Positions 1-64,000 of a stretch of 64,000 bases of DNA are shown in pieces. A model generated the notes under the pieces. It was not told the DNA's origin. It searched no databases and saw only the letters and a program-made list of their open reading frames with translations. Position 1 is the stretch's first letter. Every line of letters begins with the position of its first letter. Position numbers and translations under genes: made by a program. The DNA is from Oligoflexia bacterium (lineage in GTDB: Bacteria > Bdellovibrionota > UBA1018), in NCBI GenBank assembly GCA_031292385.1, contig JARLHE010000055.1:14477-78476 (forward strand), read 5' to 3'.

Positions 1-1
1 T

Positions 2-667
2 CAGCTTTATGACGATACTCCTTCGGGCGCTTCGGGGTACTCGATGTGTTACGCTCCCTCGCCGTCAACGAATTCGACGCCCGGTATTTTTGAATTGAAT
101 TACGATCAAACAAATAATGTGGCTAAGCAAAATATTTTGGCCGCGACCTCGACCGGTCTTGTCGGCGTGGGCGGCCAGACCAATCCTATGCACGCGTTGG
201 ATGTGAAGGGCGACATCAATTTAACCGGCAATTTTCTCATCAATAATACGATAGTCTGCAGCGGGACAGCTTGTAACGCGCAGCCGGCGTCTTCGGACGC
301 GCGCCTCAAAAAGGAAGTCGCGCCGCTCGAGCACGCCCTGAAGAAAAGCCTTTTGCTTCGAGGCGTGAGCTATTTCTGGAAGGACGAGAAGAAATTTTCT
401 CCCGGCCGTCAGATCGGTTTGATCGCTCAGGAGGTCGAGAAGATCTTTTCCGAGGTGGTGCGCACGGATTCGAAGACCGGGATGAAATCGATTTTCTACG
501 ATCGTCTGATCGCGCCTCTGGTCGAGGCTCTGAAGGAGCTTAAAGCGCGAGTGGTGGCCGATGATGAGGCCAAACGCAAAAAAATGTCCGATCTGAAGGC
601 GGAAGACGCCGAGATCGAGGCGCGTTTGGGCCGGCTTGAACAGCGGGCGGGAAAGGCCGGTCAATAG
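2..667 (+). CDS. Fibre-protein paralog, C-terminal part (5' end lies outside the window), ending in a peptidase-S74 intramolecular chaperone domain
   Basis: The frame is open from nt 2 (QLYDDTPSGASGYS precedes the listed Met at 44). It aligns with the equivalent region of the two downstream paralogs (LQLYD, NF.LN(Y/W)D, LDV.GDIN.TG..LIN). The C-terminus has SSDARLKKEV..L.GVSYFWKD..GLIAQEVEKIFSEVV followed by a coiled-coil tail, the endosialidase/tail-fibre chaperone signature. Confidence 0.85.
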   Translation, partial: QLYDDTPSGASGYSMCYAPSPSTNSTPGIFELNYDQTNNVAKQNILAATSTGLVGVGGQTNPMHALDVKGDINLTGNFLINNTIVCSGTACNAQPASSDARLKKEVAPLEHALKKSLLLRGVSYFWKDEKKFSPGRQIGLIAQEVEKIFSEVVRTDSKTGMKSIFYDRLIAPLVEALKELKARVVADDEAKRKKMSDLKAEDAEIEARLGRLEQRAGKAGQ

Positions 668-674
668 GGGCTAG

Positions 675-2606
675 ATGAAGACGAGAAAACGAAAGGCCGG
701 CGAGGCCGCCTTCACTTTGCTGGAAGTCATGGTCTCGCTCGCTCTTGTGGGAGTCGTCGCCTTATTCGTTACGTCTGTCGCGAAGATGACCGCGAAAGTG
801 CAATCCCAGGCCACGTTGGCCGCGACGGCCACTCAGATCCGAAACAATCTCGTGAATCTGATCAACAATTCGAGCGCTTGGCACAACACGATCAACGATC
901 AGGGCGATAACCCTTCGCTTTATTGTTTATCCACGACGACCGCGCCACTGCCTTCTCCCTCTCCTTCGCCGACGCCTTGTGCGGTCGGCGGGGGATCGGT
1001 AGTTAGCCCTGCCTATCAGATTATGGCGGTCAAGGACTCCTCTAGCGGGGGAGCCAACTATTATACCTATAATGGCGCGACCAGCGGCTATACTCAGTCC
1101 GGTGTGCCATGTAATAGTTTTTCCTCCTCCGGCAATGACGCTTGTCCCTTGCAATTTACGGTGAAATGGCAGCCGGTTTGTTATTCGGGGAGCTCTTGCC
1201 TTTATCCTCAGATTTTCGTTCAAATCACCGCGGCGTACAGTCCCGTCCTGAAAAACCGGATTGCTTTCAATCCCGACAACTACAGCGCCAGTTTTTATCA
1301 GGGAATCACGAATGGAATCGGCTGTTGGATCTGGGATCAAACCAATCAAAATTTGATGTATGAAAATTGCGCCACCCAAGTCGGCATCGGTACTTCCACT
1401 CCGATTTACGGCTTGGATGTCCGCGGGGCAAGTAATTCGGACGCGGTGGTCTCCCTGACCAACGACGGCGGAGCGAACTCCAACGGAACCGCTTTGAATG
1501 CGATCGCCTATTCTGATAATGCGGGGGCGTCCGCGGCGTTGAACTTCATCAGTGCGGCGGGGACACGCACCGCTCCGCAGCCGTTCCCCTCGCCCCAGAT
1601 TAACGGTCAGTTCGGCGCCTTTGGGCATGATGGCAACGGATTTGGTATCGGTGATCCGGAAGGGTCGCTATCGTTTGCGAGCGAAAGCGGTTTTACTCCC
1701 GGAAGCGGTCCGACGTCCGTGGGTTTTTGGACGAAGCCGCTCAGCAAGCTTGCTCAGGAAGTTGTCCATATCGCCTCTAATGGCTGGATTGGGACCGGGA
1801 CTCTGACGCCGCTCAACACTTTTCATGTCGATACCCCTTATCCAAACCCTGTTCCAAGTGCTTCTCCAAATCCTGCTCCGACGAGCGTGACGGCGCGGAT
1901 TTCTGCTCCTGTGAGCAGTCCAAGTAATCCTGCGGGTGCGAACTCCACGCTTCAGCTTTATGATCGAGATAATAATAACGGATTTGCCTTGGTGTTGAAC
2001 GGGCTACCTTCTGCTATCCCCGCGGGAAATTTTTCGCTGAATTGGGATGACAAGCCAGATCATCCCAAGTTGACAGTGATCACGGGCACTCCGGCCGGAT
2101 TCGTGGGGATCATGAACAGCAATCCGCAACATTCGCTCGACGTGGTTGGCGACATCAATACGACCGGAAACCTTCTGATCAACGGCAGCGTGGTTTGTAG
2201 CAGTACGAATCAGTGCAATACGGGATCGTCATCGGACGCCCGGCTGAAGAAGGATGTTCAGCCGCTTCAGAGCGCCTTGGAGAAGATTTCGTCGCTTCAG
2301 GGCGTGAGCTATTTCTGGAAGGACGCGAAGAAATTCTCTCCAGGGCGCCAGATCGGCTTCATCGCCCAGGAGGTTGAGAAGATCTTTCCCGAGGTGGTTC
2401 GCACGGACGTCAAAACCGGGATGAAGGCGATCGTTTACGATCACTTGATGGCTCCTTTGGTTGAAGCGTTCAAGGAGCTGAAGGCAAGCCTGGACGCCGA
2501 TCAATCGGAGGAGGACAAAGAAATCGACGAATTGAAAGCCCGGAATGCCGCAATCGAAGCTCGGTTGAATCAGCTCGAAAAACGATCGGGAAAGGCGGCG
2601 CTTTAG
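675..2606 (+). CDS. Prepilin-type N-terminal methylation-motif protein with a fibre-like body and C-terminal peptidase-S74 chaperone domain (643 aa)
   Basis: The N-terminus MKTRKRKAGEAAFTLLEVMVSLALVGVVALF is a class-III signal (FTLLE with Glu at +5 and a hydrophobic helix). A Cys-containing head follows (PAYQIM, GNDACPLQFTVKWQPVC). The body has a PSPSPSPTP linker and repeated GIGT..P...LDV motifs. The C-terminus has SSDARLKKDV..LQGVSYFWKD..IGFIAQEVEKIFPEVV. An AGGGG Shine-Dalgarno-like run precedes the ATG. Confidence 0.85.
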   Translation: MKTRKRKAGEAAFTLLEVMVSLALVGVVALFVTSVAKMTAKVQSQATLAATATQIRNNLVNLINNSSAWHNTINDQGDNPSLYCLSTTTAPLPSPSPSPTPCAVGGGSVVSPAYQIMAVKDSSSGGANYYTYNGATSGYTQSGVPCNSFSSSGNDACPLQFTVKWQPVCYSGSSCLYPQIFVQITAAYSPVLKNRIAFNPDNYSASFYQGITNGIGCWIWDQTNQNLMYENCATQVGIGTSTPIYGLDVRGASNSDAVVSLTNDGGANSNGTALNAIAYSDNAGASAALNFISAAGTRTAPQPFPSPQINGQFGAFGHDGNGFGIGDPEGSLSFASESGFTPGSGPTSVGFWTKPLSKLAQEVVHIASNGWIGTGTLTPLNTFHVDTPYPNPVPSASPNPAPTSVTARISAPVSSPSNPAGANSTLQLYDRDNNNGFALVLNGLPSAIPAGNFSLNWDDKPDHPKLTVITGTPAGFVGIMNSNPQHSLDVVGDINTTGNLLINGSVVCSSTNQCNTGSSSDARLKKDVQPLQSALEKISSLQGVSYFWKDAKKFSPGRQIGFIAQEVEKIFPEVVRTDVKTGMKAIVYDHLMAPLVEAFKELKASLDADQSEEDKEIDELKARNAAIEARLNQLEKRSGKAAL

Positions 2607-2607
2607 A

Positions 2608-4524
2608 ATGACTTCGTTACGTTCGAAGCGGTATAGGGGCTCGGCCGGGCTTACGTTGATTGAGGTCATGGTTGCCGTTGGCTTCGTGGGACTCGTGTCG
2701 TTGCTGATCGCGAATTTGAGTCGGATGGGGATGAAGGCCCAGACCCAATCCACGCTGACTTTGACGGCCTCGCAGATCAAGAACAATCTGGTTACCTTGG
2801 TCAATAATTCGACCGCTTGGTACAACACAGTCAACGCTTCCGGCAATACTTCGCTGGCCTGCGTGGCATCGGTAACGCCCAATCCGTCGTCTACTTCGTC
2901 CATTTCACCGGCCAACCCTGTTTCGTGCGTGGTCGGAAGCGGGACCACGGCTAACCCGGCTTATCAGATCATGACCCTTCTGGATCCCGCGGGTAACGTG
3001 GCCTACCAGTATAATGCTTCGTTCGGCTATACGCAGGCGGGCGCGCCTTGTAAGGAGTATTCGCCCAGCGGCAATGACGGCTGTCCTTTGCAATTCATCG
3101 TTAAATGGCAGCCTTTCTGCGTTTCGGGAACATCGTGCGTCAACCCGCAGGTTTATATTCAAATTACGGCCAATTACAGCCCGGCCACTAAGAGCAACCT
3201 GGTGTTTAGCCCGCAAAACTATAGTACGAGCTTTTACCGCGGGGTGAGCAGCAGCGGCGGCGGCAGCCTGGGCTGCTGGAACTGGAATTCCAGCACCTCG
3301 CAAATTTATGAAACCTGCGCGAGCAACGTCGGCATCGGGACGACGAACCCGAGCGCCACTCTTGACGTACACGCAACGAATACCCCGTCAGCGGTTGTAT
3401 CCGTGACTCAAGATGAGGGGGCAGCCTGGTCATTGATCTATGCCATAGCTTATGGTGCGAACGGCGGGAATGCCTTGAATTTTTATCGGTCGCGCGGCAC
3501 GTCTGCCGCGCCGCTGCCCCTTCAACAGGGGGATAACATCGGTCAAATCAATATGGCGGTTTACGACGGATCGGCCTTTAATTCCGGGCCGGTTTTTTCG
3601 GTGTCCGCGGATGGCCCTTTTTCGCCCGGAAACGAACCCACGGCGATCGATTTTTACACCAAGCCCGCGACGCTGAACGCTAGTTCTGTATCCCGGCTTC
3701 ATATCGATTCCGCCGGCAACGTCGGGATCGGAACGATCAGTCCGCAGGCGCAGTTTCATGTGGACTCGACGAACACTCCGGCGAGCCCTACGGCGACGGC
3801 ACGGGTCTCGGCCCCTGTTCTAGGCTATAACCAGAATGCGGCATTGCAGCTTTATGATAATTACAACGGAAAAAATGCCGGTTTTACCTTCCTTGATTCG
3901 GGAATGGTGATCGCCCCCGACCTGCCAGGAAATTTTCAATTAAACTACGATTCATCGAATAATAAAGGGGTTATGGCGCTTCTTGTTGGCTCCCCGAACG
4001 GTTTTCTCGCCGTCACCCGATCGATTAATCCCCCTGGGACGATGCCGATGACCCCGGCGTATCCGCTCGATGTGAACGGCGATATCAATGCCACCGGAAG
4101 TTTATTGCTGAACGGGGTTGCGGTCTGCAATAGCACCGGTTGCCTGCCCGCCGCGACGTCCTCGGACGTACGCCTGAAAAAGGAGATCGAGACGCTGAAA
4201 GGTTCTTTCGAGAAAATCCTCTCTCTGCAAGGCGTGAGCTTTTTTTGGAAGGACCCCAAGAGTTACTCCCCGGACCGTCAAATCGGCTTCATCGCCCAAG
4301 AAGCCGAGAAGACTTTTCCGGAGGTAGTGGAGACGGACCCGCACACCGGCCTGAAGTCGATGCATTATGAGCGCCTCGTCGCGCCGTTTGCCGAAGCGCT
4401 CAAAACTTTGTACGCGCGGTTTGAAGCGGGGAGCGCCGCTCGGGATAAAGAGCTTGCCGAGCTGAAAGCCAAAAATGCCGCGCTGAAAGCGCGTCTGGAA
4501 AAGCTCGAAAATCAGGTGAACTAA
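2608..4524 (+). CDS. Prepilin-type N-terminal methylation-motif protein with a fibre-like body and C-terminal peptidase-S74 chaperone domain (638 aa)
   Basis: The start lies 1 nt after the upstream stop. It has a canonical prepilin motif, GSAG/LTLIEVMVAVGFVGLVSLL. The head is conserved with the previous ORF (PAYQIM, GNDGCPLQFIVKWQPFC). The middle is divergent and carries VGIGT..P...LDV / IGTISPQAQFHVD motifs. The C-terminus has SSDVRLKKEI..LQGVSFFWKD..IGFIAQEAEKTFPEVV. Confidence 0.85.
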   Translation: MTSLRSKRYRGSAGLTLIEVMVAVGFVGLVSLLIANLSRMGMKAQTQSTLTLTASQIKNNLVTLVNNSTAWYNTVNASGNTSLACVASVTPNPSSTSSISPANPVSCVVGSGTTANPAYQIMTLLDPAGNVAYQYNASFGYTQAGAPCKEYSPSGNDGCPLQFIVKWQPFCVSGTSCVNPQVYIQITANYSPATKSNLVFSPQNYSTSFYRGVSSSGGGSLGCWNWNSSTSQIYETCASNVGIGTTNPSATLDVHATNTPSAVVSVTQDEGAAWSLIYAIAYGANGGNALNFYRSRGTSAAPLPLQQGDNIGQINMAVYDGSAFNSGPVFSVSADGPFSPGNEPTAIDFYTKPATLNASSVSRLHIDSAGNVGIGTISPQAQFHVDSTNTPASPTATARVSAPVLGYNQNAALQLYDNYNGKNAGFTFLDSGMVIAPDLPGNFQLNYDSSNNKGVMALLVGSPNGFLAVTRSINPPGTMPMTPAYPLDVNGDINATGSLLLNGVAVCNSTGCLPAATSSDVRLKKEIETLKGSFEKILSLQGVSFFWKDPKSYSPDRQIGFIAQEAEKTFPEVVETDPHTGLKSMHYERLVAPFAEALKTLYARFEAGSAARDKELAELKAKNAALKARLEKLENQVN

Positions 4525-4526
4525 GT

Positions 4527-7208
4527 TTATTGCCGGTCTTCCGCGGCGGCGACGGAGCTTTTCCACGCCGCAAGCGCGTTCAGCGCTTCGAGCGGAGTCA
4601 TGCGGTTGGGATCGAGCTCGCGCACTTGCTTGACCAGCTCTTCGAGGCGCTTCAAGCGTTCGAGCTGGGCGGCCGAGGTCTTTGTCGCAGCGGGTTTGGC
4701 GGCTGCGGGCTTTTCCGCGAAAAGCGAAAGCTGGGCCCGGTCGGGCGCGGCTTCGCTTGCGGCGAGGGCTTTGCTTTCGAGGTCCTCCAGAACGGCGCAA
4801 GCGCGGTCGATGACTTCGCTGGGGATGCCCGCGATGCGCGCGACATGAATGCCGAAGCTGTCGCTGGTGGGGCCATCGGCGAGTTTGTAGAGGAAGCGAA
4901 TTTCCGATTGCTCGCTGCGGGCGACGGCCATATGGGCGTTCGCCAGAAGCGGCAGGGAGTCCGAGAGCCGGGTGAGCTCGTGGTAATGGGTCGCGAAAAG
5001 CGTGCGCGCGCGAATGCGATTGCAGATCCACTCGAGCGTCGCCCAGGCGATGCTCATGCCGTCATAGGTGCTGGTGCCGCGCCCGATTTCGTCGAGGATG
5101 ATGAACGAGCGCTCGTCGGCGAAATGCAGGATATGGGCAAGTTCGCTCATTTCGACCATGAACGTGCTTTGGCCTCGCGCGATCGCATCGTGCGCGCCGA
5201 TGCGGGTGTATAACGACGAAACCGCGCCCCATTGCGCGTGGGTGGCGGGAACGGGCGCGCCCATCTGGCCCAAAATGACGATCAGCGCGTTTTGCCGCAT
5301 GACGGTCGATTTACCGCCCATGTTGGGGCCGGTGATGAGCAGGGTGAGGCGCGTGGAATCGGATAGGAAAAGATCGTTCGGCACGAAGCCGCTTTGTCCG
5401 CCGGCCTGGCGTTGGTCCACAAGGGGGTGCCGGCCCGCGCTGATATCGAGCGTAAGCGAGTCATCGATGACGGGAAAGCACCAGCCCGGCTCATCGGCCA
5501 GGCGCGAAAGCGCCAAGAGCGCATCCAGTTCGGCGATGCGTGCCGCCGTATCCATGATGGCCGTCGTTTTGGCCTGGATTTGGGTCAAAAGCCCGGAGAA
5601 AAGCTCTTGCTCCAGCGATTTTTGACGGGAGTTCGAGGTGAGGATTTCTTCTTCGAAATTTTTCAGCTCTTCCGTGAAAAAACGCTCGGTCCCGACCGTG
5701 GTTTGCTTGCGTTGATAATGGGCCGGCACGCTCTTGGCGTGCGCTTGGGTCACTTCGATGTAGTAGCCGAAAACGCGGTTGTAGCGGACTTTGAGCGAGC
5801 CGATGCCGGTTTGCGCGCGCTCGCGCGCTTCGAGATCGACGAGCCAGCGCTGGCCGTTCTCGGTAAGGTCGATTAGTCGGTCGAGATCGGCGGAGGTGCC
5901 GCGGTTAAAGATTCCGCCATCGCGCGCGGTCATGGGCGCGTCTTCCCTTTGGGTGCGGCAAATCTGCTCGCCCAAAGGCCCAAGCTCGCCGGCGGCTTTT
6001 TGAAAATCCGCGCACAGGGCTTGGAGCGGTTTGGATTCGAAGCCTCCGAGCATCGAGGCGATGCCGGGCAAAGCGCTGAGCGAGCGCCCGAGCTGGAGGG
6101 TGTCGCGCGGATTCGCGAGCTGAGTGCTGACGCGTCCTAAGATCCGCTCGATATCGTAGACTTCGGCTAAAACGGTTCCGAGGCGCTCGCGGATGGGGCC
6201 GCCCTTTTCGTGGATTTCGCGAACCGCTTGCTGGCGTTCGGCGATCTCCGCCGGTTTCGAGAGCGGGGAGAGTAGCCAGCGCTTGAGCTGCCTCGCTCCC
6301 AGCGACGAGCGCGCGCGCTGAATGAGTTGATAAAGACTTGGGGTTCCATCCGCCGACGGCAGAAGGTCCAGATGCCGCGCGGTCGTGGGACTGACCTGCA
6401 GGCTTCGGGGCTGGGTCAGCGGCGAAGGCAAGCGCAGATGCGCGAGCTTTTCCATCTGCTGGGAGCGCGTAGCGTAGCGAACCAGAAGCCCGAGCGCGAG
6501 CAGGGCTGCTTCGGTCGGAATGAAAGCGGACAATTCGGCCAGGCCGTAGTGGCGTTTGAGGATCTCTTCCGCTTGGGGAAGCGAAATGAAATTAGCCGGC
6601 AATTTTTCGGTCAGGAGATCGGGCCCGGCGAGATTCAGCTCGGCCGGAAGCGCTTGGCTTTCCAAGGTGATGAGATGCCGGATCGGAAAACGCGCGGATT
6701 CTTGCGCAAGTATTGCGGCCGGGGTGGGTTCCGAAACCAAGGCTTCGCCGGTTGAAGCGTCCAGGCAGGCTAAAACCCAGCGGTCATCTCCCGTTTGGGC
6801 GCCGGCATGGGTGAGCGTGGCTAAAAAGTGAGCTTCCGAGCCCTCGGCGTCGAATTGCACACCCGGAGTGAAAATCCGGGTGAGGTCGCGCCGAACGATG
6901 GCTTTGCCGGAAACGGAGGCAGGGTCTTCCATCTGCTCGCCGATGGCGACTTTCTTGCCCGCCTTCAGAAGCCGCTGAATATAGCTCTGCACGCTGTGGT
7001 GGGGCACTCCCGCCATGGGCATGGGGTTCGGCTTGTTGCGGTCGCGCGAGGTGAGGGTGATTTCAAGAAGCTTCGCGGCTTCGACGGCGTCATCGCCGAA
7101 GAGCTCGTAGAAGTCGCCCATGCGGAATAAGAGGAGGGCATCTCCGGCCTTCGCCTTGATATCCCAGTATTGCTTCATGAGAGGAGTCTGCTCGGCCACT
7201 TGTGACAT
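4527..7208 (-). CDS. mutS: DNA mismatch repair protein MutS
   Basis: 893 aa. The N-terminus TPLMKQYWDIKAKAGDALLLFRMGDFYELFGDDA, the Walker A GPNMGGKST and the motif STFMVEMSE..DEIGRGTSTYDG are all classic MutS. Confidence 0.97.
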   Translation of the reverse strand: MSQVAEQTPLMKQYWDIKAKAGDALLLFRMGDFYELFGDDAVEAAKLLEITLTSRDRNKPNPMPMAGVPHHSVQSYIQRLLKAGKKVAIGEQMEDPASVSGKAIVRRDLTRIFTPGVQFDAEGSEAHFLATLTHAGAQTGDDRWVLACLDASTGEALVSEPTPAAILAQESARFPIRHLITLESQALPAELNLAGPDLLTEKLPANFISLPQAEEILKRHYGLAELSAFIPTEAALLALGLLVRYATRSQQMEKLAHLRLPSPLTQPRSLQVSPTTARHLDLLPSADGTPSLYQLIQRARSSLGARQLKRWLLSPLSKPAEIAERQQAVREIHEKGGPIRERLGTVLAEVYDIERILGRVSTQLANPRDTLQLGRSLSALPGIASMLGGFESKPLQALCADFQKAAGELGPLGEQICRTQREDAPMTARDGGIFNRGTSADLDRLIDLTENGQRWLVDLEARERAQTGIGSLKVRYNRVFGYYIEVTQAHAKSVPAHYQRKQTTVGTERFFTEELKNFEEEILTSNSRQKSLEQELFSGLLTQIQAKTTAIMDTAARIAELDALLALSRLADEPGWCFPVIDDSLTLDISAGRHPLVDQRQAGGQSGFVPNDLFLSDSTRLTLLITGPNMGGKSTVMRQNALIVILGQMGAPVPATHAQWGAVSSLYTRIGAHDAIARGQSTFMVEMSELAHILHFADERSFIILDEIGRGTSTYDGMSIAWATLEWICNRIRARTLFATHYHELTRLSDSLPLLANAHMAVARSEQSEIRFLYKLADGPTSDSFGIHVARIAGIPSEVIDRACAVLEDLESKALAASEAAPDRAQLSLFAEKPAAAKPAATKTSAAQLERLKRLEELVKQVRELDPNRMTPLEALNALAAWKSSVAAAEDRQ

Positions 7209-7279
7209 GAGCAGTCCGAATTAGCAGTCCGGCCACCGTCAGGCAACCCCTCCATCCGTTTCTTTGAGGATGCGCGGCG

Positions 7280-8176
7280 TTAAGCCGCTTCTTTTGTCTG
7301 TTCTGCCTGGTGATTGCCGTGGACTAGGGCGCTCATTCGTGACTGAACCTGCACATATTCGGGCAATAGGCCCTTGCCAGTGGTAAGCAGGCGGGTCGCC
7401 CATTTTTTGAAGTCTTCCCAATCCGACCCGGAGGGGTCGCGGCTTGGGCAGCCCGTGGCTCTGAGCTCGCGAATCAGTTCGACGAGCATCTGCCGGGTGG
7501 CCGAAGTCAGCTCGACAAATTGCAGGCCGTGTCCGTATCCCGTTTCGGATTGTCCTCGGTGAAAAACCACTTTGGCGCGAATTGAGAAAATATGCCGGCC
7601 GTTCGGGCTGAAGCGGAGCCGGATAATCCGATTGTCTTCGATCTTAACCGGAAGCAACGCGAAGACGCCGCCCACGCTGATATCGTGGATCTGGCAAACA
7701 TCGCTGGATTCATCCCGGCTTTCGCCGTCCGCGATCTCAAAGCGGGCTCCGAACTTCACGAGGTAGCGGGTCGCGGTCTCCCACCAGCGCACCCGTTTGT
7801 CGAAGAACGGCAGGCGTACGGAAGGCAGCAGAAAATACGTGATCAAGGCGATATGCGAGAGGTAGAGGCTCGCCGCGAAGGTGAGGCTGATGCGGCTGTC
7901 CCGGGCGGCCTGGAAATTCTGCGCCAGGATCAAACTCGCGCAAACGACGAAAACCGCGTAGCTCCATTTTTTCATGGCGTAAGCTGAAACGCCCATGACG
8001 ACCGGGAGACCCAACATGCAGATCGCGCCGATCCAGTGGCCGCCCGCGAAAAGCGCGTGAAGGTAAGCGGAAACCGTCAGGCTGCTGAGCTTCGCGCTCA
8101 GGACGATATTCAACAGTGGTTCAATAAAAACCTGAAAGACTGAGAAGATGAAGATCGGCCACGGTCTGCGGTACAT
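7280..8176 (-). CDS. Multi-pass membrane protein with C-terminal PilZ (c-di-GMP binding) domain
   Basis: About 5 hydrophobic helices lie in the first 130 aa. The C-terminal half has RVRWWETATRY ... CQIHDISVGGVFAL, which resembles the RxxxR / D.S.GG PilZ motifs. Confidence 0.7.
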   Translation of the reverse strand: MYRRPWPIFIFSVFQVFIEPLLNIVLSAKLSSLTVSAYLHALFAGGHWIGAICMLGLPVVMGVSAYAMKKWSYAVFVVCASLILAQNFQAARDSRISLTFAASLYLSHIALITYFLLPSVRLPFFDKRVRWWETATRYLVKFGARFEIADGESRDESSDVCQIHDISVGGVFALLPVKIEDNRIIRLRFSPNGRHIFSIRAKVVFHRGQSETGYGHGLQFVELTSATRQMLVELIRELRATGCPSRDPSGSDWEDFKKWATRLLTTGKGLLPEYVQVQSRMSALVHGNHQAEQTKEAA

Positions 8177-8247
8177 ACGGCTCCCTGTTGTTTCTCCATT
8201 ATGTATAAGTTCCGACGCCTTTGAAATTGTGTCACGAGCGACACGGC

Positions 8248-9483
8248 TCAGGCCTTTTTGCCTTTAATGATGTTTTTCTTCGCGAATCCCGGACGGGCGG
8301 TGTCCGCGGGGACGAAGTGCTTGGCCTTGGCGCCGACGGCAACAGGGTTGTCTGACCGGTCTTTGGGCAGCTCGAGCACCGTGACGTTGCCGAAGCCCTT
8401 TCCGTCGTCGGCTTCGGGTTTCCCGTCCGTGTCGATCAGCGGCAAAACCCGATGGGGCTGGCAAGGGTCGAAATCCTCGGGAAGCTCCTTGCGGCTGATG
8501 CGGTGGATCTTGCCGGCGCGCGTGTTTTCCTCGAAAGCTCGGAAGATTTTCGGGTCGAGCTTTTTGCCTTCGGTTTTTTGCATGATCGCCAGCGCGTCCA
8601 GCGGGGACAGGGGTTCGTGGTAGGAGCGCTTGGTGGTCACGGCGTCGAAAAAATCGGCGATCGCGGTGATGCGCGACAGGAAATGGATGTCCTCTCCCGC
8701 AAGGCCCTGCGGATAGCCCGTGCCGTTGAAGTTTTCGTGATGCTCGAAGATCACGCGGGCGAGCAGCTCGGTGTCGATCGATTGCGGCAGGTGGAGGCGG
8801 CATTCGCGCAGCAGTTCGTGGCCGTAGCCCGGGTGTCTTTTGATTTCCGAGAACTCCTGCTCGTCGAGCTTTTCGGTCTTGTTCAGGATCTGCGTGGAGA
8901 TCTTGATTTTGCCCAGATCGTGCAGGAGCCCGCTCATTCCCGCTAGCATGATCATCGGGCGGGGGGCGTCGGGGCGCATGAGCCGGAACAGCAGGATGCT
9001 GTACATGCAGACGTTGACGGAATGATCGAAGGTGTAAAAATCGTGAAACGAAAGGCTCGCGATCAGTTCCCTGAGCTTGTCGATATTGTAGTCCTCGAGA
9101 ACGTCGATCATGCCTTCGACGACGTCGCGGCATTCGGTCAGGGTTTTGCCCATGGTCTCGGGGGTTTGTTCGTGCCCGAAGAGGTTTTTGAGATGGTGAA
9201 TGGCCGAATCCTTCAGGATTTCCGTTTTCCGCTCGGGCGTCGCGCCGGTGGCCGAGACCAGTGACTTGAGAAATAGCGAACGTTGGGTTTCGACCACGTA
9301 AATGCGGTGATACTTCGTCTCAAAGTGCGCGAGATCGCCGGAGGCGATTATCTCTCCGCGGCGATGGATGCGGACAAACCTTTCGCGTCCCTCGATTGAC
9401 GAGGAGTTGATGTAGAGGTCGTACGGCAAGGCCACTTGGGTCGTGACCAGGCTGAACGAAATTGAGAAAAAGCTTGTCGACAT
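8248..9483 (-). CDS. HD-GYP domain c-di-GMP phosphodiesterase family protein
   Basis: Contains HSVNVCMY, LLHDLGKIKI, and HHENFNGTGYPQGL with the GYP motif. 411 aa. Confidence 0.85.
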   Translation of the reverse strand: MSTSFFSISFSLVTTQVALPYDLYINSSSIEGRERFVRIHRRGEIIASGDLAHFETKYHRIYVVETQRSLFLKSLVSATGATPERKTEILKDSAIHHLKNLFGHEQTPETMGKTLTECRDVVEGMIDVLEDYNIDKLRELIASLSFHDFYTFDHSVNVCMYSILLFRLMRPDAPRPMIMLAGMSGLLHDLGKIKISTQILNKTEKLDEQEFSEIKRHPGYGHELLRECRLHLPQSIDTELLARVIFEHHENFNGTGYPQGLAGEDIHFLSRITAIADFFDAVTTKRSYHEPLSPLDALAIMQKTEGKKLDPKIFRAFEENTRAGKIHRISRKELPEDFDPCQPHRVLPLIDTDGKPEADDGKGFGNVTVLELPKDRSDNPVAVGAKAKHFVPADTARPGFAKKNIIKGKKA

Positions 9484-9609
9484 TTTTCTGACGCCCCTTG
9501 TGCGCTCGCTCTTGCAAGGACCACCTGGCTTTTCGGAAAAGTCCGGGGAAAGTTAAAGTTTCCTGCGGAACTATAAAAAAGGACCGGACCGGTCGATAAA
9601 GAAAGTGCA

Positions 9610-11058
9610 ATGCGCTTTTTCGGTTTGCTTCCGCTCATTTTGGCCTGGTGGGGTCTCGTCTTCGCGGCGGACTCGCCGAAAATCGTTTATTTAACGGATG
9701 TTGAAGGGCATTGGTCCAGGGTCGAGGACTTCCTGCGCGACAATCCCGCCATCGAATCGGATGGCCATGGCGGCTGGCGCGTGCGGAACGGCTATGTTTT
9801 CGTTTACGGCGGCGACGCTGTCGATAAGGGCCCGAATCCTCGCCAGTTTCTTCATTTCATGAGCGATCTCAAGGCGAGCAGCCCCGATCGGATGTTCGAG
9901 ATCGCGGGAAACCGGGATGTCATCAAAGTGCTCGTTCAATCCGAGCTTTCCGAGCGGCTGCCCAAGGAGCCTTCCGAGCGCTACAAAAGATGGTTGGCCG
10001 AAAAAGGCCTGAAAGACACTCGTTCGGAGCGCTTGCGTTGGATGCTGGCCGAGATGATGGGGGCGCCGAAGCTTTACGAGAATTGGCGCACCGAGCTTGC
10101 CCAGGCAAGGGGAGTGGAACGGTCGGCGATCAGCGATGATGAGGTGACCCAGGATATTTATCATGATTTCGGCCCGAATGGGGCGATGGGCAGGTATCTG
10201 GCCTCGGCCGAACTGATTCATCGCGAGGGCGAAACGCTTTTCGTGCACGGCGCGGTGACCGATGAAAACCTGTTTTTGATCCCGGATGATCCTTCGAGCG
10301 CGACGGAGACGGCCCGAAGGGCGGGAAATCTCGATGAATGGATTTCGGAGTCGAATGCCTGGTACCGGGGACGCATCGAAGCCTGGAAAAACGGCGCTTC
10401 AAGCCCGGACGAGGAGGCCGGCGCGGCGAAATCCCTGGCTCGTTACAGCGGTCGGCAGCCCGGAACTTACGCGAATTCACAAAGCCTGATTTATGCGCGC
10501 TTCTCCGATGAAACGGGAGCTTCGACTCTTTCTCCGGACGTCGAGCGCGTGCTCGCTTCCGCGGGCATTCGGCGGGTGGTCGTGGGCCATACGCCTTCGG
10601 GTCATACGCCGACGATCCTGCGTGGAAACAAAGTCGAAGTCATCATCGCGGACAACTCAACGGAAGCGCACGGGGTTCTTCTCGCGCTCGAAGGCAACCG
10701 GGCCGAGGTTCGGTCGCAGGTCAATCTGGATTCGGGGCCGGTTCCGGTCAAATTCTCCTGGAAGCTTGATGATCCGCGGGAGCCGATCGGAAAGACGCTT
10801 TTCGCCGCCAGCGGGGAAGTGCTCGGGCTCGTCACCGCGCGGACCGAAAGCGGAGATTACATGATTTACCGAAATCTCAGGGACGGCGATGCTTGGTCGT
10901 TTCGCTCGAGCTACCGCCAGGTTCCCGAAGCGGCGGTGCGGGAGGGTACGCTTCGCGCTCCTTATAAGGCGGCCGCGGAAGATGCCACTTCCTGCGCGGC
11001 GCGAATCCAAGCGGCCTTGCAATCGTTGCTCAGCGGCCCAGCGCCCGCTCCGCAATGA
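9610..11058 (+). CDS. Secreted metallophosphoesterase (PPP/ApaH-like, degenerate motifs)
   Basis: Signal peptide MRFFGLLPLILAWWGLVFAA. Motifs LTDVEGHW, YGGDAVDKGPN, AGNRD and VVGHTPSGH resemble GDxHG / GDxVDRG / GNH(E/D) / GH of calcineurin-like phosphoesterases. Confidence 0.65.
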   Translation: MRFFGLLPLILAWWGLVFAADSPKIVYLTDVEGHWSRVEDFLRDNPAIESDGHGGWRVRNGYVFVYGGDAVDKGPNPRQFLHFMSDLKASSPDRMFEIAGNRDVIKVLVQSELSERLPKEPSERYKRWLAEKGLKDTRSERLRWMLAEMMGAPKLYENWRTELAQARGVERSAISDDEVTQDIYHDFGPNGAMGRYLASAELIHREGETLFVHGAVTDENLFLIPDDPSSATETARRAGNLDEWISESNAWYRGRIEAWKNGASSPDEEAGAAKSLARYSGRQPGTYANSQSLIYARFSDETGASTLSPDVERVLASAGIRRVVVGHTPSGHTPTILRGNKVEVIIADNSTEAHGVLLALEGNRAEVRSQVNLDSGPVPVKFSWKLDDPREPIGKTLFAASGEVLGLVTARTESGDYMIYRNLRDGDAWSFRSSYRQVPEAAVREGTLRAPYKAAAEDATSCAARIQAALQSLLSGPAPAPQ

Positions 11059-12553
11059 CGCCGATGCGGTGTACTTTGACCATATTGGTGGTGCCCCGGC
11101 GAAGGGTGGGGATGCCGGCGGTCACGACGACCAGATCTTCGACCTCGGCCCAGCCGCGGGTTTGCAGGACCTTTTCGACCATCGCGAAAAGATCGTCGGT
11201 GCCGACGATCTTCTGGATCAGCTCGCCTTGCACGCCCCAGACGAAGGCAAGCTTGCGGACGCTGGCTTCGTTGTCCATGATCGCGACGATGGGGGTGGCC
11301 GGGCGGTGCTTGGCCAGGGTGCGTGCCGCGGTTCCAGAGTGAGTGATGCAGGCGATCGCGACCGCGCCCACTTGGCGGGCGATTTGCGCGGCGCTGTGCT
11401 CGATCGCATCGACGACCGAGCCGGGCATGAGTTTCGTTTCGCGCCCGACGCTGAACGGGTCGGCATAGTGCGTGGCATGTTCGGCCCGGAATTTTCCGCC
11501 CTGGTTGGCGCGTTCGGCTTCCAGCACGATGCGGGCCATCGTTTGCACGGTCTCGATGGGGTAGAGGCCAGAGGCGGTTTCGCCCGAAAGCATCACGGCG
11601 TCGGTTCCGTCGAAAACGGCGTTCGCCACATCGCTCGCCTCGGCGCGGGTGGGCGTGGGCGTGTTGATCATGGATTCAAGCATTTGCGTGGCTGTGATGA
11701 CGGGAACGCCCAGCTCGTTGCACGAGTGGATGAGCTGCTTTTGCACGACGGGAACGCGCTCGGCGCCGATTTCGACCGCCATGTCCCCGCGGGCGACGAG
11801 CAGGCCGTCGCAGACTTCGATGATGGAATCCATGTATTCGACCGCTTCCTCGCGTTCGATCTTGGCGACGCAAAGCGGTCTTTCGTTGGTTTGTTTATGG
11901 ATGCGGCGGCGCAGGTCCTCGATGTCTTGAACCGTGCGCACGAACGACAAGGCGACCGCGTCGACGCCCATGGAGAGGCCGAACTTCAGGTCTTCCAGAT
12001 CCTTATCGGTGAGGCAGGGAATCGAAAGCGGCGTGCCCGGAAGATTCATGCCCTTATGGTCGGTGAGCTTGCCTCCCACTTCGACTTCCACCACCATCTC
12101 CGGCGGGGAGACCTGGCTGGCGCGGGTTTGGATCTTGCCGTCATCGAAAAGAATGCGCGCGCCCACCTTGGCGTCCGACGAGACGGCGAGCGCGATTTCA
12201 GCTGAAATGGGGATCGCGATTCTTCCATGGGTCGAGGTCCGGGGAGTCGTGCCTTCGGGGTAGAGGACGACGACGTCTCCGGCTTTGAGGTCGATGCCGC
12301 CCTTGGCGAGTTTTCCCGCTCGCAGCTTGGGTCCCTGCAAATCCTGCATGATCGCGACCGGTTTCTTCGCTTTGCGAGACGCTTCGCGGATGTTTTGAAT
12401 CAGGCCCCGGTGGAAGTCGTGGGTGCCGTGGCTGAAATTGAGCCGGGCAACGTCCATGCCGGCTTCGATGAGCTGGGCGATCCGCTCGGCGGACGAGCTT
12501 GACGGGCCTAGCGTACAGACGATTTTAACTTTTCTTCTGACGGAGGAGGGCAT
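11030..12553 (-). CDS. pyk: Pyruvate kinase
   Basis: Contains RKVKIVCTLGPSS, ARLNFSHG, MVARGDMAVE and TQMLESM. 507 aa including a C-terminal extension. The start may be a few codons downstream of the listed Met. Confidence 0.95.
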   Translation of the reverse strand: MPSSVRRKVKIVCTLGPSSSSAERIAQLIEAGMDVARLNFSHGTHDFHRGLIQNIREASRKAKKPVAIMQDLQGPKLRAGKLAKGGIDLKAGDVVVLYPEGTTPRTSTHGRIAIPISAEIALAVSSDAKVGARILFDDGKIQTRASQVSPPEMVVEVEVGGKLTDHKGMNLPGTPLSIPCLTDKDLEDLKFGLSMGVDAVALSFVRTVQDIEDLRRRIHKQTNERPLCVAKIEREEAVEYMDSIIEVCDGLLVARGDMAVEIGAERVPVVQKQLIHSCNELGVPVITATQMLESMINTPTPTRAEASDVANAVFDGTDAVMLSGETASGLYPIETVQTMARIVLEAERANQGGKFRAEHATHYADPFSVGRETKLMPGSVVDAIEHSAAQIARQVGAVAIACITHSGTAARTLAKHRPATPIVAIMDNEASVRKLAFVWGVQGELIQKIVGTDDLFAMVEKVLQTRGWAEVEDLVVVTAGIPTLRRGTTNMVKVHRIGVIAERALGR

Positions 12554-14264
12554 CGGAGCGTTTCATCTTTTCTATTTGGTCCTGATAATTCTCTGAAATC
12601 ATACGCTCTCGTTCTTTACTTTGGAACTCTAATTGCTGAATTCGCTGTTCGTAGCCGCGGGCCTGGTCTTCCATGTTTTGCTTGTTGCGTCGTTCGATGT
12701 CGCGCGTCGCGGTCCCGAATTGGGCTTTCATCTCGTTGATCTGGTCATCGTAGGCGGTTTTCTGCTCGGCCATCTGCTTTTGATGGTCGCGGATGAGCTC
12801 GTTTTCCCGCTGCGCGAAGCCGCGCTGGGCCATCTTCGAGTCGAATTCCGCCTTTTGGGTGACTTCGGAGATCCTTCTCTGCGCGTCGGCGCGAGTGTCC
12901 GAGAAGAGCTGATCATAGTCCTGGCGCTGCTTTTCAAGCGCATGGGCATGGTCCTTCGTCATGGTGGTGGCCTGTCGGTTGGAGTCGGCGGCGGCCCTGC
13001 GTTGGGTCAGCTCCCGATCCTGTTCCAGGTTGTTGACATGATCCATGAAGGAGGTGCGCTCCTGCTGGTTCTCGAGCTCATGCTGCGTGTGGAGATCGGT
13101 GATCCGCTTCTCTTTTTCGTATTGGATCTCGGCCAGCTTCCGGTTGTAGCTTTCGAGGGTTTCATCGTGCTTGGACTGCATACGGTCGATGTTGGCTTGA
13201 TGCCGCTTCTCGTATTCGGTCGTGAGATTCTTGCGCAAAGCATCGGCGTAGGCAGGGGAAACCTGGCTTCCGTCCGTCGAGGTGGTTTGCATTTTGATTT
13301 GGTTTTGCAAGCGGTCCGTCTGGGCCGAGTTTCTCGTCTCTTGATCGGCCATCCGTTGGCGATAGGCGTTGGCCTGGCTGTCCAGCGACTTTTGCATTTC
13401 CTCGTTCGAGTTTTTCGCCATGCGCTCGATCTGTTGTTCGTGATTTTTATTGGTCTCATCGCTCAGCTGCTTTTGCTGCGCGATGAGACGGTTGAAATTC
13501 TCGCGGGAGAGCTCGTCCGCCGAGTGAAGGGTATTATTGGATTGCCGGATGACGTTCGCGGTCTCGACATCCTTGTCATGCAAGGCTTGCCTTTCGTGAT
13601 CGCGGTTGAGCCGGTTATCGCTTTCGTTGTCCCGCTTGAGCTTGGCGAGCTGGTCTTCGTACGAGGTTTGAAGGAGCGTTTGCTTGGCCCGACTGTCGGC
13701 TTCCGTTTCCCGGCGGACATCCTGGGTGGCTTGGCCTTTTTCTTTTTGATAGGTCTTTTCCGCAGCCAGCAGGTCTTTGATATCCGAGCGCAGCTCCCGG
13801 GTCTCGTTTTCGCGGCTGCTTCTTTCGGCCGCGATGGCGGCGGCGGCTTTTCGGCCTGAATCGTCTTTGCGGGGTTCGAACTTCTGTTTTTCGAGGCGAT
13901 GCTCGTAATTCTGCTGCAGGTCATGCATGGCCTGATCGGAATTTTTTTGGGCCTCGGCGACTTCCGCGGCCGCCTTTCCAAAGCGATCGTAGGTGCGGGC
14001 TTTCTCCCGTTCGACTTCGGTGCGCGCGTTTTCCCGTTCGCGCCGGGTTTCGTCGCTGAAATTTTGACGGATCTCGTTCGCGGCCTCGTTCGACTTGCGC
14101 TCCTGTTCATTCAAGCCGCGCCGGTAACCGGCGGCTTGCGATTCGGATTGCTCGTTGAGGCGCTCCCGGGCGCGCTTGTTTTCGGCGCGCATCTCGTCCT
14201 CGAGATCGTTGACTTTCCGCTGGTAGTACTGGTAGCCCCCGTCCGTGGAGGAGATGTTCGACAT
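12525..14264 (-). CDS. Coiled-coil-rich protein (bacterial intermediate-filament-like / Ccrp-like), cytoplasmic
   Basis: 579 aa with no signal peptide. Composition is extremely rich in E/Q/R/K/D/N with heptad-like character throughout. The opposite-strand 408-aa ORF is L/V/G-rich, as expected for an antisense shadow. Confidence 0.7.
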   Translation of the reverse strand: MSNISSTDGGYQYYQRKVNDLEDEMRAENKRARERLNEQSESQAAGYRRGLNEQERKSNEAANEIRQNFSDETRRERENARTEVEREKARTYDRFGKAAAEVAEAQKNSDQAMHDLQQNYEHRLEKQKFEPRKDDSGRKAAAAIAAERSSRENETRELRSDIKDLLAAEKTYQKEKGQATQDVRRETEADSRAKQTLLQTSYEDQLAKLKRDNESDNRLNRDHERQALHDKDVETANVIRQSNNTLHSADELSRENFNRLIAQQKQLSDETNKNHEQQIERMAKNSNEEMQKSLDSQANAYRQRMADQETRNSAQTDRLQNQIKMQTTSTDGSQVSPAYADALRKNLTTEYEKRHQANIDRMQSKHDETLESYNRKLAEIQYEKEKRITDLHTQHELENQQERTSFMDHVNNLEQDRELTQRRAAADSNRQATTMTKDHAHALEKQRQDYDQLFSDTRADAQRRISEVTQKAEFDSKMAQRGFAQRENELIRDHQKQMAEQKTAYDDQINEMKAQFGTATRDIERRNKQNMEDQARGYEQRIQQLEFQSKERERMISENYQDQIEKMKRSDALLRQKKS

Positions 14265-14384
14265 GGCGTTTAAGTTAAAGCAAGGCGCGTACCATTCTCC
14301 GGGCGTGATCTTCTATTGAGTTTATTGATATTTTTCGCGGCCAGGATCGATCGCTGGGAATTGTTTGCCGGCATCGCTCGGCAA

Positions 14385-15065
14385 TTATTCGCTGACCTCG
14401 TTCGAGGGAGCGGAACTCTGAGGGGCCGGTTGCGAATCGGTGGGAGGCGCGGGCGGCGGCGATCCGGAATTGTCGCTCGGGCTTTGCGGGGTATTCGCAT
14501 TCGGCGTCCCTTCCGGGTTCAGGCCGCTTTCCCGTAATTCCTTTTTCATTTTGTCTTCTTCGATCTTGGCGAGCTTCATTCGCATGTAGATGATCCGTCC
14601 GATGCGGTAGAGAAGGGTGTTTTCCTCGATCGAATCGGATTCCCGACGCTGCCAGCCCTCGAGCACGTCGATTTGGACCAGTTGCTCTTTTTGAACCGTC
14701 ACCTTGGCGCTGGGCTCGCCTTTGTAGAAAGATTTGCTGACGTTGATTTTGAAGCGATATTGCGCTTTCAAGAGGTAGTCCGCGCCCCCGAAAGAGTCGG
14801 TGAAGTTTCTCTGCTCGGTATTGTCGATCCATCTCGTCTGGATGTAGCCCGATTCGCGGTTGGTGATGTCGATGGGCTGGGAATGAAGCGACTCGAGAAC
14901 CCCTTGCCAGGCGGTGTTGACATCGGTCAGGTAAGTGCGGGTGTAGACCTGTTCCGGGTCTCCTCCCACCGATTGCCGAAAGGCGCTCGCGCAGCCGCTC
15001 CCGGCCAGTGTCAGGGTGAGCAGCGTGGCCATTAATGCCATTAACCGATGAAAACGAAGGCGCAT
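14385..15065 (-). CDS. Putative lipoprotein (function unknown) with Pro/Ser-rich tail
   Basis: The signal plus Cys MALMATLLTLTLAGSGCASAF is lipobox-like. 226 aa with a low-complexity C-terminus. Confidence 0.7.
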   Translation of the reverse strand: MRLRFHRLMALMATLLTLTLAGSGCASAFRQSVGGDPEQVYTRTYLTDVNTAWQGVLESLHSQPIDITNRESGYIQTRWIDNTEQRNFTDSFGGADYLLKAQYRFKINVSKSFYKGEPSAKVTVQKEQLVQIDVLEGWQRRESDSIEENTLLYRIGRIIYMRMKLAKIEEDKMKKELRESGLNPEGTPNANTPQSPSDNSGSPPPAPPTDSQPAPQSSAPSNEVSE

Positions 15066-15100
15066 CTTCTCTTCAGTTTGGCCCCGACCGGGCTACATAG

Positions 15101-15138
15101 CAAGAGGTGGGCAAGAGGTGGGCAAGGGGTGGGCAAGT
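15101..15138. repeat. 11-bp tandem repeat, about 3.5 copies (gcaagaggtgg gcaagaggtgg gcaaggggtgg gcaag)
   Basis: Read directly from the sequence. It sits in the divergent intergenic region, and its last unit ends 2 nt upstream of a TTGACC hexamer at 15141-15146. Confidence 0.9.
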
Positions 15139-15176
15139 CTTGACCCCGGCCGGAGTTTCATGATCAATGATCTGAC

Positions 15177-16178
15177 ATGTCTGACATGTCAGTTAACAAA
15201 GCGGTAATTGAAGAGGTTCGCAGGGTTCTCCAAAATGAAGGGCAGGCTATTTTGGACTGCCTGAAGCGTTTGGACGGGGAGCGGGAAAAGGCCATTGAGC
15301 GTTCGCTTGCTCTGATGGACGCCGCGCTGGCCCAAGGCGGGAAAATCGTCGTAACCGGAGTAGGCAAGTCCGGAAAGATTGCGCAAAAAATCGCGGCGAC
15401 TTTCTGCAGCACCGGAAGTCTTGCCGTCTACTTGCACCCAACCGAAGGTCTGCACGGCGATCTCGGCCTGATCAGCAAGAAAGACGTAATTTTGGCTCTC
15501 AGTTATACGGGCAATACGGAAGAGCTGATCCGTTTGATGCCTTCATTGATGGAGCTTAAGACACCGGTGATCGGCATTGGAGGCAATCCGAAATCCCGTC
15601 TCGCGGAGCAGTGCAAAGAATGGATCGATGCGAGCATCGCTCAAGAGGCTTGCCCGTTCAACCTGGCGCCCACGACCAGCACGACCCTGGCTTTGGCGCT
15701 CGGTGATGCTCTCGCGATCGGGCTGATGCACCTGAGGAAGTTCGATGCGCGGGCTTTCGCTGCCTTCCACCCGGGCGGATCGCTTGGCAACCGGCTGAAT
15801 CTTCGTGTTGCGGACATTATGCATTGCGGCGACGAGGTTGCCACCCTGCCGGAGACCGCCTCGATGGATGAAATCGTGGTCGCGACGACCCGTAAGAGGC
15901 TCGGAGCGGTTTTGATTGTATCGGGCCACACGCTGCTGGGAATCGTAACGGATGGGGATCTGAGACGCGCCTTGCAGCAGAAGGAGCGGTTTTTTCAACT
16001 TCGAGCCGCGGATGTCATGACGCGTACTCCTGTCACCGTACTTGAAGACGAACTCGCGAAGGCCGCGCTCGAACGAATGGAAAATCGACCCTATCAGATT
16101 AGCGTTCTTCCGGTCGTCGATGCGGCGGGAAATTGGAAAGGCCTGGTTCGAATTCATGATCTTATCCGATCGTTCTGA
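15177..16178 (+). CDS. kdsD: Arabinose-5-phosphate isomerase (KpsF/GutQ/KdsD family; SIS + tandem CBS domains)
   Basis: SIS motif GKIVVTGVGKSGKIAQKIAATFCSTG and a C-terminal CBS pair. 333 aa. Confidence 0.9.
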   Translation: MSDMSVNKAVIEEVRRVLQNEGQAILDCLKRLDGEREKAIERSLALMDAALAQGGKIVVTGVGKSGKIAQKIAATFCSTGSLAVYLHPTEGLHGDLGLISKKDVILALSYTGNTEELIRLMPSLMELKTPVIGIGGNPKSRLAEQCKEWIDASIAQEACPFNLAPTTSTTLALALGDALAIGLMHLRKFDARAFAAFHPGGSLGNRLNLRVADIMHCGDEVATLPETASMDEIVVATTRKRLGAVLIVSGHTLLGIVTDGDLRRALQQKERFFQLRAADVMTRTPVTVLEDELAKAALERMENRPYQISVLPVVDAAGNWKGLVRIHDLIRSF

Positions 16179-16446
16179 AGTCTGTCCTTCATGCGGTGGC
16201 GCGACCGCGATGCGGCCGAGTCGGCCTTTTCCGGTCGTGACTCAGCTTGTCTTCGGGTTGAGTTTTCTTGTTTTTCTTCTGATGGGGGATACTCTGAAGG
16301 CGAAGTCCAGAGCGTGGATTTGGGTTTGGGCCGCGGCGCAATTCATCCTTGGTATTTTCTTGGTGTGGAGGCGCATCCAGGCGAAAAGATTGATTTTGCG
16401 TTGCATTCGATGTGGGCAGGCCTTACCATCGAGCCAGCGCCGATAG
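16156..16446 (+). CDS. Small membrane protein with a split zinc-ribbon (CPSCG ... 2 TM helices ... CIRCG)
   Basis: The listed ORF starts at 16042 inside kdsD. The internal ATG at 16156 gives a 96-aa product that overlaps the kdsD end by 23 nt. It has two hydrophobic helices between two CxxC pairs. Confidence 0.45.
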   Translation: MILSDRSEVCPSCGGATAMRPSRPFPVVTQLVFGLSFLVFLLMGDTLKAKSRAWIWVWAAAQFILGIFLVWRRIQAKRLILRCIRCGQALPSSQRR

Positions 16447-16467
16447 TTTAATTGGAGGAAACCGCTC

Positions 16468-17544
16468 TTGCGTAAAAACAAATATCTCTCATTGTCACTA
16501 GTAACCGTCAGTGCCGCTGCGATCGGATTTGTCGTGATATCCGCTTGCACGGACGGACAAGCCAAAGCCAAGCCAAACATCATTACCAAAGAAGCTCCGC
16601 AGGCCGGAGCCGTCGCCAAGATCGGCGGCGAGATCATCACCGAGGATCAGTTGATCGGCGATGATAAGCTCGATTTCTTCGATCTCAAGAAGCGCGAGTA
16701 CGAATTGAAAATGGATCGCCTCAACAAGCTGATGGTCGAAAAGCTGATCGGCGGCGAAGCCAAGAAAAACAACATGAGCCTCGATGACTTCGTGAACAAG
16801 AAGGTCATCGGCGGCGAAGTGAAAATCTCGGACTCCGAGTACAACAAGTTCGTGAAGGAAAAGCACGTCCCGGAAAGCCAGCTCAATCCGCAGCTCAAAG
16901 AGCGAATCATCGCTTACTTGCAGTCGTTGAAGAAGCAGGACCTGGTTCAGAATTACCTGACCAAGCTGACGAAGAGCAATCCGGTTGAAGTTTACTTCCA
17001 GAAACCGAAGATGAACGTGAATGTCGATCCGGGCAACAGCCCGTGGTTCGGCGGCGAGCACGCTCCGGTGACCATCGTGGAGTTCTCCGATTTTCAGTGC
17101 CCGTTCTGCAGCCGCGCCGCGGAAACGGTGACGGAGCTCAAGAAAAAATACGGAAACAAGATCAAGCTTCACTTCCGCATGTTCCCGCTCCCGATGCATA
17201 AGGATGCGCGTCCTTCGGCTGAAGCGGCTCTTTGCGTGAACGATCAGGGTATGCCGAAATTCTGGAAGTTCCATGATCTTCTTTTCAAGAACCAGGACAA
17301 GCTGACGCCTGAGAATTTCGCGAAGTGGGCGAAGGAAGCGGGCGCGGACGAAGCCAAGTTCAAGAGCTGCTTCGACGGTCATCAGTTCGCCAAGGTGGTT
17401 CAGTCCGACACCGAATACGGCGAGAAGATCGGCGTGAAGTCCACTCCGACCTTCTTCATCAATGGTCAGTTGGTCAACGGCGCCTTGCCTCTCGATCAAT
17501 TCTCCGAGATCGTTGACGACGAATTGGCCAGCAAGAAAGAGTAA
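16468..17544 (+). CDS. DsbA-family thiol:disulfide oxidoreductase with SurA-N-like chaperone region, periplasmic
   Basis: TTG start. Signal/anchor LSLSLVTVSAAAIGFVVISAC. Thioredoxin active site FSDFQCPFCSR, and STPTFFINGQ near the C-terminus. Confidence 0.85.
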   Translation: MRKNKYLSLSLVTVSAAAIGFVVISACTDGQAKAKPNIITKEAPQAGAVAKIGGEIITEDQLIGDDKLDFFDLKKREYELKMDRLNKLMVEKLIGGEAKKNNMSLDDFVNKKVIGGEVKISDSEYNKFVKEKHVPESQLNPQLKERIIAYLQSLKKQDLVQNYLTKLTKSNPVEVYFQKPKMNVNVDPGNSPWFGGEHAPVTIVEFSDFQCPFCSRAAETVTELKKKYGNKIKLHFRMFPLPMHKDARPSAEAALCVNDQGMPKFWKFHDLLFKNQDKLTPENFAKWAKEAGADEAKFKSCFDGHQFAKVVQSDTEYGEKIGVKSTPTFFINGQLVNGALPLDQFSEIVDDELASKKE

Positions 17545-17564
17545 TCATCTTTATAAGTAAACAA

Positions 17565-17608
17565 GAAAGCCCGGGACTTCCTCGCGAAGTTCCGGGCTTT
17601 TTTGTTTT
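17565..17608. terminator. Bidirectional rho-independent terminator between convergent genes
   Basis: gaaagcccgggacttc / ctcgc / gaagttccgggcttt, followed by ttttgtttt. An A-rich run on the left serves the opposite strand. Confidence 0.8.
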
Positions 17609-17610
17609 GG

Positions 17611-18963
17611 TTAATAGGTAACCGGATCACCGTTCTTATCGGTGAATTTTCCATCCGAGGTTCCGGCACCGTTGACGATGGGGCCGTCGTAATAGATCCC
17701 GTGGGTCGGGTCATAGATCCCTTGATAGTAGCCCTGCGTGATCAGGCCATTGGAAAATAGCCCGCTTTCGATCGTTCCGTCTTGGAAGACTACCTTGCCT
17801 GGGCCATTGGGTTGGCCCTGGAAGCTTTTGCCCACGTACGTAGAGACGCCTTCCACGTTGATTTGATTTTCGATCGGGGTTCCGGGCTTTCGCGTTCGGA
17901 TCGAGTCGATCTCAGTCCTGCCATCAGGGGTGGTGGGTAAAATTTTGAGAAGATTAGCCGCTGCGATCCAGGCGGTCCCGCCCTTGCTTGAGGGTGGCCA
18001 GCCCGTGCCCCAGGAGTTTCTGAGCTCGACCTGGCAGACTCCGTTGACCATCTTCATCCCGACCACATCGACCGCATGAGGCCCGCAGGTGGCGATCAAA
18101 GCGGGAGGAACGCTGTCAGTGCTGCCGATGCCGGGCATTTGGCTGAGTTGATCGCCGCAGAGCCCGATAATCGAAGGCTCCTTGGCTTTGAGGTTGGCTT
18201 GGAGCGTTTCCATGAAGCGATCGCCCGTTTTGGCATTATCCTGCAAGATGTCGTAGGGCGGGGAGATCGAGACGCGCTTCGCGCTCTTCTTGGGTTGGGT
18301 CACCAGCGAGTATTTTGCATCGGCGGTGTTTAAGAACGCGGTTTCGTTATTCGAAGAATGCAGGAGCTGCAAGAGGGACGTAAAGTATTTTTCTAGAAGC
18401 TGCGTATCCGGATCCTGCGGCCGGCAGGCCAGTTGGGACGCGGCATCGTACGGTTTTTCGGTCTCGTAATATTTTGAGAATTTGCTCATGATGCCGGGGT
18501 TTTCGAAATAAGTCTGTTCGAATGGATAGTCCTGGTCACGGTAGACTTCCCCCGAGGCTTGCACGCCTTCAAGGAGTTCGAGCGGGCTGTCGCCGTTATT
18601 CATGTCCGGGCTTTTTCCGCGATCCGCGGAGGGTTTGCCCGTGTTCAATGAATTGATGTCCATCGCCGAAAGCCGCGTTTGATAATGATCATCGGGATGA
18701 GCGATATGATTTTGGTATTCGAGGACCGCCTTCGCGGCGAAAGTCGCGCACCAAGGCGCGTTTTCTTGCTCGTCGATGGGGGGCATGTCGGGCTCGAGAT
18801 CGACGGAAACGCCGCCGCAATCATGCACGTACTTCGTGGTCATCAGCGCGATCGGTGGCGGTGTGTATGGATCGTCGTCGGCCATCGCCGTGAGAGTCGG
18901 TGGCGCCAAAAGACCGGATGCCAAGAGCAGGATCGTGCTGAGGAGGCGAGCTTGAGGTTTCAC
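17611..18963 (-). CDS. Secreted papain-like (clan CA, C1-like) cysteine peptidase with C-terminal MORN-like repeats
   Basis: The probable start is GTG at 18963, which overlaps the upstream stop as GTGA, giving VKPQARLLSTILLLASGLLAPPTLTAMA. Catalytic-type motifs are APWCATFAAKA (Cys) and GPHAVDVVGM..ELRNSWGTGW (His, NSWG). The tail YVGKSFQGQPNGPGKVVFQDGTIESGLFSNG is MORN-like. Confidence 0.75.
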   Translation of the reverse strand: MKPQARLLSTILLLASGLLAPPTLTAMADDDPYTPPPIALMTTKYVHDCGGVSVDLEPDMPPIDEQENAPWCATFAAKAVLEYQNHIAHPDDHYQTRLSAMDINSLNTGKPSADRGKSPDMNNGDSPLELLEGVQASGEVYRDQDYPFEQTYFENPGIMSKFSKYYETEKPYDAASQLACRPQDPDTQLLEKYFTSLLQLLHSSNNETAFLNTADAKYSLVTQPKKSAKRVSISPPYDILQDNAKTGDRFMETLQANLKAKEPSIIGLCGDQLSQMPGIGSTDSVPPALIATCGPHAVDVVGMKMVNGVCQVELRNSWGTGWPPSSKGGTAWIAAANLLKILPTTPDGRTEIDSIRTRKPGTPIENQINVEGVSTYVGKSFQGQPNGPGKVVFQDGTIESGLFSNGLITQGYYQGIYDPTHGIYYDGPIVNGAGTSDGKFTDKNGDPVTY

Positions 18964-19376
18964 GGTTTGCTCTTCTTTATTTTTTCGAAATGGGCCTGGT
19001 AGAGCGCGTGGGCGTCGATCAAAGTGAGATCCGAAAATACGCAAAACTGCGTGTCGTCGGTCCGGTTCTCTTCGTGCATGAAAAGCTGCGATCCCTGCAG
19101 AAGCTCGCAATAGGCGCCGGCGTAGTTTCCGGGCGTGGCCTTCCGGATTTCAGCGATCCTGGATTTGCCCTGGTAAATTTTCAGTGCCTCGCAGCTTTGG
19201 AGGCGTTGCAGGCAGACGTCATTGACCCGCAGGCCGTCTTTCGTTTTACCGACGAGAGCCGTCACGTTTTTGCCGCCGAATAGATACGAATAGCGGGTCA
19301 TTTCCGCGTCCGCGCGGCCTGGGAGTGGGAAGAGCGAGAAGAAAGAAGCGAGCAGGAAGGCAAGTCCGCGGAGCAT
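18960..19376 (-). CDS. Small secreted Cys-containing protein, possibly DUF333-like
   Basis: Signal MLRGLAFLLASFFSLFPLPGRADA. 138 aa. The motif GNYAGAYCELLQGS...CVFSD resembles DUF333. It is translationally coupled to the downstream peptidase gene. Confidence 0.6.
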   Translation of the reverse strand: MLRGLAFLLASFFSLFPLPGRADAEMTRYSYLFGGKNVTALVGKTKDGLRVNDVCLQRLQSCEALKIYQGKSRIAEIRKATPGNYAGAYCELLQGSQLFMHEENRTDDTQFCVFSDLTLIDAHALYQAHFEKIKKSKP

Positions 19377-19411
19377 AAGACCTTATCGGAATTCCCGTTA
19401 CCCGGCTTGAA

Positions 19412-20206
19412 TCAGGGTTTCTGAATGAAGGTCAGGATCGCGTCGGTCGGATCTTCATTTAATTCGGTCAGTTGAAAATTTGGGGCATGAGCGGAAATCG
19501 CCGCCCGCACTTCTTGAGATGCGTCAGACGGGAGCAGGGCCAGTCCTTTGACCGAGGCCGGGATCTTCCAGGCATGACGGGCTTGAAAGCCCTTGTCCTG
19601 CAAATCGAGAGCGAAGTGAGAAAGGTTTTTTCCTGGAGCGCTGCTTGCGGCGATTTCCGGCGCGACCAGCACTGCTTTATCTACTAGACCCTTGTAAGCG
19701 GCGTAATAGGCGGCCAGGCCTCCGGTCGACCATCCGATCACCGTTTTTCCGGGAAAGTGCTGGAGGTCTCGAGCGTGCCTATTCCAGGCCAACGTCCCGA
19801 TTTGCGGGATATCGGTAATCCGTGTGCTATCCATATTGCCGGTCGATCCACCTTGGCCGCCTTGCCCCATGTAATCGAAGGCGATAACCCGGTAGCCTGT
19901 ATTCGAGAGCTTCTCGAAGAGCGCGGAGTGGTTCAGCATGGAGTCATCGAGGCCTTCGTAGAATAAAACATTTCCTTTGAAGGGGGGGCCGCTTTTTTCG
20001 GGAAGGTATCCGCTCCGGATCTGGGCTGAAACTTCATGGGTCGCGTCGAGCCCTCGGGCATCGGGAATTTTCATCGTGATGAGAATCGGCTCACAATGCC
20101 AGGGACTGGGGCAGTCGTCCGCCCGAAGCTCGCGTGCGCCTACGCAAACGAGAAGGGCGGCCAGGAGCCACTCAGTTTTTCTTCCAAGACTCGATTTGTT
20201 CTTCAA
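19412..20206 (-). CDS. Secreted alpha/beta hydrolase
   Basis: Signal peptide present. Nucleophile elbow VIGWSTGG (GxSxG). 264 aa. Confidence 0.7.
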   Translation of the reverse strand: MKNKSSLGRKTEWLLAALLVCVGARELRADDCPSPWHCEPILITMKIPDARGLDATHEVSAQIRSGYLPEKSGPPFKGNVLFYEGLDDSMLNHSALFEKLSNTGYRVIAFDYMGQGGQGGSTGNMDSTRITDIPQIGTLAWNRHARDLQHFPGKTVIGWSTGGLAAYYAAYKGLVDKAVLVAPEIAASSAPGKNLSHFALDLQDKGFQARHAWKIPASVKGLALLPSDASQEVRAAISAHAPNFQLTELNEDPTDAILTFIQKP

Positions 20207-20951
20207 AGGACAGCTTTGTATCGGTTTTTTTGCCGGTGAGGGCTTCCAGCGTCTTGATCGTTTCCTTCTGCAACTCGGGATCCTTGCGATGATCGAGAAG
20301 AGGTTTGAGCTCGGAAGCGATGCTCGGGTCTTTCAGTGCGGCAAGCGCCTGGAGCGAGTGCTCCGGGACCCACTGCGATTTTCCGAAACGATAGTTCTCC
20401 TGGCTATGCAGGGCGGTGAGCAGCGCGCGGGAGGCCCCTGGAGGCCGGAGTTCGCGGATCGCGTCGACCGCCTCAAGGCGAACGGCGAGCGCCGGATCTT
20501 TCATCAAAGGAAGAACGGCGGAGGCGGTTTTTGGGTCCTTTAAAGCCGAAAGGGCGCGAAGCGCGGCGCTTCGGATCAGCCAGATCTTGTCGTTCAGCAG
20601 GGGAGCGATCAGCGGAGCCGTGGCCGTACCGCCGAGCTTGGCTGCGCCCATGATCGCGATGTAGCGCACCCGATCCGAGTTTCTCTTGTCTTGGGCAATC
20701 GAGATGAGCGGATGGACCGCGCTGGTTCCGTAAGCGCCTTGCCATTTTGACAGCAAGCGCAAGAATTGCGGCGATCGTTCTGAGTTGATGTCGGTGACCA
20801 ATGCGGACTGGGAAGGCTGGGTGTCGCTATTGGCTTGTGCGAGGCGAGTGAAGAGGGGCGTGCTCGTGCCGAGGGTCAGTAATAAGCCGACTGCACTAGC
20901 TATTGAGCATTTTCTCGAATTCAGAAATGAGGTCTTCATCGGATTTCTCAC
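20172..20951 (-). CDS. HEAT-repeat protein with signal peptide
   Basis: Repeated (A)VR..A..AL..L.DP motifs, e.g. IRSAALRALSALKDPKTASAVLPLMKDPALAVRLEAVDAIRELR. N-terminal signal. Confidence 0.7.
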   Translation of the reverse strand: MRNPMKTSFLNSRKCSIASAVGLLLTLGTSTPLFTRLAQANSDTQPSQSALVTDINSERSPQFLRLLSKWQGAYGTSAVHPLISIAQDKRNSDRVRYIAIMGAAKLGGTATAPLIAPLLNDKIWLIRSAALRALSALKDPKTASAVLPLMKDPALAVRLEAVDAIRELRPPGASRALLTALHSQENYRFGKSQWVPEHSLQALAALKDPSIASELKPLLDHRKDPELQKETIKTLEALTGKKTDTKLSFEEQIESWKKN

Positions 20952-22131
20952 TCAGGATGGCAGCTGGGGCCGGCGCATCCACTTCAGGTTTAGGGGTCTG
21001 AATCTGAGCATCCGCTGGTTGAAGACTTTTTTCAACACTATCCACAAGGGATTCGAAGTCCGGGGTTTCCGCAGCAGCCGTCGCGGCTCCGGCTTGTTTG
21101 GTCGCGTTTTCGGTGGCCTTGCCTTTGGAGTCTTTCGGTTTTTTCGCGAGCGCGGCATCGAACTCGGATTCCAACGTCACGGCTTCGGCAGGGACGGCGG
21201 AAAGCTCCGATTCCGCGGTCGCTTGAAGCGGCGTTTCCGACGGATTGATCGCGATTTCTTCGGCTTTCGGAGAGAGCGAGGGCTCGTTCGTCAGGCCTGC
21301 CGGACTTTTTTCGGCCATCGAGAGGGATGGGCCGTCGTTGCTCGAAGTCGAAGTCGCGGAAGTTTTCGCTGAGGTCGGCCCAAGCTCGGCGTTCGCGACG
21401 GCCGTCTCCGATGGCGCTTGAGCAAGATGTGCCGCGGCCGCCGGTCCAGAGGCGCCGGATCCAGCCGGGGCAATCGCCGGTTCGCCGGCTGCGGAGGGGG
21501 CGGCGCCGGATTTGCCGAGAGCGCTCTTCAGCTGGCTGTTCTCCTGTTGCAAACGCTTCAAATTCGCGAGGTCGTCTTCGATGACGCTGTATTCGGCAAG
21601 ACGCGCCTCAAGGGACGCCACCTTTTCCTTGAGTTTGGAGTCTTCGGCCGAGTTCGCGCCGCCTCCTGATTTCGCAGCCGCGAGATCCTGCTCCAGCTTG
21701 GCTTTTTCGGTCTGAATCTGCGTCAAAACCTGCTCCTGCTCGGCCATTTTGGCTTCCAGGGCCGCGAGCTTTTTCTGAAGCTCGGGGTCAGGAGCGCCGG
21801 CGTGACCTTGCACTCCGGTTCGATTACCGGCTCCCGCCATCAGCGAGGCGAGAAGCGCCGGATCGATGGGGGCGCCGTTTTTCGACGAACTCCCATCGGC
21901 GCCGACTAAAATCCCGAAGAGTTGCGCGCGAAGCGCTTCCGCGTCGCCGATCAATTGGTTCAGTCCGTTTTTCACGACGGAGGCGGGGATGGCATCGGCG
22001 GCCGCGCCGAACTTGAATTTGCGCAGGATCCAAAAAGCCGTGTACGCGCAGATCAGCAGACAGATCGCGAGCGCTTCGAATAAGAGCGCTTCCGGAGTGA
22101 ATTTAGAGAAGACGTAAATCCACGATGCCAT
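20896..22131 (-). CDS. Membrane-anchored protein with a coiled-coil segment and long Ala/Pro/Ser/Glu low-complexity tail
   Basis: N-terminal TM segment EALLFEALAICLLICAYTAFWIL. Coiled coil LQKKLAALEAKMAEQEQVLTQIQTEKAKLEQDL. Function unknown. Confidence 0.6.
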   Translation of the reverse strand: MASWIYVFSKFTPEALLFEALAICLLICAYTAFWILRKFKFGAAADAIPASVVKNGLNQLIGDAEALRAQLFGILVGADGSSSKNGAPIDPALLASLMAGAGNRTGVQGHAGAPDPELQKKLAALEAKMAEQEQVLTQIQTEKAKLEQDLAAAKSGGGANSAEDSKLKEKVASLEARLAEYSVIEDDLANLKRLQQENSQLKSALGKSGAAPSAAGEPAIAPAGSGASGPAAAAHLAQAPSETAVANAELGPTSAKTSATSTSSNDGPSLSMAEKSPAGLTNEPSLSPKAEEIAINPSETPLQATAESELSAVPAEAVTLESEFDAALAKKPKDSKGKATENATKQAGAATAAAETPDFESLVDSVEKSLQPADAQIQTPKPEVDAPAPAAILSEKSDEDLISEFEKMLNS

Positions 22132-22198
22132 ATTACCGTCCTTGGTTAGGCCTGTGAGAAAACTCCAGTTTTCAGTTTACGGATCGCGCGCGGTTAAG

Positions 22199-23053
22199 TC
22201 AAACGGGCGAATGGCCCGGAAGTTGGCAGAATTCCGGGGCAATCGTTTGTTGAAGCGTTGTGTATAATGCGCCGTTAGTGGCGAGAATTTGCTTCATTTC
22301 CGGGCGGAACGGATGGCCTTCGAAATTCGTCACTTTTCCGCCTGCCTCTTCGACCAGAAGCGCGCCGGCGGCCGTATCCCAGGCCGACAGATTGCGCTCC
22401 CAAAAACCGTCAAAAACTCCACGCGCCGTATAGGCGAGATCGAGCGCCGCGCTTCCGGGGCGGCGGACCGCGCGCGCGATGCCCGAAAGGCGTTCGAAGG
22501 CGTCCATTTCCGTGCGCAGCTGCGATTTCTTCTTATAGGTGAAACCGGTGGTCAGAAGCGAATCGGCAACGCGGCTTGTCTTCGAAACCTGCAATTTTTT
22601 GCCGTTCACCGTGGCGCCTTTGCCGCGAACGCCGATGTACAGATCGTTCAAAATCGGATGGTAAATCACGCCGACCACGACTTCATTGGCCCACTGGGCG
22701 GCGATCGAGACGCAGAACATCGGAAAGCGATGAACGAAGTTCGTCGTTCCATCCAGCGGATCCATGATCCAGCGCCCCGGGTCCTTCGAGAACTCCTCGG
22801 GCGATTCTTCGGTCAGAATGCCGAAATCGGGGTAGCGTTTCCGGAGGATTTTCAAAGCGGCCTGCTCGGCTTCCACATCGGCGTTGGTGACCAGTCCCGC
22901 GTTTTTCTTTTCGCGGATATCGAGTGGCCGTCCGAAGTGCTTGATCAGGACTTTTCCGGCCGCCAGCGCGGCGTCGACCGCGGTTTTCTTGAGGTCGGCG
23001 GTGGCGGGCATTCCTGCGGGAAGCGCGCGCACGATCTTTTTGGCTCGGGTCAT
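22199..23053 (-). CDS. suhB: Inositol monophosphatase family protein (SuhB-like)
   Basis: Contains WIMDPLDGTTNFVH and WDTAAGALLVEEAGG. Confidence 0.88.
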   Translation of the reverse strand: MTRAKKIVRALPAGMPATADLKKTAVDAALAAGKVLIKHFGRPLDIREKKNAGLVTNADVEAEQAALKILRKRYPDFGILTEESPEEFSKDPGRWIMDPLDGTTNFVHRFPMFCVSIAAQWANEVVVGVIYHPILNDLYIGVRGKGATVNGKKLQVSKTSRVADSLLTTGFTYKKKSQLRTEMDAFERLSGIARAVRRPGSAALDLAYTARGVFDGFWERNLSAWDTAAGALLVEEAGGKVTNFEGHPFRPEMKQILATNGALYTTLQQTIAPEFCQLPGHSPV

Positions 23054-23958
23054 GGTTGTTTCCTCGCTTCCGCGTAAGCTTTTTCGAGCGCGATCGTGAT
23101 CGGGCCGGCTTCGCCTTTGCCGACTCGCTTATTGTCGATGCGGGTGACCGGGAAAACTTCTTTGACCGAGCTCGACATGAAAATCTCGTCCGCCTCGTAA
23201 AGCCGTTCTTTCGGGAAGCGCACTTCGCGCACCGGGTAGCCCAGCTTGCGCGCGCATTGAATGACGAGCCGGCGCGTGACGCCGTCGAGAATCCCGATGT
23301 CGAGCGGGGGAGTGGCGATGATCCCTCTTTTTACGTAAAAGATATTGAAAGTCGTGCCTTCGGAGACGTGCCCGTCGCGGTTGAGCATCAGGGCGTCGTC
23401 GAACGCGGGAACGGCTTCGAGATAAGCCAGCAGGCTGTTCAGGTAGTTCCCCGTTTTCATCGCCGGGTCGAGCGCCCGCGGGTCGTTGCGTAGCCGTTCC
23501 GCGATTTTGAAATGGTAACCCCGTTTGCGCGCCTCGGTGGTTGGCAGCTCGAGCGGCAGCATATAAATCGTGTAGAGCGTCGGCGTGGTCAGGCCGCCCA
23601 GCCCGAATCCGATTTTTCCCTCGCCCCGGCTGACGACGATTCGGCAATAAGCATCGGCATCCCGGTGTCCCGGCAGCTCGCGCCAGGCTTGAAAGGTCCG
23701 AAGAATCTCTTTTTCGTAATGCTCGAGGGATTGACCCAGCGTCATGTGGGTGAGCTGGGCCGATTTTCCGAGCCGGTCCAGGTGTTCGTCGAGCTTCAGA
23801 AACCGGCCGTCGTAGCTGCGGACGACTTCATAAAGGCTGTCTCCGTAAAGGTAGCTTCGGTCGAAAACCGAAACTTTCGCTCGCGCGGCTTCCATGATTT
23901 CGCCGTTGAGATTCACGAGAATGGACTTCGATTGGGGAGAGAGGTCGACTGGAGTCAT
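23050..23958 (-). CDS. Class IV (fold type IV) PLP aminotransferase family (IlvE / PabC-like)
   Basis: Contains FDRSYLYGDSLYEVVRSY, EGTTFNIFYVK and ILDGVTR. 302 aa. The exact specificity cannot be determined by eye. Confidence 0.8.
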   Translation of the reverse strand: MTPVDLSPQSKSILVNLNGEIMEAARAKVSVFDRSYLYGDSLYEVVRSYDGRFLKLDEHLDRLGKSAQLTHMTLGQSLEHYEKEILRTFQAWRELPGHRDADAYCRIVVSRGEGKIGFGLGGLTTPTLYTIYMLPLELPTTEARKRGYHFKIAERLRNDPRALDPAMKTGNYLNSLLAYLEAVPAFDDALMLNRDGHVSEGTTFNIFYVKRGIIATPPLDIGILDGVTRRLVIQCARKLGYPVREVRFPKERLYEADEIFMSSSVKEVFPVTRIDNKRVGKGEAGPITIALEKAYAEARKQP

Positions 23959-24126
23959 TGCCTCAAGACTTGCCCATTTTCGTTTGGAAGGCCATCTCTA
24001 AAATAGGGGAGCCTGTCCCAAAAGAGGGATGTCGGGGCCAGCCCGCGTACACGCGGGCGCAAGCAGGGCAGGAGCCCGACCCCCGATACCCTTTTCTTGG
24101 CCTGGTTCCTAGGATAAGTAAGAAAG

Positions 24127-25425
24127 ATGCTGGAGAACGAAGACTCTTTATTGCCCCGCGCCGCCCGTAGCACTGATGGGGGCTCGGTCCGAAGTTTGTC
24201 CGAGGGCGCGTTACGCGCGGTGAGCGTCGGCTTGGAAGAGGAGTCGCTCAATGAAATGGCACGGCTATTGACGACCCTTGGCGTAAAGCCGGTCGGGCGG
24301 GTTCTCACCCCTCAGCGTAAAATTCATGCGGCGACCTATATTGGCAAGGGCAAGATCGAGGAGGTCAAGGCTCTCGCTGACGAGCTCCAGGCGGATTCCG
24401 TCATTCTGGACGTCGAGCTCACTCCCAACCAGCTTCGTAACCTCGAGGTTGAATTTGGGCGTCCGATTCTGGACCGTCCCGGCGTCATTATCGAAATCTT
24501 CTCGCGGCATGCGCGCACGAAGGAAGCGAAAACCCAGGTCGCTCTGGCCAGGCTTCAGTATTTGCTGCCTCGTTTGTCGCATTTCTGGGCCCATTTCGAG
24601 CGTCAGCGGGGCGGGGGCGTGGGCAATCGCGGCATGGGCGAAAAGCAGATCGAAGTGGATCGCCGCCTCATCAAAAAAAGAATCAGCGTCCTGCGCGAGC
24701 GCTTGGTTTCGATCCGAAAAGAGCGACAGGTTCAGCGGGCCGGGCGCAAGGACGTGCTCAAGGTCGCGATCGTGGGGTATACGAATGCGGGCAAATCGAC
24801 GCTTCTCAACGCCTTGACCCAAAGCGCGGTTCGGGCCGAAGACAAGCTATTCGCGACTTTGGACGCGAGTGTCCGATCTCTCGATCCGAACTGTCACCCG
24901 CCCGTGGTGGCGATCGATACCGTGGGCTTTATCAATAAGCTTCCGACCTCGCTCATCGCGTCGTTTCGTTCGACGCTCGAGGAGCTGGAGGACGCCGACC
25001 TGCTCTTGCATGTGGTGGACGCGAGCAGCGCGCAGGCCGCCGAGCAATTGGAGGTAACGGAAGGCGTTCTCAAAGAGCTGCGGGTCGATGACAAACCGCG
25101 CATGATGGTGTTGAATAAGGCCGATCAGCTGAAAACCCCGGCCGAGAAAAACAATGCCCGATTGCTCGCGCGCGGTGGCATGATGGTGTCGGCGCTCGAT
25201 CGCGAGGATATGGTGAAGTTGCGCGAGCGGGTGTTGGATCATTTCAAGAAAAACCTGGAGCTTTACGAAGTGGTGATTCCTTATGCGAACAGCAGGCTGG
25301 AGGCGATGATTCACGCTCACGGAAGCGTTGAGGTGACCCGTCATCTGGAAAAGGGCACCTTTTACCGGCTTCGCATCGAGGAAGGCTGGGCGCAAAAGCT
25401 GGGTTTGGAGAAATTTCGTTTATGA
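24127..25425 (+). CDS. hflX: GTPase HflX
   Basis: HflX N-domain (YIGKGKIEEVK.., LTPNQLRNLE), G1 motif GYTNAGKSTLLNALT, DTVGF and NKAD. Confidence 0.93.
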   Translation: MLENEDSLLPRAARSTDGGSVRSLSEGALRAVSVGLEEESLNEMARLLTTLGVKPVGRVLTPQRKIHAATYIGKGKIEEVKALADELQADSVILDVELTPNQLRNLEVEFGRPILDRPGVIIEIFSRHARTKEAKTQVALARLQYLLPRLSHFWAHFERQRGGGVGNRGMGEKQIEVDRRLIKKRISVLRERLVSIRKERQVQRAGRKDVLKVAIVGYTNAGKSTLLNALTQSAVRAEDKLFATLDASVRSLDPNCHPPVVAIDTVGFINKLPTSLIASFRSTLEELEDADLLLHVVDASSAQAAEQLEVTEGVLKELRVDDKPRMMVLNKADQLKTPAEKNNARLLARGGMMVSALDREDMVKLRERVLDHFKKNLELYEVVIPYANSRLEAMIHAHGSVEVTRHLEKGTFYRLRIEEGWAQKLGLEKFRL

Positions 25426-27116
25426 TCGGGTTTCTTTTTCTTTTGGTATCCTCTCTGGCGTCCCCGGCCCATGCCGCTGTGTCGATGCCGGATCTGGCCT
25501 TTCGCTCCGGTATCGAAACTTCGGATGAGCCGCTTCAAACCGAAGATTTCACGCGGCTTGATCCGGGCGCGGTGAATCCGCACCTGCAGCGCTGGGCGCT
25601 GAGCCGGGTGGTCGAGATTCTAGGGCTGACGACTCGAAAGCTTCCGACCGGCGCCTTTGGCGTCAGCGTCTCCGCGCTGGATTCGCGAAGCGTGATCCAT
25701 CTGCGCGGTCCGGGCGCTTGGTATCAGACGATCCAGCAATTTCCCTGTCAGGAGCGGGTGTCTTCTCCTGATTTCGCCACGCAAGAGGGCACGCGGGTTG
25801 TCGCCAACGAGGCCGCCAAGCTTTGGGACGAAATCCTTTTCGAAAAGAAAAACAGCCTCGCGCGCCGTCTGGCTCATGTCGCGCTGACCTCCGATGCGGA
25901 AGCGTTGGATACCGGCCAGCGCGTTTTCAAAGAGTGGCTCGGCGGGCTCGATCTGGAGTGGCGGGCTCGGGTCTCCAAAACGGTGCTTACCCAGCAGTGG
26001 CAGAAAGATCGAGCTGAAGCCCTGGCGCTTGGCGTTTGCCACGGTTATGCGCGCGCGACAAAGGCCTCCGAATACCATGAGGTTTGGCCGGATTCCTGGA
26101 TGAGTCTGCCTGATTTGGAGCGGGCTTCGCCTTCGCCACTCGTCATGCCCGTGTTTCGTGCACCAGCTCGGCGGGTGGGGGGATATTTTACGATCCGGCT
26201 CGATCTGCAAGTCGGGCTTCGCACGGTCAGCGGCCAGTTCGTGATCGATCCCGCAAGTCCTGGCAGTATCATTTCGCCGAGCTGGCTTGAGGCTCAAGGC
26301 GTGCGTCCGCCTTGGGTCGAAATTCCGGAGGCGGCGCTCGCGCATGTCCGCGTGCGCGCGGGGCAGGGAAGAACGGGATTGGCGAAAACGGCGTTTTTCG
26401 ACCGGGTGACCGCCAGCGGCTATGCGTTGGGAGTTCAGCGGTTTCAGCTTTATGAGGTTTCCGAAGTTTTCGATGAGCCCGAGTTTCCGGTGCCTTGTTG
26501 CTCCGGCATTTTGGGCCAGGATTTTTTAAGCCGGTATGTTCTCGAGTTCCGTCCCGGCGATCCGATGGAAGTGGTCGCGTGGCCGGTTGCCGGGTTCGGT
26601 TCTGCTCAATTGGCCGAAGGCGATGCCTGGGCCGAGCTGCGCCGCCTTCCCAGCGCGACTCTGGGGCTGTTTGATTTCGCGGTGGCTTGTTCGCCGCGGG
26701 TTCGGGCGCTTGGAGTTCCGAAAATCTGCGATGACCCCGCCACCGCTCTCAAGAACGCGGTGGCGCCGATCATCTTGGACGTTCCGCACGGACGGATCTG
26801 GTACTCCAAGAGCGAAGCCGCGGCGCCCCTCTATAAAAACCGTTCAGGCCTCAATCTGGCCTTTGGTTACGCTCATAAGAGCCGCGTTCTCTTGGTCAAG
26901 TCTATCGGCGACACTCCCGGCGCGCGCGCGCTGGCCAAAGACGGTTTGCGCGTCGGCACCGAGATTTTGGAATTGGGCGGCGTGCCTTCTGCGCAACTTG
27001 ACGCCTGGAAGGTGCAGCGCCTGCTTGCCGGTGTTTACGGAAAAGTCGTGGCCGTGAAGTGGGAGAAAAACCAGAGCGGCCGGATCGAATCCGCGCCGCT
27101 ACCGCTCCTGAATTAA
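25422..27116 (+). CDS. Secreted protein with C-terminal PDZ-like domain and a possible degenerate retropepsin-like domain
   Basis: The start overlaps the hflX stop (ATGA). Signal peptide MIGFLFLLVSSLASPAHA. FVIDPASPGSIISPSW resembles the D(T/S)G(A/S) flap region of clan AA peptidases but lacks the Gly. The C-terminus has LAKDGLRVGTEILELGG (PDZ-like). Confidence 0.55.
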   Translation: MIGFLFLLVSSLASPAHAAVSMPDLAFRSGIETSDEPLQTEDFTRLDPGAVNPHLQRWALSRVVEILGLTTRKLPTGAFGVSVSALDSRSVIHLRGPGAWYQTIQQFPCQERVSSPDFATQEGTRVVANEAAKLWDEILFEKKNSLARRLAHVALTSDAEALDTGQRVFKEWLGGLDLEWRARVSKTVLTQQWQKDRAEALALGVCHGYARATKASEYHEVWPDSWMSLPDLERASPSPLVMPVFRAPARRVGGYFTIRLDLQVGLRTVSGQFVIDPASPGSIISPSWLEAQGVRPPWVEIPEAALAHVRVRAGQGRTGLAKTAFFDRVTASGYALGVQRFQLYEVSEVFDEPEFPVPCCSGILGQDFLSRYVLEFRPGDPMEVVAWPVAGFGSAQLAEGDAWAELRRLPSATLGLFDFAVACSPRVRALGVPKICDDPATALKNAVAPIILDVPHGRIWYSKSEAAAPLYKNRSGLNLAFGYAHKSRVLLVKSIGDTPGARALAKDGLRVGTEILELGGVPSAQLDAWKVQRLLAGVYGKVVAVKWEKNQSGRIESAPLPLLN

Positions 27117-27174
27117 TTTTTCCCGGGACAGGTAATTGTTATCATTAATTAACAATTACCTGTCCCGGGAAAAA
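27117..27174. terminator. Bidirectional terminator: 24-25 bp perfect inverted repeat
   Basis: tttttcccgggacaggtaattgtt (27117-27140) is the exact reverse complement of aacaattacctgtcccgggaaaaa (27151-27174). It starts 1 nt after the stop of the + gene and includes the last 6 codons of truB. Confidence 0.8.
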
Positions 27175-28127
27175 ACTCGTTCGAGAGTCCAAGTGTTTTC
27201 CGCTCGAACCGCCATCGCCATGAGAGCTCGTTCGCAGTAGATCGCGACGCGCTCTCCGTCGCGGCCCGCGAGGATGTCGCTCAGGATGCTTTGCTGTCCG
27301 CGCTGGAGGGCCAGCGCGGCTGTCGCGTCGATTTCCACTCGCGGGTAATCGCCCAGCATCTGCGAGAACGGGACGAAGCATTCGGGCTCGATCAAAGGAT
27401 CTTGCTCCAAAAATCGCTCGTGCGTCCAAGCGCGCGCGATATCAAATGAACCCGAGCCCGTGCGCCGCAAGCTATCCAGCATGCCGACCGTTCCGAGTTT
27501 CTTCGCCAGGTCTTGCGCGAGAACCCGGATATAGGTGCCGGAGCTGCAGCTTACTTCGAAATGGCAACGCGCTACAGGTCCGTCCAAAACCCAATCAGAC
27601 AGAACAAACGATTCGATCTCACAGATTTTTGCTTCGCGCTCGATGTCGATTCCCTGGCGAGCGAGCTCGTAAAGGGGCTTGCCGTCCTTTTTCTTGGCGG
27701 AGTGCATGGGCGGGGTTTGCGCATAGGGTGCGCGGGTGAACTCCGCGGCCGCAGCAAGCGCTTCGTCGAAAGAGGGGAGGTGCCCGGAGCGTTCCGAAAC
27801 CGGTTCGGTCGGATCGCCGGGAATCGTGGTTTCGCCGAAGCGCAGCGTGCCTTCGTAGCGTTTGCGGGAGCCCAGGAAGTACCGCGCGAGCTTCACGCCG
27901 TCGCCCACGCAAACGACGAGCAGGCCGGTCGCGAAGGGGTCAAGCGTGCCGCCGTGGCCGAGTTTGGGAAGGGCGCGTTTGCGCAGCCCCGTTTGTTCGC
28001 GCCAACGGCGCTGGATCGTATCGATGATCCCGAAAGAGGAAATACCGATGGGCTTGTCGATCAGAAAGGCGCCGTGCCTGTGATCCGTCAGGTTATTTGT
28101 CGGTGCTGTCGTCGTCGTTGTCGTCAT
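27156..28127 (-). CDS. truB: tRNA pseudouridine(55) synthase TruB
   Basis: GHGGTLDPFATGLLVVCVG contains the catalytic Asp motif. It sits in the conserved rbfA-truB context. Confidence 0.93.
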   Translation of the reverse strand: MTTTTTTAPTNNLTDHRHGAFLIDKPIGISSFGIIDTIQRRWREQTGLRKRALPKLGHGGTLDPFATGLLVVCVGDGVKLARYFLGSRKRYEGTLRFGETTIPGDPTEPVSERSGHLPSFDEALAAAAEFTRAPYAQTPPMHSAKKKDGKPLYELARQGIDIEREAKICEIESFVLSDWVLDGPVARCHFEVSCSSGTYIRVLAQDLAKKLGTVGMLDSLRRTGSGSFDIARAWTHERFLEQDPLIEPECFVPFSQMLGDYPRVEIDATAALALQRGQQSILSDILAGRDGERVAIYCERALMAMAVRAENTWTLERVFSRDR

Positions 28128-28542
28128 GAGACGCGTGATCGTCCGATGCCGGCGCCGCGGGTTTGGTCGAGATTTCCTTCAAAAGCTCGTGCACGCGGAT
28201 CGTGTTTTCAAAGCCGCGATCTTCCCGGAAAATCAAAGTAGGGATGTGCCTCACGGTCAGGATTCCCGCGATATGCCGCCGCAGAAAGCCCGCGGCGGAG
28301 TTCAGGCCCTGCAGGCAGTCTTTCATGCGCTGGTTTTGGCTCTGGGTTTGCGCTTTCTCGTCGATACCCATGCTCGCGCCCAGGATGGCGATGAAAACGG
28401 TGGCTTGGCCGCCATCGGGAGTCACTTGCACGCTGGTGATGGTGACCGACGGAATGCGCGGGTCCTTCACCTCGCGCGCGATCACGGTAGCAAGCTCCTC
28501 TTGTATGACTGCCTGCAACCGTTGTCTTCGGGTTTCCAGCAT
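28093..28542 (-). CDS. rbfA: Ribosome-binding factor A
   Basis: Contains RLQAVIQEELATVIAREVKDPRI and PTLIFREDRGFEN. Located downstream of infB. Confidence 0.9.
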   Translation of the reverse strand: MLETRRQRLQAVIQEELATVIAREVKDPRIPSVTITSVQVTPDGGQATVFIAILGASMGIDEKAQTQSQNQRMKDCLQGLNSAAGFLRRHIAGILTVRHIPTLIFREDRGFENTIRVHELLKEISTKPAAPASDDHASHDDNDDDSTDK

Positions 28543-28546
28543 AAAC

Positions 28547-31456
28547 CTAAGCGTCCAGCTCGGGCGTGACCATTTCGATCTGATACGCTTCGATCAAGTC
28601 GCCGGGCTTCAGGTCGTTGTAGTTTTCGATGCCGATACCGCATTCGAAGCCTTGAGCCACTTCCTTCGCGTCGTCTTTGAAGCGGCGCAGGGAAGACATC
28701 TTGCCTTCGAAAATCACGCGGCTGTCGCGAAGCAGTCGGACGTTCGCGCCGCGGAGCATTTTTCCGTCGATGACGGAAGTACCCGCGATCGTGCCGATCT
28801 TCGGCACGTTGAACGTCTGGCGAACCTCGGCGCGGCCGAGGAATTTCTCGACCTTCTTTTTGTCGAGCATACCCGCCATGGCTTTCTTCACGTCGTCGAG
28901 CAATTCGTAGATGATCGTGTACGTCTTGATCTCGACGTGCTCGGCTTCGGCAAGTTGCCGGGCCTTGGTCTCGGGACGAACGTTAAAGCCGATGATGATC
29001 GCGTGCTCCGAGGCGCTTGCGAGCAGGACATCGCTTTCCGTGATGCCGCCCGGAGCGGCGTAGATCACTTTCACTTTGACCTTTTCGTTCGAGAGCTTCA
29101 CCAGGCTGTCGCGCACGGCTTCAACCGATCCGAAGACGTCGCCCTTGAGGACGATTTCCAGCTCCTTCACGCTGCCGCTCGAGATCTTCGCGAAAAGATC
29201 CTCCAGCGATGCCTTCGTATGAGCGGTAGTCGCCTTCGCGCGGGCCTTATCGATGCGGTTCTCCGCGACATCGCGTGCCGCCGCTTCCGAGGTCGTGACC
29301 GAGAAGGTTTCACCGGCGTTTGGAAGGCCTTCAAAACCCAGGATCTCAACCGCAATGCCAGGGGTCGCTGACTTCACCGTACGGCCCTTGTCATCGGTCA
29401 GCGCGCGGACCTTGCCCGAGAACTGTGCCGAAACGATCGGGTCGCCGACTTTGAGAGTTCCTCGCGAAACGAGCACGCTGACCACCGGTCCGCGTCCCTT
29501 CTCAAGGCGGGCTTCGAGCACCGTGCCCGAGGCCTGCGCATTGGCGTTCGCTTTCAAATCGAGAACTTCCGCTTGAAGCAGAATCGCGTCGAGCAATTTA
29601 TCGATGTTGGTTTTCTTCAAAGCCGAAACAGGGATGAACATCGTGTCGCCGCCCCATTCTTCGGCGAGCAAATTCAGCTCGGACAGCGCTTGCTTGATTT
29701 TCTCCGGATTCGCGCCCGGCTTATCGATCTTATTGACCGCGACGATGATCGGGACCTTCGCCGCTTGCGCATGGCTCAAGGCCTCGCGGGTCTGCGGCAT
29801 CACGCCGTCATCGGCCGAAACGACCAGGATGACGATATCGGTGACGTTCGCGCCGCGGGCGCGCATGACGGAAAACGCCTCGTGGCCCGGGGTATCGATG
29901 AAGGTGATCAGCTTGCCGTTTTTCTCGACCGTGTAAGCGCCGATGTGCTGAGTGATCCCTCCGGCTTCGCCCCCGGCGACATTCGTTTCGCGAATGGCGT
30001 CGAGCAGAGTCGTTTTGCCGTGGTCGACGTGCCCCATGATCGTGACGATCGGAGGACGAGGTTCCGTGTCCTCGGCTTTGTCCGTCGAGGTCGTGGCGGC
30101 GAGCGCTGCGGCCTCGTTGAAGGCCGTGTTACGGGCTTCGTAGCCGTATTCTTGCGCGATCAGGGTTGCGGTGTCGCCATCAAGGGACGTGTTGATGGTC
30201 GCCATCTGGCCCATGGCCATGACTTTGCGCAGAACATCGGTTGCTTTGACGCTCAGCTGATTGGCCAAGTCGCCCAAAGTGATGGTGTCTTCGAATTCGA
30301 CGACGCGCTTTTGAGCGCTTTTCTGGGTGATCTGCGTTTTCTTGATCTCCTTGCCGATGGGAAGTCTCTTCTTCTTGGGAAGAAAAACCATTTCTTTTTT
30401 GCGGTAGTCGGCGAAGCGCACGTCTTCCGGGCGGATTTCGGCCTCTTTGCCGCCCCCGCGTTTTTTCGCGGCTTCTTCCTCGACCATCTGGTCGATGTTT
30501 TCCTTGGTCATCCGGATAATGCGGAAGCCTTCTTTATTATCGCCAGCCGGGCGTGGGCCCACGACCGGCTTTGCCGTCGCAGGAGCAGCCGGTTTGATCA
30601 CCGGACGGGGCGGCGGCGCGATCGGCTCAACGATTTTCAGAATGCTCCTTCTAGGAGCCACTGGGCGCGTGAACGGGGCGATCGGCGGACGAGCCGGTTT
30701 GCTCACGGGCGCGGTGCCGGTTGCGGTGGCCGGGGCGCTGCTCGCTGCTTGAGTCGTAGTGGCCGGAGCCGTTGCTCCCGCAGCCGCGGCAGGCGACAAC
30801 TCTTGGGATTCAGGAGCGCTTGCGGCGGCCTCTGCCTGGCCTTCCGTCTGAGCCGCTTCGGCAACGGACGGTTCACCGGCTTCGCCTGCGTAAGCTTGCG
30901 GCTCGTGAGCGCTTGCGGCGCTCGTTTCCGTCGCTTCTTCGTAGTAACTCGAAGCTGCTTCGCCTTGCGCTTCTTCGTAACCATAGGGGCTGGCGGCGGC
31001 GCCTTCGCGGTGCTCGGACTCGGCAACCGCGCCCGTCGGACGCACCAGGGTTCCGGCCGAGGTGACGGTTTCAGTCTGTCCTTCCGCGTTGGTCCTTCTG
31101 CGAAGAACCGGCGTGCTTGCCTTTGGAGCGTGGGATTCAGCGGGAGCCGCTTCCACCGGCTCGGCCGCCTTTTTCTTCGTTTTGCTGACAACCGTTTTCT
31201 TGGCGGCAGGCGCTGCGGCGCCCGTGGTCGCCGTTGCCGCTGCCTTCTTCGCAGCCGTGCTCTTGGCTTTGGCTGCGGGCGCAGGATTCAGCGAAGTACG
31301 AGCGAGAGTGACATCGGCCACGCTCAGGTCGCTCATATGGTTCTTGACGTTGATATTCAGGCCCTTGAGCTTGTCGAGCAAGGAAAGGGGGGGCATCCCC
31401 AATTCCTTCGCAAGTTCATAAACCTTGACGTTCTGCTGTTCGGACATTCCGATCAC
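28547..31456 (-). CDS. infB: Translation initiation factor IF-2
   Basis: Contains [11 protein letters not shown], the G-domain [22 protein letters not shown] and NKID. The N-terminal region is long and Ala/Pro-rich. An ATG at 31447 with an upstream GGGAGAG is an alternative start to the GTG at 31456. Confidence 0.96.
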
Positions 31457-32904
31457 TCTCCCTGCTTCCCGTTCTTCTCAGACTGCTTTGTCTCGGCTGA
31501 ATCGCTTCCCGCTGCCGCCGGTTCCGCTTGGCTGAGCATTTCGCGCAGGCGGGCTTCGGCGAGCGATTTCGCGTCCATCGAGGCCGGAGCCGCGCTGAAG
31601 GTTCCCTTCGCGTCCTCGGTCGCGCCGCCTGGCGAAACCGCGAGCATATCCCCGGCCTTTTCGACCACGCTCTTGGCGCGATCTTTCAGGGCATGGGCCG
31701 CTTCGGCCGAATCGTAGCCTGGAATTTTCGTCAGGTTCTCGATCGGAGCTTCCGCAACCGCGCGGACATTGAAGTAGCCCGCTTGGTAAATGGCTTGCGC
31801 GAGCGTTTCGTTCACTCCTTCGATGTGCTGAAGGTTGAAGATCGCTTCGCTCGTGCGTTTCTGGAGCTTGGTCTTCGAAATGATATCGAGTCTCCAGCCT
31901 GTCAGCTGGGCGGCGAGGCGGACGTTCTGGCCCTTGCGCCCGATCGCGAGCGAGAGCTGATCGTCTTCCACCATGATTTCCATGGTGCGATTGCGCTCGT
32001 CGACGCGAATGGAGGAAATTTCGGCCGGCGCCAAGGCCGAGCGAACGAAGATCATCGGGTTCTCGCTCCAAGGAATGATGTCGATTTTCTCGCCCTTCAA
32101 TTCCTGGATGACGTTCTGGACGCGAATGCCCTTCATGCCGACGCAAGCGCCGACCGGATCGACGTCGCGATCGCTGGAGACCACGGCGATCTTCGAGCGG
32201 GCGCCCGGTTCGCGGGCGCAGACCTTGATTTCTACGATGCCTTCGCGGATTTCCGGCACTTCCATCTCGAAAAGCTTCATGAGGTATTTCGGCGAAGTGC
32301 GGGTCAGGTAAAGTTGCGGGCCGCGGGTGGACAGCGCCACATCCGACAGATAGGCCTGAACGCGGTCGCCCGGCTTGAATTGCTCGCCCGGAATGATTTC
32401 CGTGCGGGGGAGCAAAGCGTCGGTCTTGCCGAGGTCGATCACCAGATTGCCCCGCTCGATGCGGCGGGCGATGCCGGTGATGATCTCGCCTTTGCGGTGA
32501 ATGTATTCGTTGTAGATGATCTCGCGCTCGGCGTCGCGGACCTTCTGGAAGATCACTTGCTTTGCCGTTTGCGCGTCGATGCGGCCGAAACCAGGGGCTT
32601 CGACTTTAACGCCCAGCTCATCGCCGATGTTCGCTTCGGGGTCGAGCTTGCGGGCTTCTTCGATTTGGATTTCTTCCGCTTCCTCGAGCATGTCGAGATC
32701 GCTGTCGACGACCTTCTTGAACTGGAACAAATCGATCTCGCCCGTTTCATTGTTGTAGTGGGCTTCGAGGACGGCGTTCGCGCCGTATTTTTTCTGGGCG
32801 GCCATGAGAACGGCCTGTTCCAGAGCGCTGATGATGATTTCGCGCTTGATGCCGCGATCTTTGCCGACGGCTTCAATTACTCTGCTTAATTCTGAACTGT
32901 TCAT
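31453..32904 (-). CDS. nusA: Transcription termination/antitermination factor NusA
   Basis: Contains [19 protein letters not shown]1 and KH regions ([27 protein letters not shown]) and a C-terminal acidic tail. Confidence 0.95.
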
Positions 32905-32926
32905 AGGTTCTCCTTAAAATCGCAAC

Positions 32927-33643
32927 TTAATCTTCAAAGTCAAATTGGGGTTCCAGATTCGCTTTCGAAACCAGTGAAAGCGGAATGCTGATCTTTAAAT
33001 TTGCCTGGCAGCTTTCCGGACTCGAACCCGCGTCTTTTTTGCGCTTTGATTTTTTGTTTTTTTTGTCCGAATCCATTCCGCCGGTCGGGTTGACCTGGAG
33101 TCGGACGCTTTGGTTTTCCAGCCCCAAGAGGGTGCCCAAGAAGTTTTTCTGCTTCGGATTGCGCGCGTGGTATTCCGGGTTCGCAAGCTCCTCGGCGGAG
33201 AGGGGACGGAATACGTGCAGCCGCGCTTCGCGGCCGGCGAACCGGAGATAGTCTTTCGCTTTTCGAAGCGGGCGATCGACGCCGGGCGAGGAGACTTCGA
33301 GCTCATAAGAAGCCGAGCCGAAAATTTTGCCGACGAGCTCGGACAGCGCCGGATCCTGATCAAGCGGCTCGTCCACGGCGCGGGTCACTTTCACGCAATC
33401 GTCGATGGTGACGCCTTGATCGGGCGTGTTCGAGTCAATGAACAAGCGAAGCAATTTCTGGCGGTGCGTTTGCGCTTCCGCATGAACGAGCTCATAGCCC
33501 AGCGGCTGAACGATGGAATCGAGCAGCTCGATCAGGTGCAAAACCGGGTCGCTGGAGCGTGCTTCTGACCCCGCGCGGGAGGAGTCAGCTGGCTGCGCCA
33601 TGCCTTGCTGGGATGATTCGGTTTGTTGCGTGCTTTGCGTCAT
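32927..33643 (-). CDS. rimP: Ribosome maturation factor RimP (with N- and C-terminal extensions)
   Basis: Contains LIELLDSIVQPLGYELVHAE..LRLFID and YELEVSSPGVDRPL. The ORF maximum (33703) begins with TTG inside a terminator U-tract, so ATG 33643 or ATG 33601 is more likely. Confidence 0.85.
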   Translation of the reverse strand: MTQSTQQTESSQQGMAQPADSSRAGSEARSSDPVLHLIELLDSIVQPLGYELVHAEAQTHRQKLLRLFIDSNTPDQGVTIDDCVKVTRAVDEPLDQDPALSELVGKIFGSASYELEVSSPGVDRPLRKAKDYLRFAGREARLHVFRPLSAEELANPEYHARNPKQKNFLGTLLGLENQSVRLQVNPTGGMDSDKKNKKSKRKKDAGSSPESCQANLKISIPLSLVSKANLEPQFDFED

Positions 33644-33701
33644 TTCACTTTGTGTCAGTTTGTGTCGTCCGTCTAGGTCGCTTAATTTTCGTCGTTTGGG
33701 C

Positions 33702-33730
33702 AAAAAAAAGAGCGGGCTTTTGGCCCACTC
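33702..33730 (-). terminator. Intrinsic terminator-like hairpin plus U8 in the leader upstream of rimP-nusA-infB (candidate attenuator)
   Basis: The minus-strand RNA reads GAGUGGGCC-AAAA-GCCCGCUC followed by UUUUUUUU. This is an 8-bp stem with one G-U pair. On the plus strand the same position is a C-A mismatch and no U-tract follows. Confidence 0.55.
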
Positions 33731-33815
33731 CTGTGTGACCTGATAACTTAACGCTTCTTTACCACAAGGTATTTTTTAAGCCAACCCCCATCTCTTGCCG
33801 ATTCGGAGACTTTTC

Positions 33816-33844
33816 TTGACAGCAAGTTAGGCCCCTGTTCCAAT
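33816..33844 (+). promoter_or_regulatory. Candidate sigma-70 promoter for the cytochrome c gene
   Basis: TTGACA (33816-33821), a 17-bp spacer, then TCCAAT (33839-33844). A GAGGA RBS at 33852 precedes the ATG at 33860. Confidence 0.3.
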
Positions 33845-33859
33845 TAAATTCGAGGACTT

Positions 33860-34702
33860 ATGCACAGAACAGGACTACGGTCGCGTCGTGATAGACATCG
33901 TATAGTAGGCTGGGCAGTCGTATTTTCGGGTTTAGTCGCTTTATCGAATGTTGCCTGGGCTCAGGGCCTAAACTCCGATCCGAATACTCAGGTGACAGTC
34001 GTCTGGAATGCCTCGGGCGTTGAAAGCTCGCTGCATGCGTGGACGGCTTCCGAGCTGATTCATGGCAAACATTCCTCCGCGCATGAAAAGGAATCCGAAA
34101 CCGGGCGGACTTCGTCTTGGCAAGGACCGGTGCTTTCGGAGTTCATCAAAGATTCCATGAAAGAGTTGCCGCTCGCTCAGCAGGCGATGGTCGATCTGGT
34201 GGTTTTCAAAAATCGAAGCGGCGCGAGCGTCGCGATTCCGCGTTGGCTGCTCACTCGTTATCCCGTGCGGCTGGCGACCGTGGCCGGAGCCGCTCAGCCT
34301 TCCTTTCAAGTGGTTTTGCCTTGGGGCTCGAAGCCGGGGATGCACAAGGAAAACCTGCCATTGAAGACCTATGGCATCACGGATGTCGTGCGCGTCGAGT
34401 TTTCCAGTTACGATCAGGCCTATCATCCGCTCTATCTGCATAAGCGAAACGATCCGGTCGCGATGAAGGGAGAAAAAATCTTTCTTCAAAACTGCACCAG
34501 CTGCCATGCCAACAGCGCTCCGAAAAACGTTTCGATTACGGATTTGATCGCCGATCAGCGCACCCGTCAGTTGGCTTCGCAGGGACATCCGGTGATTCCC
34601 GATGCCCCCAAACTCTCGGATTCGGAAGCCCGCGCTTTAACCGCGTACCTGGACGCTTATCGGAGTGAGAACCCTTCGTCCCCCGTATCGGCCAAGAATT
34701 AG
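33860..34702 (+). CDS. Secreted c-type cytochrome domain protein
   Basis: Signal/anchor IVGWAVVFSGLVALSNVAWA. A single haem-binding motif CTSCHAN lies in the C-terminal about 90 aa. Confidence 0.7.
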   Translation: MHRTGLRSRRDRHRIVGWAVVFSGLVALSNVAWAQGLNSDPNTQVTVVWNASGVESSLHAWTASELIHGKHSSAHEKESETGRTSSWQGPVLSEFIKDSMKELPLAQQAMVDLVVFKNRSGASVAIPRWLLTRYPVRLATVAGAAQPSFQVVLPWGSKPGMHKENLPLKTYGITDVVRVEFSSYDQAYHPLYLHKRNDPVAMKGEKIFLQNCTSCHANSAPKNVSITDLIADQRTRQLASQGHPVIPDAPKLSDSEARALTAYLDAYRSENPSSPVSAKN

Positions 34703-34706
34703 GCCG

Positions 34707-35270
34707 CTATTTCCGCTTTACGTTCGAAGGGGCGAAATCGATTTCCTTCGGGACTTTGGAACCATCCAAGACGTAGTCGGGCCGGACGTTCGCGTGCGAT
34801 GAGTCTGACCCGCTTCCGCCAAAGGCCATGGGAAAACTCGGGCCACCATCGTTCTGGCTCAGAGAGGATGTTCCGCCCGCGCGGGCGGGGGAGCGTTTGA
34901 GGTAGGTTTCGACCGGCGCGTTCGGATCGTACTGGGACGCATTCATGCGGCTCCCGTCCGGCAAAAACACTTGGTTGAAAATCAGGCTGTCGTTTTGCTC
35001 CTGCCGTTGGGTGGCGAGCTGCGAGAACTTGGTGTTCGAGTCACTCAGCTCCGCGTTGAGATTCGCATGGCGTTGGCTTGCGCTCGTTCCCGGATTTGCC
35101 AACATGTTTTGATAAAAGCGCGTCAGCCCCTGCGCTTGTTCCGATTGAATCGCTTGAAGAGCGGAATCGTCGGCGTAGGCGAAGCCCCCTGCCAATTCCA
35201 TGCAGCCGAAGGCCGCGCTTAAAGCGGTTAGTAGAAAGATGCTCGATTTTGTCTGGGTCATTTCAGACAC
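34707..35270 (-). CDS. Secreted hypothetical protein
   Basis: Signal peptide SSIFLLTALSAAFGCMELAGGFAYA. 187 aa with no recognisable domain. Confidence 0.55.
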   Translation of the reverse strand: MSEMTQTKSSIFLLTALSAAFGCMELAGGFAYADDSALQAIQSEQAQGLTRFYQNMLANPGTSASQRHANLNAELSDSNTKFSQLATQRQEQNDSLIFNQVFLPDGSRMNASQYDPNAPVETYLKRSPARAGGTSSLSQNDGGPSFPMAFGGSGSDSSHANVRPDYVLDGSKVPKEIDFAPSNVKRK

Positions 35271-35348
35271 CCCTCAATTTAATATCCGACTTAAATAGTT
35301 TGTCATTGCCGTTGACCCATGTCAAAATAATGTTTGGGGGAATAATTT

Positions 35349-36467
35349 ATGGCAGTTTTGAGTTTCAGGCTCGTACGGAACCTCGCCGTCGGACTGTTTT
35401 GTTGCCTGTCGACACCGGTCTGCGCGGATAACTCAACATCCGCGGCCGCCGAATCGGTCGCCACTCCATCGCCAATCCCCGGTCAGCTGCTCACGCAAGT
35501 CGCGGTCCCTTGTAATCCCCCGAATCAGCCGCCGAAGCTCGGGCTTCGGAGCTGCTCCGTGGTCATTCCTCAAATGCAGGCAACACTGAAAGCCCGGATG
35601 CAAATGCAGGTCAATGGCGCGCCATCACCGACGCCGGTATCGGGCATTTATCAGGGTTGCGATCATAGTTCGGCCGTCTCGGGCGTTTGTTCGGATGGCC
35701 AGCCCGGAACCACGGTGCCCGGAAACGTCTGCGATCCGGTGGCCGGCATTTTCAACAATAATACGGCTGAAACCACGACCAATCATTTGGGGCAAAGCTG
35801 CGGCGAATGGGCTCATCCCGAAGCGCATCTCAGCGGCCATACCTGCTATTTGTCGATGAATTACGCGCACCCGTATCATACCGCGGAAGAAGCGTGGATG
35901 AGGGGCGCGCAAGTGCGCGGGATTGAGTGCCACTTGCAGCAAGTGACTACCGAGTTGGGCAATCAAGCCTTAAAGCTCACGAACGTGGGCAATACGCCCT
36001 CGCCGTGCGCGGCGGTTTTCACTCAGATCACTCAGCTGCAGTTGAGCGCCGCTCAGCAAGACGCGGCTTTGAAGGCGAGCCTCGTGTCGCAGCCAAACGT
36101 CAAGGAAACCGAGCTTTGCACGGGCGTTCAGGGCGCGAGCAGCGATTCCAACAACCCGGATGTCGGGGCGCTTCGCCAGAGCGCTTGCCAGCTCAAAGCG
36201 ACTCAGCAGAGTCTTGAGGCCAATTTCACGCAGATGGCGGCCTGCGAGGTCACCACTCGATTGATGTACTCGTATCAGTCCTTTTTGACCTCCCCGGATA
36301 ACGGACAAACGATCGACCAGGCCGTGATGTCCATTATCAATGGCCAGCAAGGCAATCATACGATGTGCTCGGTCGGTTATATTCAACCGAAATATAATCA
36401 ATATTTCCAACAGCGCTATTTCGCGCGGATGAACGCGATTTGGAACGATTCCGTCTGCAGTCAATAA
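35349..36467 (+). CDS. Secreted Cys-rich hypothetical protein
   Basis: Signal peptide LAVGLFCCLSTPVCA. About 20 Cys in 372 aa. No recognisable domain. Confidence 0.6.
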   Translation: MAVLSFRLVRNLAVGLFCCLSTPVCADNSTSAAAESVATPSPIPGQLLTQVAVPCNPPNQPPKLGLRSCSVVIPQMQATLKARMQMQVNGAPSPTPVSGIYQGCDHSSAVSGVCSDGQPGTTVPGNVCDPVAGIFNNNTAETTTNHLGQSCGEWAHPEAHLSGHTCYLSMNYAHPYHTAEEAWMRGAQVRGIECHLQQVTTELGNQALKLTNVGNTPSPCAAVFTQITQLQLSAAQQDAALKASLVSQPNVKETELCTGVQGASSDSNNPDVGALRQSACQLKATQQSLEANFTQMAACEVTTRLMYSYQSFLTSPDNGQTIDQAVMSIINGQQGNHTMCSVGYIQPKYNQYFQQRYFARMNAIWNDSVCSQ

Positions 36468-36482
36468 AAGGGGGAGCATGTC

Positions 36483-37454
36483 ATGAAAAAATTTAGGATG
36501 ACTCGGAATTGGGCTTTCTCCACTCTCTTGTCTGTCTCGACGGTCGGGGCTCTGATGGTGGGCTGTAATGACAGCGGTACGATGGCGACGACCAGCCCGA
36601 GCACGGGCAATCAGTGCTTGGCGCTCGATAAGGTGAGTTATCTTTCGGGCGCGGAGCAAACCTGCTGCTGCAACGGTACCACGGCGATCAATCCGGCGCC
36701 TGCCACATGCGCCGGCGCCTCGTTCACCTGTCCGGTCGGCCCCGCGGGGGTGGCCGAAACCGCGGGTACTTTGAGTGATGCGGCCCAAGCTTACAATTCG
36801 GGCCAGAGCGGACTGACCGCGGCGGGCCAGATGCTGAGCACGTCATCTCCCACGAACAATTCAGCCGCTGGACAGACCGGGCAAGCCTCGGCCGCGACTG
36901 CGGGCGGTTCTTTGGGAACTTTGGGTTCCACGACCAGCTCAACGCCCTCGGCCGCGAGCTTGGGTAATGCTTTAGGGGCAGGTTCTGGTGGGTTAGCGGG
37001 CGGGGGATCCGGGAGTTCGCCGGCGACGACGGGCTCAAGCGGTCTCAACAGCTTGGCTGGATTAAGTCCGGCGGCAACCCCTTCTTCAGTTCCGGGAGCA
37101 AATGGATTGCTCGCCAGCGCGGGCAGCGGGTCGGGCTCGGGCCAAGGGCTGTATGCGGCAGGCGGCGGCGGGGGAGGCGGGATGGGGGGCGGTCTCTTCG
37201 GCGGCTCGTCGGATTCGACTTCTCCAGGCGGGGCTAAGGGCGATGTGAAAGATCTCTCCTCGGGCCGTTCTCCAGCGAGCGCGGACGTGATGGGATCGGC
37301 CGATCCGATCGATTATTTTACGCGCCTGAACTCGAGCGACAATCTCTTCAAGATCGTGGAGCGGCGCTATACGAGCAAGTCCCGGCAATGGGCGGTTTCC
37401 GACGCGCAAGCGCTTTCAGGCTCGGTTAAGGTGCTAAAAGCCGTTAAAAAATAG
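36483..37454 (+). CDS. Lipoprotein with CxxCC-rich head and long Gly/Ser/Ala low-complexity region
   Basis: Lipobox-like GALMVGCNDS. Contains GGGGGGGMGGGLFGG and a conserved-looking C-terminal about 60 aa. Confidence 0.6.
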   Translation: MKKFRMTRNWAFSTLLSVSTVGALMVGCNDSGTMATTSPSTGNQCLALDKVSYLSGAEQTCCCNGTTAINPAPATCAGASFTCPVGPAGVAETAGTLSDAAQAYNSGQSGLTAAGQMLSTSSPTNNSAAGQTGQASAATAGGSLGTLGSTTSSTPSAASLGNALGAGSGGLAGGGSGSSPATTGSSGLNSLAGLSPAATPSSVPGANGLLASAGSGSGSGQGLYAAGGGGGGGMGGGLFGGSSDSTSPGGAKGDVKDLSSGRSPASADVMGSADPIDYFTRLNSSDNLFKIVERRYTSKSRQWAVSDAQALSGSVKVLKAVKK

Positions 37455-37511
37455 CTCCTTCGAATTCGTTGTTTGAATTCGTGAGGCCTGGCCGTTATAA
37501 CCTCGGGGAAG

Positions 37512-39035
37512 ATGTCATCCTCCTCGAATCATTCGCATCCTGTTCGTGTCCGCTTTGCGCCGTCTCCCACCGGTTTTTTGCATATCGGAGGGGTCCGGAC
37601 CGCGCTCTTTAATTGGCTGTACGCCCGTCACCTGGGCGGTCAGTTTTTGCTTCGAATCGAAGATACCGATTTAGAGCGTTCGGAAGAGCGTTTTACCTCC
37701 GATATCATCGCCTCGATGAAGTGGCTGGGCCTGAACTGGGATGAGGAACCCATTTTCCAGAGCAAGCGATTGGAAGAATATCGCGCCAAGGCTTTGGAGC
37801 TGGTCGCGCGCGGTCTTGCCTACAAGTGCTTTTGCTCGGAAGAGGAAGTCGAGCAGATGCGGGTCAAGGCGACGGCCGAGGGCAAAAAGCCCATGTACGA
37901 TCGCCACTGCCGCGATTTGGGGCTGGAGCGGCATCCGACCGAGCCGAATCGTCCGTGGGTGATCCGCTCCAAGACCCCGCTCGCGGGCTATGTCGAATTC
38001 ACCGATCTGATCCGCGGCCCGATCCGGGTGGAGAACACCGAAATCGATGATTTCGTCTTGATCCGATCGAACGGCGCGCCGACCTATAATCTTTCGGTGG
38101 TCGTGGACGACGTCTATTCGCGCATGACCCACATCATTCGCGGCGACGATCATATCAACAATACCCCGAAACAAATTCATCTTTACCGCGCGCTCGGCTA
38201 CGAAGTTCCGCTTTTCGCGCATTTGCCAATGATTTTGGGCCCGGATAAGAAAAAACTCTCGAAACGCCATGGCGCGGTTTCGGCGAATGTTTATCGCTCG
38301 GACGGTTATCTGCCGGAGGCGCTGCTGAATTTCCTCGCGCGGCTCGGCTGGAGCCACGGCGATCAGGAAATTTTCACCATCCAAGAGATGATTCAGTATT
38401 TCTCTTTCGATCATTGCCAGAAGAGCTCGGCCGTTTTCAATGTCGAGAAGCTGCTTTGGTTGAACGGCGCGCATATTCGCGGGGCGGATCCGAAGCGGCT
38501 GGCGTCGATCGTCGCCGAAGATTATTCCGATCATTTCGCGGGCATTCCCCAAGCGCTTTCGCGCCTGAAAACCGATCTCGGCGCGCGGATCGTGAGCATG
38601 GTTCAGCCTAAAGTGAAATTGATCAAAGAGCTGACGGAGCAAGTCGTTCCACTCTGTACGCCCGGCGCGGTGGAAGTCGATGCCAGCGGTTTGAAGTGGA
38701 ACAAGGACGAAAACCTGAAGGCCGCGACCCAGGCGGCCGTGCAGCGCGTGCTGGATGAGCTTTCCAAAAAAGTCGCAGCCTCCGGCGTGAAGTCCGGGTC
38801 CGACCCGGTCTGGGGCGGTACTCCATCGCTCGAAGAGGTGGGAATGAATCACGAAGGCGTGGATGCCTATCTGCGCCAAGTCGGCGAGCAGCATGGCGTT
38901 AAACTGGGGGACCTGGTTCAGCCCATGCGCTTGGTAGTGACCGGCCGCATGGTCAGCGCCAGTTTGTTTGATTTGATGGCGATTTTGCCCTGGGATGTGG
39001 TGGAAACCCGCCTTCGTAAAATCGCCGCTCTCTGA
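37512..39035 (+). CDS. gltX: Glutamate--tRNA ligase
   Basis: VRVRFAPSPTGFLHIGGVRTALFNW (HIGH motif) and KLSKRHG (KMSKS motif). Confidence 0.95.
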   Translation: MSSSSNHSHPVRVRFAPSPTGFLHIGGVRTALFNWLYARHLGGQFLLRIEDTDLERSEERFTSDIIASMKWLGLNWDEEPIFQSKRLEEYRAKALELVARGLAYKCFCSEEEVEQMRVKATAEGKKPMYDRHCRDLGLERHPTEPNRPWVIRSKTPLAGYVEFTDLIRGPIRVENTEIDDFVLIRSNGAPTYNLSVVVDDVYSRMTHIIRGDDHINNTPKQIHLYRALGYEVPLFAHLPMILGPDKKKLSKRHGAVSANVYRSDGYLPEALLNFLARLGWSHGDQEIFTIQEMIQYFSFDHCQKSSAVFNVEKLLWLNGAHIRGADPKRLASIVAEDYSDHFAGIPQALSRLKTDLGARIVSMVQPKVKLIKELTEQVVPLCTPGAVEVDASGLKWNKDENLKAATQAAVQRVLDELSKKVAASGVKSGSDPVWGGTPSLEEVGMNHEGVDAYLRQVGEQHGVKLGDLVQPMRLVVTGRMVSASLFDLMAILPWDVVETRLRKIAAL

Positions 39036-39047
39036 TAGGATCTTTCG

Positions 39048-41018
39048 ATGAGCTCGCCACGCGAAAACAATCCTTCCAAGGCTCCTTCCGGTCCACCGGA
39101 TATCCCGACGCTTTTGAAAAGGGTCGCGCGCCCCAAGCGGATGGTCGTGACCGCCGGCATGCCTTACGCGAACGGCCCGCTTCATCTCGGACATTTGGCG
39201 GGCGCGCATGTGCCGGCCGATGTTTACGCCCGTTATATGGGGATGCTGATCGGCCGCGAAAACGTGCTCTTCGTTTGCGGGACGGACGATCACGGGTCGA
39301 CGAGCGAAGTGGCCGCCATCCAGGCGGGGAAAACCGTGCAGGAATTCATCGGCGCCATTCACGACAAGCAGCGCGCGACGATGAAGCGCTACGGAATCGG
39401 GCTCGATGTTTATACCGGCACTTCGCGTCCTGAGTGTTTTCCGATGCATCGCGATCTTGCCCAGGATTTCTTACGAAAGCTTCGTGCGAACGGCATGCTG
39501 CAAAAGCGCACGAGCCAGCAGTGGTTTGACCCGAAGATCGGGCGCTTTCTCCAGGATCGCTACGTCCGCGGCAAATGCCCGAACCCCAAATGCACGAACG
39601 AGAAGGCTTACAGCGACGATTGCGACGTTTGCGGCGCGCAGTACGCTCCCTCGGAGCTCCTCAACCCGACGAGCACGTTGAGCGACGCGACTCCCGTTTT
39701 GAAGGATACCGATCACTTCTGGCTCGATATGTGGAAGGTTTCCGATCTTCTTTGCGAATGGATCAAGAGCAAAGAAGGCCAGTGGCGCATGCCCGTTTAC
39801 AATGAGGTGATCAATACCGTTTTGCCGTCGCTTCGTTTCGATAATATCCACGAGGCCAAGTATAAAGAGCTGAAAGAGACGCTTCCGAAGCATAAGAGCA
39901 AGTACGCGGCGGGCAAGAAGATCGCGGCGCAATTCGAGTCGAAAGCCGATCTTTACCAAGGCCAAAAGATCCTCCAGGAAAACGGCGTTCCCTCCGAGCT
40001 GATCGATGATTGGGCGTATCGCTCGATCACCCGCGACGTGACATGGGGGATACCGCTGCCGGCCGATCTCGATCCCGAGATGGCGAAGGGCAAGACGCTT
40101 TACGTTTGGCCGGACTCGCTGATCGCGCCGATTTCGTTCTCGAAAGTGGCGTTGACGGAAAGAGGCCTGGATTCCGAAAAATATGTCGAGTTTTGGCGCG
40201 ATCCCGAGGCCCGCGTTTCCCAGTTTTTAGGCCAGGACAACGTGTTTTTCTACGTCATCATGCAAGGGGCGATGTGGATCGGGACGCAAAAAGACCCGAC
40301 TCATCTGCCGGTCGCGGGCGATCTTCAGATGACCGATATTTTCAGCTGCTTTCACCTCATGGTGAACGGCGAGAAAATGAGCAAGTCGCGCGGAAATTTC
40401 TACAGCGCCGACCAGCTCGTCGATGAGATGGGCTATTCGCCTGATCAGATCCGTTATTTCCTGGCGCTTCTGAGCCTTCCCGAAAAGGCCTCGAATTTCG
40501 ATTTCGCCACGCTCGACGAAAGAAACCGCTTCCTCGCCGGGCCCCTCAATGCGTCGTTTGAAAAGCCAATCTCGGCCGTTCATTCGAAGTTCGGCGGGCG
40601 CGTGCCGGAAGGGGAGTTGCTCGAAAAGACGGTGCAGGAAACCACTCGCATCGTGCAGCGCTATCTGAAATCCATGGAGAAGGCCGAGTACTCGACCCTG
40701 CTTTTCGCGATCGAGAACTACGCCCGTCAGATCAATAGCCTGTTCACCCAGTTCAAGCCGCACGATGACCGGTTTCCTGAGGAAGCCCGTAAAAACGCTT
40801 TGTATACCTGTTTTTACGTTTTAAAAAACCTCATGATCATGCTGTACCCGTTCGTGCCCGAGACCATGGAAAAGTTGCGTGTCGCGCTCAGGCTTGATCC
40901 TTCGGTCTTTAGTGTCGACGAGCTCGGGAAGCCGATCCCGGGGGGCCATGAGATCGGCCCGATGGTCAGCTTCTTCCCGGCGGTCAAAGAGGGGGCCACC
41001 CCCGAAAGCTCGTCGTGA
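39048..41018 (+). CDS. metG: Methionine--tRNA ligase
   Basis: Contains PYANGPLHLGHL, the zinc knuckle CPNPKCTNEKAYSDDCDVCG, and KMSKSRGN. Confidence 0.95.
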   Translation: MSSPRENNPSKAPSGPPDIPTLLKRVARPKRMVVTAGMPYANGPLHLGHLAGAHVPADVYARYMGMLIGRENVLFVCGTDDHGSTSEVAAIQAGKTVQEFIGAIHDKQRATMKRYGIGLDVYTGTSRPECFPMHRDLAQDFLRKLRANGMLQKRTSQQWFDPKIGRFLQDRYVRGKCPNPKCTNEKAYSDDCDVCGAQYAPSELLNPTSTLSDATPVLKDTDHFWLDMWKVSDLLCEWIKSKEGQWRMPVYNEVINTVLPSLRFDNIHEAKYKELKETLPKHKSKYAAGKKIAAQFESKADLYQGQKILQENGVPSELIDDWAYRSITRDVTWGIPLPADLDPEMAKGKTLYVWPDSLIAPISFSKVALTERGLDSEKYVEFWRDPEARVSQFLGQDNVFFYVIMQGAMWIGTQKDPTHLPVAGDLQMTDIFSCFHLMVNGEKMSKSRGNFYSADQLVDEMGYSPDQIRYFLALLSLPEKASNFDFATLDERNRFLAGPLNASFEKPISAVHSKFGGRVPEGELLEKTVQETTRIVQRYLKSMEKAEYSTLLFAIENYARQINSLFTQFKPHDDRFPEEARKNALYTCFYVLKNLMIMLYPFVPETMEKLRVALRLDPSVFSVDELGKPIPGGHEIGPMVSFFPAVKEGATPESSS

Positions 41019-41069
41019 CAACGGCGCGATCTTGGGCTAAACGGAAGTAACAATCCGGCCCGTTTCTGT

Positions 41070-41143
41070 TGGGGAATCGTCCAATGGTAGGACTCCAGAC
41101 TCTGACTCTGGCTATCTAGGTTCGAATCCTAGTTCCCCAGCCA
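41070..41143 (+). tRNA. tRNA-Gln (anticodon CUG), 74 nt with encoded CCA
   Basis: Manual cloverleaf fold: acceptor TGGGGAA/TTCCCCA (U1-A72, typical of bacterial tRNA-Gln), D stem GTCC/GGAC, anticodon stem CCAGA/TCTGG with loop CTCTGAC, T arm CTAGG-TTCGAAT-CCTAG, discriminator G and CCA. Confidence 0.92.
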
Positions 41144-41386
41144 TTCTTCTGATCGAAAAGACAAACTGAAAACGAATTATCTAGTCGCGTTAAGTACTTA
41201 AAACCACAAGAAGCGCATCACAATCGAAGTTGAAACATTTCCAGGTATTTCTGGGTATTTCAAAACTTTGCTACTTTTTTGCTACATCCTGACTACAGCC
41301 TAATTTTCAATGAGCGAACTTTAACAAATCGCTCACGGGAAGGATTTCGATCCCTCCCGTGACGAAAATTGCCCTCGGAGGCTGTT

Positions 41387-41584
41387 ATGGAACTCGTTCG
41401 CTTTTACTCGTCTGTGATCTGGCTGGGCATCTCACTCGCCCTTGTGGGCCAGCTCAAATCCTGCACCATGGTGATGATGGGCAAGGCTGCCCAAGCCACG
41501 CAGGGCGGAATCATGTCCTATTCCAAGTTCAACCGGCAGCTCTGGGCGCCAGCCCCGGTCGGCCCATTCCGAACACATAGGTAA
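41387..41584 (+). CDS. Small hydrophobic hypothetical protein (65 aa)
   Basis: GGAGG lies 6 nt upstream of the ATG at 41387, and there is one predicted TM segment (VIWLGISLALVGQL). The listed ORF start at 41369 lacks an RBS. Confidence 0.35.
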   Translation: MELVRFYSSVIWLGISLALVGQLKSCTMVMMGKAAQATQGGIMSYSKFNRQLWAPAPVGPFRTHR

Positions 41585-41634
41585 CACTTTTGCCCTGAAC
41601 GAATCGCCAGCCCCATTCACAAACCCACCCAAGC

Positions 41635-41670
41635 CACGGCCCAAGGACCTAATCAAGTCCTTGGGCCGTG
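41635..41670. promoter_or_regulatory. 14-bp perfect inverted repeat immediately upstream of the recombinase RBS
   Basis: cacggcccaaggac (41635-41648), an 8-nt spacer ctaatcaa, then gtccttgggccgtg (41657-41670). The recombinase AAGGAG RBS follows at 41681. No U-tract is present. Confidence 0.6.
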
Positions 41671-41690
41671 GTGCATTTAGAAGGAGAAGT

Positions 41691-42431
41691 ATGGAAAATA
41701 ATTCAGAACCCCAAAAGAAAAGGCGCACGGCCCTATACGCGAGAGTAAGCACTGATATGCAATCGGGCGGATTGGAATCGCAAATCCGTGCCCTACGCAT
41801 TTTCTGTGAGCAAAACAACATCACTGATTTCGAACTCTTCGCCGACGAGGGCATCAGCGGGACCAAGCAGTCTCGACCTGGTCTTGACCGAATGATGGCC
41901 GCTGTCGAGAACGGGGAGGTCGATGCCGTGATCGTTTTTGCATTCTCACGCTTTGCTCGCTCCGTCACACACATGCTCAAGGGTCTTGAGACCATGAAGA
42001 AGCATAAAACGAATTTCGTCTCGCTCTCAGAGAAGCTCGATCTCAACACCAGTTTGGGTCACGTCGTATTCGTGATTATCTCAGCGATCTCCCAACTTGA
42101 ACGTGACCTCATCGCCGAACGCGTTCGCAACGGACTTGCGAACGCTCGTGCTAAAGGAAAACGGATCGGAAGGCTGAAAACCAGAAACTCGGTTCTCATT
42201 CGAGAATTGCTTGATTCAGGTTTACCCCATAGAGAGATTGCCAGGATCGCCCGTTGCTCGCATGGCAGTGTTAGTCTGGAAAAAAAGGGATATTTAGCCG
42301 AAAAACAAGCCAATGCCCAAAAGAAGGCTCTTGCCGATGCGTTTGCAGTTCAAGGACTTTCGACCATCGAGCCGCGCATGCTCCCTGTCTCTGCAAACCT
42401 GATCGAAGACCAAACCGGAAAGGGCATCTAG
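41691..42431 (+). CDS. Small serine recombinase (resolvase/invertase family) with C-terminal HTH
   Basis: ALYARVSTDMQSGGLESQ contains the catalytic Ser motif. Also FAFSRFARS, LERDLIAERVRNGL, and the C-terminal HTH HREIARIARCSHGSV. ATG 41691 is preceded by AAGGAG, whereas the listed start at 41661 is TTG. Confidence 0.88.
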   Translation: MENNSEPQKKRRTALYARVSTDMQSGGLESQIRALRIFCEQNNITDFELFADEGISGTKQSRPGLDRMMAAVENGEVDAVIVFAFSRFARSVTHMLKGLETMKKHKTNFVSLSEKLDLNTSLGHVVFVIISAISQLERDLIAERVRNGLANARAKGKRIGRLKTRNSVLIRELLDSGLPHREIARIARCSHGSVSLEKKGYLAEKQANAQKKALADAFAVQGLSTIEPRMLPVSANLIEDQTGKGI

Positions 42432-42433
42432 TC

Positions 42434-42718
42434 ATGAGTGCAGCAATGAAAGCCGTCTTAAAGATCGCCGAGAATCCCAAGATGAAAAATATCCTCATGC
42501 CCGTAATCAACCTGGATGCAGAGGAAATTTATTGGGATAAAATCCAAATGGCCTCGCTTTCGGGTGGCCAGCGCACGGCCATCTCCTGGGCGTGGTGCAT
42601 TTGGGCCTGCTCACAAGTCGCCACACCGTCCGAGATGCGAGATCCGTTTGAGGGTTTTCGTGGAATGGACCGCGATCTCCAATTATCAATAATCAGTGCG
42701 CTCGTTACGCGAGCCTAG
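42434..42718 (+). CDS. Hypothetical protein (94 aa), coupled to the recombinase
   Basis: The ATG lies 2 nt after the recombinase stop, and a good terminator follows. No recognisable domain. Confidence 0.5.
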   Translation: MSAAMKAVLKIAENPKMKNILMPVINLDAEEIYWDKIQMASLSGGQRTAISWAWCIWACSQVATPSEMRDPFEGFRGMDRDLQLSIISALVTRA

Positions 42719-42737
42719 TCAATCGAAGTAAAGGAAG

Positions 42738-42772
42738 GGTGAGCCCGTGGTGGGGCTCGCCTTTTCTTTTTT
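42738..42772 (+). terminator. Rho-independent terminator
   Basis: ggtgagccc / gtggt / gggctcgcc, followed by ttttctttttt. Confidence 0.8.
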
Positions 42773-43326
42773 CTGGGGTGATCAAGAAGGCTTAGTCACT
42801 CGACGCCGTTAAAATAAGTCCCCGCCCTACACTTGATGGTGTTGTAACTTTGGACGGGGACAAGATTTCCCGATAACGGGGACTCGAAGCTCGCTCGATC
42901 AAAAAACCATCAGAAAGTTGGATGCGCCTTCGTGCCAATCAGAAGTGTTTGTCGGTCGTCGCACCAGCCGAACTCAGCTCAACCACGTGCGATCTGAAGC
43001 TAATTTTGCTTCGATCAATCCGCGAAAAATGTGCGAGATCGCATTTTTTGGAAAACAAAACGAAGGTTGTGCAACATCAGCGGATCGGCTCTACTTTGCA
43101 TTTCTGGAGAACCATCGTTTCGAGTTCCCCGTGCTCACCGTTCGAAAAAGAGTGCATTGATGATTTGACGAAAACGGATACCTCTAAAAAAATACCTGGA
43201 GCTGCCGCACTGAACGGCTAGAAACCCTAATCTTCAAGCAAGCGCTTCCTTGTTTGTATTATCGACATTCAGCAGAATTTTCTCTGGCCTATACATACGC
43301 GTGACTGGGACCAAACACGCACTATT

Positions 43327-43722
43327 CTAGTCATCGGTTTTGGTTCGCCAAAGACCCTCTCCTCGTGAAGGCCCGGCGAGGTCGGGGATTGTTCTTTGAA
43401 TATTCTGCAACTCTATGCTTCCCGAGCGTTTAAGAACTGGCTTTTTGATCGTACCAATGACGGCTACTGTTTGCTCGTCAAGCGCACTCAGTTTCGAAAT
43501 CAACTTCTGCTGGCTCGAAGGATCTGGGGGCAGGTTCACCTTAAGGTCAATTTCGCTTGAGCTAAACTTGAAGATCTGCAACGTGAGTTGACTACTTTTC
43601 CAGGATAGAACACCTACGGCACGATAAAAACCAGGTCCGAAATCCGGTCCATTTTCGGCAAAAGCTACATTTGCGCAGAACGCAAGCCAAAAAATTAGAA
43701 TTAGAATTTGAAATCTCGGCAA
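43327..43722 (-). CDS. Small secreted hypothetical protein (131 aa)
   Basis: Signal peptide FQILILIFWLAFCANVAFA. It overlaps the 3' end of the upstream peptidase gene by 22 nt. Confidence 0.6.
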   Translation of the reverse strand: MPRFQILILIFWLAFCANVAFAENGPDFGPGFYRAVGVLSWKSSQLTLQIFKFSSSEIDLKVNLPPDPSSQQKLISKLSALDEQTVAVIGTIKKPVLKRSGSIELQNIQRTIPDLAGPSRGEGLWRTKTDD

Positions 43723-45056
43723 GGATTGGGTCTTTCATCTGAATAGCGTTGGTAAAGAGCATTGTAAATCAAACGTTCCGACTGGGCTACAGCTTCTGCG
43801 GCTTGAGATAACTGCACTAATTTTTTAGGTCTCTCCAGCTCTCCAAAGGGCATCATTTGTTCGCCATCGAGGATTTGCCTAAAATGTGGGTCGCTTTGCA
43901 TAAGCTCCGCGCGTTTGCTCTCCATCGCCGGTAAAGCCTTGATCATAGATTGGACAAAATCAATCGTTTTCTCGGTAATATTAGGTTGCTTCAAAAGATT
44001 CTTGGACGAAGCGATCGTTTGATTTGGGTCAAGAAGCTGAGCTAGTTCAAAGGGTATCCCGTTAATTATCACCTTTTTAGTTAAGTAGGTCGTATCCTCG
44101 AGCATCATCTCTCTGAGATGCTTGTATTGGTAAACCTTTTGAAAAAGGTCCTGGACCGAGTCTGGAGGCGCACCATACAGGGCTGGCAGCAAACCTGTTA
44201 AAAGTTTAAGTTGGCTGTAAAAAGGGGTATCATTCTCTAGCTCGCAGGCCACGGTATTTGTGGGTAAATTTTGTGGGTCGCTTGAATCGATTATGATTTG
44301 AGAGTCAATTAAACTCAAAACATCCGCTGCTTCCTGCCCAGCGTATGTTGAAATTTCAGGAAACCCGTAAGGATCGGCTAACCTCGATTGAAGGTAACTT
44401 GATTCTAGCGAGAGTCCGGGCTTTAACGCGTTATTAAGGTTCTCTGCTGTCGATTGGTCACCGACTTGATCGGCCGGTGCTGCGGTAATCACGCAAGTTT
44501 TCGAGGACGAAAGCGCAAGGGTTGCGCCCGAGTAGCAACTCGCATCAATCACAGCCAGATGCACCCCGGCCTGCTCTGCGGCGTCACGCAAGGCCGTCAA
44601 CGACCCCACATCAAAACCCGGGCCGTAACTCGTCTCCACCCAGTGCAGACCAGTTGGATCAGGAGGGGCCCCATGAGAATCGATATCGATGAGAAGCTGA
44701 TCGCCACGGTGCATTTTTCCATTTTTAATGCCGCTAATAATTTGACGAAGCAGTGCCTGGGTCTCTGCGTTCGTAAACGGGCCTCCTTGGGCGCCGTATA
44801 GAGAGGCAATCATTGAATCGGTTTCGGAGTGTCCGCCGTCAAAGAGAGCGCTGCTTATGTAGCCCGCGCTTTTCAGTTTTCCAGCAAGTGTTTTGGCCGA
44901 CGCGTCAAATTGTGTTCCTGGTCCTGCCGAACTGTCGCCGCCTCCTAGAACCAGTGCATATCGGACGTTGACGGACCCATCGGCAGCAGCCGACGCTGAA
45001 AAAAGAAGAGCTAAGGCTAGAAGCGCGTTTTTAAGTTGAACCCGATACAGACGCAT
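43701..45056 (-). CDS. Secreted clan-CD (caspase / legumain-like) cysteine peptidase homolog with a helical C-terminal domain
   Basis: Signal peptide ALLALALLFSASAAA. His-Cys dyad context LLIDIDSHGAP ... VHLAVIDASCYSG matches the (S)HG ... D(A/S)C.SG pattern of clan CD enzymes. 451 aa. Confidence 0.65.
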   Translation of the reverse strand: MRLYRVQLKNALLALALLFSASAAADGSVNVRYALVLGGGDSSAGPGTQFDASAKTLAGKLKSAGYISSALFDGGHSETDSMIASLYGAQGGPFTNAETQALLRQIISGIKNGKMHRGDQLLIDIDSHGAPPDPTGLHWVETSYGPGFDVGSLTALRDAAEQAGVHLAVIDASCYSGATLALSSSKTCVITAAPADQVGDQSTAENLNNALKPGLSLESSYLQSRLADPYGFPEISTYAGQEAADVLSLIDSQIIIDSSDPQNLPTNTVACELENDTPFYSQLKLLTGLLPALYGAPPDSVQDLFQKVYQYKHLREMMLEDTTYLTKKVIINGIPFELAQLLDPNQTIASSKNLLKQPNITEKTIDFVQSMIKALPAMESKRAELMQSDPHFRQILDGEQMMPFGELERPKKLVQLSQAAEAVAQSERLIYNALYQRYSDERPNPCRDFKF

Positions 45057-45289
45057 ACCTGACTATTCGGAATTTTAATGAAATTTATTAGGCTGATAGG
45101 TCATCCTGGCCATTCGGCTCCAAAGCTAAGCCGATTCAGAATCAGCGACAAAAATCTGCTAGCCTTGATGACCTACAACTAAGAACGAATTTCAGCTCTG
45201 GTACCGGTCCCGGTTTGCTCGTAAAAAGAGAAGATCTGTGATTTCGTACAGTCGCTGAACTTATGCCTCAGTTTTAATGACCGGCATTC

Positions 45290-46426
45290 GTGAGGAACTC
45301 CGCACGCTGCTCTAGTTCCAACCAAGTGATTATTGCTTTGGCTTTATCGACTTTAGAAAACCCAGCTATTGCGCGATCGAGCGGTGACCTATTTAAGAGC
45401 AGTCTCAATGGCGTTATTAATTTATCAAGTAGCTTAACACCGGCTGAGCAGAGTTGTAGTTACACAACCACATCGTCTCCTGTGAATGGGAAGTTAATAT
45501 CGGATTCTTTCGTAAGCAATCTCTCGTGCGAAAAACTAACTAGGGATAATGTATTGACCTACCATCGTCCTGACGCGTTTGATTACCATCGCCAAATGGC
45601 CGATCAAAACGATGGTTGGCACTGTTGGGCGGCATCACTTGCGCAAAGGCGGTTGTTTTACCTCGCCCGCTTTGGAGTAGACGGTATTGCCCCTCTGAAG
45701 GACAGGCCTCAGGATTTGGATTATGCGCTCGATTTAATCAACGGCTCCGCCTACGAGCCCAACGGAGGCTCCGGCAAAAGAAGTATGGAACCGAGCTATA
45801 GTGATTTGCCCTACAGAGTCCTGCCTCTGAAAGATTCATCGCTTCAGTGCTACGAAAATCGGTGCATTGCTCCCGTAGGATCGCCATATTTTGAAGAGCA
45901 GTTTTCTAAGATTCAAGATCCGTACGCGAAAGCAAATTACCTCGAAGGGCGCTCGGTTTTTTTTCAGCCGCCGGACGACTATACAGCGATTGTAGAAGGA
46001 GTTCCGTCGGAGCGCCGCAACCGCGAGAGCGAGCTTACCTACTCGCAGATTTCTCGGTTTCTTAATCCCGCCGATATCGGCCTATTAATTCCGGAATCCA
46101 ACGTTGCCGCCCATAATGAAGCAGTATTGAAGATGATCGAGAAAAATATTAAGAAAGGACGAATCACGTTGGTGGTTTTCCATAACGGGTTGACCGAGAA
46201 TCACGTTTCCTTAATAAGCTCTATTCAAAATGGCCCAGACGGTTTGGATCTACAGGGCTACGACTCCAATAACCCGACAGGGGTGGGGGGATCGGACCCA
46301 CTCAAAGATGGCTTATTTAAGGGCAGTCCGTCCACTACCATGTTCATCAGGGATGAGGACGACATGGATAAGATTCAAAATGCTGAGTACGATTACTACC
46401 AGCACCTTTGCAGCCAGAAAAATTGA
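45290..46426 (+). CDS. Hypothetical protein, possible Cys-peptidase-like (378 aa)
   Basis: GTG start is uncertain (alternative GTG at 45326). DGWHCWAASLAQ resembles a papain-like nucleophile motif, and ENHVSLISS...GYDSNNP could supply the His and Asp/Asn. This is weak and judged by eye only. Confidence 0.45.
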   Translation: MRNSARCSSSNQVIIALALSTLENPAIARSSGDLFKSSLNGVINLSSSLTPAEQSCSYTTTSSPVNGKLISDSFVSNLSCEKLTRDNVLTYHRPDAFDYHRQMADQNDGWHCWAASLAQRRLFYLARFGVDGIAPLKDRPQDLDYALDLINGSAYEPNGGSGKRSMEPSYSDLPYRVLPLKDSSLQCYENRCIAPVGSPYFEEQFSKIQDPYAKANYLEGRSVFFQPPDDYTAIVEGVPSERRNRESELTYSQISRFLNPADIGLLIPESNVAAHNEAVLKMIEKNIKKGRITLVVFHNGLTENHVSLISSIQNGPDGLDLQGYDSNNPTGVGGSDPLKDGLFKGSPSTTMFIRDEDDMDKIQNAEYDYYQHLCSQKN

Positions 46427-46609
46427 TAAACCTTACTTGATTATTGGTCAGATAGCGCAGTCACTAGGCCGTTGCCAGGACAGATTCGCGACGTTTCTTG
46501 ACTTAGTCATCCACAAGGCACGGCTTATTAAGCCGGAAGTCCTGAAAACAGCTATTTTTACGTAATCGTTAAAGAACCCATGAGGCGATGAAGTCGCGGC
46601 GCTAGGACA

Positions 46610-47425
46610 TTACATTTTTATCCAATCAATCCCGAGATAAACAACCCGCTCTGCTCCCGATTCTTCCACTAACTTCCCGAGTTCAGAAATGACATCGAGA
46701 AGTAATGCACGAACTTTCGGTACATCCTTTTCTGAAATCGAAACAGGTGCGGTGAAGGCAAGATCGTCAGAATCCATTTTTTCCTGAAGATCGGCGGATT
46801 TTAGCCTCCAGTTTTGATGGTGACGAACGACTAATTCCGAACCTGCCTCGATATGAGTGTTCATCTTTGAGCGCTGGTAGCTCCCGTCGCGCTCTTGTTT
46901 ACAAAGGCCACGCGACACGAGGAAGTCGAGGATCTGGCGCACTCGCGAGGTTGATAAACCGAGATAACTTGAGATCGTTTCAACCGTTTGAAATTCGTCA
47001 ATGGACGTTAAGAGACGAACCAGGCCGTATTGCCAGCTTGAGTAAAAAATAGCCCGATCCTGCGTCGAGAGCTCGGTCGACTCGGGAACCCGACTCTTAG
47101 CCTCATTGGATTGAGCCCTGAGTTGGTGGAGCTGGCGCTTGAAGATCACTTTCAATTGCTCGGTCCCGGCCCTGTCAATTTGAACAAGCTTTATGAAATA
47201 ATCGGTCTCAAGCGCCTTAAACTTCATATAGGAGCAAAGGCGTGATGCCTGCTCCTCCGTCATGCTCTTGCTGCCACCCAATATTTGACTGAGGAGCGTC
47301 GTATGCATTTTTAGGTAAGCAGCTACCCTGCTTAGCTCTCCACGTCCCTGGATCTTGGCCCAAGCACGAATATATGCCCGGTAATCGTCTGTTACAAAAA
47401 GAGAAATATTCGATTGTTTACTCAT
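46610..47425 (-). CDS. DUF4423 / TIGR02147-family HTH protein
   Basis: DYRAYIRAWAKIQGRGELSRVAAYLKMHTTLLSQILGGSKSMTEEQ, plus the overall length, match my recollection of this family, which is expanded in Bdellovibrio and Fibrobacter. Confidence 0.65.
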   Translation of the reverse strand: MSKQSNISLFVTDDYRAYIRAWAKIQGRGELSRVAAYLKMHTTLLSQILGGSKSMTEEQASRLCSYMKFKALETDYFIKLVQIDRAGTEQLKVIFKRQLHQLRAQSNEAKSRVPESTELSTQDRAIFYSSWQYGLVRLLTSIDEFQTVETISSYLGLSTSRVRQILDFLVSRGLCKQERDGSYQRSKMNTHIEAGSELVVRHHQNWRLKSADLQEKMDSDDLAFTAPVSISEKDVPKVRALLLDVISELGKLVEESGAERVVYLGIDWIKM

Positions 47426-47532
47426 AGGTCAATTATAACTTACTTAATTATACTAGTTAAATCTTTCTGGTTTTTCCCTCCTATGACATCTTGCGGGCAA
47501 GTTTGACGCAATCATGCTAAGAGGAGCTTGCA

Positions 47533-48534
47533 ATGACGACTCTCAATCGAATGAGCATCTGGCTGAGTATTTCGGGACTTCTCGCAGGGGGCTTGGTTCA
47601 TGCCGCCGGGGGAATGGAAGGCGGCGGAGGCAAAGGTGTCCTGTGCGGACAGACTCTCCATGTCCTTGATCTCTACGAGGCTACTGCACTTTACTCGCTG
47701 ACGTTTCCGCACAGCTATCCAGATCTCAATACGGGTCTTTCGGTCTATGGAGCTCAGATTGCGGAATACTGGGCAACGGACTCTTCAGTTAATCCCAACG
47801 ATCTTTGGGTCCAATCTCAGGTATTGAGCAGCCTCCAAGAGCAAATTATATCGAAGTTTAGCGATATCGAGCCCGGCAGCCGACTTCAGCCCACAGACGA
47901 TGCAACCCTTCCCGCACTCCCGGATGGATGCTCTTTTGTTCAAATCGCGATTTATTCTGATGATGGACAGATTTATCGAGATCGGCAATACTGGGATCTG
48001 TTGAGCGTTCAAGATCAGGCCGCGTTGATTTTACACGAAACCATTTACCATCAGCTCAGAATCGATGGAGAAGAGAATTCAGACAAAATCAGGCGAGTCG
48101 TTGGACTGACATTTGCCGAACAGCTTCCAGAGCCCATTTTTAAGCCCATTTGGGATATCGAACCGAAAATGCGCTGCTTTGCCGCTCCAGCCAATCCACA
48201 GCCGGCGCAAGTGAATGAGCCTTACACATACCTTGCCTATGAGTTCTTCGTTACCCCCGACTCTCAGGATGGCGTAACGGGTGTTCGAATTTCTTTTAAG
48301 ACTTTTCAAAGCCTCCTTCAGATCGAGCGACTCTCGACATTTCTAGCGGGATTATCCACTGATGATTTCGTTAACAATCGAATTCCTTCCCTTGAAGCAC
48401 CAATTCAAGGGAGCCTATTCGGCGACGCTTGGAACATAGACCTCGGCACTCACGACGGTTCAATCCAAATTCGCTCGCTGCAGCCCGGTCAGGCTCAATC
48501 CGAGTTTCCACCAGTTACATGCGAAGCGATTTAA
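47533..48534 (+). CDS. Secreted hypothetical protein (333 aa)
   Basis: Signal peptide MSIWLSISGLLAGGLVHAAG followed by a GGMEGGGGKG stretch. No recognisable domain. Confidence 0.6.
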   Translation: MTTLNRMSIWLSISGLLAGGLVHAAGGMEGGGGKGVLCGQTLHVLDLYEATALYSLTFPHSYPDLNTGLSVYGAQIAEYWATDSSVNPNDLWVQSQVLSSLQEQIISKFSDIEPGSRLQPTDDATLPALPDGCSFVQIAIYSDDGQIYRDRQYWDLLSVQDQAALILHETIYHQLRIDGEENSDKIRRVVGLTFAEQLPEPIFKPIWDIEPKMRCFAAPANPQPAQVNEPYTYLAYEFFVTPDSQDGVTGVRISFKTFQSLLQIERLSTFLAGLSTDDFVNNRIPSLEAPIQGSLFGDAWNIDLGTHDGSIQIRSLQPGQAQSEFPPVTCEAI

Positions 48535-48563
48535 TTCATCCGCTTACCTAAAATAGAGGCCAT

Positions 48564-48860
48564 ATGAGTATTGGAAATCGGCTGAGGAAGCTCAGGACCG
48601 AAAATAGGTTCACCCTCAGCCAAGTCGCCCGCCAGGTGGGGGTGCCTGTCTCGACTTACCGGGATTGGGAATACGGAAAAGCGATCCAAGGAGAGCCTTA
48701 CGCGAAGCTCGCCCAAGCGTTCGGCGTCAGCATCGAAGAATTGCTTGGTGGGGAAAAAGCTCTCCAAAAGCCTGAAATGCGGTCCGACATCCTTGGGTTG
48801 TTGCTCAACGCGCGAAAAAACCTCGATTTGGCGATCGAAGTCGCTCGTGCGCTTTCATAG
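48564..48860 (+). CDS. XRE-family helix-turn-helix transcriptional regulator
   Basis: IGNRLRKLRTENRFTLSQVARQVGVPVSTYRDWEYG is a canonical Cro/C1-type HTH. Confidence 0.85.
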   Translation: MSIGNRLRKLRTENRFTLSQVARQVGVPVSTYRDWEYGKAIQGEPYAKLAQAFGVSIEELLGGEKALQKPEMRSDILGLLLNARKNLDLAIEVARALS

Positions 48861-48968
48861 TCGAATCCGCGCTTTTGATAATGCGCCGCATTAAGATAGT
48901 GGTATTCTGCGCCCCGAATGGAACTTGAACTCTGAACTGGATTTTAAATAAATAAAGGAAATAGAAAA

Positions 48969-49412
48969 ATGAAAAATAAAACCCTGCTTCTTGCTGTAAT
49001 GCTCGTCGGAATCGGATTGCAAGCCGAAAGCCCTGGCTTCGCGGCACCCGCCAACATCATCCCTGGCCAATACAGATGCGCCGAGGCTTCCTCGGGAATC
49101 TCAGGCCCCAGCATCACCATCGGCTCCGATCAGATTACCTTTACCGGCTTCCTCGACGTGGCGAGCGCCCATCAAGGCCAAGACGTCTTTTGGATCTCGG
49201 ATGGATTGGATTCCGACAACTCCGAGGCCTATATTTTGAAGCAGCCTGGCTTTCTGGGCATGGGCAGTGAAGAGACCGATTACAAAGTCGATGACGGCAT
49301 CCTCACGGGAGCGAGCTCCGGCTCACTGATCCTCAGCAATGCTCAAGGATCAGTCCCCACCGGCTCCCAGGCAAGCAACGACAGCGACGCCTACACCTGC
49401 ACCCGGAATTGA
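48969..49412 (+). CDS. Small secreted hypothetical protein (147 aa)
   Basis: Signal peptide MKNKTLLLAVMLVGIGLQA. An AGGAAA-type RBS region lies upstream. Confidence 0.6.
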   Translation: MKNKTLLLAVMLVGIGLQAESPGFAAPANIIPGQYRCAEASSGISGPSITIGSDQITFTGFLDVASAHQGQDVFWISDGLDSDNSEAYILKQPGFLGMGSEETDYKVDDGILTGASSGSLILSNAQGSVPTGSQASNDSDAYTCTRN

Positions 49413-49619
49413 CCTCTAGGCTTAGTGGATCGAGATCACCGCTATGTGTGGACGTTATTGTTGGCGATTTCGATCATCCGACTTCACGTTACTTAGCCTC
49501 GGCGGGCGCGGTTCCTGGCGGCAACCCAGCAAGAGGAGGGAGTGCTACCTATTCTTGCAGCAGAAATTAAATAGATCGATTTTAAATATTTCAAAAAAAT
49601 TAACCCATTAGGAGTTCTT

Positions 49620-49958
49620 ATGAAAAAACTAATCTGTACGATGGTCGCTCTTGTCGTCTGCTCATCTAGCGCTTTTGCTTACGTCAATTGCACTGCTAAT
49701 AAATATGACAACACCGGAGTGTCGCTCCAACTGAATCTTAACAAAGACGCCGACGGCTCGTATAGCTACGATGATACCAATGTCTCGATCACTGTGATTG
49801 ATCAACAAGAGAACGGCGTGAACCAAATCATGGCTGGCATTTATTCGAAAACGACCAAAGCGGGTTCACAGATAAATGCGCTTGATACTGTCAATACCAC
49901 TCTATCACTGGGCGACGCTCAAGGCACTCAATACACCCTGACTTGTTCGAAAGATTGA
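49620..49958 (+). CDS. Small secreted hypothetical protein (112 aa)
   Basis: AGGAG lies 7 nt upstream of the ATG. Signal peptide MKKLICTMVALVVCSSSAFA. Confidence 0.65.
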   Translation: MKKLICTMVALVVCSSSAFAYVNCTANKYDNTGVSLQLNLNKDADGSYSYDDTNVSITVIDQQENGVNQIMAGIYSKTTKAGSQINALDTVNTTLSLGDAQGTQYTLTCSKD

Positions 49959-50067
49959 TGCACGAAATCTCAAATCTAGCCAATGAAGGTCCACGATAGA
50001 ACCTCGAAGCGGAACAATAACCGTAGAACCATTACGAGAAAGACTAAATATTTCATACAATTAAAGA

Positions 50068-52974
50068 TTGTTCCGTATTTTTCCGAATAGTAATCTAATG
50101 GGCGGAGAAGATTTAAAAAATCAGAGAAATCATGTTGTGACTAAAGGCATTAAAGCTTTTCCTCTCATGCTTTTCTTTTGCTCTTCGCTTACTTATGCAG
50201 GTGTTGTTTATTCTTTACCGGCGACTGCGACAGACCTCGAAAGGATTGAGCTCCTTCAGGCGATTCAGAGGGAGTTTCCGGCTTTCTTGAAAAATGGGAC
50301 AGCATATGGCTTTGACCCATTCGCGGTACTCTCAGACCAACAGAAGCTCGTTGAAGTGTTGTCGGCTTTTCCCGACTATTCTCGGCTCATGGCGGAACGT
50401 CCGTCGCTTTTGCGTATCGAAATTCAAAAAAAGCTTTTAAAAACAACAATTACACAATTCGATCCCAATCGACTTCTTGCCTGGAAGGAACGTCTTGAGC
50501 AAACTTGCCGCTTATACCCGGACCCACAAGCTGCTTTGCTCGAAGCGCTGACTACGCTCAATAAGCGTTCTGCTGAGACAATGTTGAACGTGCTCATTGG
50601 AGGTCTTCCAGATGGGCAAAAAAGTAAGGCCTTTAGACAGCCAGGGTTTGACGCAAAGCTTTCTTTTTTGAAAAATTCCCCGGATATCCCGAGATCGATT
50701 GACCTCGATCTTCAAGAAATCAGAAGTGTCGCCCTTTTGGAGAATCGAATTCAGGAATTGACAACACTTTCGCTTTTTCTTCAAAGGGAACCCGGTGTCT
50801 GGCTAACAGGCGATGACGCGAACAATCGGGTCAGTAGCCTGAGCGAGTCTGATTTCAATGTCCTTCTGGATTTTAAGCACTTCATAAAAGATAGATTTGA
50901 TGCTTTGAATCGAGACATTGGACAACGTCAGCACCACACGGCATTGCGAATTTCGGTTGTTGAGAAAATCAATAAATACGCGAAGACTGTTTTGGGGGAT
51001 GCGACAATCGTCGAGGCTCAAGGTGGGCCTGCCAACCTTCGCCTGACAGAACTGCGACCCGTTGCTGGGATTTTTCGTGGATGCGCTGGTGGAGATTGCT
51101 CGACCAAGAATTCTTTTGCCGCGCCAAATAGTCCTGACGAACTCGTTTTTCATGTCACTGATGAGAAAGGCGAATCAAAAGGGTATTTGGAGGCGACCCG
51201 GGTCTTAGCAGAAGGCAAGCCTACCCTTTATGTCAGTAGCGTGAATGGACTAAGAATATCCGCATCGGATGTCGACTTACTACTGAACGGGCTTTACAAG
51301 GCCCGCGCACAAATCGGTTTCGAGCTGCTAGCGTTACCTACCTCAGGAAATATTGACGCCTTGATGAATTATAAGATCATCCAAGATAGAATGTATTCTC
51401 TGATCGCTAGTGCCAAGAAAGTCAAGCTCACCTTTACTGTAGAAGAAATCCGCAGACGAATTGAACAATTTAAGTCAAGTCATCTTTCGTCGAAATTCGA
51501 CCAAATGGAGAACAACAGGAACGCGCTGTTGTACAGCCCCTCCACTGATGATTTGAATGGAATCGAAACCGTAACGCACGAGATCGCGCCCCAGCCGATT
51601 CGGATCGCTCCGCTCACGGATAAGGCTGACTTACTCAGATTTGCGATTGAAATGAAAAGCAATGAAACGCTTTCTTTCGCGTTTGAGCGCGTGTTGAGCG
51701 CTCTCAGTGTTTCGCCCCAAGCTTGGGCTAAATTCATAGACATCCGGGCAAAAAACCCTGAACGCAAAACGGTAGCCGCGTTTGAGACGGAAATGAAGGC
51801 TAACCTCGCGCAACTTTTGAGAGAGTCTCACCCTGACCCAAAAGCCATAGAATCGATTTTTCTGCGAGTGGTCACTCCGGCGCAAGCATTAGAGGCACGT
51901 CTTGCATCCCCGGACCCGATTTCCGCTGACAATCTGGGAAGCACGATCCAGATGGCAGAGTCCATCATTGATGATCCTATCTTGACATATAGATCTGACG
52001 ACATTTTGGGTTATAACCGAATCAAGGGAAATCCGATTTTCGCGGACTCTCGCGCTACGCGCGTGAAACTCTTCGCTCTAGCGCTGAAACTTGAGCTGAA
52101 GTACGGCAAGGATTCCTCGATTCTGGCCGCAGCGTCGAAGATTGAAAAGACCTTAGGCATCGATCAGGGAGACTTGGCTCAGTTTAAAAGCTCCCCAGCC
52201 GCCGATAATCAGGAACTTAAACCAGTCTCAGTGTTTGACGAAGAAATGAGGAATCAGATAAAAATCCTCCTGCATGATCCAGGCTTGAGCCAAGAATCGG
52301 CGAAGCAGGCGCTTGATTTGCTTTTTAGTGGCACCACCCAAATGTACGCCCGTCTTTCCTGCCCGGACGCAGCCTCTTATGAAAACCTCGAAAGCACCCT
52401 TTCCTTGCTTGAAAGAGCAGTTGTTGAGCCGATTTTTAGCGCGGACAGCGTCACGCGATTCGGTGATGCTCTGGGCGACATTCTTCCCAAAATGCTTTCA
52501 GCCAAGTCCTCTGAAGCGGATCAGCGAAGACTTTTTGCCGTGCTCATGAGCTACTGGAAAAAGAATAGTCCCATGTTTCGAGAAAGAGCTTTGCCTGAAA
52601 AACTAGTTCGAGTCCTAAGAGCATATGATAAGCTGAATATCCCCTTGGACGACATCCTCGAGAGCCAGCTTGTTAGTACTGATGCATCGCAGAGGTTATG
52701 GGCCTTTAAGAAGCTGGGATCAGCCCGGACTTCTGCGCTCATCAGACAGCTAGAGCTGTGGAGAAAGAGAAATGTTGATTCGTTTTTATTGGAGCTACTA
52801 GTGCACGCGTCAGCCAGTAAGCTGATTGATGAAGCCGAATTAGAAATAATACTTCCGCATCTTGATCAATACCAGAAAGAGACTTATGCCAATGCTATCG
52901 GAAGGTATCCTTATTTCAAAAACGATTATCTACGATGTGTTGAATCTTCCCTTGATAAAGAATTAACGAAATAA
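50068..52974 (+). CDS. Large orphan secreted protein (about 950 aa)
   Basis: A long uninterrupted ORF in AT-rich DNA. Probable signal FPLMLFFCSSLTYAG, so the start may be ATG 50098 or later. Mostly helical-looking. The C-terminus resembles HEAT/ARM repeats (QRLWAFKKLGSARTSALIRQL). Contains the motif FRGCAGGDCSTKNSF...VFHV. Confidence 0.7.
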   Translation: MFRIFPNSNLMGGEDLKNQRNHVVTKGIKAFPLMLFFCSSLTYAGVVYSLPATATDLERIELLQAIQREFPAFLKNGTAYGFDPFAVLSDQQKLVEVLSAFPDYSRLMAERPSLLRIEIQKKLLKTTITQFDPNRLLAWKERLEQTCRLYPDPQAALLEALTTLNKRSAETMLNVLIGGLPDGQKSKAFRQPGFDAKLSFLKNSPDIPRSIDLDLQEIRSVALLENRIQELTTLSLFLQREPGVWLTGDDANNRVSSLSESDFNVLLDFKHFIKDRFDALNRDIGQRQHHTALRISVVEKINKYAKTVLGDATIVEAQGGPANLRLTELRPVAGIFRGCAGGDCSTKNSFAAPNSPDELVFHVTDEKGESKGYLEATRVLAEGKPTLYVSSVNGLRISASDVDLLLNGLYKARAQIGFELLALPTSGNIDALMNYKIIQDRMYSLIASAKKVKLTFTVEEIRRRIEQFKSSHLSSKFDQMENNRNALLYSPSTDDLNGIETVTHEIAPQPIRIAPLTDKADLLRFAIEMKSNETLSFAFERVLSALSVSPQAWAKFIDIRAKNPERKTVAAFETEMKANLAQLLRESHPDPKAIESIFLRVVTPAQALEARLASPDPISADNLGSTIQMAESIIDDPILTYRSDDILGYNRIKGNPIFADSRATRVKLFALALKLELKYGKDSSILAAASKIEKTLGIDQGDLAQFKSSPAADNQELKPVSVFDEEMRNQIKILLHDPGLSQESAKQALDLLFSGTTQMYARLSCPDAASYENLESTLSLLERAVVEPIFSADSVTRFGDALGDILPKMLSAKSSEADQRRLFAVLMSYWKKNSPMFRERALPEKLVRVLRAYDKLNIPLDDILESQLVSTDASQRLWAFKKLGSARTSALIRQLELWRKRNVDSFLLELLVHASASKLIDEAELEIILPHLDQYQKETYANAIGRYPYFKNDYLRCVESSLDKELTK

Positions 52975-53300
52975 AGCCCGAGTTCAACCATATTGGATAT
53001 CTAGAGTAGAATTTTATGCTGTGCATCGTTTTACATAAAGCCTGAATACTTAGATAGTTTTGAGTTCCTGGTCACTCATGCCCGCCCCGCTCGAACTACC
53101 CAGCGCTCGCGCCCGACAGTCGCCGGGCTGTGTTTTACTTAAAAGGTCGAGGACTTAAGCTCAAGCATTTGCTTAATGAGCAAAATTTTAAAAAAACGCG
53201 AGAAACATGAGCATTTTATTATTTGATTAAATTAATCAACATATGATATCAATTGCCGGCCTTGCAACTAAGCAGTATGTAAAGGCTACGGAGACTTAAA

Positions 53301-53951
53301 GTGATTAAAAAAATTCAACATAGCATTGGTATTGTAGGGTTTACCTGTTTCGCAATAGCGAGTGTCGGCTGCAACTCAAATCAAGTCGCCACACAGCCAT
53401 CAGGCTCGGGAACTCCCGCTACCACCGCTATGGGTGACCAATCGAAGAATGCTGAACAAAGCATTGTAGAGCAAACCCCCACCAATGATCAAATAAAGTG
53501 GCTCGCGGGTAGTTGGGTAAGCTGCGATCAGCCTGGAAGTCCAAATGCTCTAATGATCAACTACGACCCAACGAACGGCGTTTTCGAAGCTCATCAAAAT
53601 GAAGCGTTAAACGATGAACCACTGAATGTGACTGCATCAAATTGCCTACTTGAGCAACGGACGTCGAACGTTGAGTTGAACGTTAGTGAATCGGGGGTCC
53701 CAGATACCACTTCTGGACAGTTTACCTTTTTCATCGATATGAAAATTGAACAGATCGACATTGTGCCGAACTCAAAAAATGCAGACACATGCAAAAAGGT
53801 GGCAGATCAGATGAACAACCACGGAGCTTCGTGGGACGGTCAACCCCTATCGGATAGCGTGACCATTGGTTATATTTCTCAAGATAAGGCAAAGATGTAC
53901 TACGATACCACCAATTGGCAATTCGACACTCTCTGTCGAGTGAAACTGTAG
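53301..53951 (+). CDS. Lipoprotein, function unknown (216 aa)
   Basis: GTG start. Lipobox FAIASVGCNSN. Confidence 0.6.
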   Translation: MIKKIQHSIGIVGFTCFAIASVGCNSNQVATQPSGSGTPATTAMGDQSKNAEQSIVEQTPTNDQIKWLAGSWVSCDQPGSPNALMINYDPTNGVFEAHQNEALNDEPLNVTASNCLLEQRTSNVELNVSESGVPDTTSGQFTFFIDMKIEQIDIVPNSKNADTCKKVADQMNNHGASWDGQPLSDSVTIGYISQDKAKMYYDTTNWQFDTLCRVKL

Positions 53952-54160
53952 AACTTCTAGCCGCTGTTATTAATGGCCCACATAGCTTAGCAAATTTTCC
54001 TCTGTACTATGCCCAAAAACTACTTCTGATTGGGGCCTGCCTTGGTCGCCCAGAATCGACTCTCTTGACTGTGCCTGATGGGGAACATAAAGCCCGCATT
54101 AAGGCTGGCGTCACAAAATCGCGGCATTCCGCCCATCAAGCAGGCCCCCCGTCTTAGCGG

Positions 54161-55021
54161 TCACTTAGCGGGCTTTCTTTGGCGCATGGTTCGGCGGTAG
54201 GGTCGCGTGAGCCCGCGCTCTTTTTTGACATTGTAAAACGTGCGCCGACTCAGGCCAGTTTCAGCGATAAAGCGTTGCTCCTGCTCTCTCGGAGAGAGTT
54301 CATCCGATAGAGTATCCATAATGCTGCTGACTTCCGGCAATGGCAGAAGGGGTTCAAGCAACTCCTTCCATCCCTCAGGATGGCTCGCGGCGAGTTCGCA
54401 GCCGATATTGAGCGTTCGGAGGTTAATGGTTTCATGATTCCGCGTCGCCATCTTTTCGATTAAAAACTCAGCAACCTCTCTCGCAGCCTTCGTGTCCTCG
54501 AAGTGCTCGGTGGATTCAGCGGCGGATCTCAGCATATCGATGATTTCGGCCTTGCCGAAATTCATCGCATAAAAGATAGAGCGCGAGATAAATGCCTTGG
54601 TCTCGCGACTTTCGGGAATCGAGTTCGCAATCAAAATGATCTTCCCGCGAAAGACGACGGATTCCTGCTCGACCTTGCCCGAGGTACTTCCCCAGCCAAC
54701 CTTTCGCTCGCCCTTGGTCCCGCTAGAAGACCAGGTCGCCGCCTTCAAAATCGACATCGCCTTATTGTCGCCGAAGATGTCGCAATCATCGAAGACCAGG
54801 ATCGAGTCCGGGTACTTGCAAAGCATATTGTAGATGTGAAGGGCGGTGGCATAGGAGCCCACGGCGACGTATTCGAGCCCGAGATTTTTAAGTGCCTGAT
54901 CGATGGTCGTGCTCTTGGCGAACCCTGGAGGGCTCTGGAGCACAAGCGCATGAACCTGACGGCTGGTGCTCAAGGTGCGAATGTAGTCCTGTATTTTCGA
55001 CAGATGTTTCATGGATTCCAC
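54161..55021 (-). CDS. AAA+/P-loop ATPase-like protein with C-terminal HTH
   Basis: Walker A-like LQSPPGFAKST, Walker B ILVFDDCD, and a C-terminal FIAETGLSRRTFYNVKKERGL HTH with a basic tail. Transcribed divergently from the T4SS regulatory region. Confidence 0.6.
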   Translation of the reverse strand: MESMKHLSKIQDYIRTLSTSRQVHALVLQSPPGFAKSTTIDQALKNLGLEYVAVGSYATALHIYNMLCKYPDSILVFDDCDIFGDNKAMSILKAATWSSSGTKGERKVGWGSTSGKVEQESVVFRGKIILIANSIPESRETKAFISRSIFYAMNFGKAEIIDMLRSAAESTEHFEDTKAAREVAEFLIEKMATRNHETINLRTLNIGCELAASHPEGWKELLEPLLPLPEVSSIMDTLSDELSPREQEQRFIAETGLSRRTFYNVKKERGLTRPYRRTMRQRKPAK

Positions 55022-55228
55022 TCTTAGCTAGCCTCAAAAAACGTTTATGCCTCTGCGTTTATGCAAATTGTGCAACTTGCACAAATACTATCAATATCTC
55101 CGATCCTACACAATCCAAACCAGCTCGATCATTTTGACCTGCTCTCGGAATGCCCCGAACTCGTTCAAGCCCTAATTTATATACCTAAGAGATAGAATTA
55201 TATATTGGGGCCCGGCTGCCAGGATCCC

Positions 55229-55349
55229 GATGTGCGGTCGTGTGCGAAAATGTGCGAAAACGCACATCGCTACCTTTTTGTTTTTATTCATTTCCTCGTT
55301 TTTATGTGCGGAAACGCACATTTTCAGCCCGAATGTGCGTTTCCGCACA
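55229..55349. promoter_or_regulatory. Operator cluster: three 18-bp palindromes ATGTGCG-N4-CGCACAT plus two upstream half-sites
   Basis: The palindromes are atgtgcgaaaacgcacat (55249-55266), atgtgcggaaacgcacat (55303-55320) and atgtgcgtttccgcacat (55332-55349). The third is the exact reverse complement of the second. Half-sites are atgtgcgg (55229-55236) and tgtgcg (55240-55245). Confidence 0.8.
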
Positions 55350-55481
55350 TCGACTCAAAATCATCTCTTTTTCAAGTGAATTCAATGCGTTGAATGCCTG
55401 GCACGCGCTGGACAGCAAATCGCACAAGGGGCTCCCCGCGCACGGACACATTAACCACCGAGCGCGGAAAAGGAAGTACTT

Positions 55482-56273
55482 GTGGAAAAGAAGAAATCAG
55501 TCAGACCCTGGATTCGATCTGCGGATAGAGTGCCCCTCTGCGATTCTATCCTTAAGCGTGTGTCGAGACGGTGGGATGCAGACACTTGGGAGGCCTACCT
55601 CAACTGGTATCAGGGTCGTCGCCATGAGGAGCGAATATCATCCTCGCTCTACGAGCAGATCTGCGAAAATCGGTCCGAACCTATCTATCAAGAATACGGC
55701 CATGTGCCGGACGAAGCGCAACTCGAATATTGTGAATTGCTTCTCTCGAAGCTCCCCGAAATCGAAGAAAAGGTACTGAGGCTCTATTTCTTCAAAGGCA
55801 AAACTGAGCTGCAAATTAGTTTTCAACTCCCTTTGACGAAATCAGGCGTGCATGTCGCTAAAGTTAGAGGACTTTTGCGCTTAGCCCGAATGGCTGCTGA
55901 CGAAAAAGTAGGCAAAATCTGTATTATGAAGGGTGTTGTTTCTCAAAAAGAGAGCAACGAGCCTTCAATCTGGGACTTTCCCGAGGGCCCAATCTGCGGA
56001 GTGCGTCCCCGTGCTCCCGACGATTGGAAGCTCGAACTCCAAGCGATCGAAAATGCGAATATCAGGCAGGCAGTCACAGCACTCTCCGAGACACAGCAGA
56101 AGGTGCTGTATCTCAGGTACTGGTGTGAACTCGCTGAATCTGAAATCGCAAGTCGCCTTGAAATAGGAATCAACACAGTCCGAGATCTCTGCGAAGTCGC
56201 CGTTTTCAAGCTCAAGAGCCTGACGATGGAACTCGCTCAACTCCAACAAAAAGAGGTGCAGTCATGTGCTTAA
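55482..56273 (+). CDS. Regulator with two sigma-70 region-4-like HTH domains
   Basis: GTG start preceded by AAAGGAAG. EKVLRLYFFKGKTELQISFQLPLTKSGVHVAKVRGLLRL and QQKVLYLRYWCELAESEIASRLEIGINTVRDLCEVAVFKLK both look like sigma70_r4 / LuxR-type HTH. No region-2 motif was seen. Confidence 0.6.
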   Translation: MEKKKSVRPWIRSADRVPLCDSILKRVSRRWDADTWEAYLNWYQGRRHEERISSSLYEQICENRSEPIYQEYGHVPDEAQLEYCELLLSKLPEIEEKVLRLYFFKGKTELQISFQLPLTKSGVHVAKVRGLLRLARMAADEKVGKICIMKGVVSQKESNEPSIWDFPEGPICGVRPRAPDDWKLELQAIENANIRQAVTALSETQQKVLYLRYWCELAESEIASRLEIGINTVRDLCEVAVFKLKSLTMELAQLQQKEVQSCA

Positions 56274-56683
56274 GCAAACATTTGCTCAAGCTTTGGGATG
56301 AATTTTATTTGGAAATCTCCGAGCAGGAACGAAAGAAGAACAAGCCTCTAGCACTCAGCTTCGAGACCACTCGATCCTTCATTGAGGAGAGCACGGACGT
56401 TTTCGACGACGAGGAGGAGCTGATGTTGATTCGTGAAATCTCATCAGATCTCCAAAAACTTGAGGCCAACGTCAGCGACTCCGAGAAATCAAATAACCCG
56501 AAGATGGTCAGGCTTCTGGACGAGTTTAAAGAGCACGTCCACTGCCTTGAGGCTGAACGTAATGACGGTGAATACGGTGGTTACGGCGATCAGGAAGACG
56601 AATACGGGGACGACGAAGGAGAAGAATACGAATGGGATTGTTGCGAGGACGGCGAAGACGAAGAGGAGGACGACCAATGGTGA
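56264..56683 (+). CDS. Highly acidic small protein (139 aa)
   Basis: It overlaps the upstream stop by 10 nt. The C-terminal 50 aa are almost entirely D/E/G/Y (EYGGYGDQEDEYGDDEGEEYEWDCCEDGEDEEEDDQW). Confidence 0.55.
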   Translation: MCLSKHLLKLWDEFYLEISEQERKKNKPLALSFETTRSFIEESTDVFDDEEELMLIREISSDLQKLEANVSDSEKSNNPKMVRLLDEFKEHVHCLEAERNDGEYGGYGDQEDEYGDDEGEEYEWDCCEDGEDEEEDDQW

Positions 56684-56814
56684 TCAAGGTGCTGCGATTT
56701 TTGAAATCGTTACTCAAAGGAATGACCCGAATTAGCCCCCAACCCAAGGAGATAACTTATGACGAATTTGTTCGTTTGGAATCAAAACCCAAGATGTACC
56801 GCGAATACTACTAA
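56677..56814 (+). CDS. Possible small basic ORF (45 aa)
   Basis: The ATG overlaps the stop of the acidic protein (ATGGTGA). It encodes MVIKVLRFLKSLLKGMTR.... It overlaps the annotated start of the VirB2-like gene, so one of the two starts is wrong or the ORF is spurious. Confidence 0.2.
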   Translation: MVIKVLRFLKSLLKGMTRISPQPKEITYDEFVRLESKPKMYREYY

Positions 56815-57088
56815 GCGAATTTTGACAACAGTAGCGGTGACGGCACTTTCACTTGCGGTGCCAATCACGGCTGCCGCAAGCGTTGAGGGCTCGCTCTACG
56901 CAGTACAGACGAAGCTTGTGGGAACGATCTTGCCACTTGCTGCGATCTGCGGACTGGTCGTGGCAGGTTTTAGTTTCGTTGCGGGACATGCGAATGCCCG
57001 ACAGCATCTAACACTTGCCATCATGGGCGCGATCATCGGCTTTGGTGCCGAATCGATTGTGTCTATGATTCGCAGTCTCATCAGCTAA
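56759..57088 (+). CDS. T4SS pilin, VirB2/TrbC-like
   Basis: 109 aa. A long leader with KRILTTVAVTALSLAVPITAAAS is followed by two hydrophobic helices (LVGTILPLAAICGLVVAGFSFVAG; LAIMGAIIGFGAESIV). Positioned first in the T4SS operon. Confidence 0.7.
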   Translation: MTNLFVWNQNPRCTANTTKRILTTVAVTALSLAVPITAAASVEGSLYAVQTKLVGTILPLAAICGLVVAGFSFVAGHANARQHLTLAIMGAIIGFGAESIVSMIRSLIS

Positions 57089-57124
57089 TCGCAACTCAAT
57101 GTGTAACCAAAAGGAGTCAAAGCC

Positions 57125-57469
57125 GTGGGTCTAAAAACGTCTGAAGTTTACCGATGCTTGGAGAAGAAAACTCTCATCTTTGGATTTGAAATGCTCGATG
57201 TGTTTGCCGTCTTCATCTTGCTTTCAGTCTCAAATTTTTTGTTCTCGGGCTTTCGGTACAAAGCCCTTTGGACATGGACCCCGGCTTTGGCTCTGGCGCT
57301 GTTTCTTAAAATCAGTAAAGCGGGGAAGCCAGAGAATTACCTCCTGCACTGGATAAGATTCCAGTTTTCTCCCGGTGTTTTAAGTTGTTTCCCACTTGCA
57401 CTGAAGCGAAATCGGTTCGTGGACAAATTCGCCAGTCAAACAGTTAAACGGAAAGGAAGATCATCATGA
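57125..57469 (+). CDS. T4SS VirB3/TraL-like small membrane protein
   Basis: 114 aa. Contains KKTLIFGFEMLDVFAVFILLSV. Located directly before, and overlapping, the VirB4-like gene. Confidence 0.6.
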   Translation: MGLKTSEVYRCLEKKTLIFGFEMLDVFAVFILLSVSNFLFSGFRYKALWTWTPALALALFLKISKAGKPENYLLHWIRFQFSPGVLSCFPLALKRNRFVDKFASQTVKRKGRSS

Positions 57470-59967
57470 ACTCGTCACTTGCTGAAAAACTCGATGTTTG
57501 GGGATTTGAAGAGGACGCACTCATCTATAAAGACTGCTCGCTGGGCCAGGTGCTGAAACTCAACACGCGGGATACGACATGCGCCACCGATCAGGCTCTT
57601 AACTCACTCCATTCACAGGTTTGCGATTTCTTGAACGGTCTACCCCAGGGGTTATCACTCCAATTCGTCCAGGTGATCGAGCGCGGTGGTCAAAGATTGA
57701 TTGATCGCCATAAGAGCGAGATGGGTCCTGCCGCTTGCCCGCTCACCCAGGATTTACTGAATGGCCGGGTGAACAGGCTACAAGATTTGGATGCACGAGG
57801 CTTAGTGCCGCGAGCCCAGCTCTATCTCGTGATTCGTAGGGGCTTTGTTAAGCGTAACCCTGAGAAAAAGTCGATGACAGGTAGACTTAGGCTGATCGCT
57901 GGCGGCTTTACAAAAAAGGCAGGAAGTGAGCAGTCGGAGTCCAAGACCTGGGATCAGAATATTATTTCGGTGGAGCTGCCACATTTTCGCCAGCTCGTAA
58001 AGACCATCCAAAGCGGGCTAGATGCGCTCGGAGTGTCGTCCGAGAAGCTCCAACCCAGCCAAGTTTATTCTATCCTCTTTGATCAATGGAATCCCGGAAA
58101 CCCGGTCGGCCCCGGAAATTTCAATGAGGAGGACTTTCGTGACGATGTGATTCTGAATGATCTCGTCGTCTCGATGGAAGGCTTCTCAATTGGGTCCGTC
58201 AAACACCGCATAATCTCGCTTAAAATCATGCCGGATCATACCTTTGCTTCGATGAGCGAGAGGCTTCGACGTCTGCCCTTCGACTCAAAGCTTATGGTGT
58301 CGATCGAGACCTTAAGCCAAGGAAAAGAGACGTTCGCACTAGAAGCGCAGCGTCGAATTGCCTACGCCCTCTACGCAGGGAAAAAGGGGGTATCTGATCT
58401 CAATAATCAAGCCAAGCTCAAGGACATCGAAACGCTGCTTGCTCGCCGAGTAAGTGGCGAGGAGAAAATCTTTGAGGCATCGCTCACGATCGTTCTAAGA
58501 AACGAAAGCGAGGAAATATTGTCCGACCAAGTCGAGCGTGTGCTCCAAATGATTCGCGAGCTGTCGGGGGCCGAGGGGATGCTGGAAAGTTTAGCAGCTA
58601 CCCAGGTTTTTATCGAGTCGGCGCTTCCCAATGCTCACTCACGCTCTCGAAGTCGGCGTATGAATACGAGTGTGTTGGCCGACTTTCTGCCGATCCTGGG
58701 AGAATGGACCGGACACGCGGAGCCACGCGTTCTCCTTCGCTCTCGCTCGGGCGCTCTTTTGGGATTTGATCCGTTTTCTCCTGAGCTAACGAATTTTAAC
58801 CAGATCGTTAGCGGTGGAAGTGGAGCAGGAAAGTCATTTCTAACGAACCTGATCATTGCGCACTTGATGAAAGAGGATCCCAAGGTTTTTATCTTGGACA
58901 TCGGCGGAAGCTACAAGCAGATGACTGAGCACCTGGACGGCCAGTACGTAGCACTCGGTGCAAACTCTGATCTCTCGATGAACCCATTTGACCTGAGCAG
59001 CTTGATCAGCGCGAATTCTACGAGCGAAATTGACCCAGATGCATTTGATCAGAAAATCAAGTTCCTAGTCTCTCTCGTCGAGATCATGACGAAGGAAGAT
59101 AGCGCCGTCAGCATAGGAAAGCTTGAGCGATCCGAAATCGAGCAGCATATCCAGGCGGTTTTCAGTGATGCCCGAGAAAACGGCAAAGAACCATGTTTAA
59201 GCGACCTTAGGAGCAGACTTCTGAAAAGTACTGAGCCCGTGGTCGCGAAAATCGGAAAAATCCTGGGCCCTTGGTGCGGTGATTCACCTTACGGAAAATT
59301 CGTCGATCGAAAAACGAACCTGGCATTGACCAAGAAGATCGTCTGCTTTGATCTCAAAGGGCTCGAATCCCGGCCCGATCTCCAAGCCGTGTGCCTATTC
59401 ATCATAACGGATCTGATTTGGCGCGAAGTTCAAAAGGATCGAACCAATATGAAGCTCGTCGTTTTTGACGAGTGTTGGAAGCTTATCGAGAGCGATGCAG
59501 GCTCTCGATTTATTGCTGAGGTGTTTCGCACTTTCCGAAAATACCGAGCGTCAGCGGTTGCAATTTCACAAACGCTGGATGACTTCTCAAAATCAAAAGT
59601 GGCCTCTGCCATTTTACCCAATGCGTCGGTCAAATGGATGCTGAAACAAACGGGCTGCGACTTTGCGGCGCTACAATCAACGCTGTCACTCAATGAGCGC
59701 GAGATGAGGCTTATGGAAAGCGTGACTTCTCGGAAGGGCTATTTTTCGGAAGCGTTCTTAATCGCGGGCGATCATAAGCACGTTGTCGCTATCGAGAGCA
59801 CGCCGCTTGAGTACTGGCTTGCGACAACGGATCCGAAGGATATCGAAGCGATTGAGACCCAAAAAAGGAACACGCCGGAGGTATCTGATCGCGAAATTCT
59901 ACGGCTCTTGGCCCGGAAATATCCGCGAGGCGCGTCCAATAATACTGAACAGAAAGGAATCTCATGA
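57466..59967 (+). CDS. T4SS ATPase VirB4/TraC family
   Basis: 833 aa. Walker A SGGSGAGKSFLTNL, Walker B KLVVFDECWKL, then AVAISQTLDDF. Confidence 0.9.
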   Translation: MNSSLAEKLDVWGFEEDALIYKDCSLGQVLKLNTRDTTCATDQALNSLHSQVCDFLNGLPQGLSLQFVQVIERGGQRLIDRHKSEMGPAACPLTQDLLNGRVNRLQDLDARGLVPRAQLYLVIRRGFVKRNPEKKSMTGRLRLIAGGFTKKAGSEQSESKTWDQNIISVELPHFRQLVKTIQSGLDALGVSSEKLQPSQVYSILFDQWNPGNPVGPGNFNEEDFRDDVILNDLVVSMEGFSIGSVKHRIISLKIMPDHTFASMSERLRRLPFDSKLMVSIETLSQGKETFALEAQRRIAYALYAGKKGVSDLNNQAKLKDIETLLARRVSGEEKIFEASLTIVLRNESEEILSDQVERVLQMIRELSGAEGMLESLAATQVFIESALPNAHSRSRSRRMNTSVLADFLPILGEWTGHAEPRVLLRSRSGALLGFDPFSPELTNFNQIVSGGSGAGKSFLTNLIIAHLMKEDPKVFILDIGGSYKQMTEHLDGQYVALGANSDLSMNPFDLSSLISANSTSEIDPDAFDQKIKFLVSLVEIMTKEDSAVSIGKLERSEIEQHIQAVFSDARENGKEPCLSDLRSRLLKSTEPVVAKIGKILGPWCGDSPYGKFVDRKTNLALTKKIVCFDLKGLESRPDLQAVCLFIITDLIWREVQKDRTNMKLVVFDECWKLIESDAGSRFIAEVFRTFRKYRASAVAISQTLDDFSKSKVASAILPNASVKWMLKQTGCDFAALQSTLSLNEREMRLMESVTSRKGYFSEAFLIAGDHKHVVAIESTPLEYWLATTDPKDIEAIETQKRNTPEVSDREILRLLARKYPRGASNNTEQKGIS

Positions 59968-60683
59968 CGAAAACCTTGCTAGGGTCCATGCTCACGCCCT
60001 GGAAAATCGGTCTCGCAGTACTTGCTCTCTCCATAGTGACACCCTGGAGTAATGCTAACGCCGATCTCTTTGGGGGCGATGTAGTCGTGCTTTCCCAGAT
60101 ACTACTCAACGACATCCAGCAGCTTGTTCAACTCAAGGCGATTCTCCAAAACGGAGGAGACACCCTAGGGCTTCTCCAGTCGATCAACCAGGGGATTAAC
60201 GACTCGCTGATGATGGCGCAAAGTCTAGGTATTCATGTGGATCCCGGTCTCTATGGTCAAGTGGCGTCGGTCAGTCAGGGGTCCGCCCTTGTGACTGGCC
60301 TTTTTGGACCCGTAGTCGATTCGCCGTTAGCGCCCGTGCAGAGAAACACGGATCAGGCAGTCGCGGAGTCCATGGCGTTTAATCACGATCTTTACGCCTA
60401 TACGGATCAACTCGATACCGTTGGGGAGACAATCAAAACGGATTCGCACGCCGTCTCCCCAGGCGGAGCTGCCAAGCTCACTGCCGAATCGATCGGCATT
60501 TTGATCCATGTGATGAACGAGCAAATGCGGGCGACCGGACAGGGACTGAAGCTTCAAACCCAGACCTTGGCGCTTGAGAACATGAGGCAAAAACAGCAGA
60601 CGCAGGAATATCTCCAGGAGGGACAAATCCTTCAGCAACAAATGACATCGGTTAAAGCCGATTTCGAACTTCCGAGGTTTTAA
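59964..60683 (+). CDS. Secreted helical protein in the VirB5/TrbJ position
   Basis: Signal peptide IGLAVLALSIVTPWSNANA. Gln-rich and helical. The call rests on gene order, not on a motif. Confidence 0.45.
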   Translation: MTKTLLGSMLTPWKIGLAVLALSIVTPWSNANADLFGGDVVVLSQILLNDIQQLVQLKAILQNGGDTLGLLQSINQGINDSLMMAQSLGIHVDPGLYGQVASVSQGSALVTGLFGPVVDSPLAPVQRNTDQAVAESMAFNHDLYAYTDQLDTVGETIKTDSHAVSPGGAAKLTAESIGILIHVMNEQMRATGQGLKLQTQTLALENMRQKQQTQEYLQEGQILQQQMTSVKADFELPRF

Positions 60684-60686
60684 GTC

Positions 60687-61604
60687 ATGGACATGGGATG
60701 GTTATCGACTGAAGCGCAAGCGATTCATATGGTCTTTACGAACCTTTTTTACTCCATCGTTTTAACAATGATTCTAGCCGGGGTCGTTCTCAGCTATTTC
60801 AAAATGCCGATGGGACAAATGCCAGAATTTATGCAGCTGGTGGGCCGTGCGATTATTGCGGCGTTTTTACTTGCGGCCCTTCCCGAGATTATGAACACGG
60901 CGGCGGATTTGACCGATCAGCTTTCAAATCAGATTGGGAGCCTCAATAATTTTAGCCTGGTCTTAGGTCGCCTAGGAGAAAAGGTGGGACAGTTTACCTG
61001 GTCTTGGGTCACGGTCAAGGATTCGGCGCTCCTCTTGGTGAGCTATGTCTCATTTTTTCTTCTTTATATCTCAGTCTATATGGCTAATACGCTGTTCGTT
61101 TACTCATGGATGCTGCTCTATATTTTCTCGCCCGTACTCATCGCCTGTTTTGTTCTTCCATCGAGCGCTTCCGCTACAAAAGCACTGTTTCAGTCGCTCA
61201 CGGAAGTCTGTTTATGGAAGATCACGTGGAGCGTGATTGCGGCCCTTCTCTGGAGTTTTGCGTTATCGAATATTAATCAGCCGCAATACGGGGTCGATTT
61301 TTTAACGGCGATTCTTTTGAATCTCCTTTTAGCTTTCTCCGTGGTGGTCACGCCAATGATCGTCCGAGGACTTTTTAAGTCTGGAATCCATTCGACCGCA
61401 GCGGGCTTGGGAGGTGCCATTCTTGGTGCCGCAGCACTCACGCCGGGCGGGATCACGAGCGTGGCCAAAGGTCGCGCCATTCGCGCCGTGAGTCAGTTCA
61501 AGCCTGGCGGCGGTGATGATGACAGCGGATCAAGTGAGACCAAAGACGATAAAAGCGTCAAAAAAGAAGATGGGCGAGCAGGCTTAATCAGGTCCTTCAT
61601 CTAG
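60687..61604 (+). CDS. T4SS polytopic membrane protein, VirB6/TrbL-like
   Basis: At least 6 hydrophobic helices and a hydrophilic charged tail. Position in the operon supports the call. Confidence 0.6.
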   Translation: MDMGWLSTEAQAIHMVFTNLFYSIVLTMILAGVVLSYFKMPMGQMPEFMQLVGRAIIAAFLLAALPEIMNTAADLTDQLSNQIGSLNNFSLVLGRLGEKVGQFTWSWVTVKDSALLLVSYVSFFLLYISVYMANTLFVYSWMLLYIFSPVLIACFVLPSSASATKALFQSLTEVCLWKITWSVIAALLWSFALSNINQPQYGVDFLTAILLNLLLAFSVVVTPMIVRGLFKSGIHSTAAGLGGAILGAAALTPGGITSVAKGRAIRAVSQFKPGGGDDDSGSSETKDDKSVKKEDGRAGLIRSFI

Positions 61605-61642
61605 TCGACTAGTTTTTCGACTTAGATCAACTCAATCAAAAA

Positions 61643-62266
61643 ATGAAAGGTAGGGTAATAGCGATGAAATTTTCATCGACCGTCGATGCTTTGTCCCGCG
61701 AAAACGGAAATCTCAAGAGGCTAGCCATTTTACAGGCGGCTGGAACGCTGGCCTTGGGGATCTTGGCACTTCTTCTCTATGACAAACCCACTGTCGTGAT
61801 CGAGAGATCCACGCGTGGACTTGAGATCGTATCGACCACTTCGCTTAAGCGAACGGAGGACGATGTCAAACAGGCAATGGTCCTCATGCTCAAAGCCAGG
61901 CTCGATGCGAACACTATTGCACCAGAGGTTTTTCTGTCGGAGCGGCAAATGGAGCTGAGAAATGAGGAGCAGCGTGAACTTAAGTCACGAGGGATTGAGC
62001 AGTCGATTTTGGTCCGAACGCTTAATTCCGATAATGGACGGGCAACTGCCGAGATCGATCGCGTGGTTCGAGTGGGTGACATTAGGTCAGCCGTGAAAAC
62101 CAAACTCGCACTCGCTTTTCAAGAGGTCGCGCCCAACGAACTGAACCCCTATGGACTCAGGCTTGCGACTCTTACGCCGATCGATTCTGAAATAAAGCCC
62201 GATCAAAGCGCGGGGGTGGACCCTGTCAGCCGCCCTATCCAGTCGCCAGGCACATCAACACGATAA
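61643..62266 (+). CDS. T4SS VirB8/TraE-like bitopic protein
   Basis: A short cytoplasmic N-terminus, one TM segment (LAILQAAGTLALGILALLLY), then a periplasmic domain of about 150 aa. The start may be ATG 61664. Confidence 0.55.
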   Translation: MKGRVIAMKFSSTVDALSRENGNLKRLAILQAAGTLALGILALLLYDKPTVVIERSTRGLEIVSTTSLKRTEDDVKQAMVLMLKARLDANTIAPEVFLSERQMELRNEEQRELKSRGIEQSILVRTLNSDNGRATAEIDRVVRVGDIRSAVKTKLALAFQEVAPNELNPYGLRLATLTPIDSEIKPDQSAGVDPVSRPIQSPGTSTR

Positions 62267-62268
62267 CG

Positions 62269-62706
62269 ATGAGGAGTCAGTCAATGAAATGGGTATGGAT
62301 GTGTATTATTTGGATGTCCTTTATTGCTCTTCTTTGGAGTTCGCGCAGGCAAATCGAAGGAAGTCCCATCTGGATTCCGCTTGCGGAAGCGGCAGGTGAA
62401 AGATCGGTGAGTTGTGATGAGAAAGTACCCCAAAGCGTTCGGGTTACTTTCGGTCGAATCACGGTGATTAACTTTCCATTTAAGCCTAGCGACGTGGTGC
62501 CGGGTCAAATGAGTTTTGATTTTAAACGAATTAAAAATGACTTGGTCATCAAGGCGATGAAGTCACAGGCGAGAACCAATCTGCTCGTTTACCTTGAAGA
62601 TCGCCGTTGCGCCTTTGATCTCATTACCGTGCCTAATCGCGGGGACGACATCCTGATTGTCAAAGATCCCAAGGATGATCAAATCGAGGTCAAATTCAAT
62701 GAATGA
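62269..62706 (+). CDS. T4SS VirB9/TraK-like (short) protein
   Basis: A signal/anchor followed by a beta-rich domain (RITVINFPFKP..VIKAM..TNLLVYLEDRRCAFDLI). Position between the VirB8-like and VirB10-like genes supports the call. Confidence 0.45.
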   Translation: MRSQSMKWVWMCIIWMSFIALLWSSRRQIEGSPIWIPLAEAAGERSVSCDEKVPQSVRVTFGRITVINFPFKPSDVVPGQMSFDFKRIKNDLVIKAMKSQARTNLLVYLEDRRCAFDLITVPNRGDDILIVKDPKDDQIEVKFNE

Positions 62707-63619
62707 GGAAATTCAACCGGGCCGAGTACTCATGGAGCGCGATGGAAAAACGTTACCCTTTGGTGCCGAAGGGTATTTGAAAGCCTGGAACGGACTTAAG
62801 TATACGCTCAACTTCCGCGTGATCAAGTCGCTGATCCTTCCGGTGTCTATCATTATAACAGCGGCTATTTTTCTGTCGAACGGAGGAGTGACCCGCGACA
62901 CGAAAGGGGCACAACTCGATCCACCCAGCATCTCGATCCGCGTTCCGATTGTGGAGAGTAAGATCCTCGTCGATCGCGACTTGGTCAATCATCTGGGACG
63001 AGCGCCGGTTGAACAGTCCCTGATGGGAGGGATTCAGGTTTTTAACCTCCGGTCCCTTTCGGATTTGCCAGTAGGCACGGAAGCCAAAGCAATTCTTGTC
63101 AGTGGTGCATCAAACGGCATCGTGAAAGCGAAGCTCGCCGAGCCCATGCTAGTCGAAGGCGAACCGGTACTTCCCGAGGGTTCAGTCGTCTTCGGCCACG
63201 GCAAATCGACCGAGGAGCGGCTTTTTGTCGAGTTCACGAAAGCCATTTTGCCATCGGGCGAAACGTTTTCGATCATCGCTCAAGCCTTTGACGGCTCAGA
63301 CAAAATACTAGGGCTCAAGGGAGAGCTCGTTGGCAGTAAGACCAAGAAGCTCGCGATGGGAATGGCGCTTGGGTTCATGGGCGGTATGGCTGATGGCCTC
63401 CAAAATACGAGTGCCACGTCGATCTTTAGTATGGAGCAGCGTCCATCCGTTCGAGACGCAGCGCTTTCTGGAACTGCTAAGGCAACGCTTGACCAAAGTC
63501 AGATGTATCTCGATCAGGTGAAGAACTCGCCTGACATTATCGAGGTGAACCAGGGGACCGAGTTTTACGTCATCGTGGATGACCCTGGATCCCTAAAAAC
63601 GAACCCCAACAAAAAGTAG
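62699..63619 (+). CDS. T4SS VirB10/TraB/TrbI-like protein
   Basis: ATG 62699 overlaps the upstream stop by 8 nt. One TM segment (LILPVSIIITAAIFL). The C-terminal beta-barrel-like region GTEAKAILVSGASNGIVKAKL..LPEGSVVFGHG..RLFVEFTKAILPSGETFSIIAQAFD..GLKGELV follows the VirB10 pattern. Confidence 0.65.
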   Translation: MNEEIQPGRVLMERDGKTLPFGAEGYLKAWNGLKYTLNFRVIKSLILPVSIIITAAIFLSNGGVTRDTKGAQLDPPSISIRVPIVESKILVDRDLVNHLGRAPVEQSLMGGIQVFNLRSLSDLPVGTEAKAILVSGASNGIVKAKLAEPMLVEGEPVLPEGSVVFGHGKSTEERLFVEFTKAILPSGETFSIIAQAFDGSDKILGLKGELVGSKTKKLAMGMALGFMGGMADGLQNTSATSIFSMEQRPSVRDAALSGTAKATLDQSQMYLDQVKNSPDIIEVNQGTEFYVIVDDPGSLKTNPNKK

Positions 63620-63631
63620 GAGTAAGAATTT

Positions 63632-64000
63632 ATGGAAGAGAATGAAAAGCCGTGGCCTCTCGCCAAGCGAATTGGAAATGTGATCCAATTTGCCTGGAGC
63701 GCCACACAAGAGCTTTATCATGGCATCAAAAAGGACCGAGTGCCTGCGCACCGCTGGTGCATCCCAGGTATTGTGATCGCACTCATGGTCGTACTCCACT
63801 GGGACGAAGTCATCGCCCGCTCTATGGTAAGTCTATCAATTTACCTGTTTGGATCCGAAGCGTTTAGTCGGATCCACTTGGTCCCGACGCTCAACCTTTC
63901 GCCGTATACAGAACGAAAGGTGCGGCACGCTATTGCCTATCTTCTATTGTTCTCGGGCTGGGTTGCCTGGGGGCTTTACCGGGCTTGGCAGAAGAACTCA
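63632..64000 (+). CDS. Membrane protein, 5' part only (runs off the window); not in the supplied ORF track
   Basis: My own translation of frame 2 from ATG 63632 is MEENEKPWPLAKRIGNVIQFAWSATQELYHGIKKDRVPAHRWCIPGIVIALMVVLHWDEV...AIAYLLLFSGWVAWGLYRAWQKNS. No stop occurs before nt 64000. It has two hydrophobic helices and could be the N-terminus of a coupling protein or another T4SS component. Confidence 0.5.
   Translation, partial: MEENEKPWPLAKRIGNVIQFAWSATQELYHGIKKDRVPAHRWCIPGIVIALMVVLHWDEVIARSMVSLSIYLFGSEAFSRIHLVPTLNLSPYTERKVRHAIAYLLLFSGWVAWGLYRAWQKNS

Follow-up and report, generated by a model that had tools for sequence, protein, structure and literature searches.

Pilin-like heads joined to S74-chaperoned fibres: a tandem array of three putative modular minor pilins in an uncultured Bdellovibrionota bacterium

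Introduction

Three adjacent genes at the edge of a 64-kb stretch of bacterial DNA (the window, meaning the whole stretch analysed) encode proteins that begin like type IV pilins and end like phage tail fibres, raising the question of how such a fusion could be built and what it could be used for. The first-pass annotation, made from the sequence alone, considered the combination architecturally paradoxical, did not recognise it as a described family, and pointed to the fibres that Bdellovibrio uses for prey recognition. Here, we characterise the domains, relatives and genomic setting of the three proteins, and we consider it somewhat probable that they belong to a type IV filament system as modular minor (pseudo)pilins, bearing S74-trimerised fibres as adhesin tips.

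Results

The array consists of three consecutive same-strand paralogs, A, B and C (Table 1), packed with intergenic gaps of 7 nt and 1 nt. As first described, A is cut by the window edge, leaving its C-terminal 221 residues; Logan contig L001 (40.7 kb) carries the same locus with A complete, and there the array comprises exactly three genes flanked by a PAS histidine kinase and mutS. With full lengths of 638 (A), 643 (B) and 638 (C) residues, the proteins were overstated as "giant". Full-length pairwise identity is 43–48% and varies by region: 44–53% in the head, 60–78% in the S74 core, and 34–42% in the shaft, the most divergent region, which also carries several indels of 3–13 residues. NusA assigns the window to an uncultured member of the Bdellovibrionota, a host new for the fusion of an N_methyl leader with S74, and the flanking genes encode a histidine kinase, MutS, PilZ and HD proteins and pyruvate kinase.

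Table 1. Positions of the array features in the window (nt)
Feature	Position	Strand	Description	Basis
Paralog A, 3' part	2–667	+	221 codons and stop; fibre end and S74 module; full gene at L001:7311–9227	
A Ser515 (full-protein numbering)	293–295	+	Ser of the Ser/Lys dyad	
Paralog B	675–2606	+	643 aa: leader, alpha1 helix, Cys-rich head, fibre, S74 chaperone	ORF, Pfam, AF2
B predicted class III (prepilin-type) leader	675–710	+	MKTRKRKAGEAA	N_methyl and TIGR02532 matches, register with the family
B pilin-like head	711–1370	+	Residues 13–232	AF2; 546 homologous clusters
B predicted mature Phe1	711–713	+		
B Glu+5	723–725	+		
B conserved head block	1131–1181	+	GNDACPLQFTVKWQPVC	
B fibre shaft	1371–2231	+	Residues 233–519, G/N/S/T/A/P-rich	Motifs; PHROG tail-fibre families
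B capping-loop-like motif	1380–1421	+	VGIGTSTPIYGLDV	
B capping-loop-like motif	1788–1829	+	IGTGTLTPLNTFHV	
B capping-loop-like motif	2103–2144	+	VGIMNSNPQHSLDV	
B S74 intramolecular chaperone	2232–2606	+	From Ser520, then C-terminal long helix	Pfam match 520–576 vs model positions 1–58
Paralog C	2608–4524	+	638 aa, architecture as B	ORF, S74 match
C predicted leader	2608–2649	+	MTSLRSKRYRGSAG before LTLIEVMV	Alignment
C head	ends ~3318	+		
C conserved head block	3070–3120	+	GNDGCPLQFIVKWQPFC	Pattern match
C fibre	3319–4161	+		
C S74	from 4162–4164	+	From Ser519	

The N-termini of A, B and C align in register, and each of the three proteins carries a predicted class III signal peptide. The leader of A, read from L001, is MPRLSLKPGKQKKLGQGG followed by VTLVDVLV (...GQGG/VTLVD), with Asp at +5 instead of Glu. 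That of B ends ...GEAA/FTLLE (AA/FTLLEVMV), with Ala rather than Gly at −1 and the predicted prepilin-peptidase cut after Ala12, and that of C (...GSAG/LTLIE; AG/LTLIEVMV) is canonical. The annotation had called both a prepilin and a Peptidase_S74 domain; HMM searches bore out the second in all three proteins and the first in B, which passes N_methyl PF07963 (24.1 bits, cutoff 21.2) and TIGR02532 (20.2 bits, cutoff 16.3). C scores 14.4 bits, below the Pfam cutoff of 21.2, and no N_methyl match is on record for A in a contig look-up.

For an independent test of the leader, a head profile was built from residues 40–240 only, with the leader excluded, and applied at E ≤ 1e-3. It recovers 546 protein clusters, and these relatives carry textbook G/F(S/T)L(I/V)E leaders: aligned across the family, 102 of 105 sequences have Gly at −1 and the other 3 have Ala, +1 is F, M, L or I, and Glu occupies +5 in 84 of 113. 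Leader length has a median of 11 residues, and the net charge of the leader is positive in 91/105. In type IV pilins Glu5 is required for filament assembly and not for cleavage or anchoring, and its conservation across the family therefore argues for filament assembly.

Structural prediction of B gave a pilin-like alpha1 helix of about 50 residues (approximately residues 15–64) followed by a beta-sheet globular part, with AF2 pLDDT above 90 across most of residues 11–210 (head-only model, pLDDT 88.8 and pTM 0.82). Eight cysteines are invariant among the three heads (84, 102, 146, 157, 169, 175, 217 and 232 in B). Foldseek comparison of the head with solved pilins returned nothing significant (best PDB E 1.4; PilB 7ba2, E 8.5; XcpW 3nje, E 9.7), and a PDB sequence search with the head found no match. 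Among 132 head-family members, 44 match Pfam N_methyl, none matches a Tad-type Pfam model, and 22 carry S74; other fusion partners are Laminin_G_3, H_lectin, collagen, fibrinogen_C and Gly-rich modules, and some heads stand alone. The Cys-rich head defines a large pilin-carrier family of 546 clusters, which outside the leader has neither a Pfam model nor a known structural counterpart and is new here.

The C-terminus is a genuine S74 intramolecular chaperone that carries the Ser/Lys dyad. All three proteins lie far above the Peptidase_S74 (PF13884) cutoff of 22, at 75.5, 56.4 and 63.8 bits, with E values of 4e-21 for B, 3.8e-15 for C and 1.8e-17 for A (residues 98–154 of its window fragment). 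The S-D-x-R-x-K dyad occurs as SSDARLKK in A (Ser515) and B (Ser520) and as SSDVRLKK in C (Ser519), and the fragment predicted to be released from B is 123 residues long. The module is modelled at pLDDT of approximately 80–97, and its fold matches the MyRF ICA (7dc3, E 4.9e-5, TM(target) 0.62) and phage S16 gp37 (6f45, E 2.7e-4), the match to K1F (3gw6, E 0.07–0.4) being non-significant.

Between head and chaperone, each protein carries two or three (V/I)G(I/T)GT..P...(L/F)(D/H)V motifs, and PHROG tail-fibre families match B over residues 222–631. The B shaft has low pLDDT when modelled as a monomer, as expected for an obligate trimer. The N-termini, Cys-rich head, fibre motifs and SSD(A/V)RLKK site that the annotation quoted were all confirmed in the sequences, and the HMMs, leaderless profile, AF2 and Foldseek agree with its division into prepilin leader, Cys-rich head, beta-fibre and S74 chaperone.

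Head-family genes elsewhere often lie in three-gene arrays (L017, L021, L024, L033, L038 and L042), among which the first, second and third genes of L024 pair with those of L042. Such position-specific orthology is a mark of heteromeric complexes, as in GspI-J-K and KilL-M-N (PMC12075869). The window trio is organised differently: A, B and C are more closely related to one another than to anything else in the family, each looks like the long "position 3" subunit, and they therefore do not make up a differentiated L/M/N-type set. As judged from these relationships, the trio arose by triplication of the long modular subunit within this lineage, again new here. Other S74-bearing members (P0037, P0055, P0058 and P0189) are single genes, indicating that one gene suffices and making a homotrimer plausible.

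Discussion

We favour, as somewhat better supported than not, a reading in which A, B and C serve a type IV filament system of their Bdellovibrionota host as modular minor (pseudo)pilins. The proteins would be inserted in the inner membrane and cut after Gly/Ala(−1) by a PilD-type prepilin peptidase. Three chains would be gathered in the periplasm by their C-terminal S74 domains, which would template a trimeric beta-helical shaft, with self-cleavage at Ser515/520/519 freeing about 120 residues. The three alpha1-N helices of the trimer could then pack into a bundle able to nucleate or cap a three-start type IV filament, as in CofB and TcpB, and the fibre would be pushed out through a secretin on the filament tip. 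There the fibre may mediate adhesion, with prey or surface glycans as its most plausible targets, in the manner of the Bdellovibrio MAT (mosaic adhesive trimeric) fibres. Because head and chaperone are kept while the shaft has diverged, the simplest form of this reading is three alternative homotrimeric tips with differing binding specificities.

The filament system is assumed rather than seen, since no gene for a prepilin peptidase, major pilin, secretin or assembly ATPase occurs in the window or near the family members inspected. We count against the filament-tip reading this orphan locus, the unmatched head fold, Ala−1 in B, Asp+5 in A, and the A and C leaders under the N_methyl cutoff. Several of these features, namely the distance from pilus genes, the head without a structural match to solved pilins and the leaders of all three proteins, would also fit display without a pilus, in which the prepilin-like N-terminus is an inner-membrane anchor or caps a short T2SS-type pseudopilus and the fibre is periplasmic, envelope-bound or released. 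To our knowledge, many bacteria carry N_methyl proteins never shown in a filament, including large families in the Planctomycetota and Verrucomicrobiota with no demonstrated filament role. We nevertheless rate such display as unlikely, if the strongest of the competing accounts: Glu+5 is conserved across the head family, the alpha1 helix has a pilin-like length and character, and adhesion-type cargo (lectins, collagen, fibrinogen-C and S74 fibres) fits an extracellular role. In Myxococcus Kil, moreover, tip cassettes are normally scattered and orphan (PMC12075869).

A second alternative keeps the pilus and combines one chain each of A, B and C in one mixed fibre whose pilin base is a heterotrimer, which would be an S74-fibre counterpart of the minor-pilin tip cassettes with three genes. 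The position-specific arrays elsewhere in the family lend it some weight, as do the tight packing, near-equal lengths and similar S74 cores of the window genes. It is rather improbable given that the three genes are most closely related to one another and share a resemblance to position 3, that S74-bearing members elsewhere occur singly, and that the shaft indels would be awkward for an in-register mixed beta-helix; the characterised S74 proteins known to us are, in addition, homotrimers.

That the three are ordinary MAT fibres, exported by Sec and anchored by a MAT N-terminal domain, with a leader that merely resembles a prepilin's, would suit the shared phylum, the common S74 C-terminus and the similar capping-loop motif. 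We think this very improbable, because the leader, 50-residue helix and Cys-rich head set the proteins apart, the head's relatives have textbook leaders, and in a full-length homolog search only the protein itself covered its head region. An origin as prophage, tailocin or phage-remnant tail-fibre genes is scarcely credible despite strong PHROG tail-fibre matches over the C-terminal 130–400 residues and an S74 module typical of phage fibres, as the flanks are housekeeping genes with no phage genes among them, the head motif has no match in 2.9 M viral contigs and its fold none among viral structures, and a prepilin leader would have no role in a virion.

Returning to the filament-tip reading, we offer a broader and distinctly more tentative version. 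The head may mark out a class of type IVa/T2SS-type minor-pilin tip cassettes that has so far gone unrecognised: orphan sets of three genes at most, whose members have orthologs by position and carry exchangeable adhesion modules. In the Bdellovibrionota the carrier would have captured a phage-derived, S74-chaperoned MAT-like fibre that trimerises and cleaves itself, primes a type IV pilus and forms its tip, the window holding either three interchangeable tips or one heterotrimeric tip. If the combination of tip cassette and MAT-like fibre is right, prey recognition would be physically coupled to the retractile pilus used for invasion. More generally, a pilin-fused fibre in a relative of Bdellovibrio offers a concrete, testable way to couple recognition to a retractile filament.

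Comparison with known systems

The architecture as such is catalogued. Raynaud et al. 2021 (PNAS) list IPR012902-IPR030392 in 29 proteins, as the sixth commonest modular-pilin architecture, with 7 further proteins carrying additional YadA-like repeats (PMC8179133). Protein B fits it, both Pfam equivalents being above cutoff, and relatives already appear in NCBI under the names [quoted passage not shown] or "tail fiber domain-containing protein"; the combination, which the annotation did not recognise as a described family, is therefore a described one. Modular pilins share with our proteins a prepilin methylation motif and S74 in one polypeptide, a functional module grafted onto a pilin, and such module-bearing pilins are expected at the pilus tip (PMC8179133). 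The N_methyl-S74 entry there is a listing, read as "peptidase activity", with no structure, organism focus or function, and the Cys-rich head family, three-gene cassettes and triple S74 array are absent from it (PMC8179133). Our literature search found no functional study of N_methyl-S74 proteins. The present reading recasts S74 in this architecture as a trimerisation chaperone for an adhesive fibre rather than as "peptidase" cargo.

The link to Bdellovibrio drawn in the annotation proved apt, given the NusA placement and the match of fibre and S74 to the S74 subgroup of the B. bacteriovorus MAT fibres, such as Bd3182 (Caulton et al. 2024, PMC10769870). Both occur in Bdellovibrionota hosts, and both have a trimeric beta-helix (here predicted) with V-G-x-x-x-x-P-x-x-x-L capping loops, a C-terminal S74 with SDxxxK that cleaves itself (here likewise predicted), and several paralogs with variable binding regions (putative in our proteins) (PMC10769870). 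The motif here is one residue longer than the MAT consensus V-G-G/N-pi-x-x-P-x-x-x-L, and our proteins are shorter, at ~640 residues against 922 for Bd3182 (PMC10769870). MAT fibres have a Sec signal peptide followed at once by a conserved beta-rich N-terminal domain of ~130 residues (PMC10769870), in place of the prepilin leader, long helix and Cys-rich head found here, a distinction drawn from the published description of MAT fibres. Phage S74 proteins (the K1F endosialidase IMC 3GW6, S16 gp37 6F45 and T5 pb1) and the eukaryotic MyRF ICA (7DC3) share the motif, Pfam family and fold of the C-terminal module; they belong to virions or, in the case of MyRF, to a transcription factor, and lack a prepilin head.

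Nor is a pilin joined to an S74 trimer paradoxical, because the minor pilins CofB (ETEC CFA/III) and TcpB (V. cholerae TCP) form homotrimers at type IVb pilus tips and start assembly (PMC8179133), heterotrimers being the norm for minor-pilin tips (PMC8179133, PMC12075869). Like our proteins, CofB and TcpB consist of a pilin domain followed by C-terminal domains, which makes pilin plus obligate trimer a workable design. They differ in being encoded in type IVb operons, as opposed to an orphan locus, and in having beta-repeat and beta-sandwich domains with no S74, self-cleavage or phage-fibre shaft. The head has no sequence or fold match to them in the PDB, and the suggested relation is one of functional analogy only.

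In organisation, the head-family cassettes parallel the Kil tips of Myxococcus, likewise a predator, whose minor pilins (KilL/M/N; TadE/F/G-like), paralogous and rich in disulfides, are encoded in scattered cassettes of three genes, two for small subunits and one for a large modular one, and provide interchangeable tips on a bundle of three alpha1-N helices (PMC12075869). Kil tips belong to Tad (type IVc) systems, whereas the head family has the G/F(S/T)LxE leader of PilD/T4a/T2SS-type systems, and in the window all three subunits are of the long S74 kind, unlike the two-plus-one Kil set. The recurring three-gene cassettes carry the idea of an interchangeable pilus tip beyond Tad pili and into PilD-type systems. 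Each of the ingredients, namely modular pilins, trimeric tip pilins and S74 fibres, was already established, and the proteins described here are in that sense not categorically new; what this locus adds is the Bdellovibrionota host, the head carrier family, the cassettes with position-specific orthology, and the trio as a triplication.

The array and its locus

The three consecutive same-strand genes that open the window, hereafter A, B and C, form a tandem array of paralogs (table). A is cut by the window edge, and we read its full length of 638 aa from L001, a 40.7-kb metagenome (Logan) contig with the same locus, where the array consists of exactly three genes with a PAS-HisKA kinase upstream and mutS convergent with it. 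Aligned end to end, the proteins are 43–48% identical in pairs and share 8 invariant Cys within the first 240 residues; the three-paralog array and all motifs quoted in the first-pass annotation were recovered from the ORF listing, L001 and the alignment. Conservation is uneven along the chain, with identities of 44–53% in the head (the Cys-rich, pilin-like part that follows the prepilin leader), 34–42% with indels in the shaft (the beta-fibre) and 60–78% in the core of the C-terminal S74 intramolecular chaperone. The anchor and the chaperone are thus retained while the shaft diversifies.

The stop of C (ending at 4524) and that of the convergent mutS (ending at 4527) lie 2 nt apart, within 4522–4529, too close for a terminator to fit between the genes. 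Promoter and terminator scans of the array locus remained at background level.

Features of the array and of the surrounding window (window positions)
Feature	Position	Strand	Remarks
A	2-667	+	ORF listing; 5' part beyond window edge
B	675-2606	+	643 aa; ORF listing
C	2608-4524	+	638 aa; ORF listing
579-aa protein	12525-14264	-	extremely charged, Q/E/R/K-rich, coiled-coil-like; no Pfam match
tRNA-Gln(ctg)	41070-41143		GC falls from ~0.58 to ~0.48 beyond (42000-64000)
DUF4423 protein	46610-47425		low-GC segment
968-aa ORF	50068-52974		no Pfam match; one of several such ORFs in low-GC segment
VirB4/TraG-like ATPase	57466-59967		low-GC segment
TrbI/VirB10-like protein	62657-63619		low-GC segment

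The head defines a class III signal-peptide family

The prepilin leader proposed in the first-pass annotation was upheld by profile models for B only, which scored 24.1 bits with Pfam N_methyl (cutoff 21.2) and 20.2 bits with TIGR02532 (cutoff 16.3), but not for A or C, the latter reaching 14.4 bits with N_methyl. The site in A reads G/VTLVD (the slash marking the cleavage point), with Asp at +5, and B has Ala at −1.

For a leader test we used a profile of residues 40–240 (alignment A2), which excludes the leader and the hydrophobic segment, in an exhaustive HMMER search of 1.84 billion representative proteins. This returned 546 matches with E≤1e-3, of which 132 reached E≤1e-10, and most alignments started at about residue 40–50. 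A word-index protein search with a two-sequence head alignment gave zero matches, missing even the protein of the window itself, a blank that reflects a limit of the index rather than true absence given the 546 proteins found exhaustively. In an alignment of the 132 matches, with no motif imposed, the −1 position is Gly in 102 of 105 members and Ala in 3, +1 is F, M, L or I, and +5 is Glu in 84 of 113; median leader length is 11 residues, and 91 of 105 leaders carry a net positive charge. Pfam N_methyl matches 44 of the 132. The recurrence of this pattern in homologs found without the leader, together with the N_methyl matches, shows the head family to be a genuine family of class III signal-peptide proteins, with A, B and C as slightly degenerate members. 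Two relatives carry NCBI/JGI names.

An S74 chaperone, a fibre shaft and a head with no significant structural match

The S74 chaperone proposed for the C-terminus is confirmed in all three proteins by Pfam Peptidase_S74 (63.8 bits in A, 75.5 in B and 56.4 in C, against a cutoff of 22). Its first residue is the Ser of S-S-D-(A/V)-R-L-K-K (Ser515 in A, Ser520 in B and Ser519 in C), and this motif supplies the Ser/Lys dyad. PHROG tail-fibre families match the C-terminal 130–400 residues, and the shaft contains 2–3 VGIGTxxPxxxL(D/H)V loops that resemble the capping loops of MAT fibres, the mosaic adhesive trimeric fibres of Bdellovibrio. Scaling from one of these, Bd3182, a protein of 922 aa with a fibre of ~550 Å (PMC10769870), we estimate that the fibre would be roughly 20–25 nm long.

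An AlphaFold2 model of full-length B, built on the family alignment, has pLDDT values of ~80–97 over residues 520–643 and <50 over shaft residues 233–518, the latter as expected where folding requires trimerisation. Foldseek matches to the full model were confined to the S74 module, with the MyRF ICA (7dc3) at E 4.9e-5 and the K1F IMC (3gw6) at a non-significant E 0.07–0.4. Over most of residues 11–210 pLDDT is >90, with a helix (15–64), short helices and then a beta-sheet, and a head-only model (residues 36–232) reached pLDDT 88.8 and pTM 0.82. A Foldseek search of the PDB with the head-only model returned nothing significant (best E 1.4), the pilins PilB (7ba2) and XcpW (3nje) reaching only E 8.5–9.7; the head had no match among viral fold models, and its sequence profile found no relative among PDB chains. 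A helix-then-sheet model without a significant PDB match suggests that the head has a pilin-like topology and a globular part that is structurally new. It could not be assigned to PilV, PilW, PilX, GspH, GspI, GspJ, GspK or another solved minor pilin, none of which gave a significant fold or profile match; for PilV, the TIGR02523 matches were weak (E 1e-4 and 1e-3), far below the cutoff, and covered only the helix.

A carrier of varied modules, often in three-gene cassettes

An S74 module ends 22 of 132–150 head-family members (local HMM; Pfam). Other cargo comprises Laminin_G_3, H_lectin, collagen repeats, fibrinogen_C and Gly-rich modules, and some members are pilin-only proteins of 180–300 aa. 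One head with varied C-terminal modules corresponds to what Raynaud et al. 2021 call a "modular pilin"; they read the S74 module as a peptidase, and their catalogue ranks the N_methyl–S74 architecture (IPR012902–IPR030392) sixth in frequency, with 29 proteins, and holds 7 further N_methyl–S74 proteins with YadA-like repeats (PMC8179133). The first-pass annotation did not recognise a described family here, but that catalogue shows the architecture to be known. Our literature search found no functional study of any N_methyl–S74 protein. The best match to the S74 region, a 777-aa protein of a Bacteriovoracia MAG (P0002), has the canonical leader MKRDQGG/FSLLEVMV yet is absent from the best 150 head-profile matches, which suggests that, in Bdellovibrionota, prepilin-led S74 fibres may have arisen on more than one pilin head.

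A DNA pattern of the head motif, GGNRRYGAYNNNTGYCCNNTN(16)TGGNNNSCNNNNTGY (51 nt), recovers both window genes with no chance match. It had 0 matches in 2.9 million viral contigs and 28 in metagenome contigs, 18 of them true head genes. In these metagenome loci head genes are often tandem, as triplets (L017, L021, L024, L033, L038 and L042) or as pairs cut by contig ends (L018, L022, L031 and L034), and a common cassette layout is two short head genes and one long. Best matches between loci are position-specific (L024_1/2/3 with L042_1/2/3; L017_3 with L021_3), as would be expected if different subunits formed a conserved complex like GspI-J-K or KilL-M-N, and this suggests that the cassettes encode minor-pilin tip complexes whose heteromeric make-up is conserved. 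The genes beside the metagenome cassettes include no pilus genes, and pilus machinery beside head-family members was found in none of seven loci inspected; a single PilT/T2SSE-type ATPase was seen, 5 kb away from the S74-pilin P0058.

Within the head, A, B and C are each other's best matches (41–52% identity), and their next resemblance is to the long position-3 subunit; S74-bearing members elsewhere are single genes. These relationships identify the window trio as a lineage-specific triplication of a modular subunit.

Directly downstream of two cassettes are beta-propeller proteins (L021:409-2814 and L024:4590-5879), two of them DUF1513 proteins and one PQQ_2/BamB-like. PilY1-type tip adhesins have a beta-propeller at their end; the placement beside the L021 and L024 cassettes may be coincidence. 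A multi-PAS hybrid histidine kinase adjoins S74-pilin genes in two unrelated contigs (L001:5258-7225, and L043, the context of P0037). We do not read this as conserved synteny or a regulatory link, as the L001 and P0037 kinases share only 27% identity over generic domains.

Host and genomic setting

NusA of the window shares 83–89% identity with proteins from MAGs that carry the label Oligoflexia, Bdellovibrionia, Bdellovibrionales or Bdellovibrionota. The window is a stretch of housekeeping chromosome, with genes for MutS, PilZ and HD proteins, pyruvate kinase, HflX, TruB, IF-2, NusA, GluRS, MetRS and a DsbA-like protein; besides the array's own leaders, we found no further prepilin leader, pilus machinery or phage genes in its 64 kb. 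Housekeeping flanks, the blank search of viral contigs and the lack of a viral fold match led us to reject a phage origin.

Just past mutS from the array lie genes for a PilZ-domain protein (7280-8176) and an HD-domain protein (8248-9483), both on the minus strand, and a weak PilZ protein (L014:5963-6535) is encoded ~4 kb upstream of P0058. Bdellovibrionota are rich in PilZ proteins, and these neighbours may mark a c-di-GMP link or else be there by chance. The charged 579-aa ORF accounts for a strong AT skew of −0.376 at 12–14 kb. Further sizeable ORFs of the housekeeping part had no Pfam match at the thresholds used (17611-19110, 20896-22131, 25422-27116, 28163-29371 and 35349-36467), and the low-GC segment has probably entered at tRNA-Gln as an integrative conjugative element.

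A proposed trimeric pilus tip and its relation to known systems

We propose a model in which all steps after translation are ones that we infer. A, B and C would be inserted in the membrane and their leader cut off by a PilD-type peptidase; the shaft would trimerise in the periplasm, templated by S74, and each chain would then self-cleave after Ser515, Ser520 or Ser519 (A, B and C, respectively), releasing ~120 residues. The three alpha1-N helices would seed or cap a type IV filament, much as trimers of CofB and TcpB do, and the fibre, extruded on the pilus tip, would work as an adhesin. Rival readings are that the three proteins form an A:B:C heterotrimer, or that they are anchored or displayed on a pseudopilus, no extended pilus being involved. 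Simple membership of the MAT fibres is rejected: these have the fibre and S74 part in common with A, B and C, but their defining N-terminus is missing here.

For a pilus-tip trimer there is precedent. The first-pass annotation had called the joining of a pilin to an obligate trimer architecturally paradoxical, a difficulty dissolved by CofB and TcpB, which are trimers at the filament seed or cap (PMC8179133). We propose by analogy that A, B and C work like these, and like the Kil tips of Myxococcus, minor-pilin tip complexes whose KilL-M-N cassettes are scattered, disulfide-rich and interchangeable predation tips (PMC12075869); the window proteins have no homology to either. A, B and C belong to the S74 family and show the modular-pilin architecture already catalogued. 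To these known systems our analysis adds the Bdellovibrionota setting, the carrier head family with its cassettes, the triple S74 array and a reading of S74 as a putative tip-trimerisation device.
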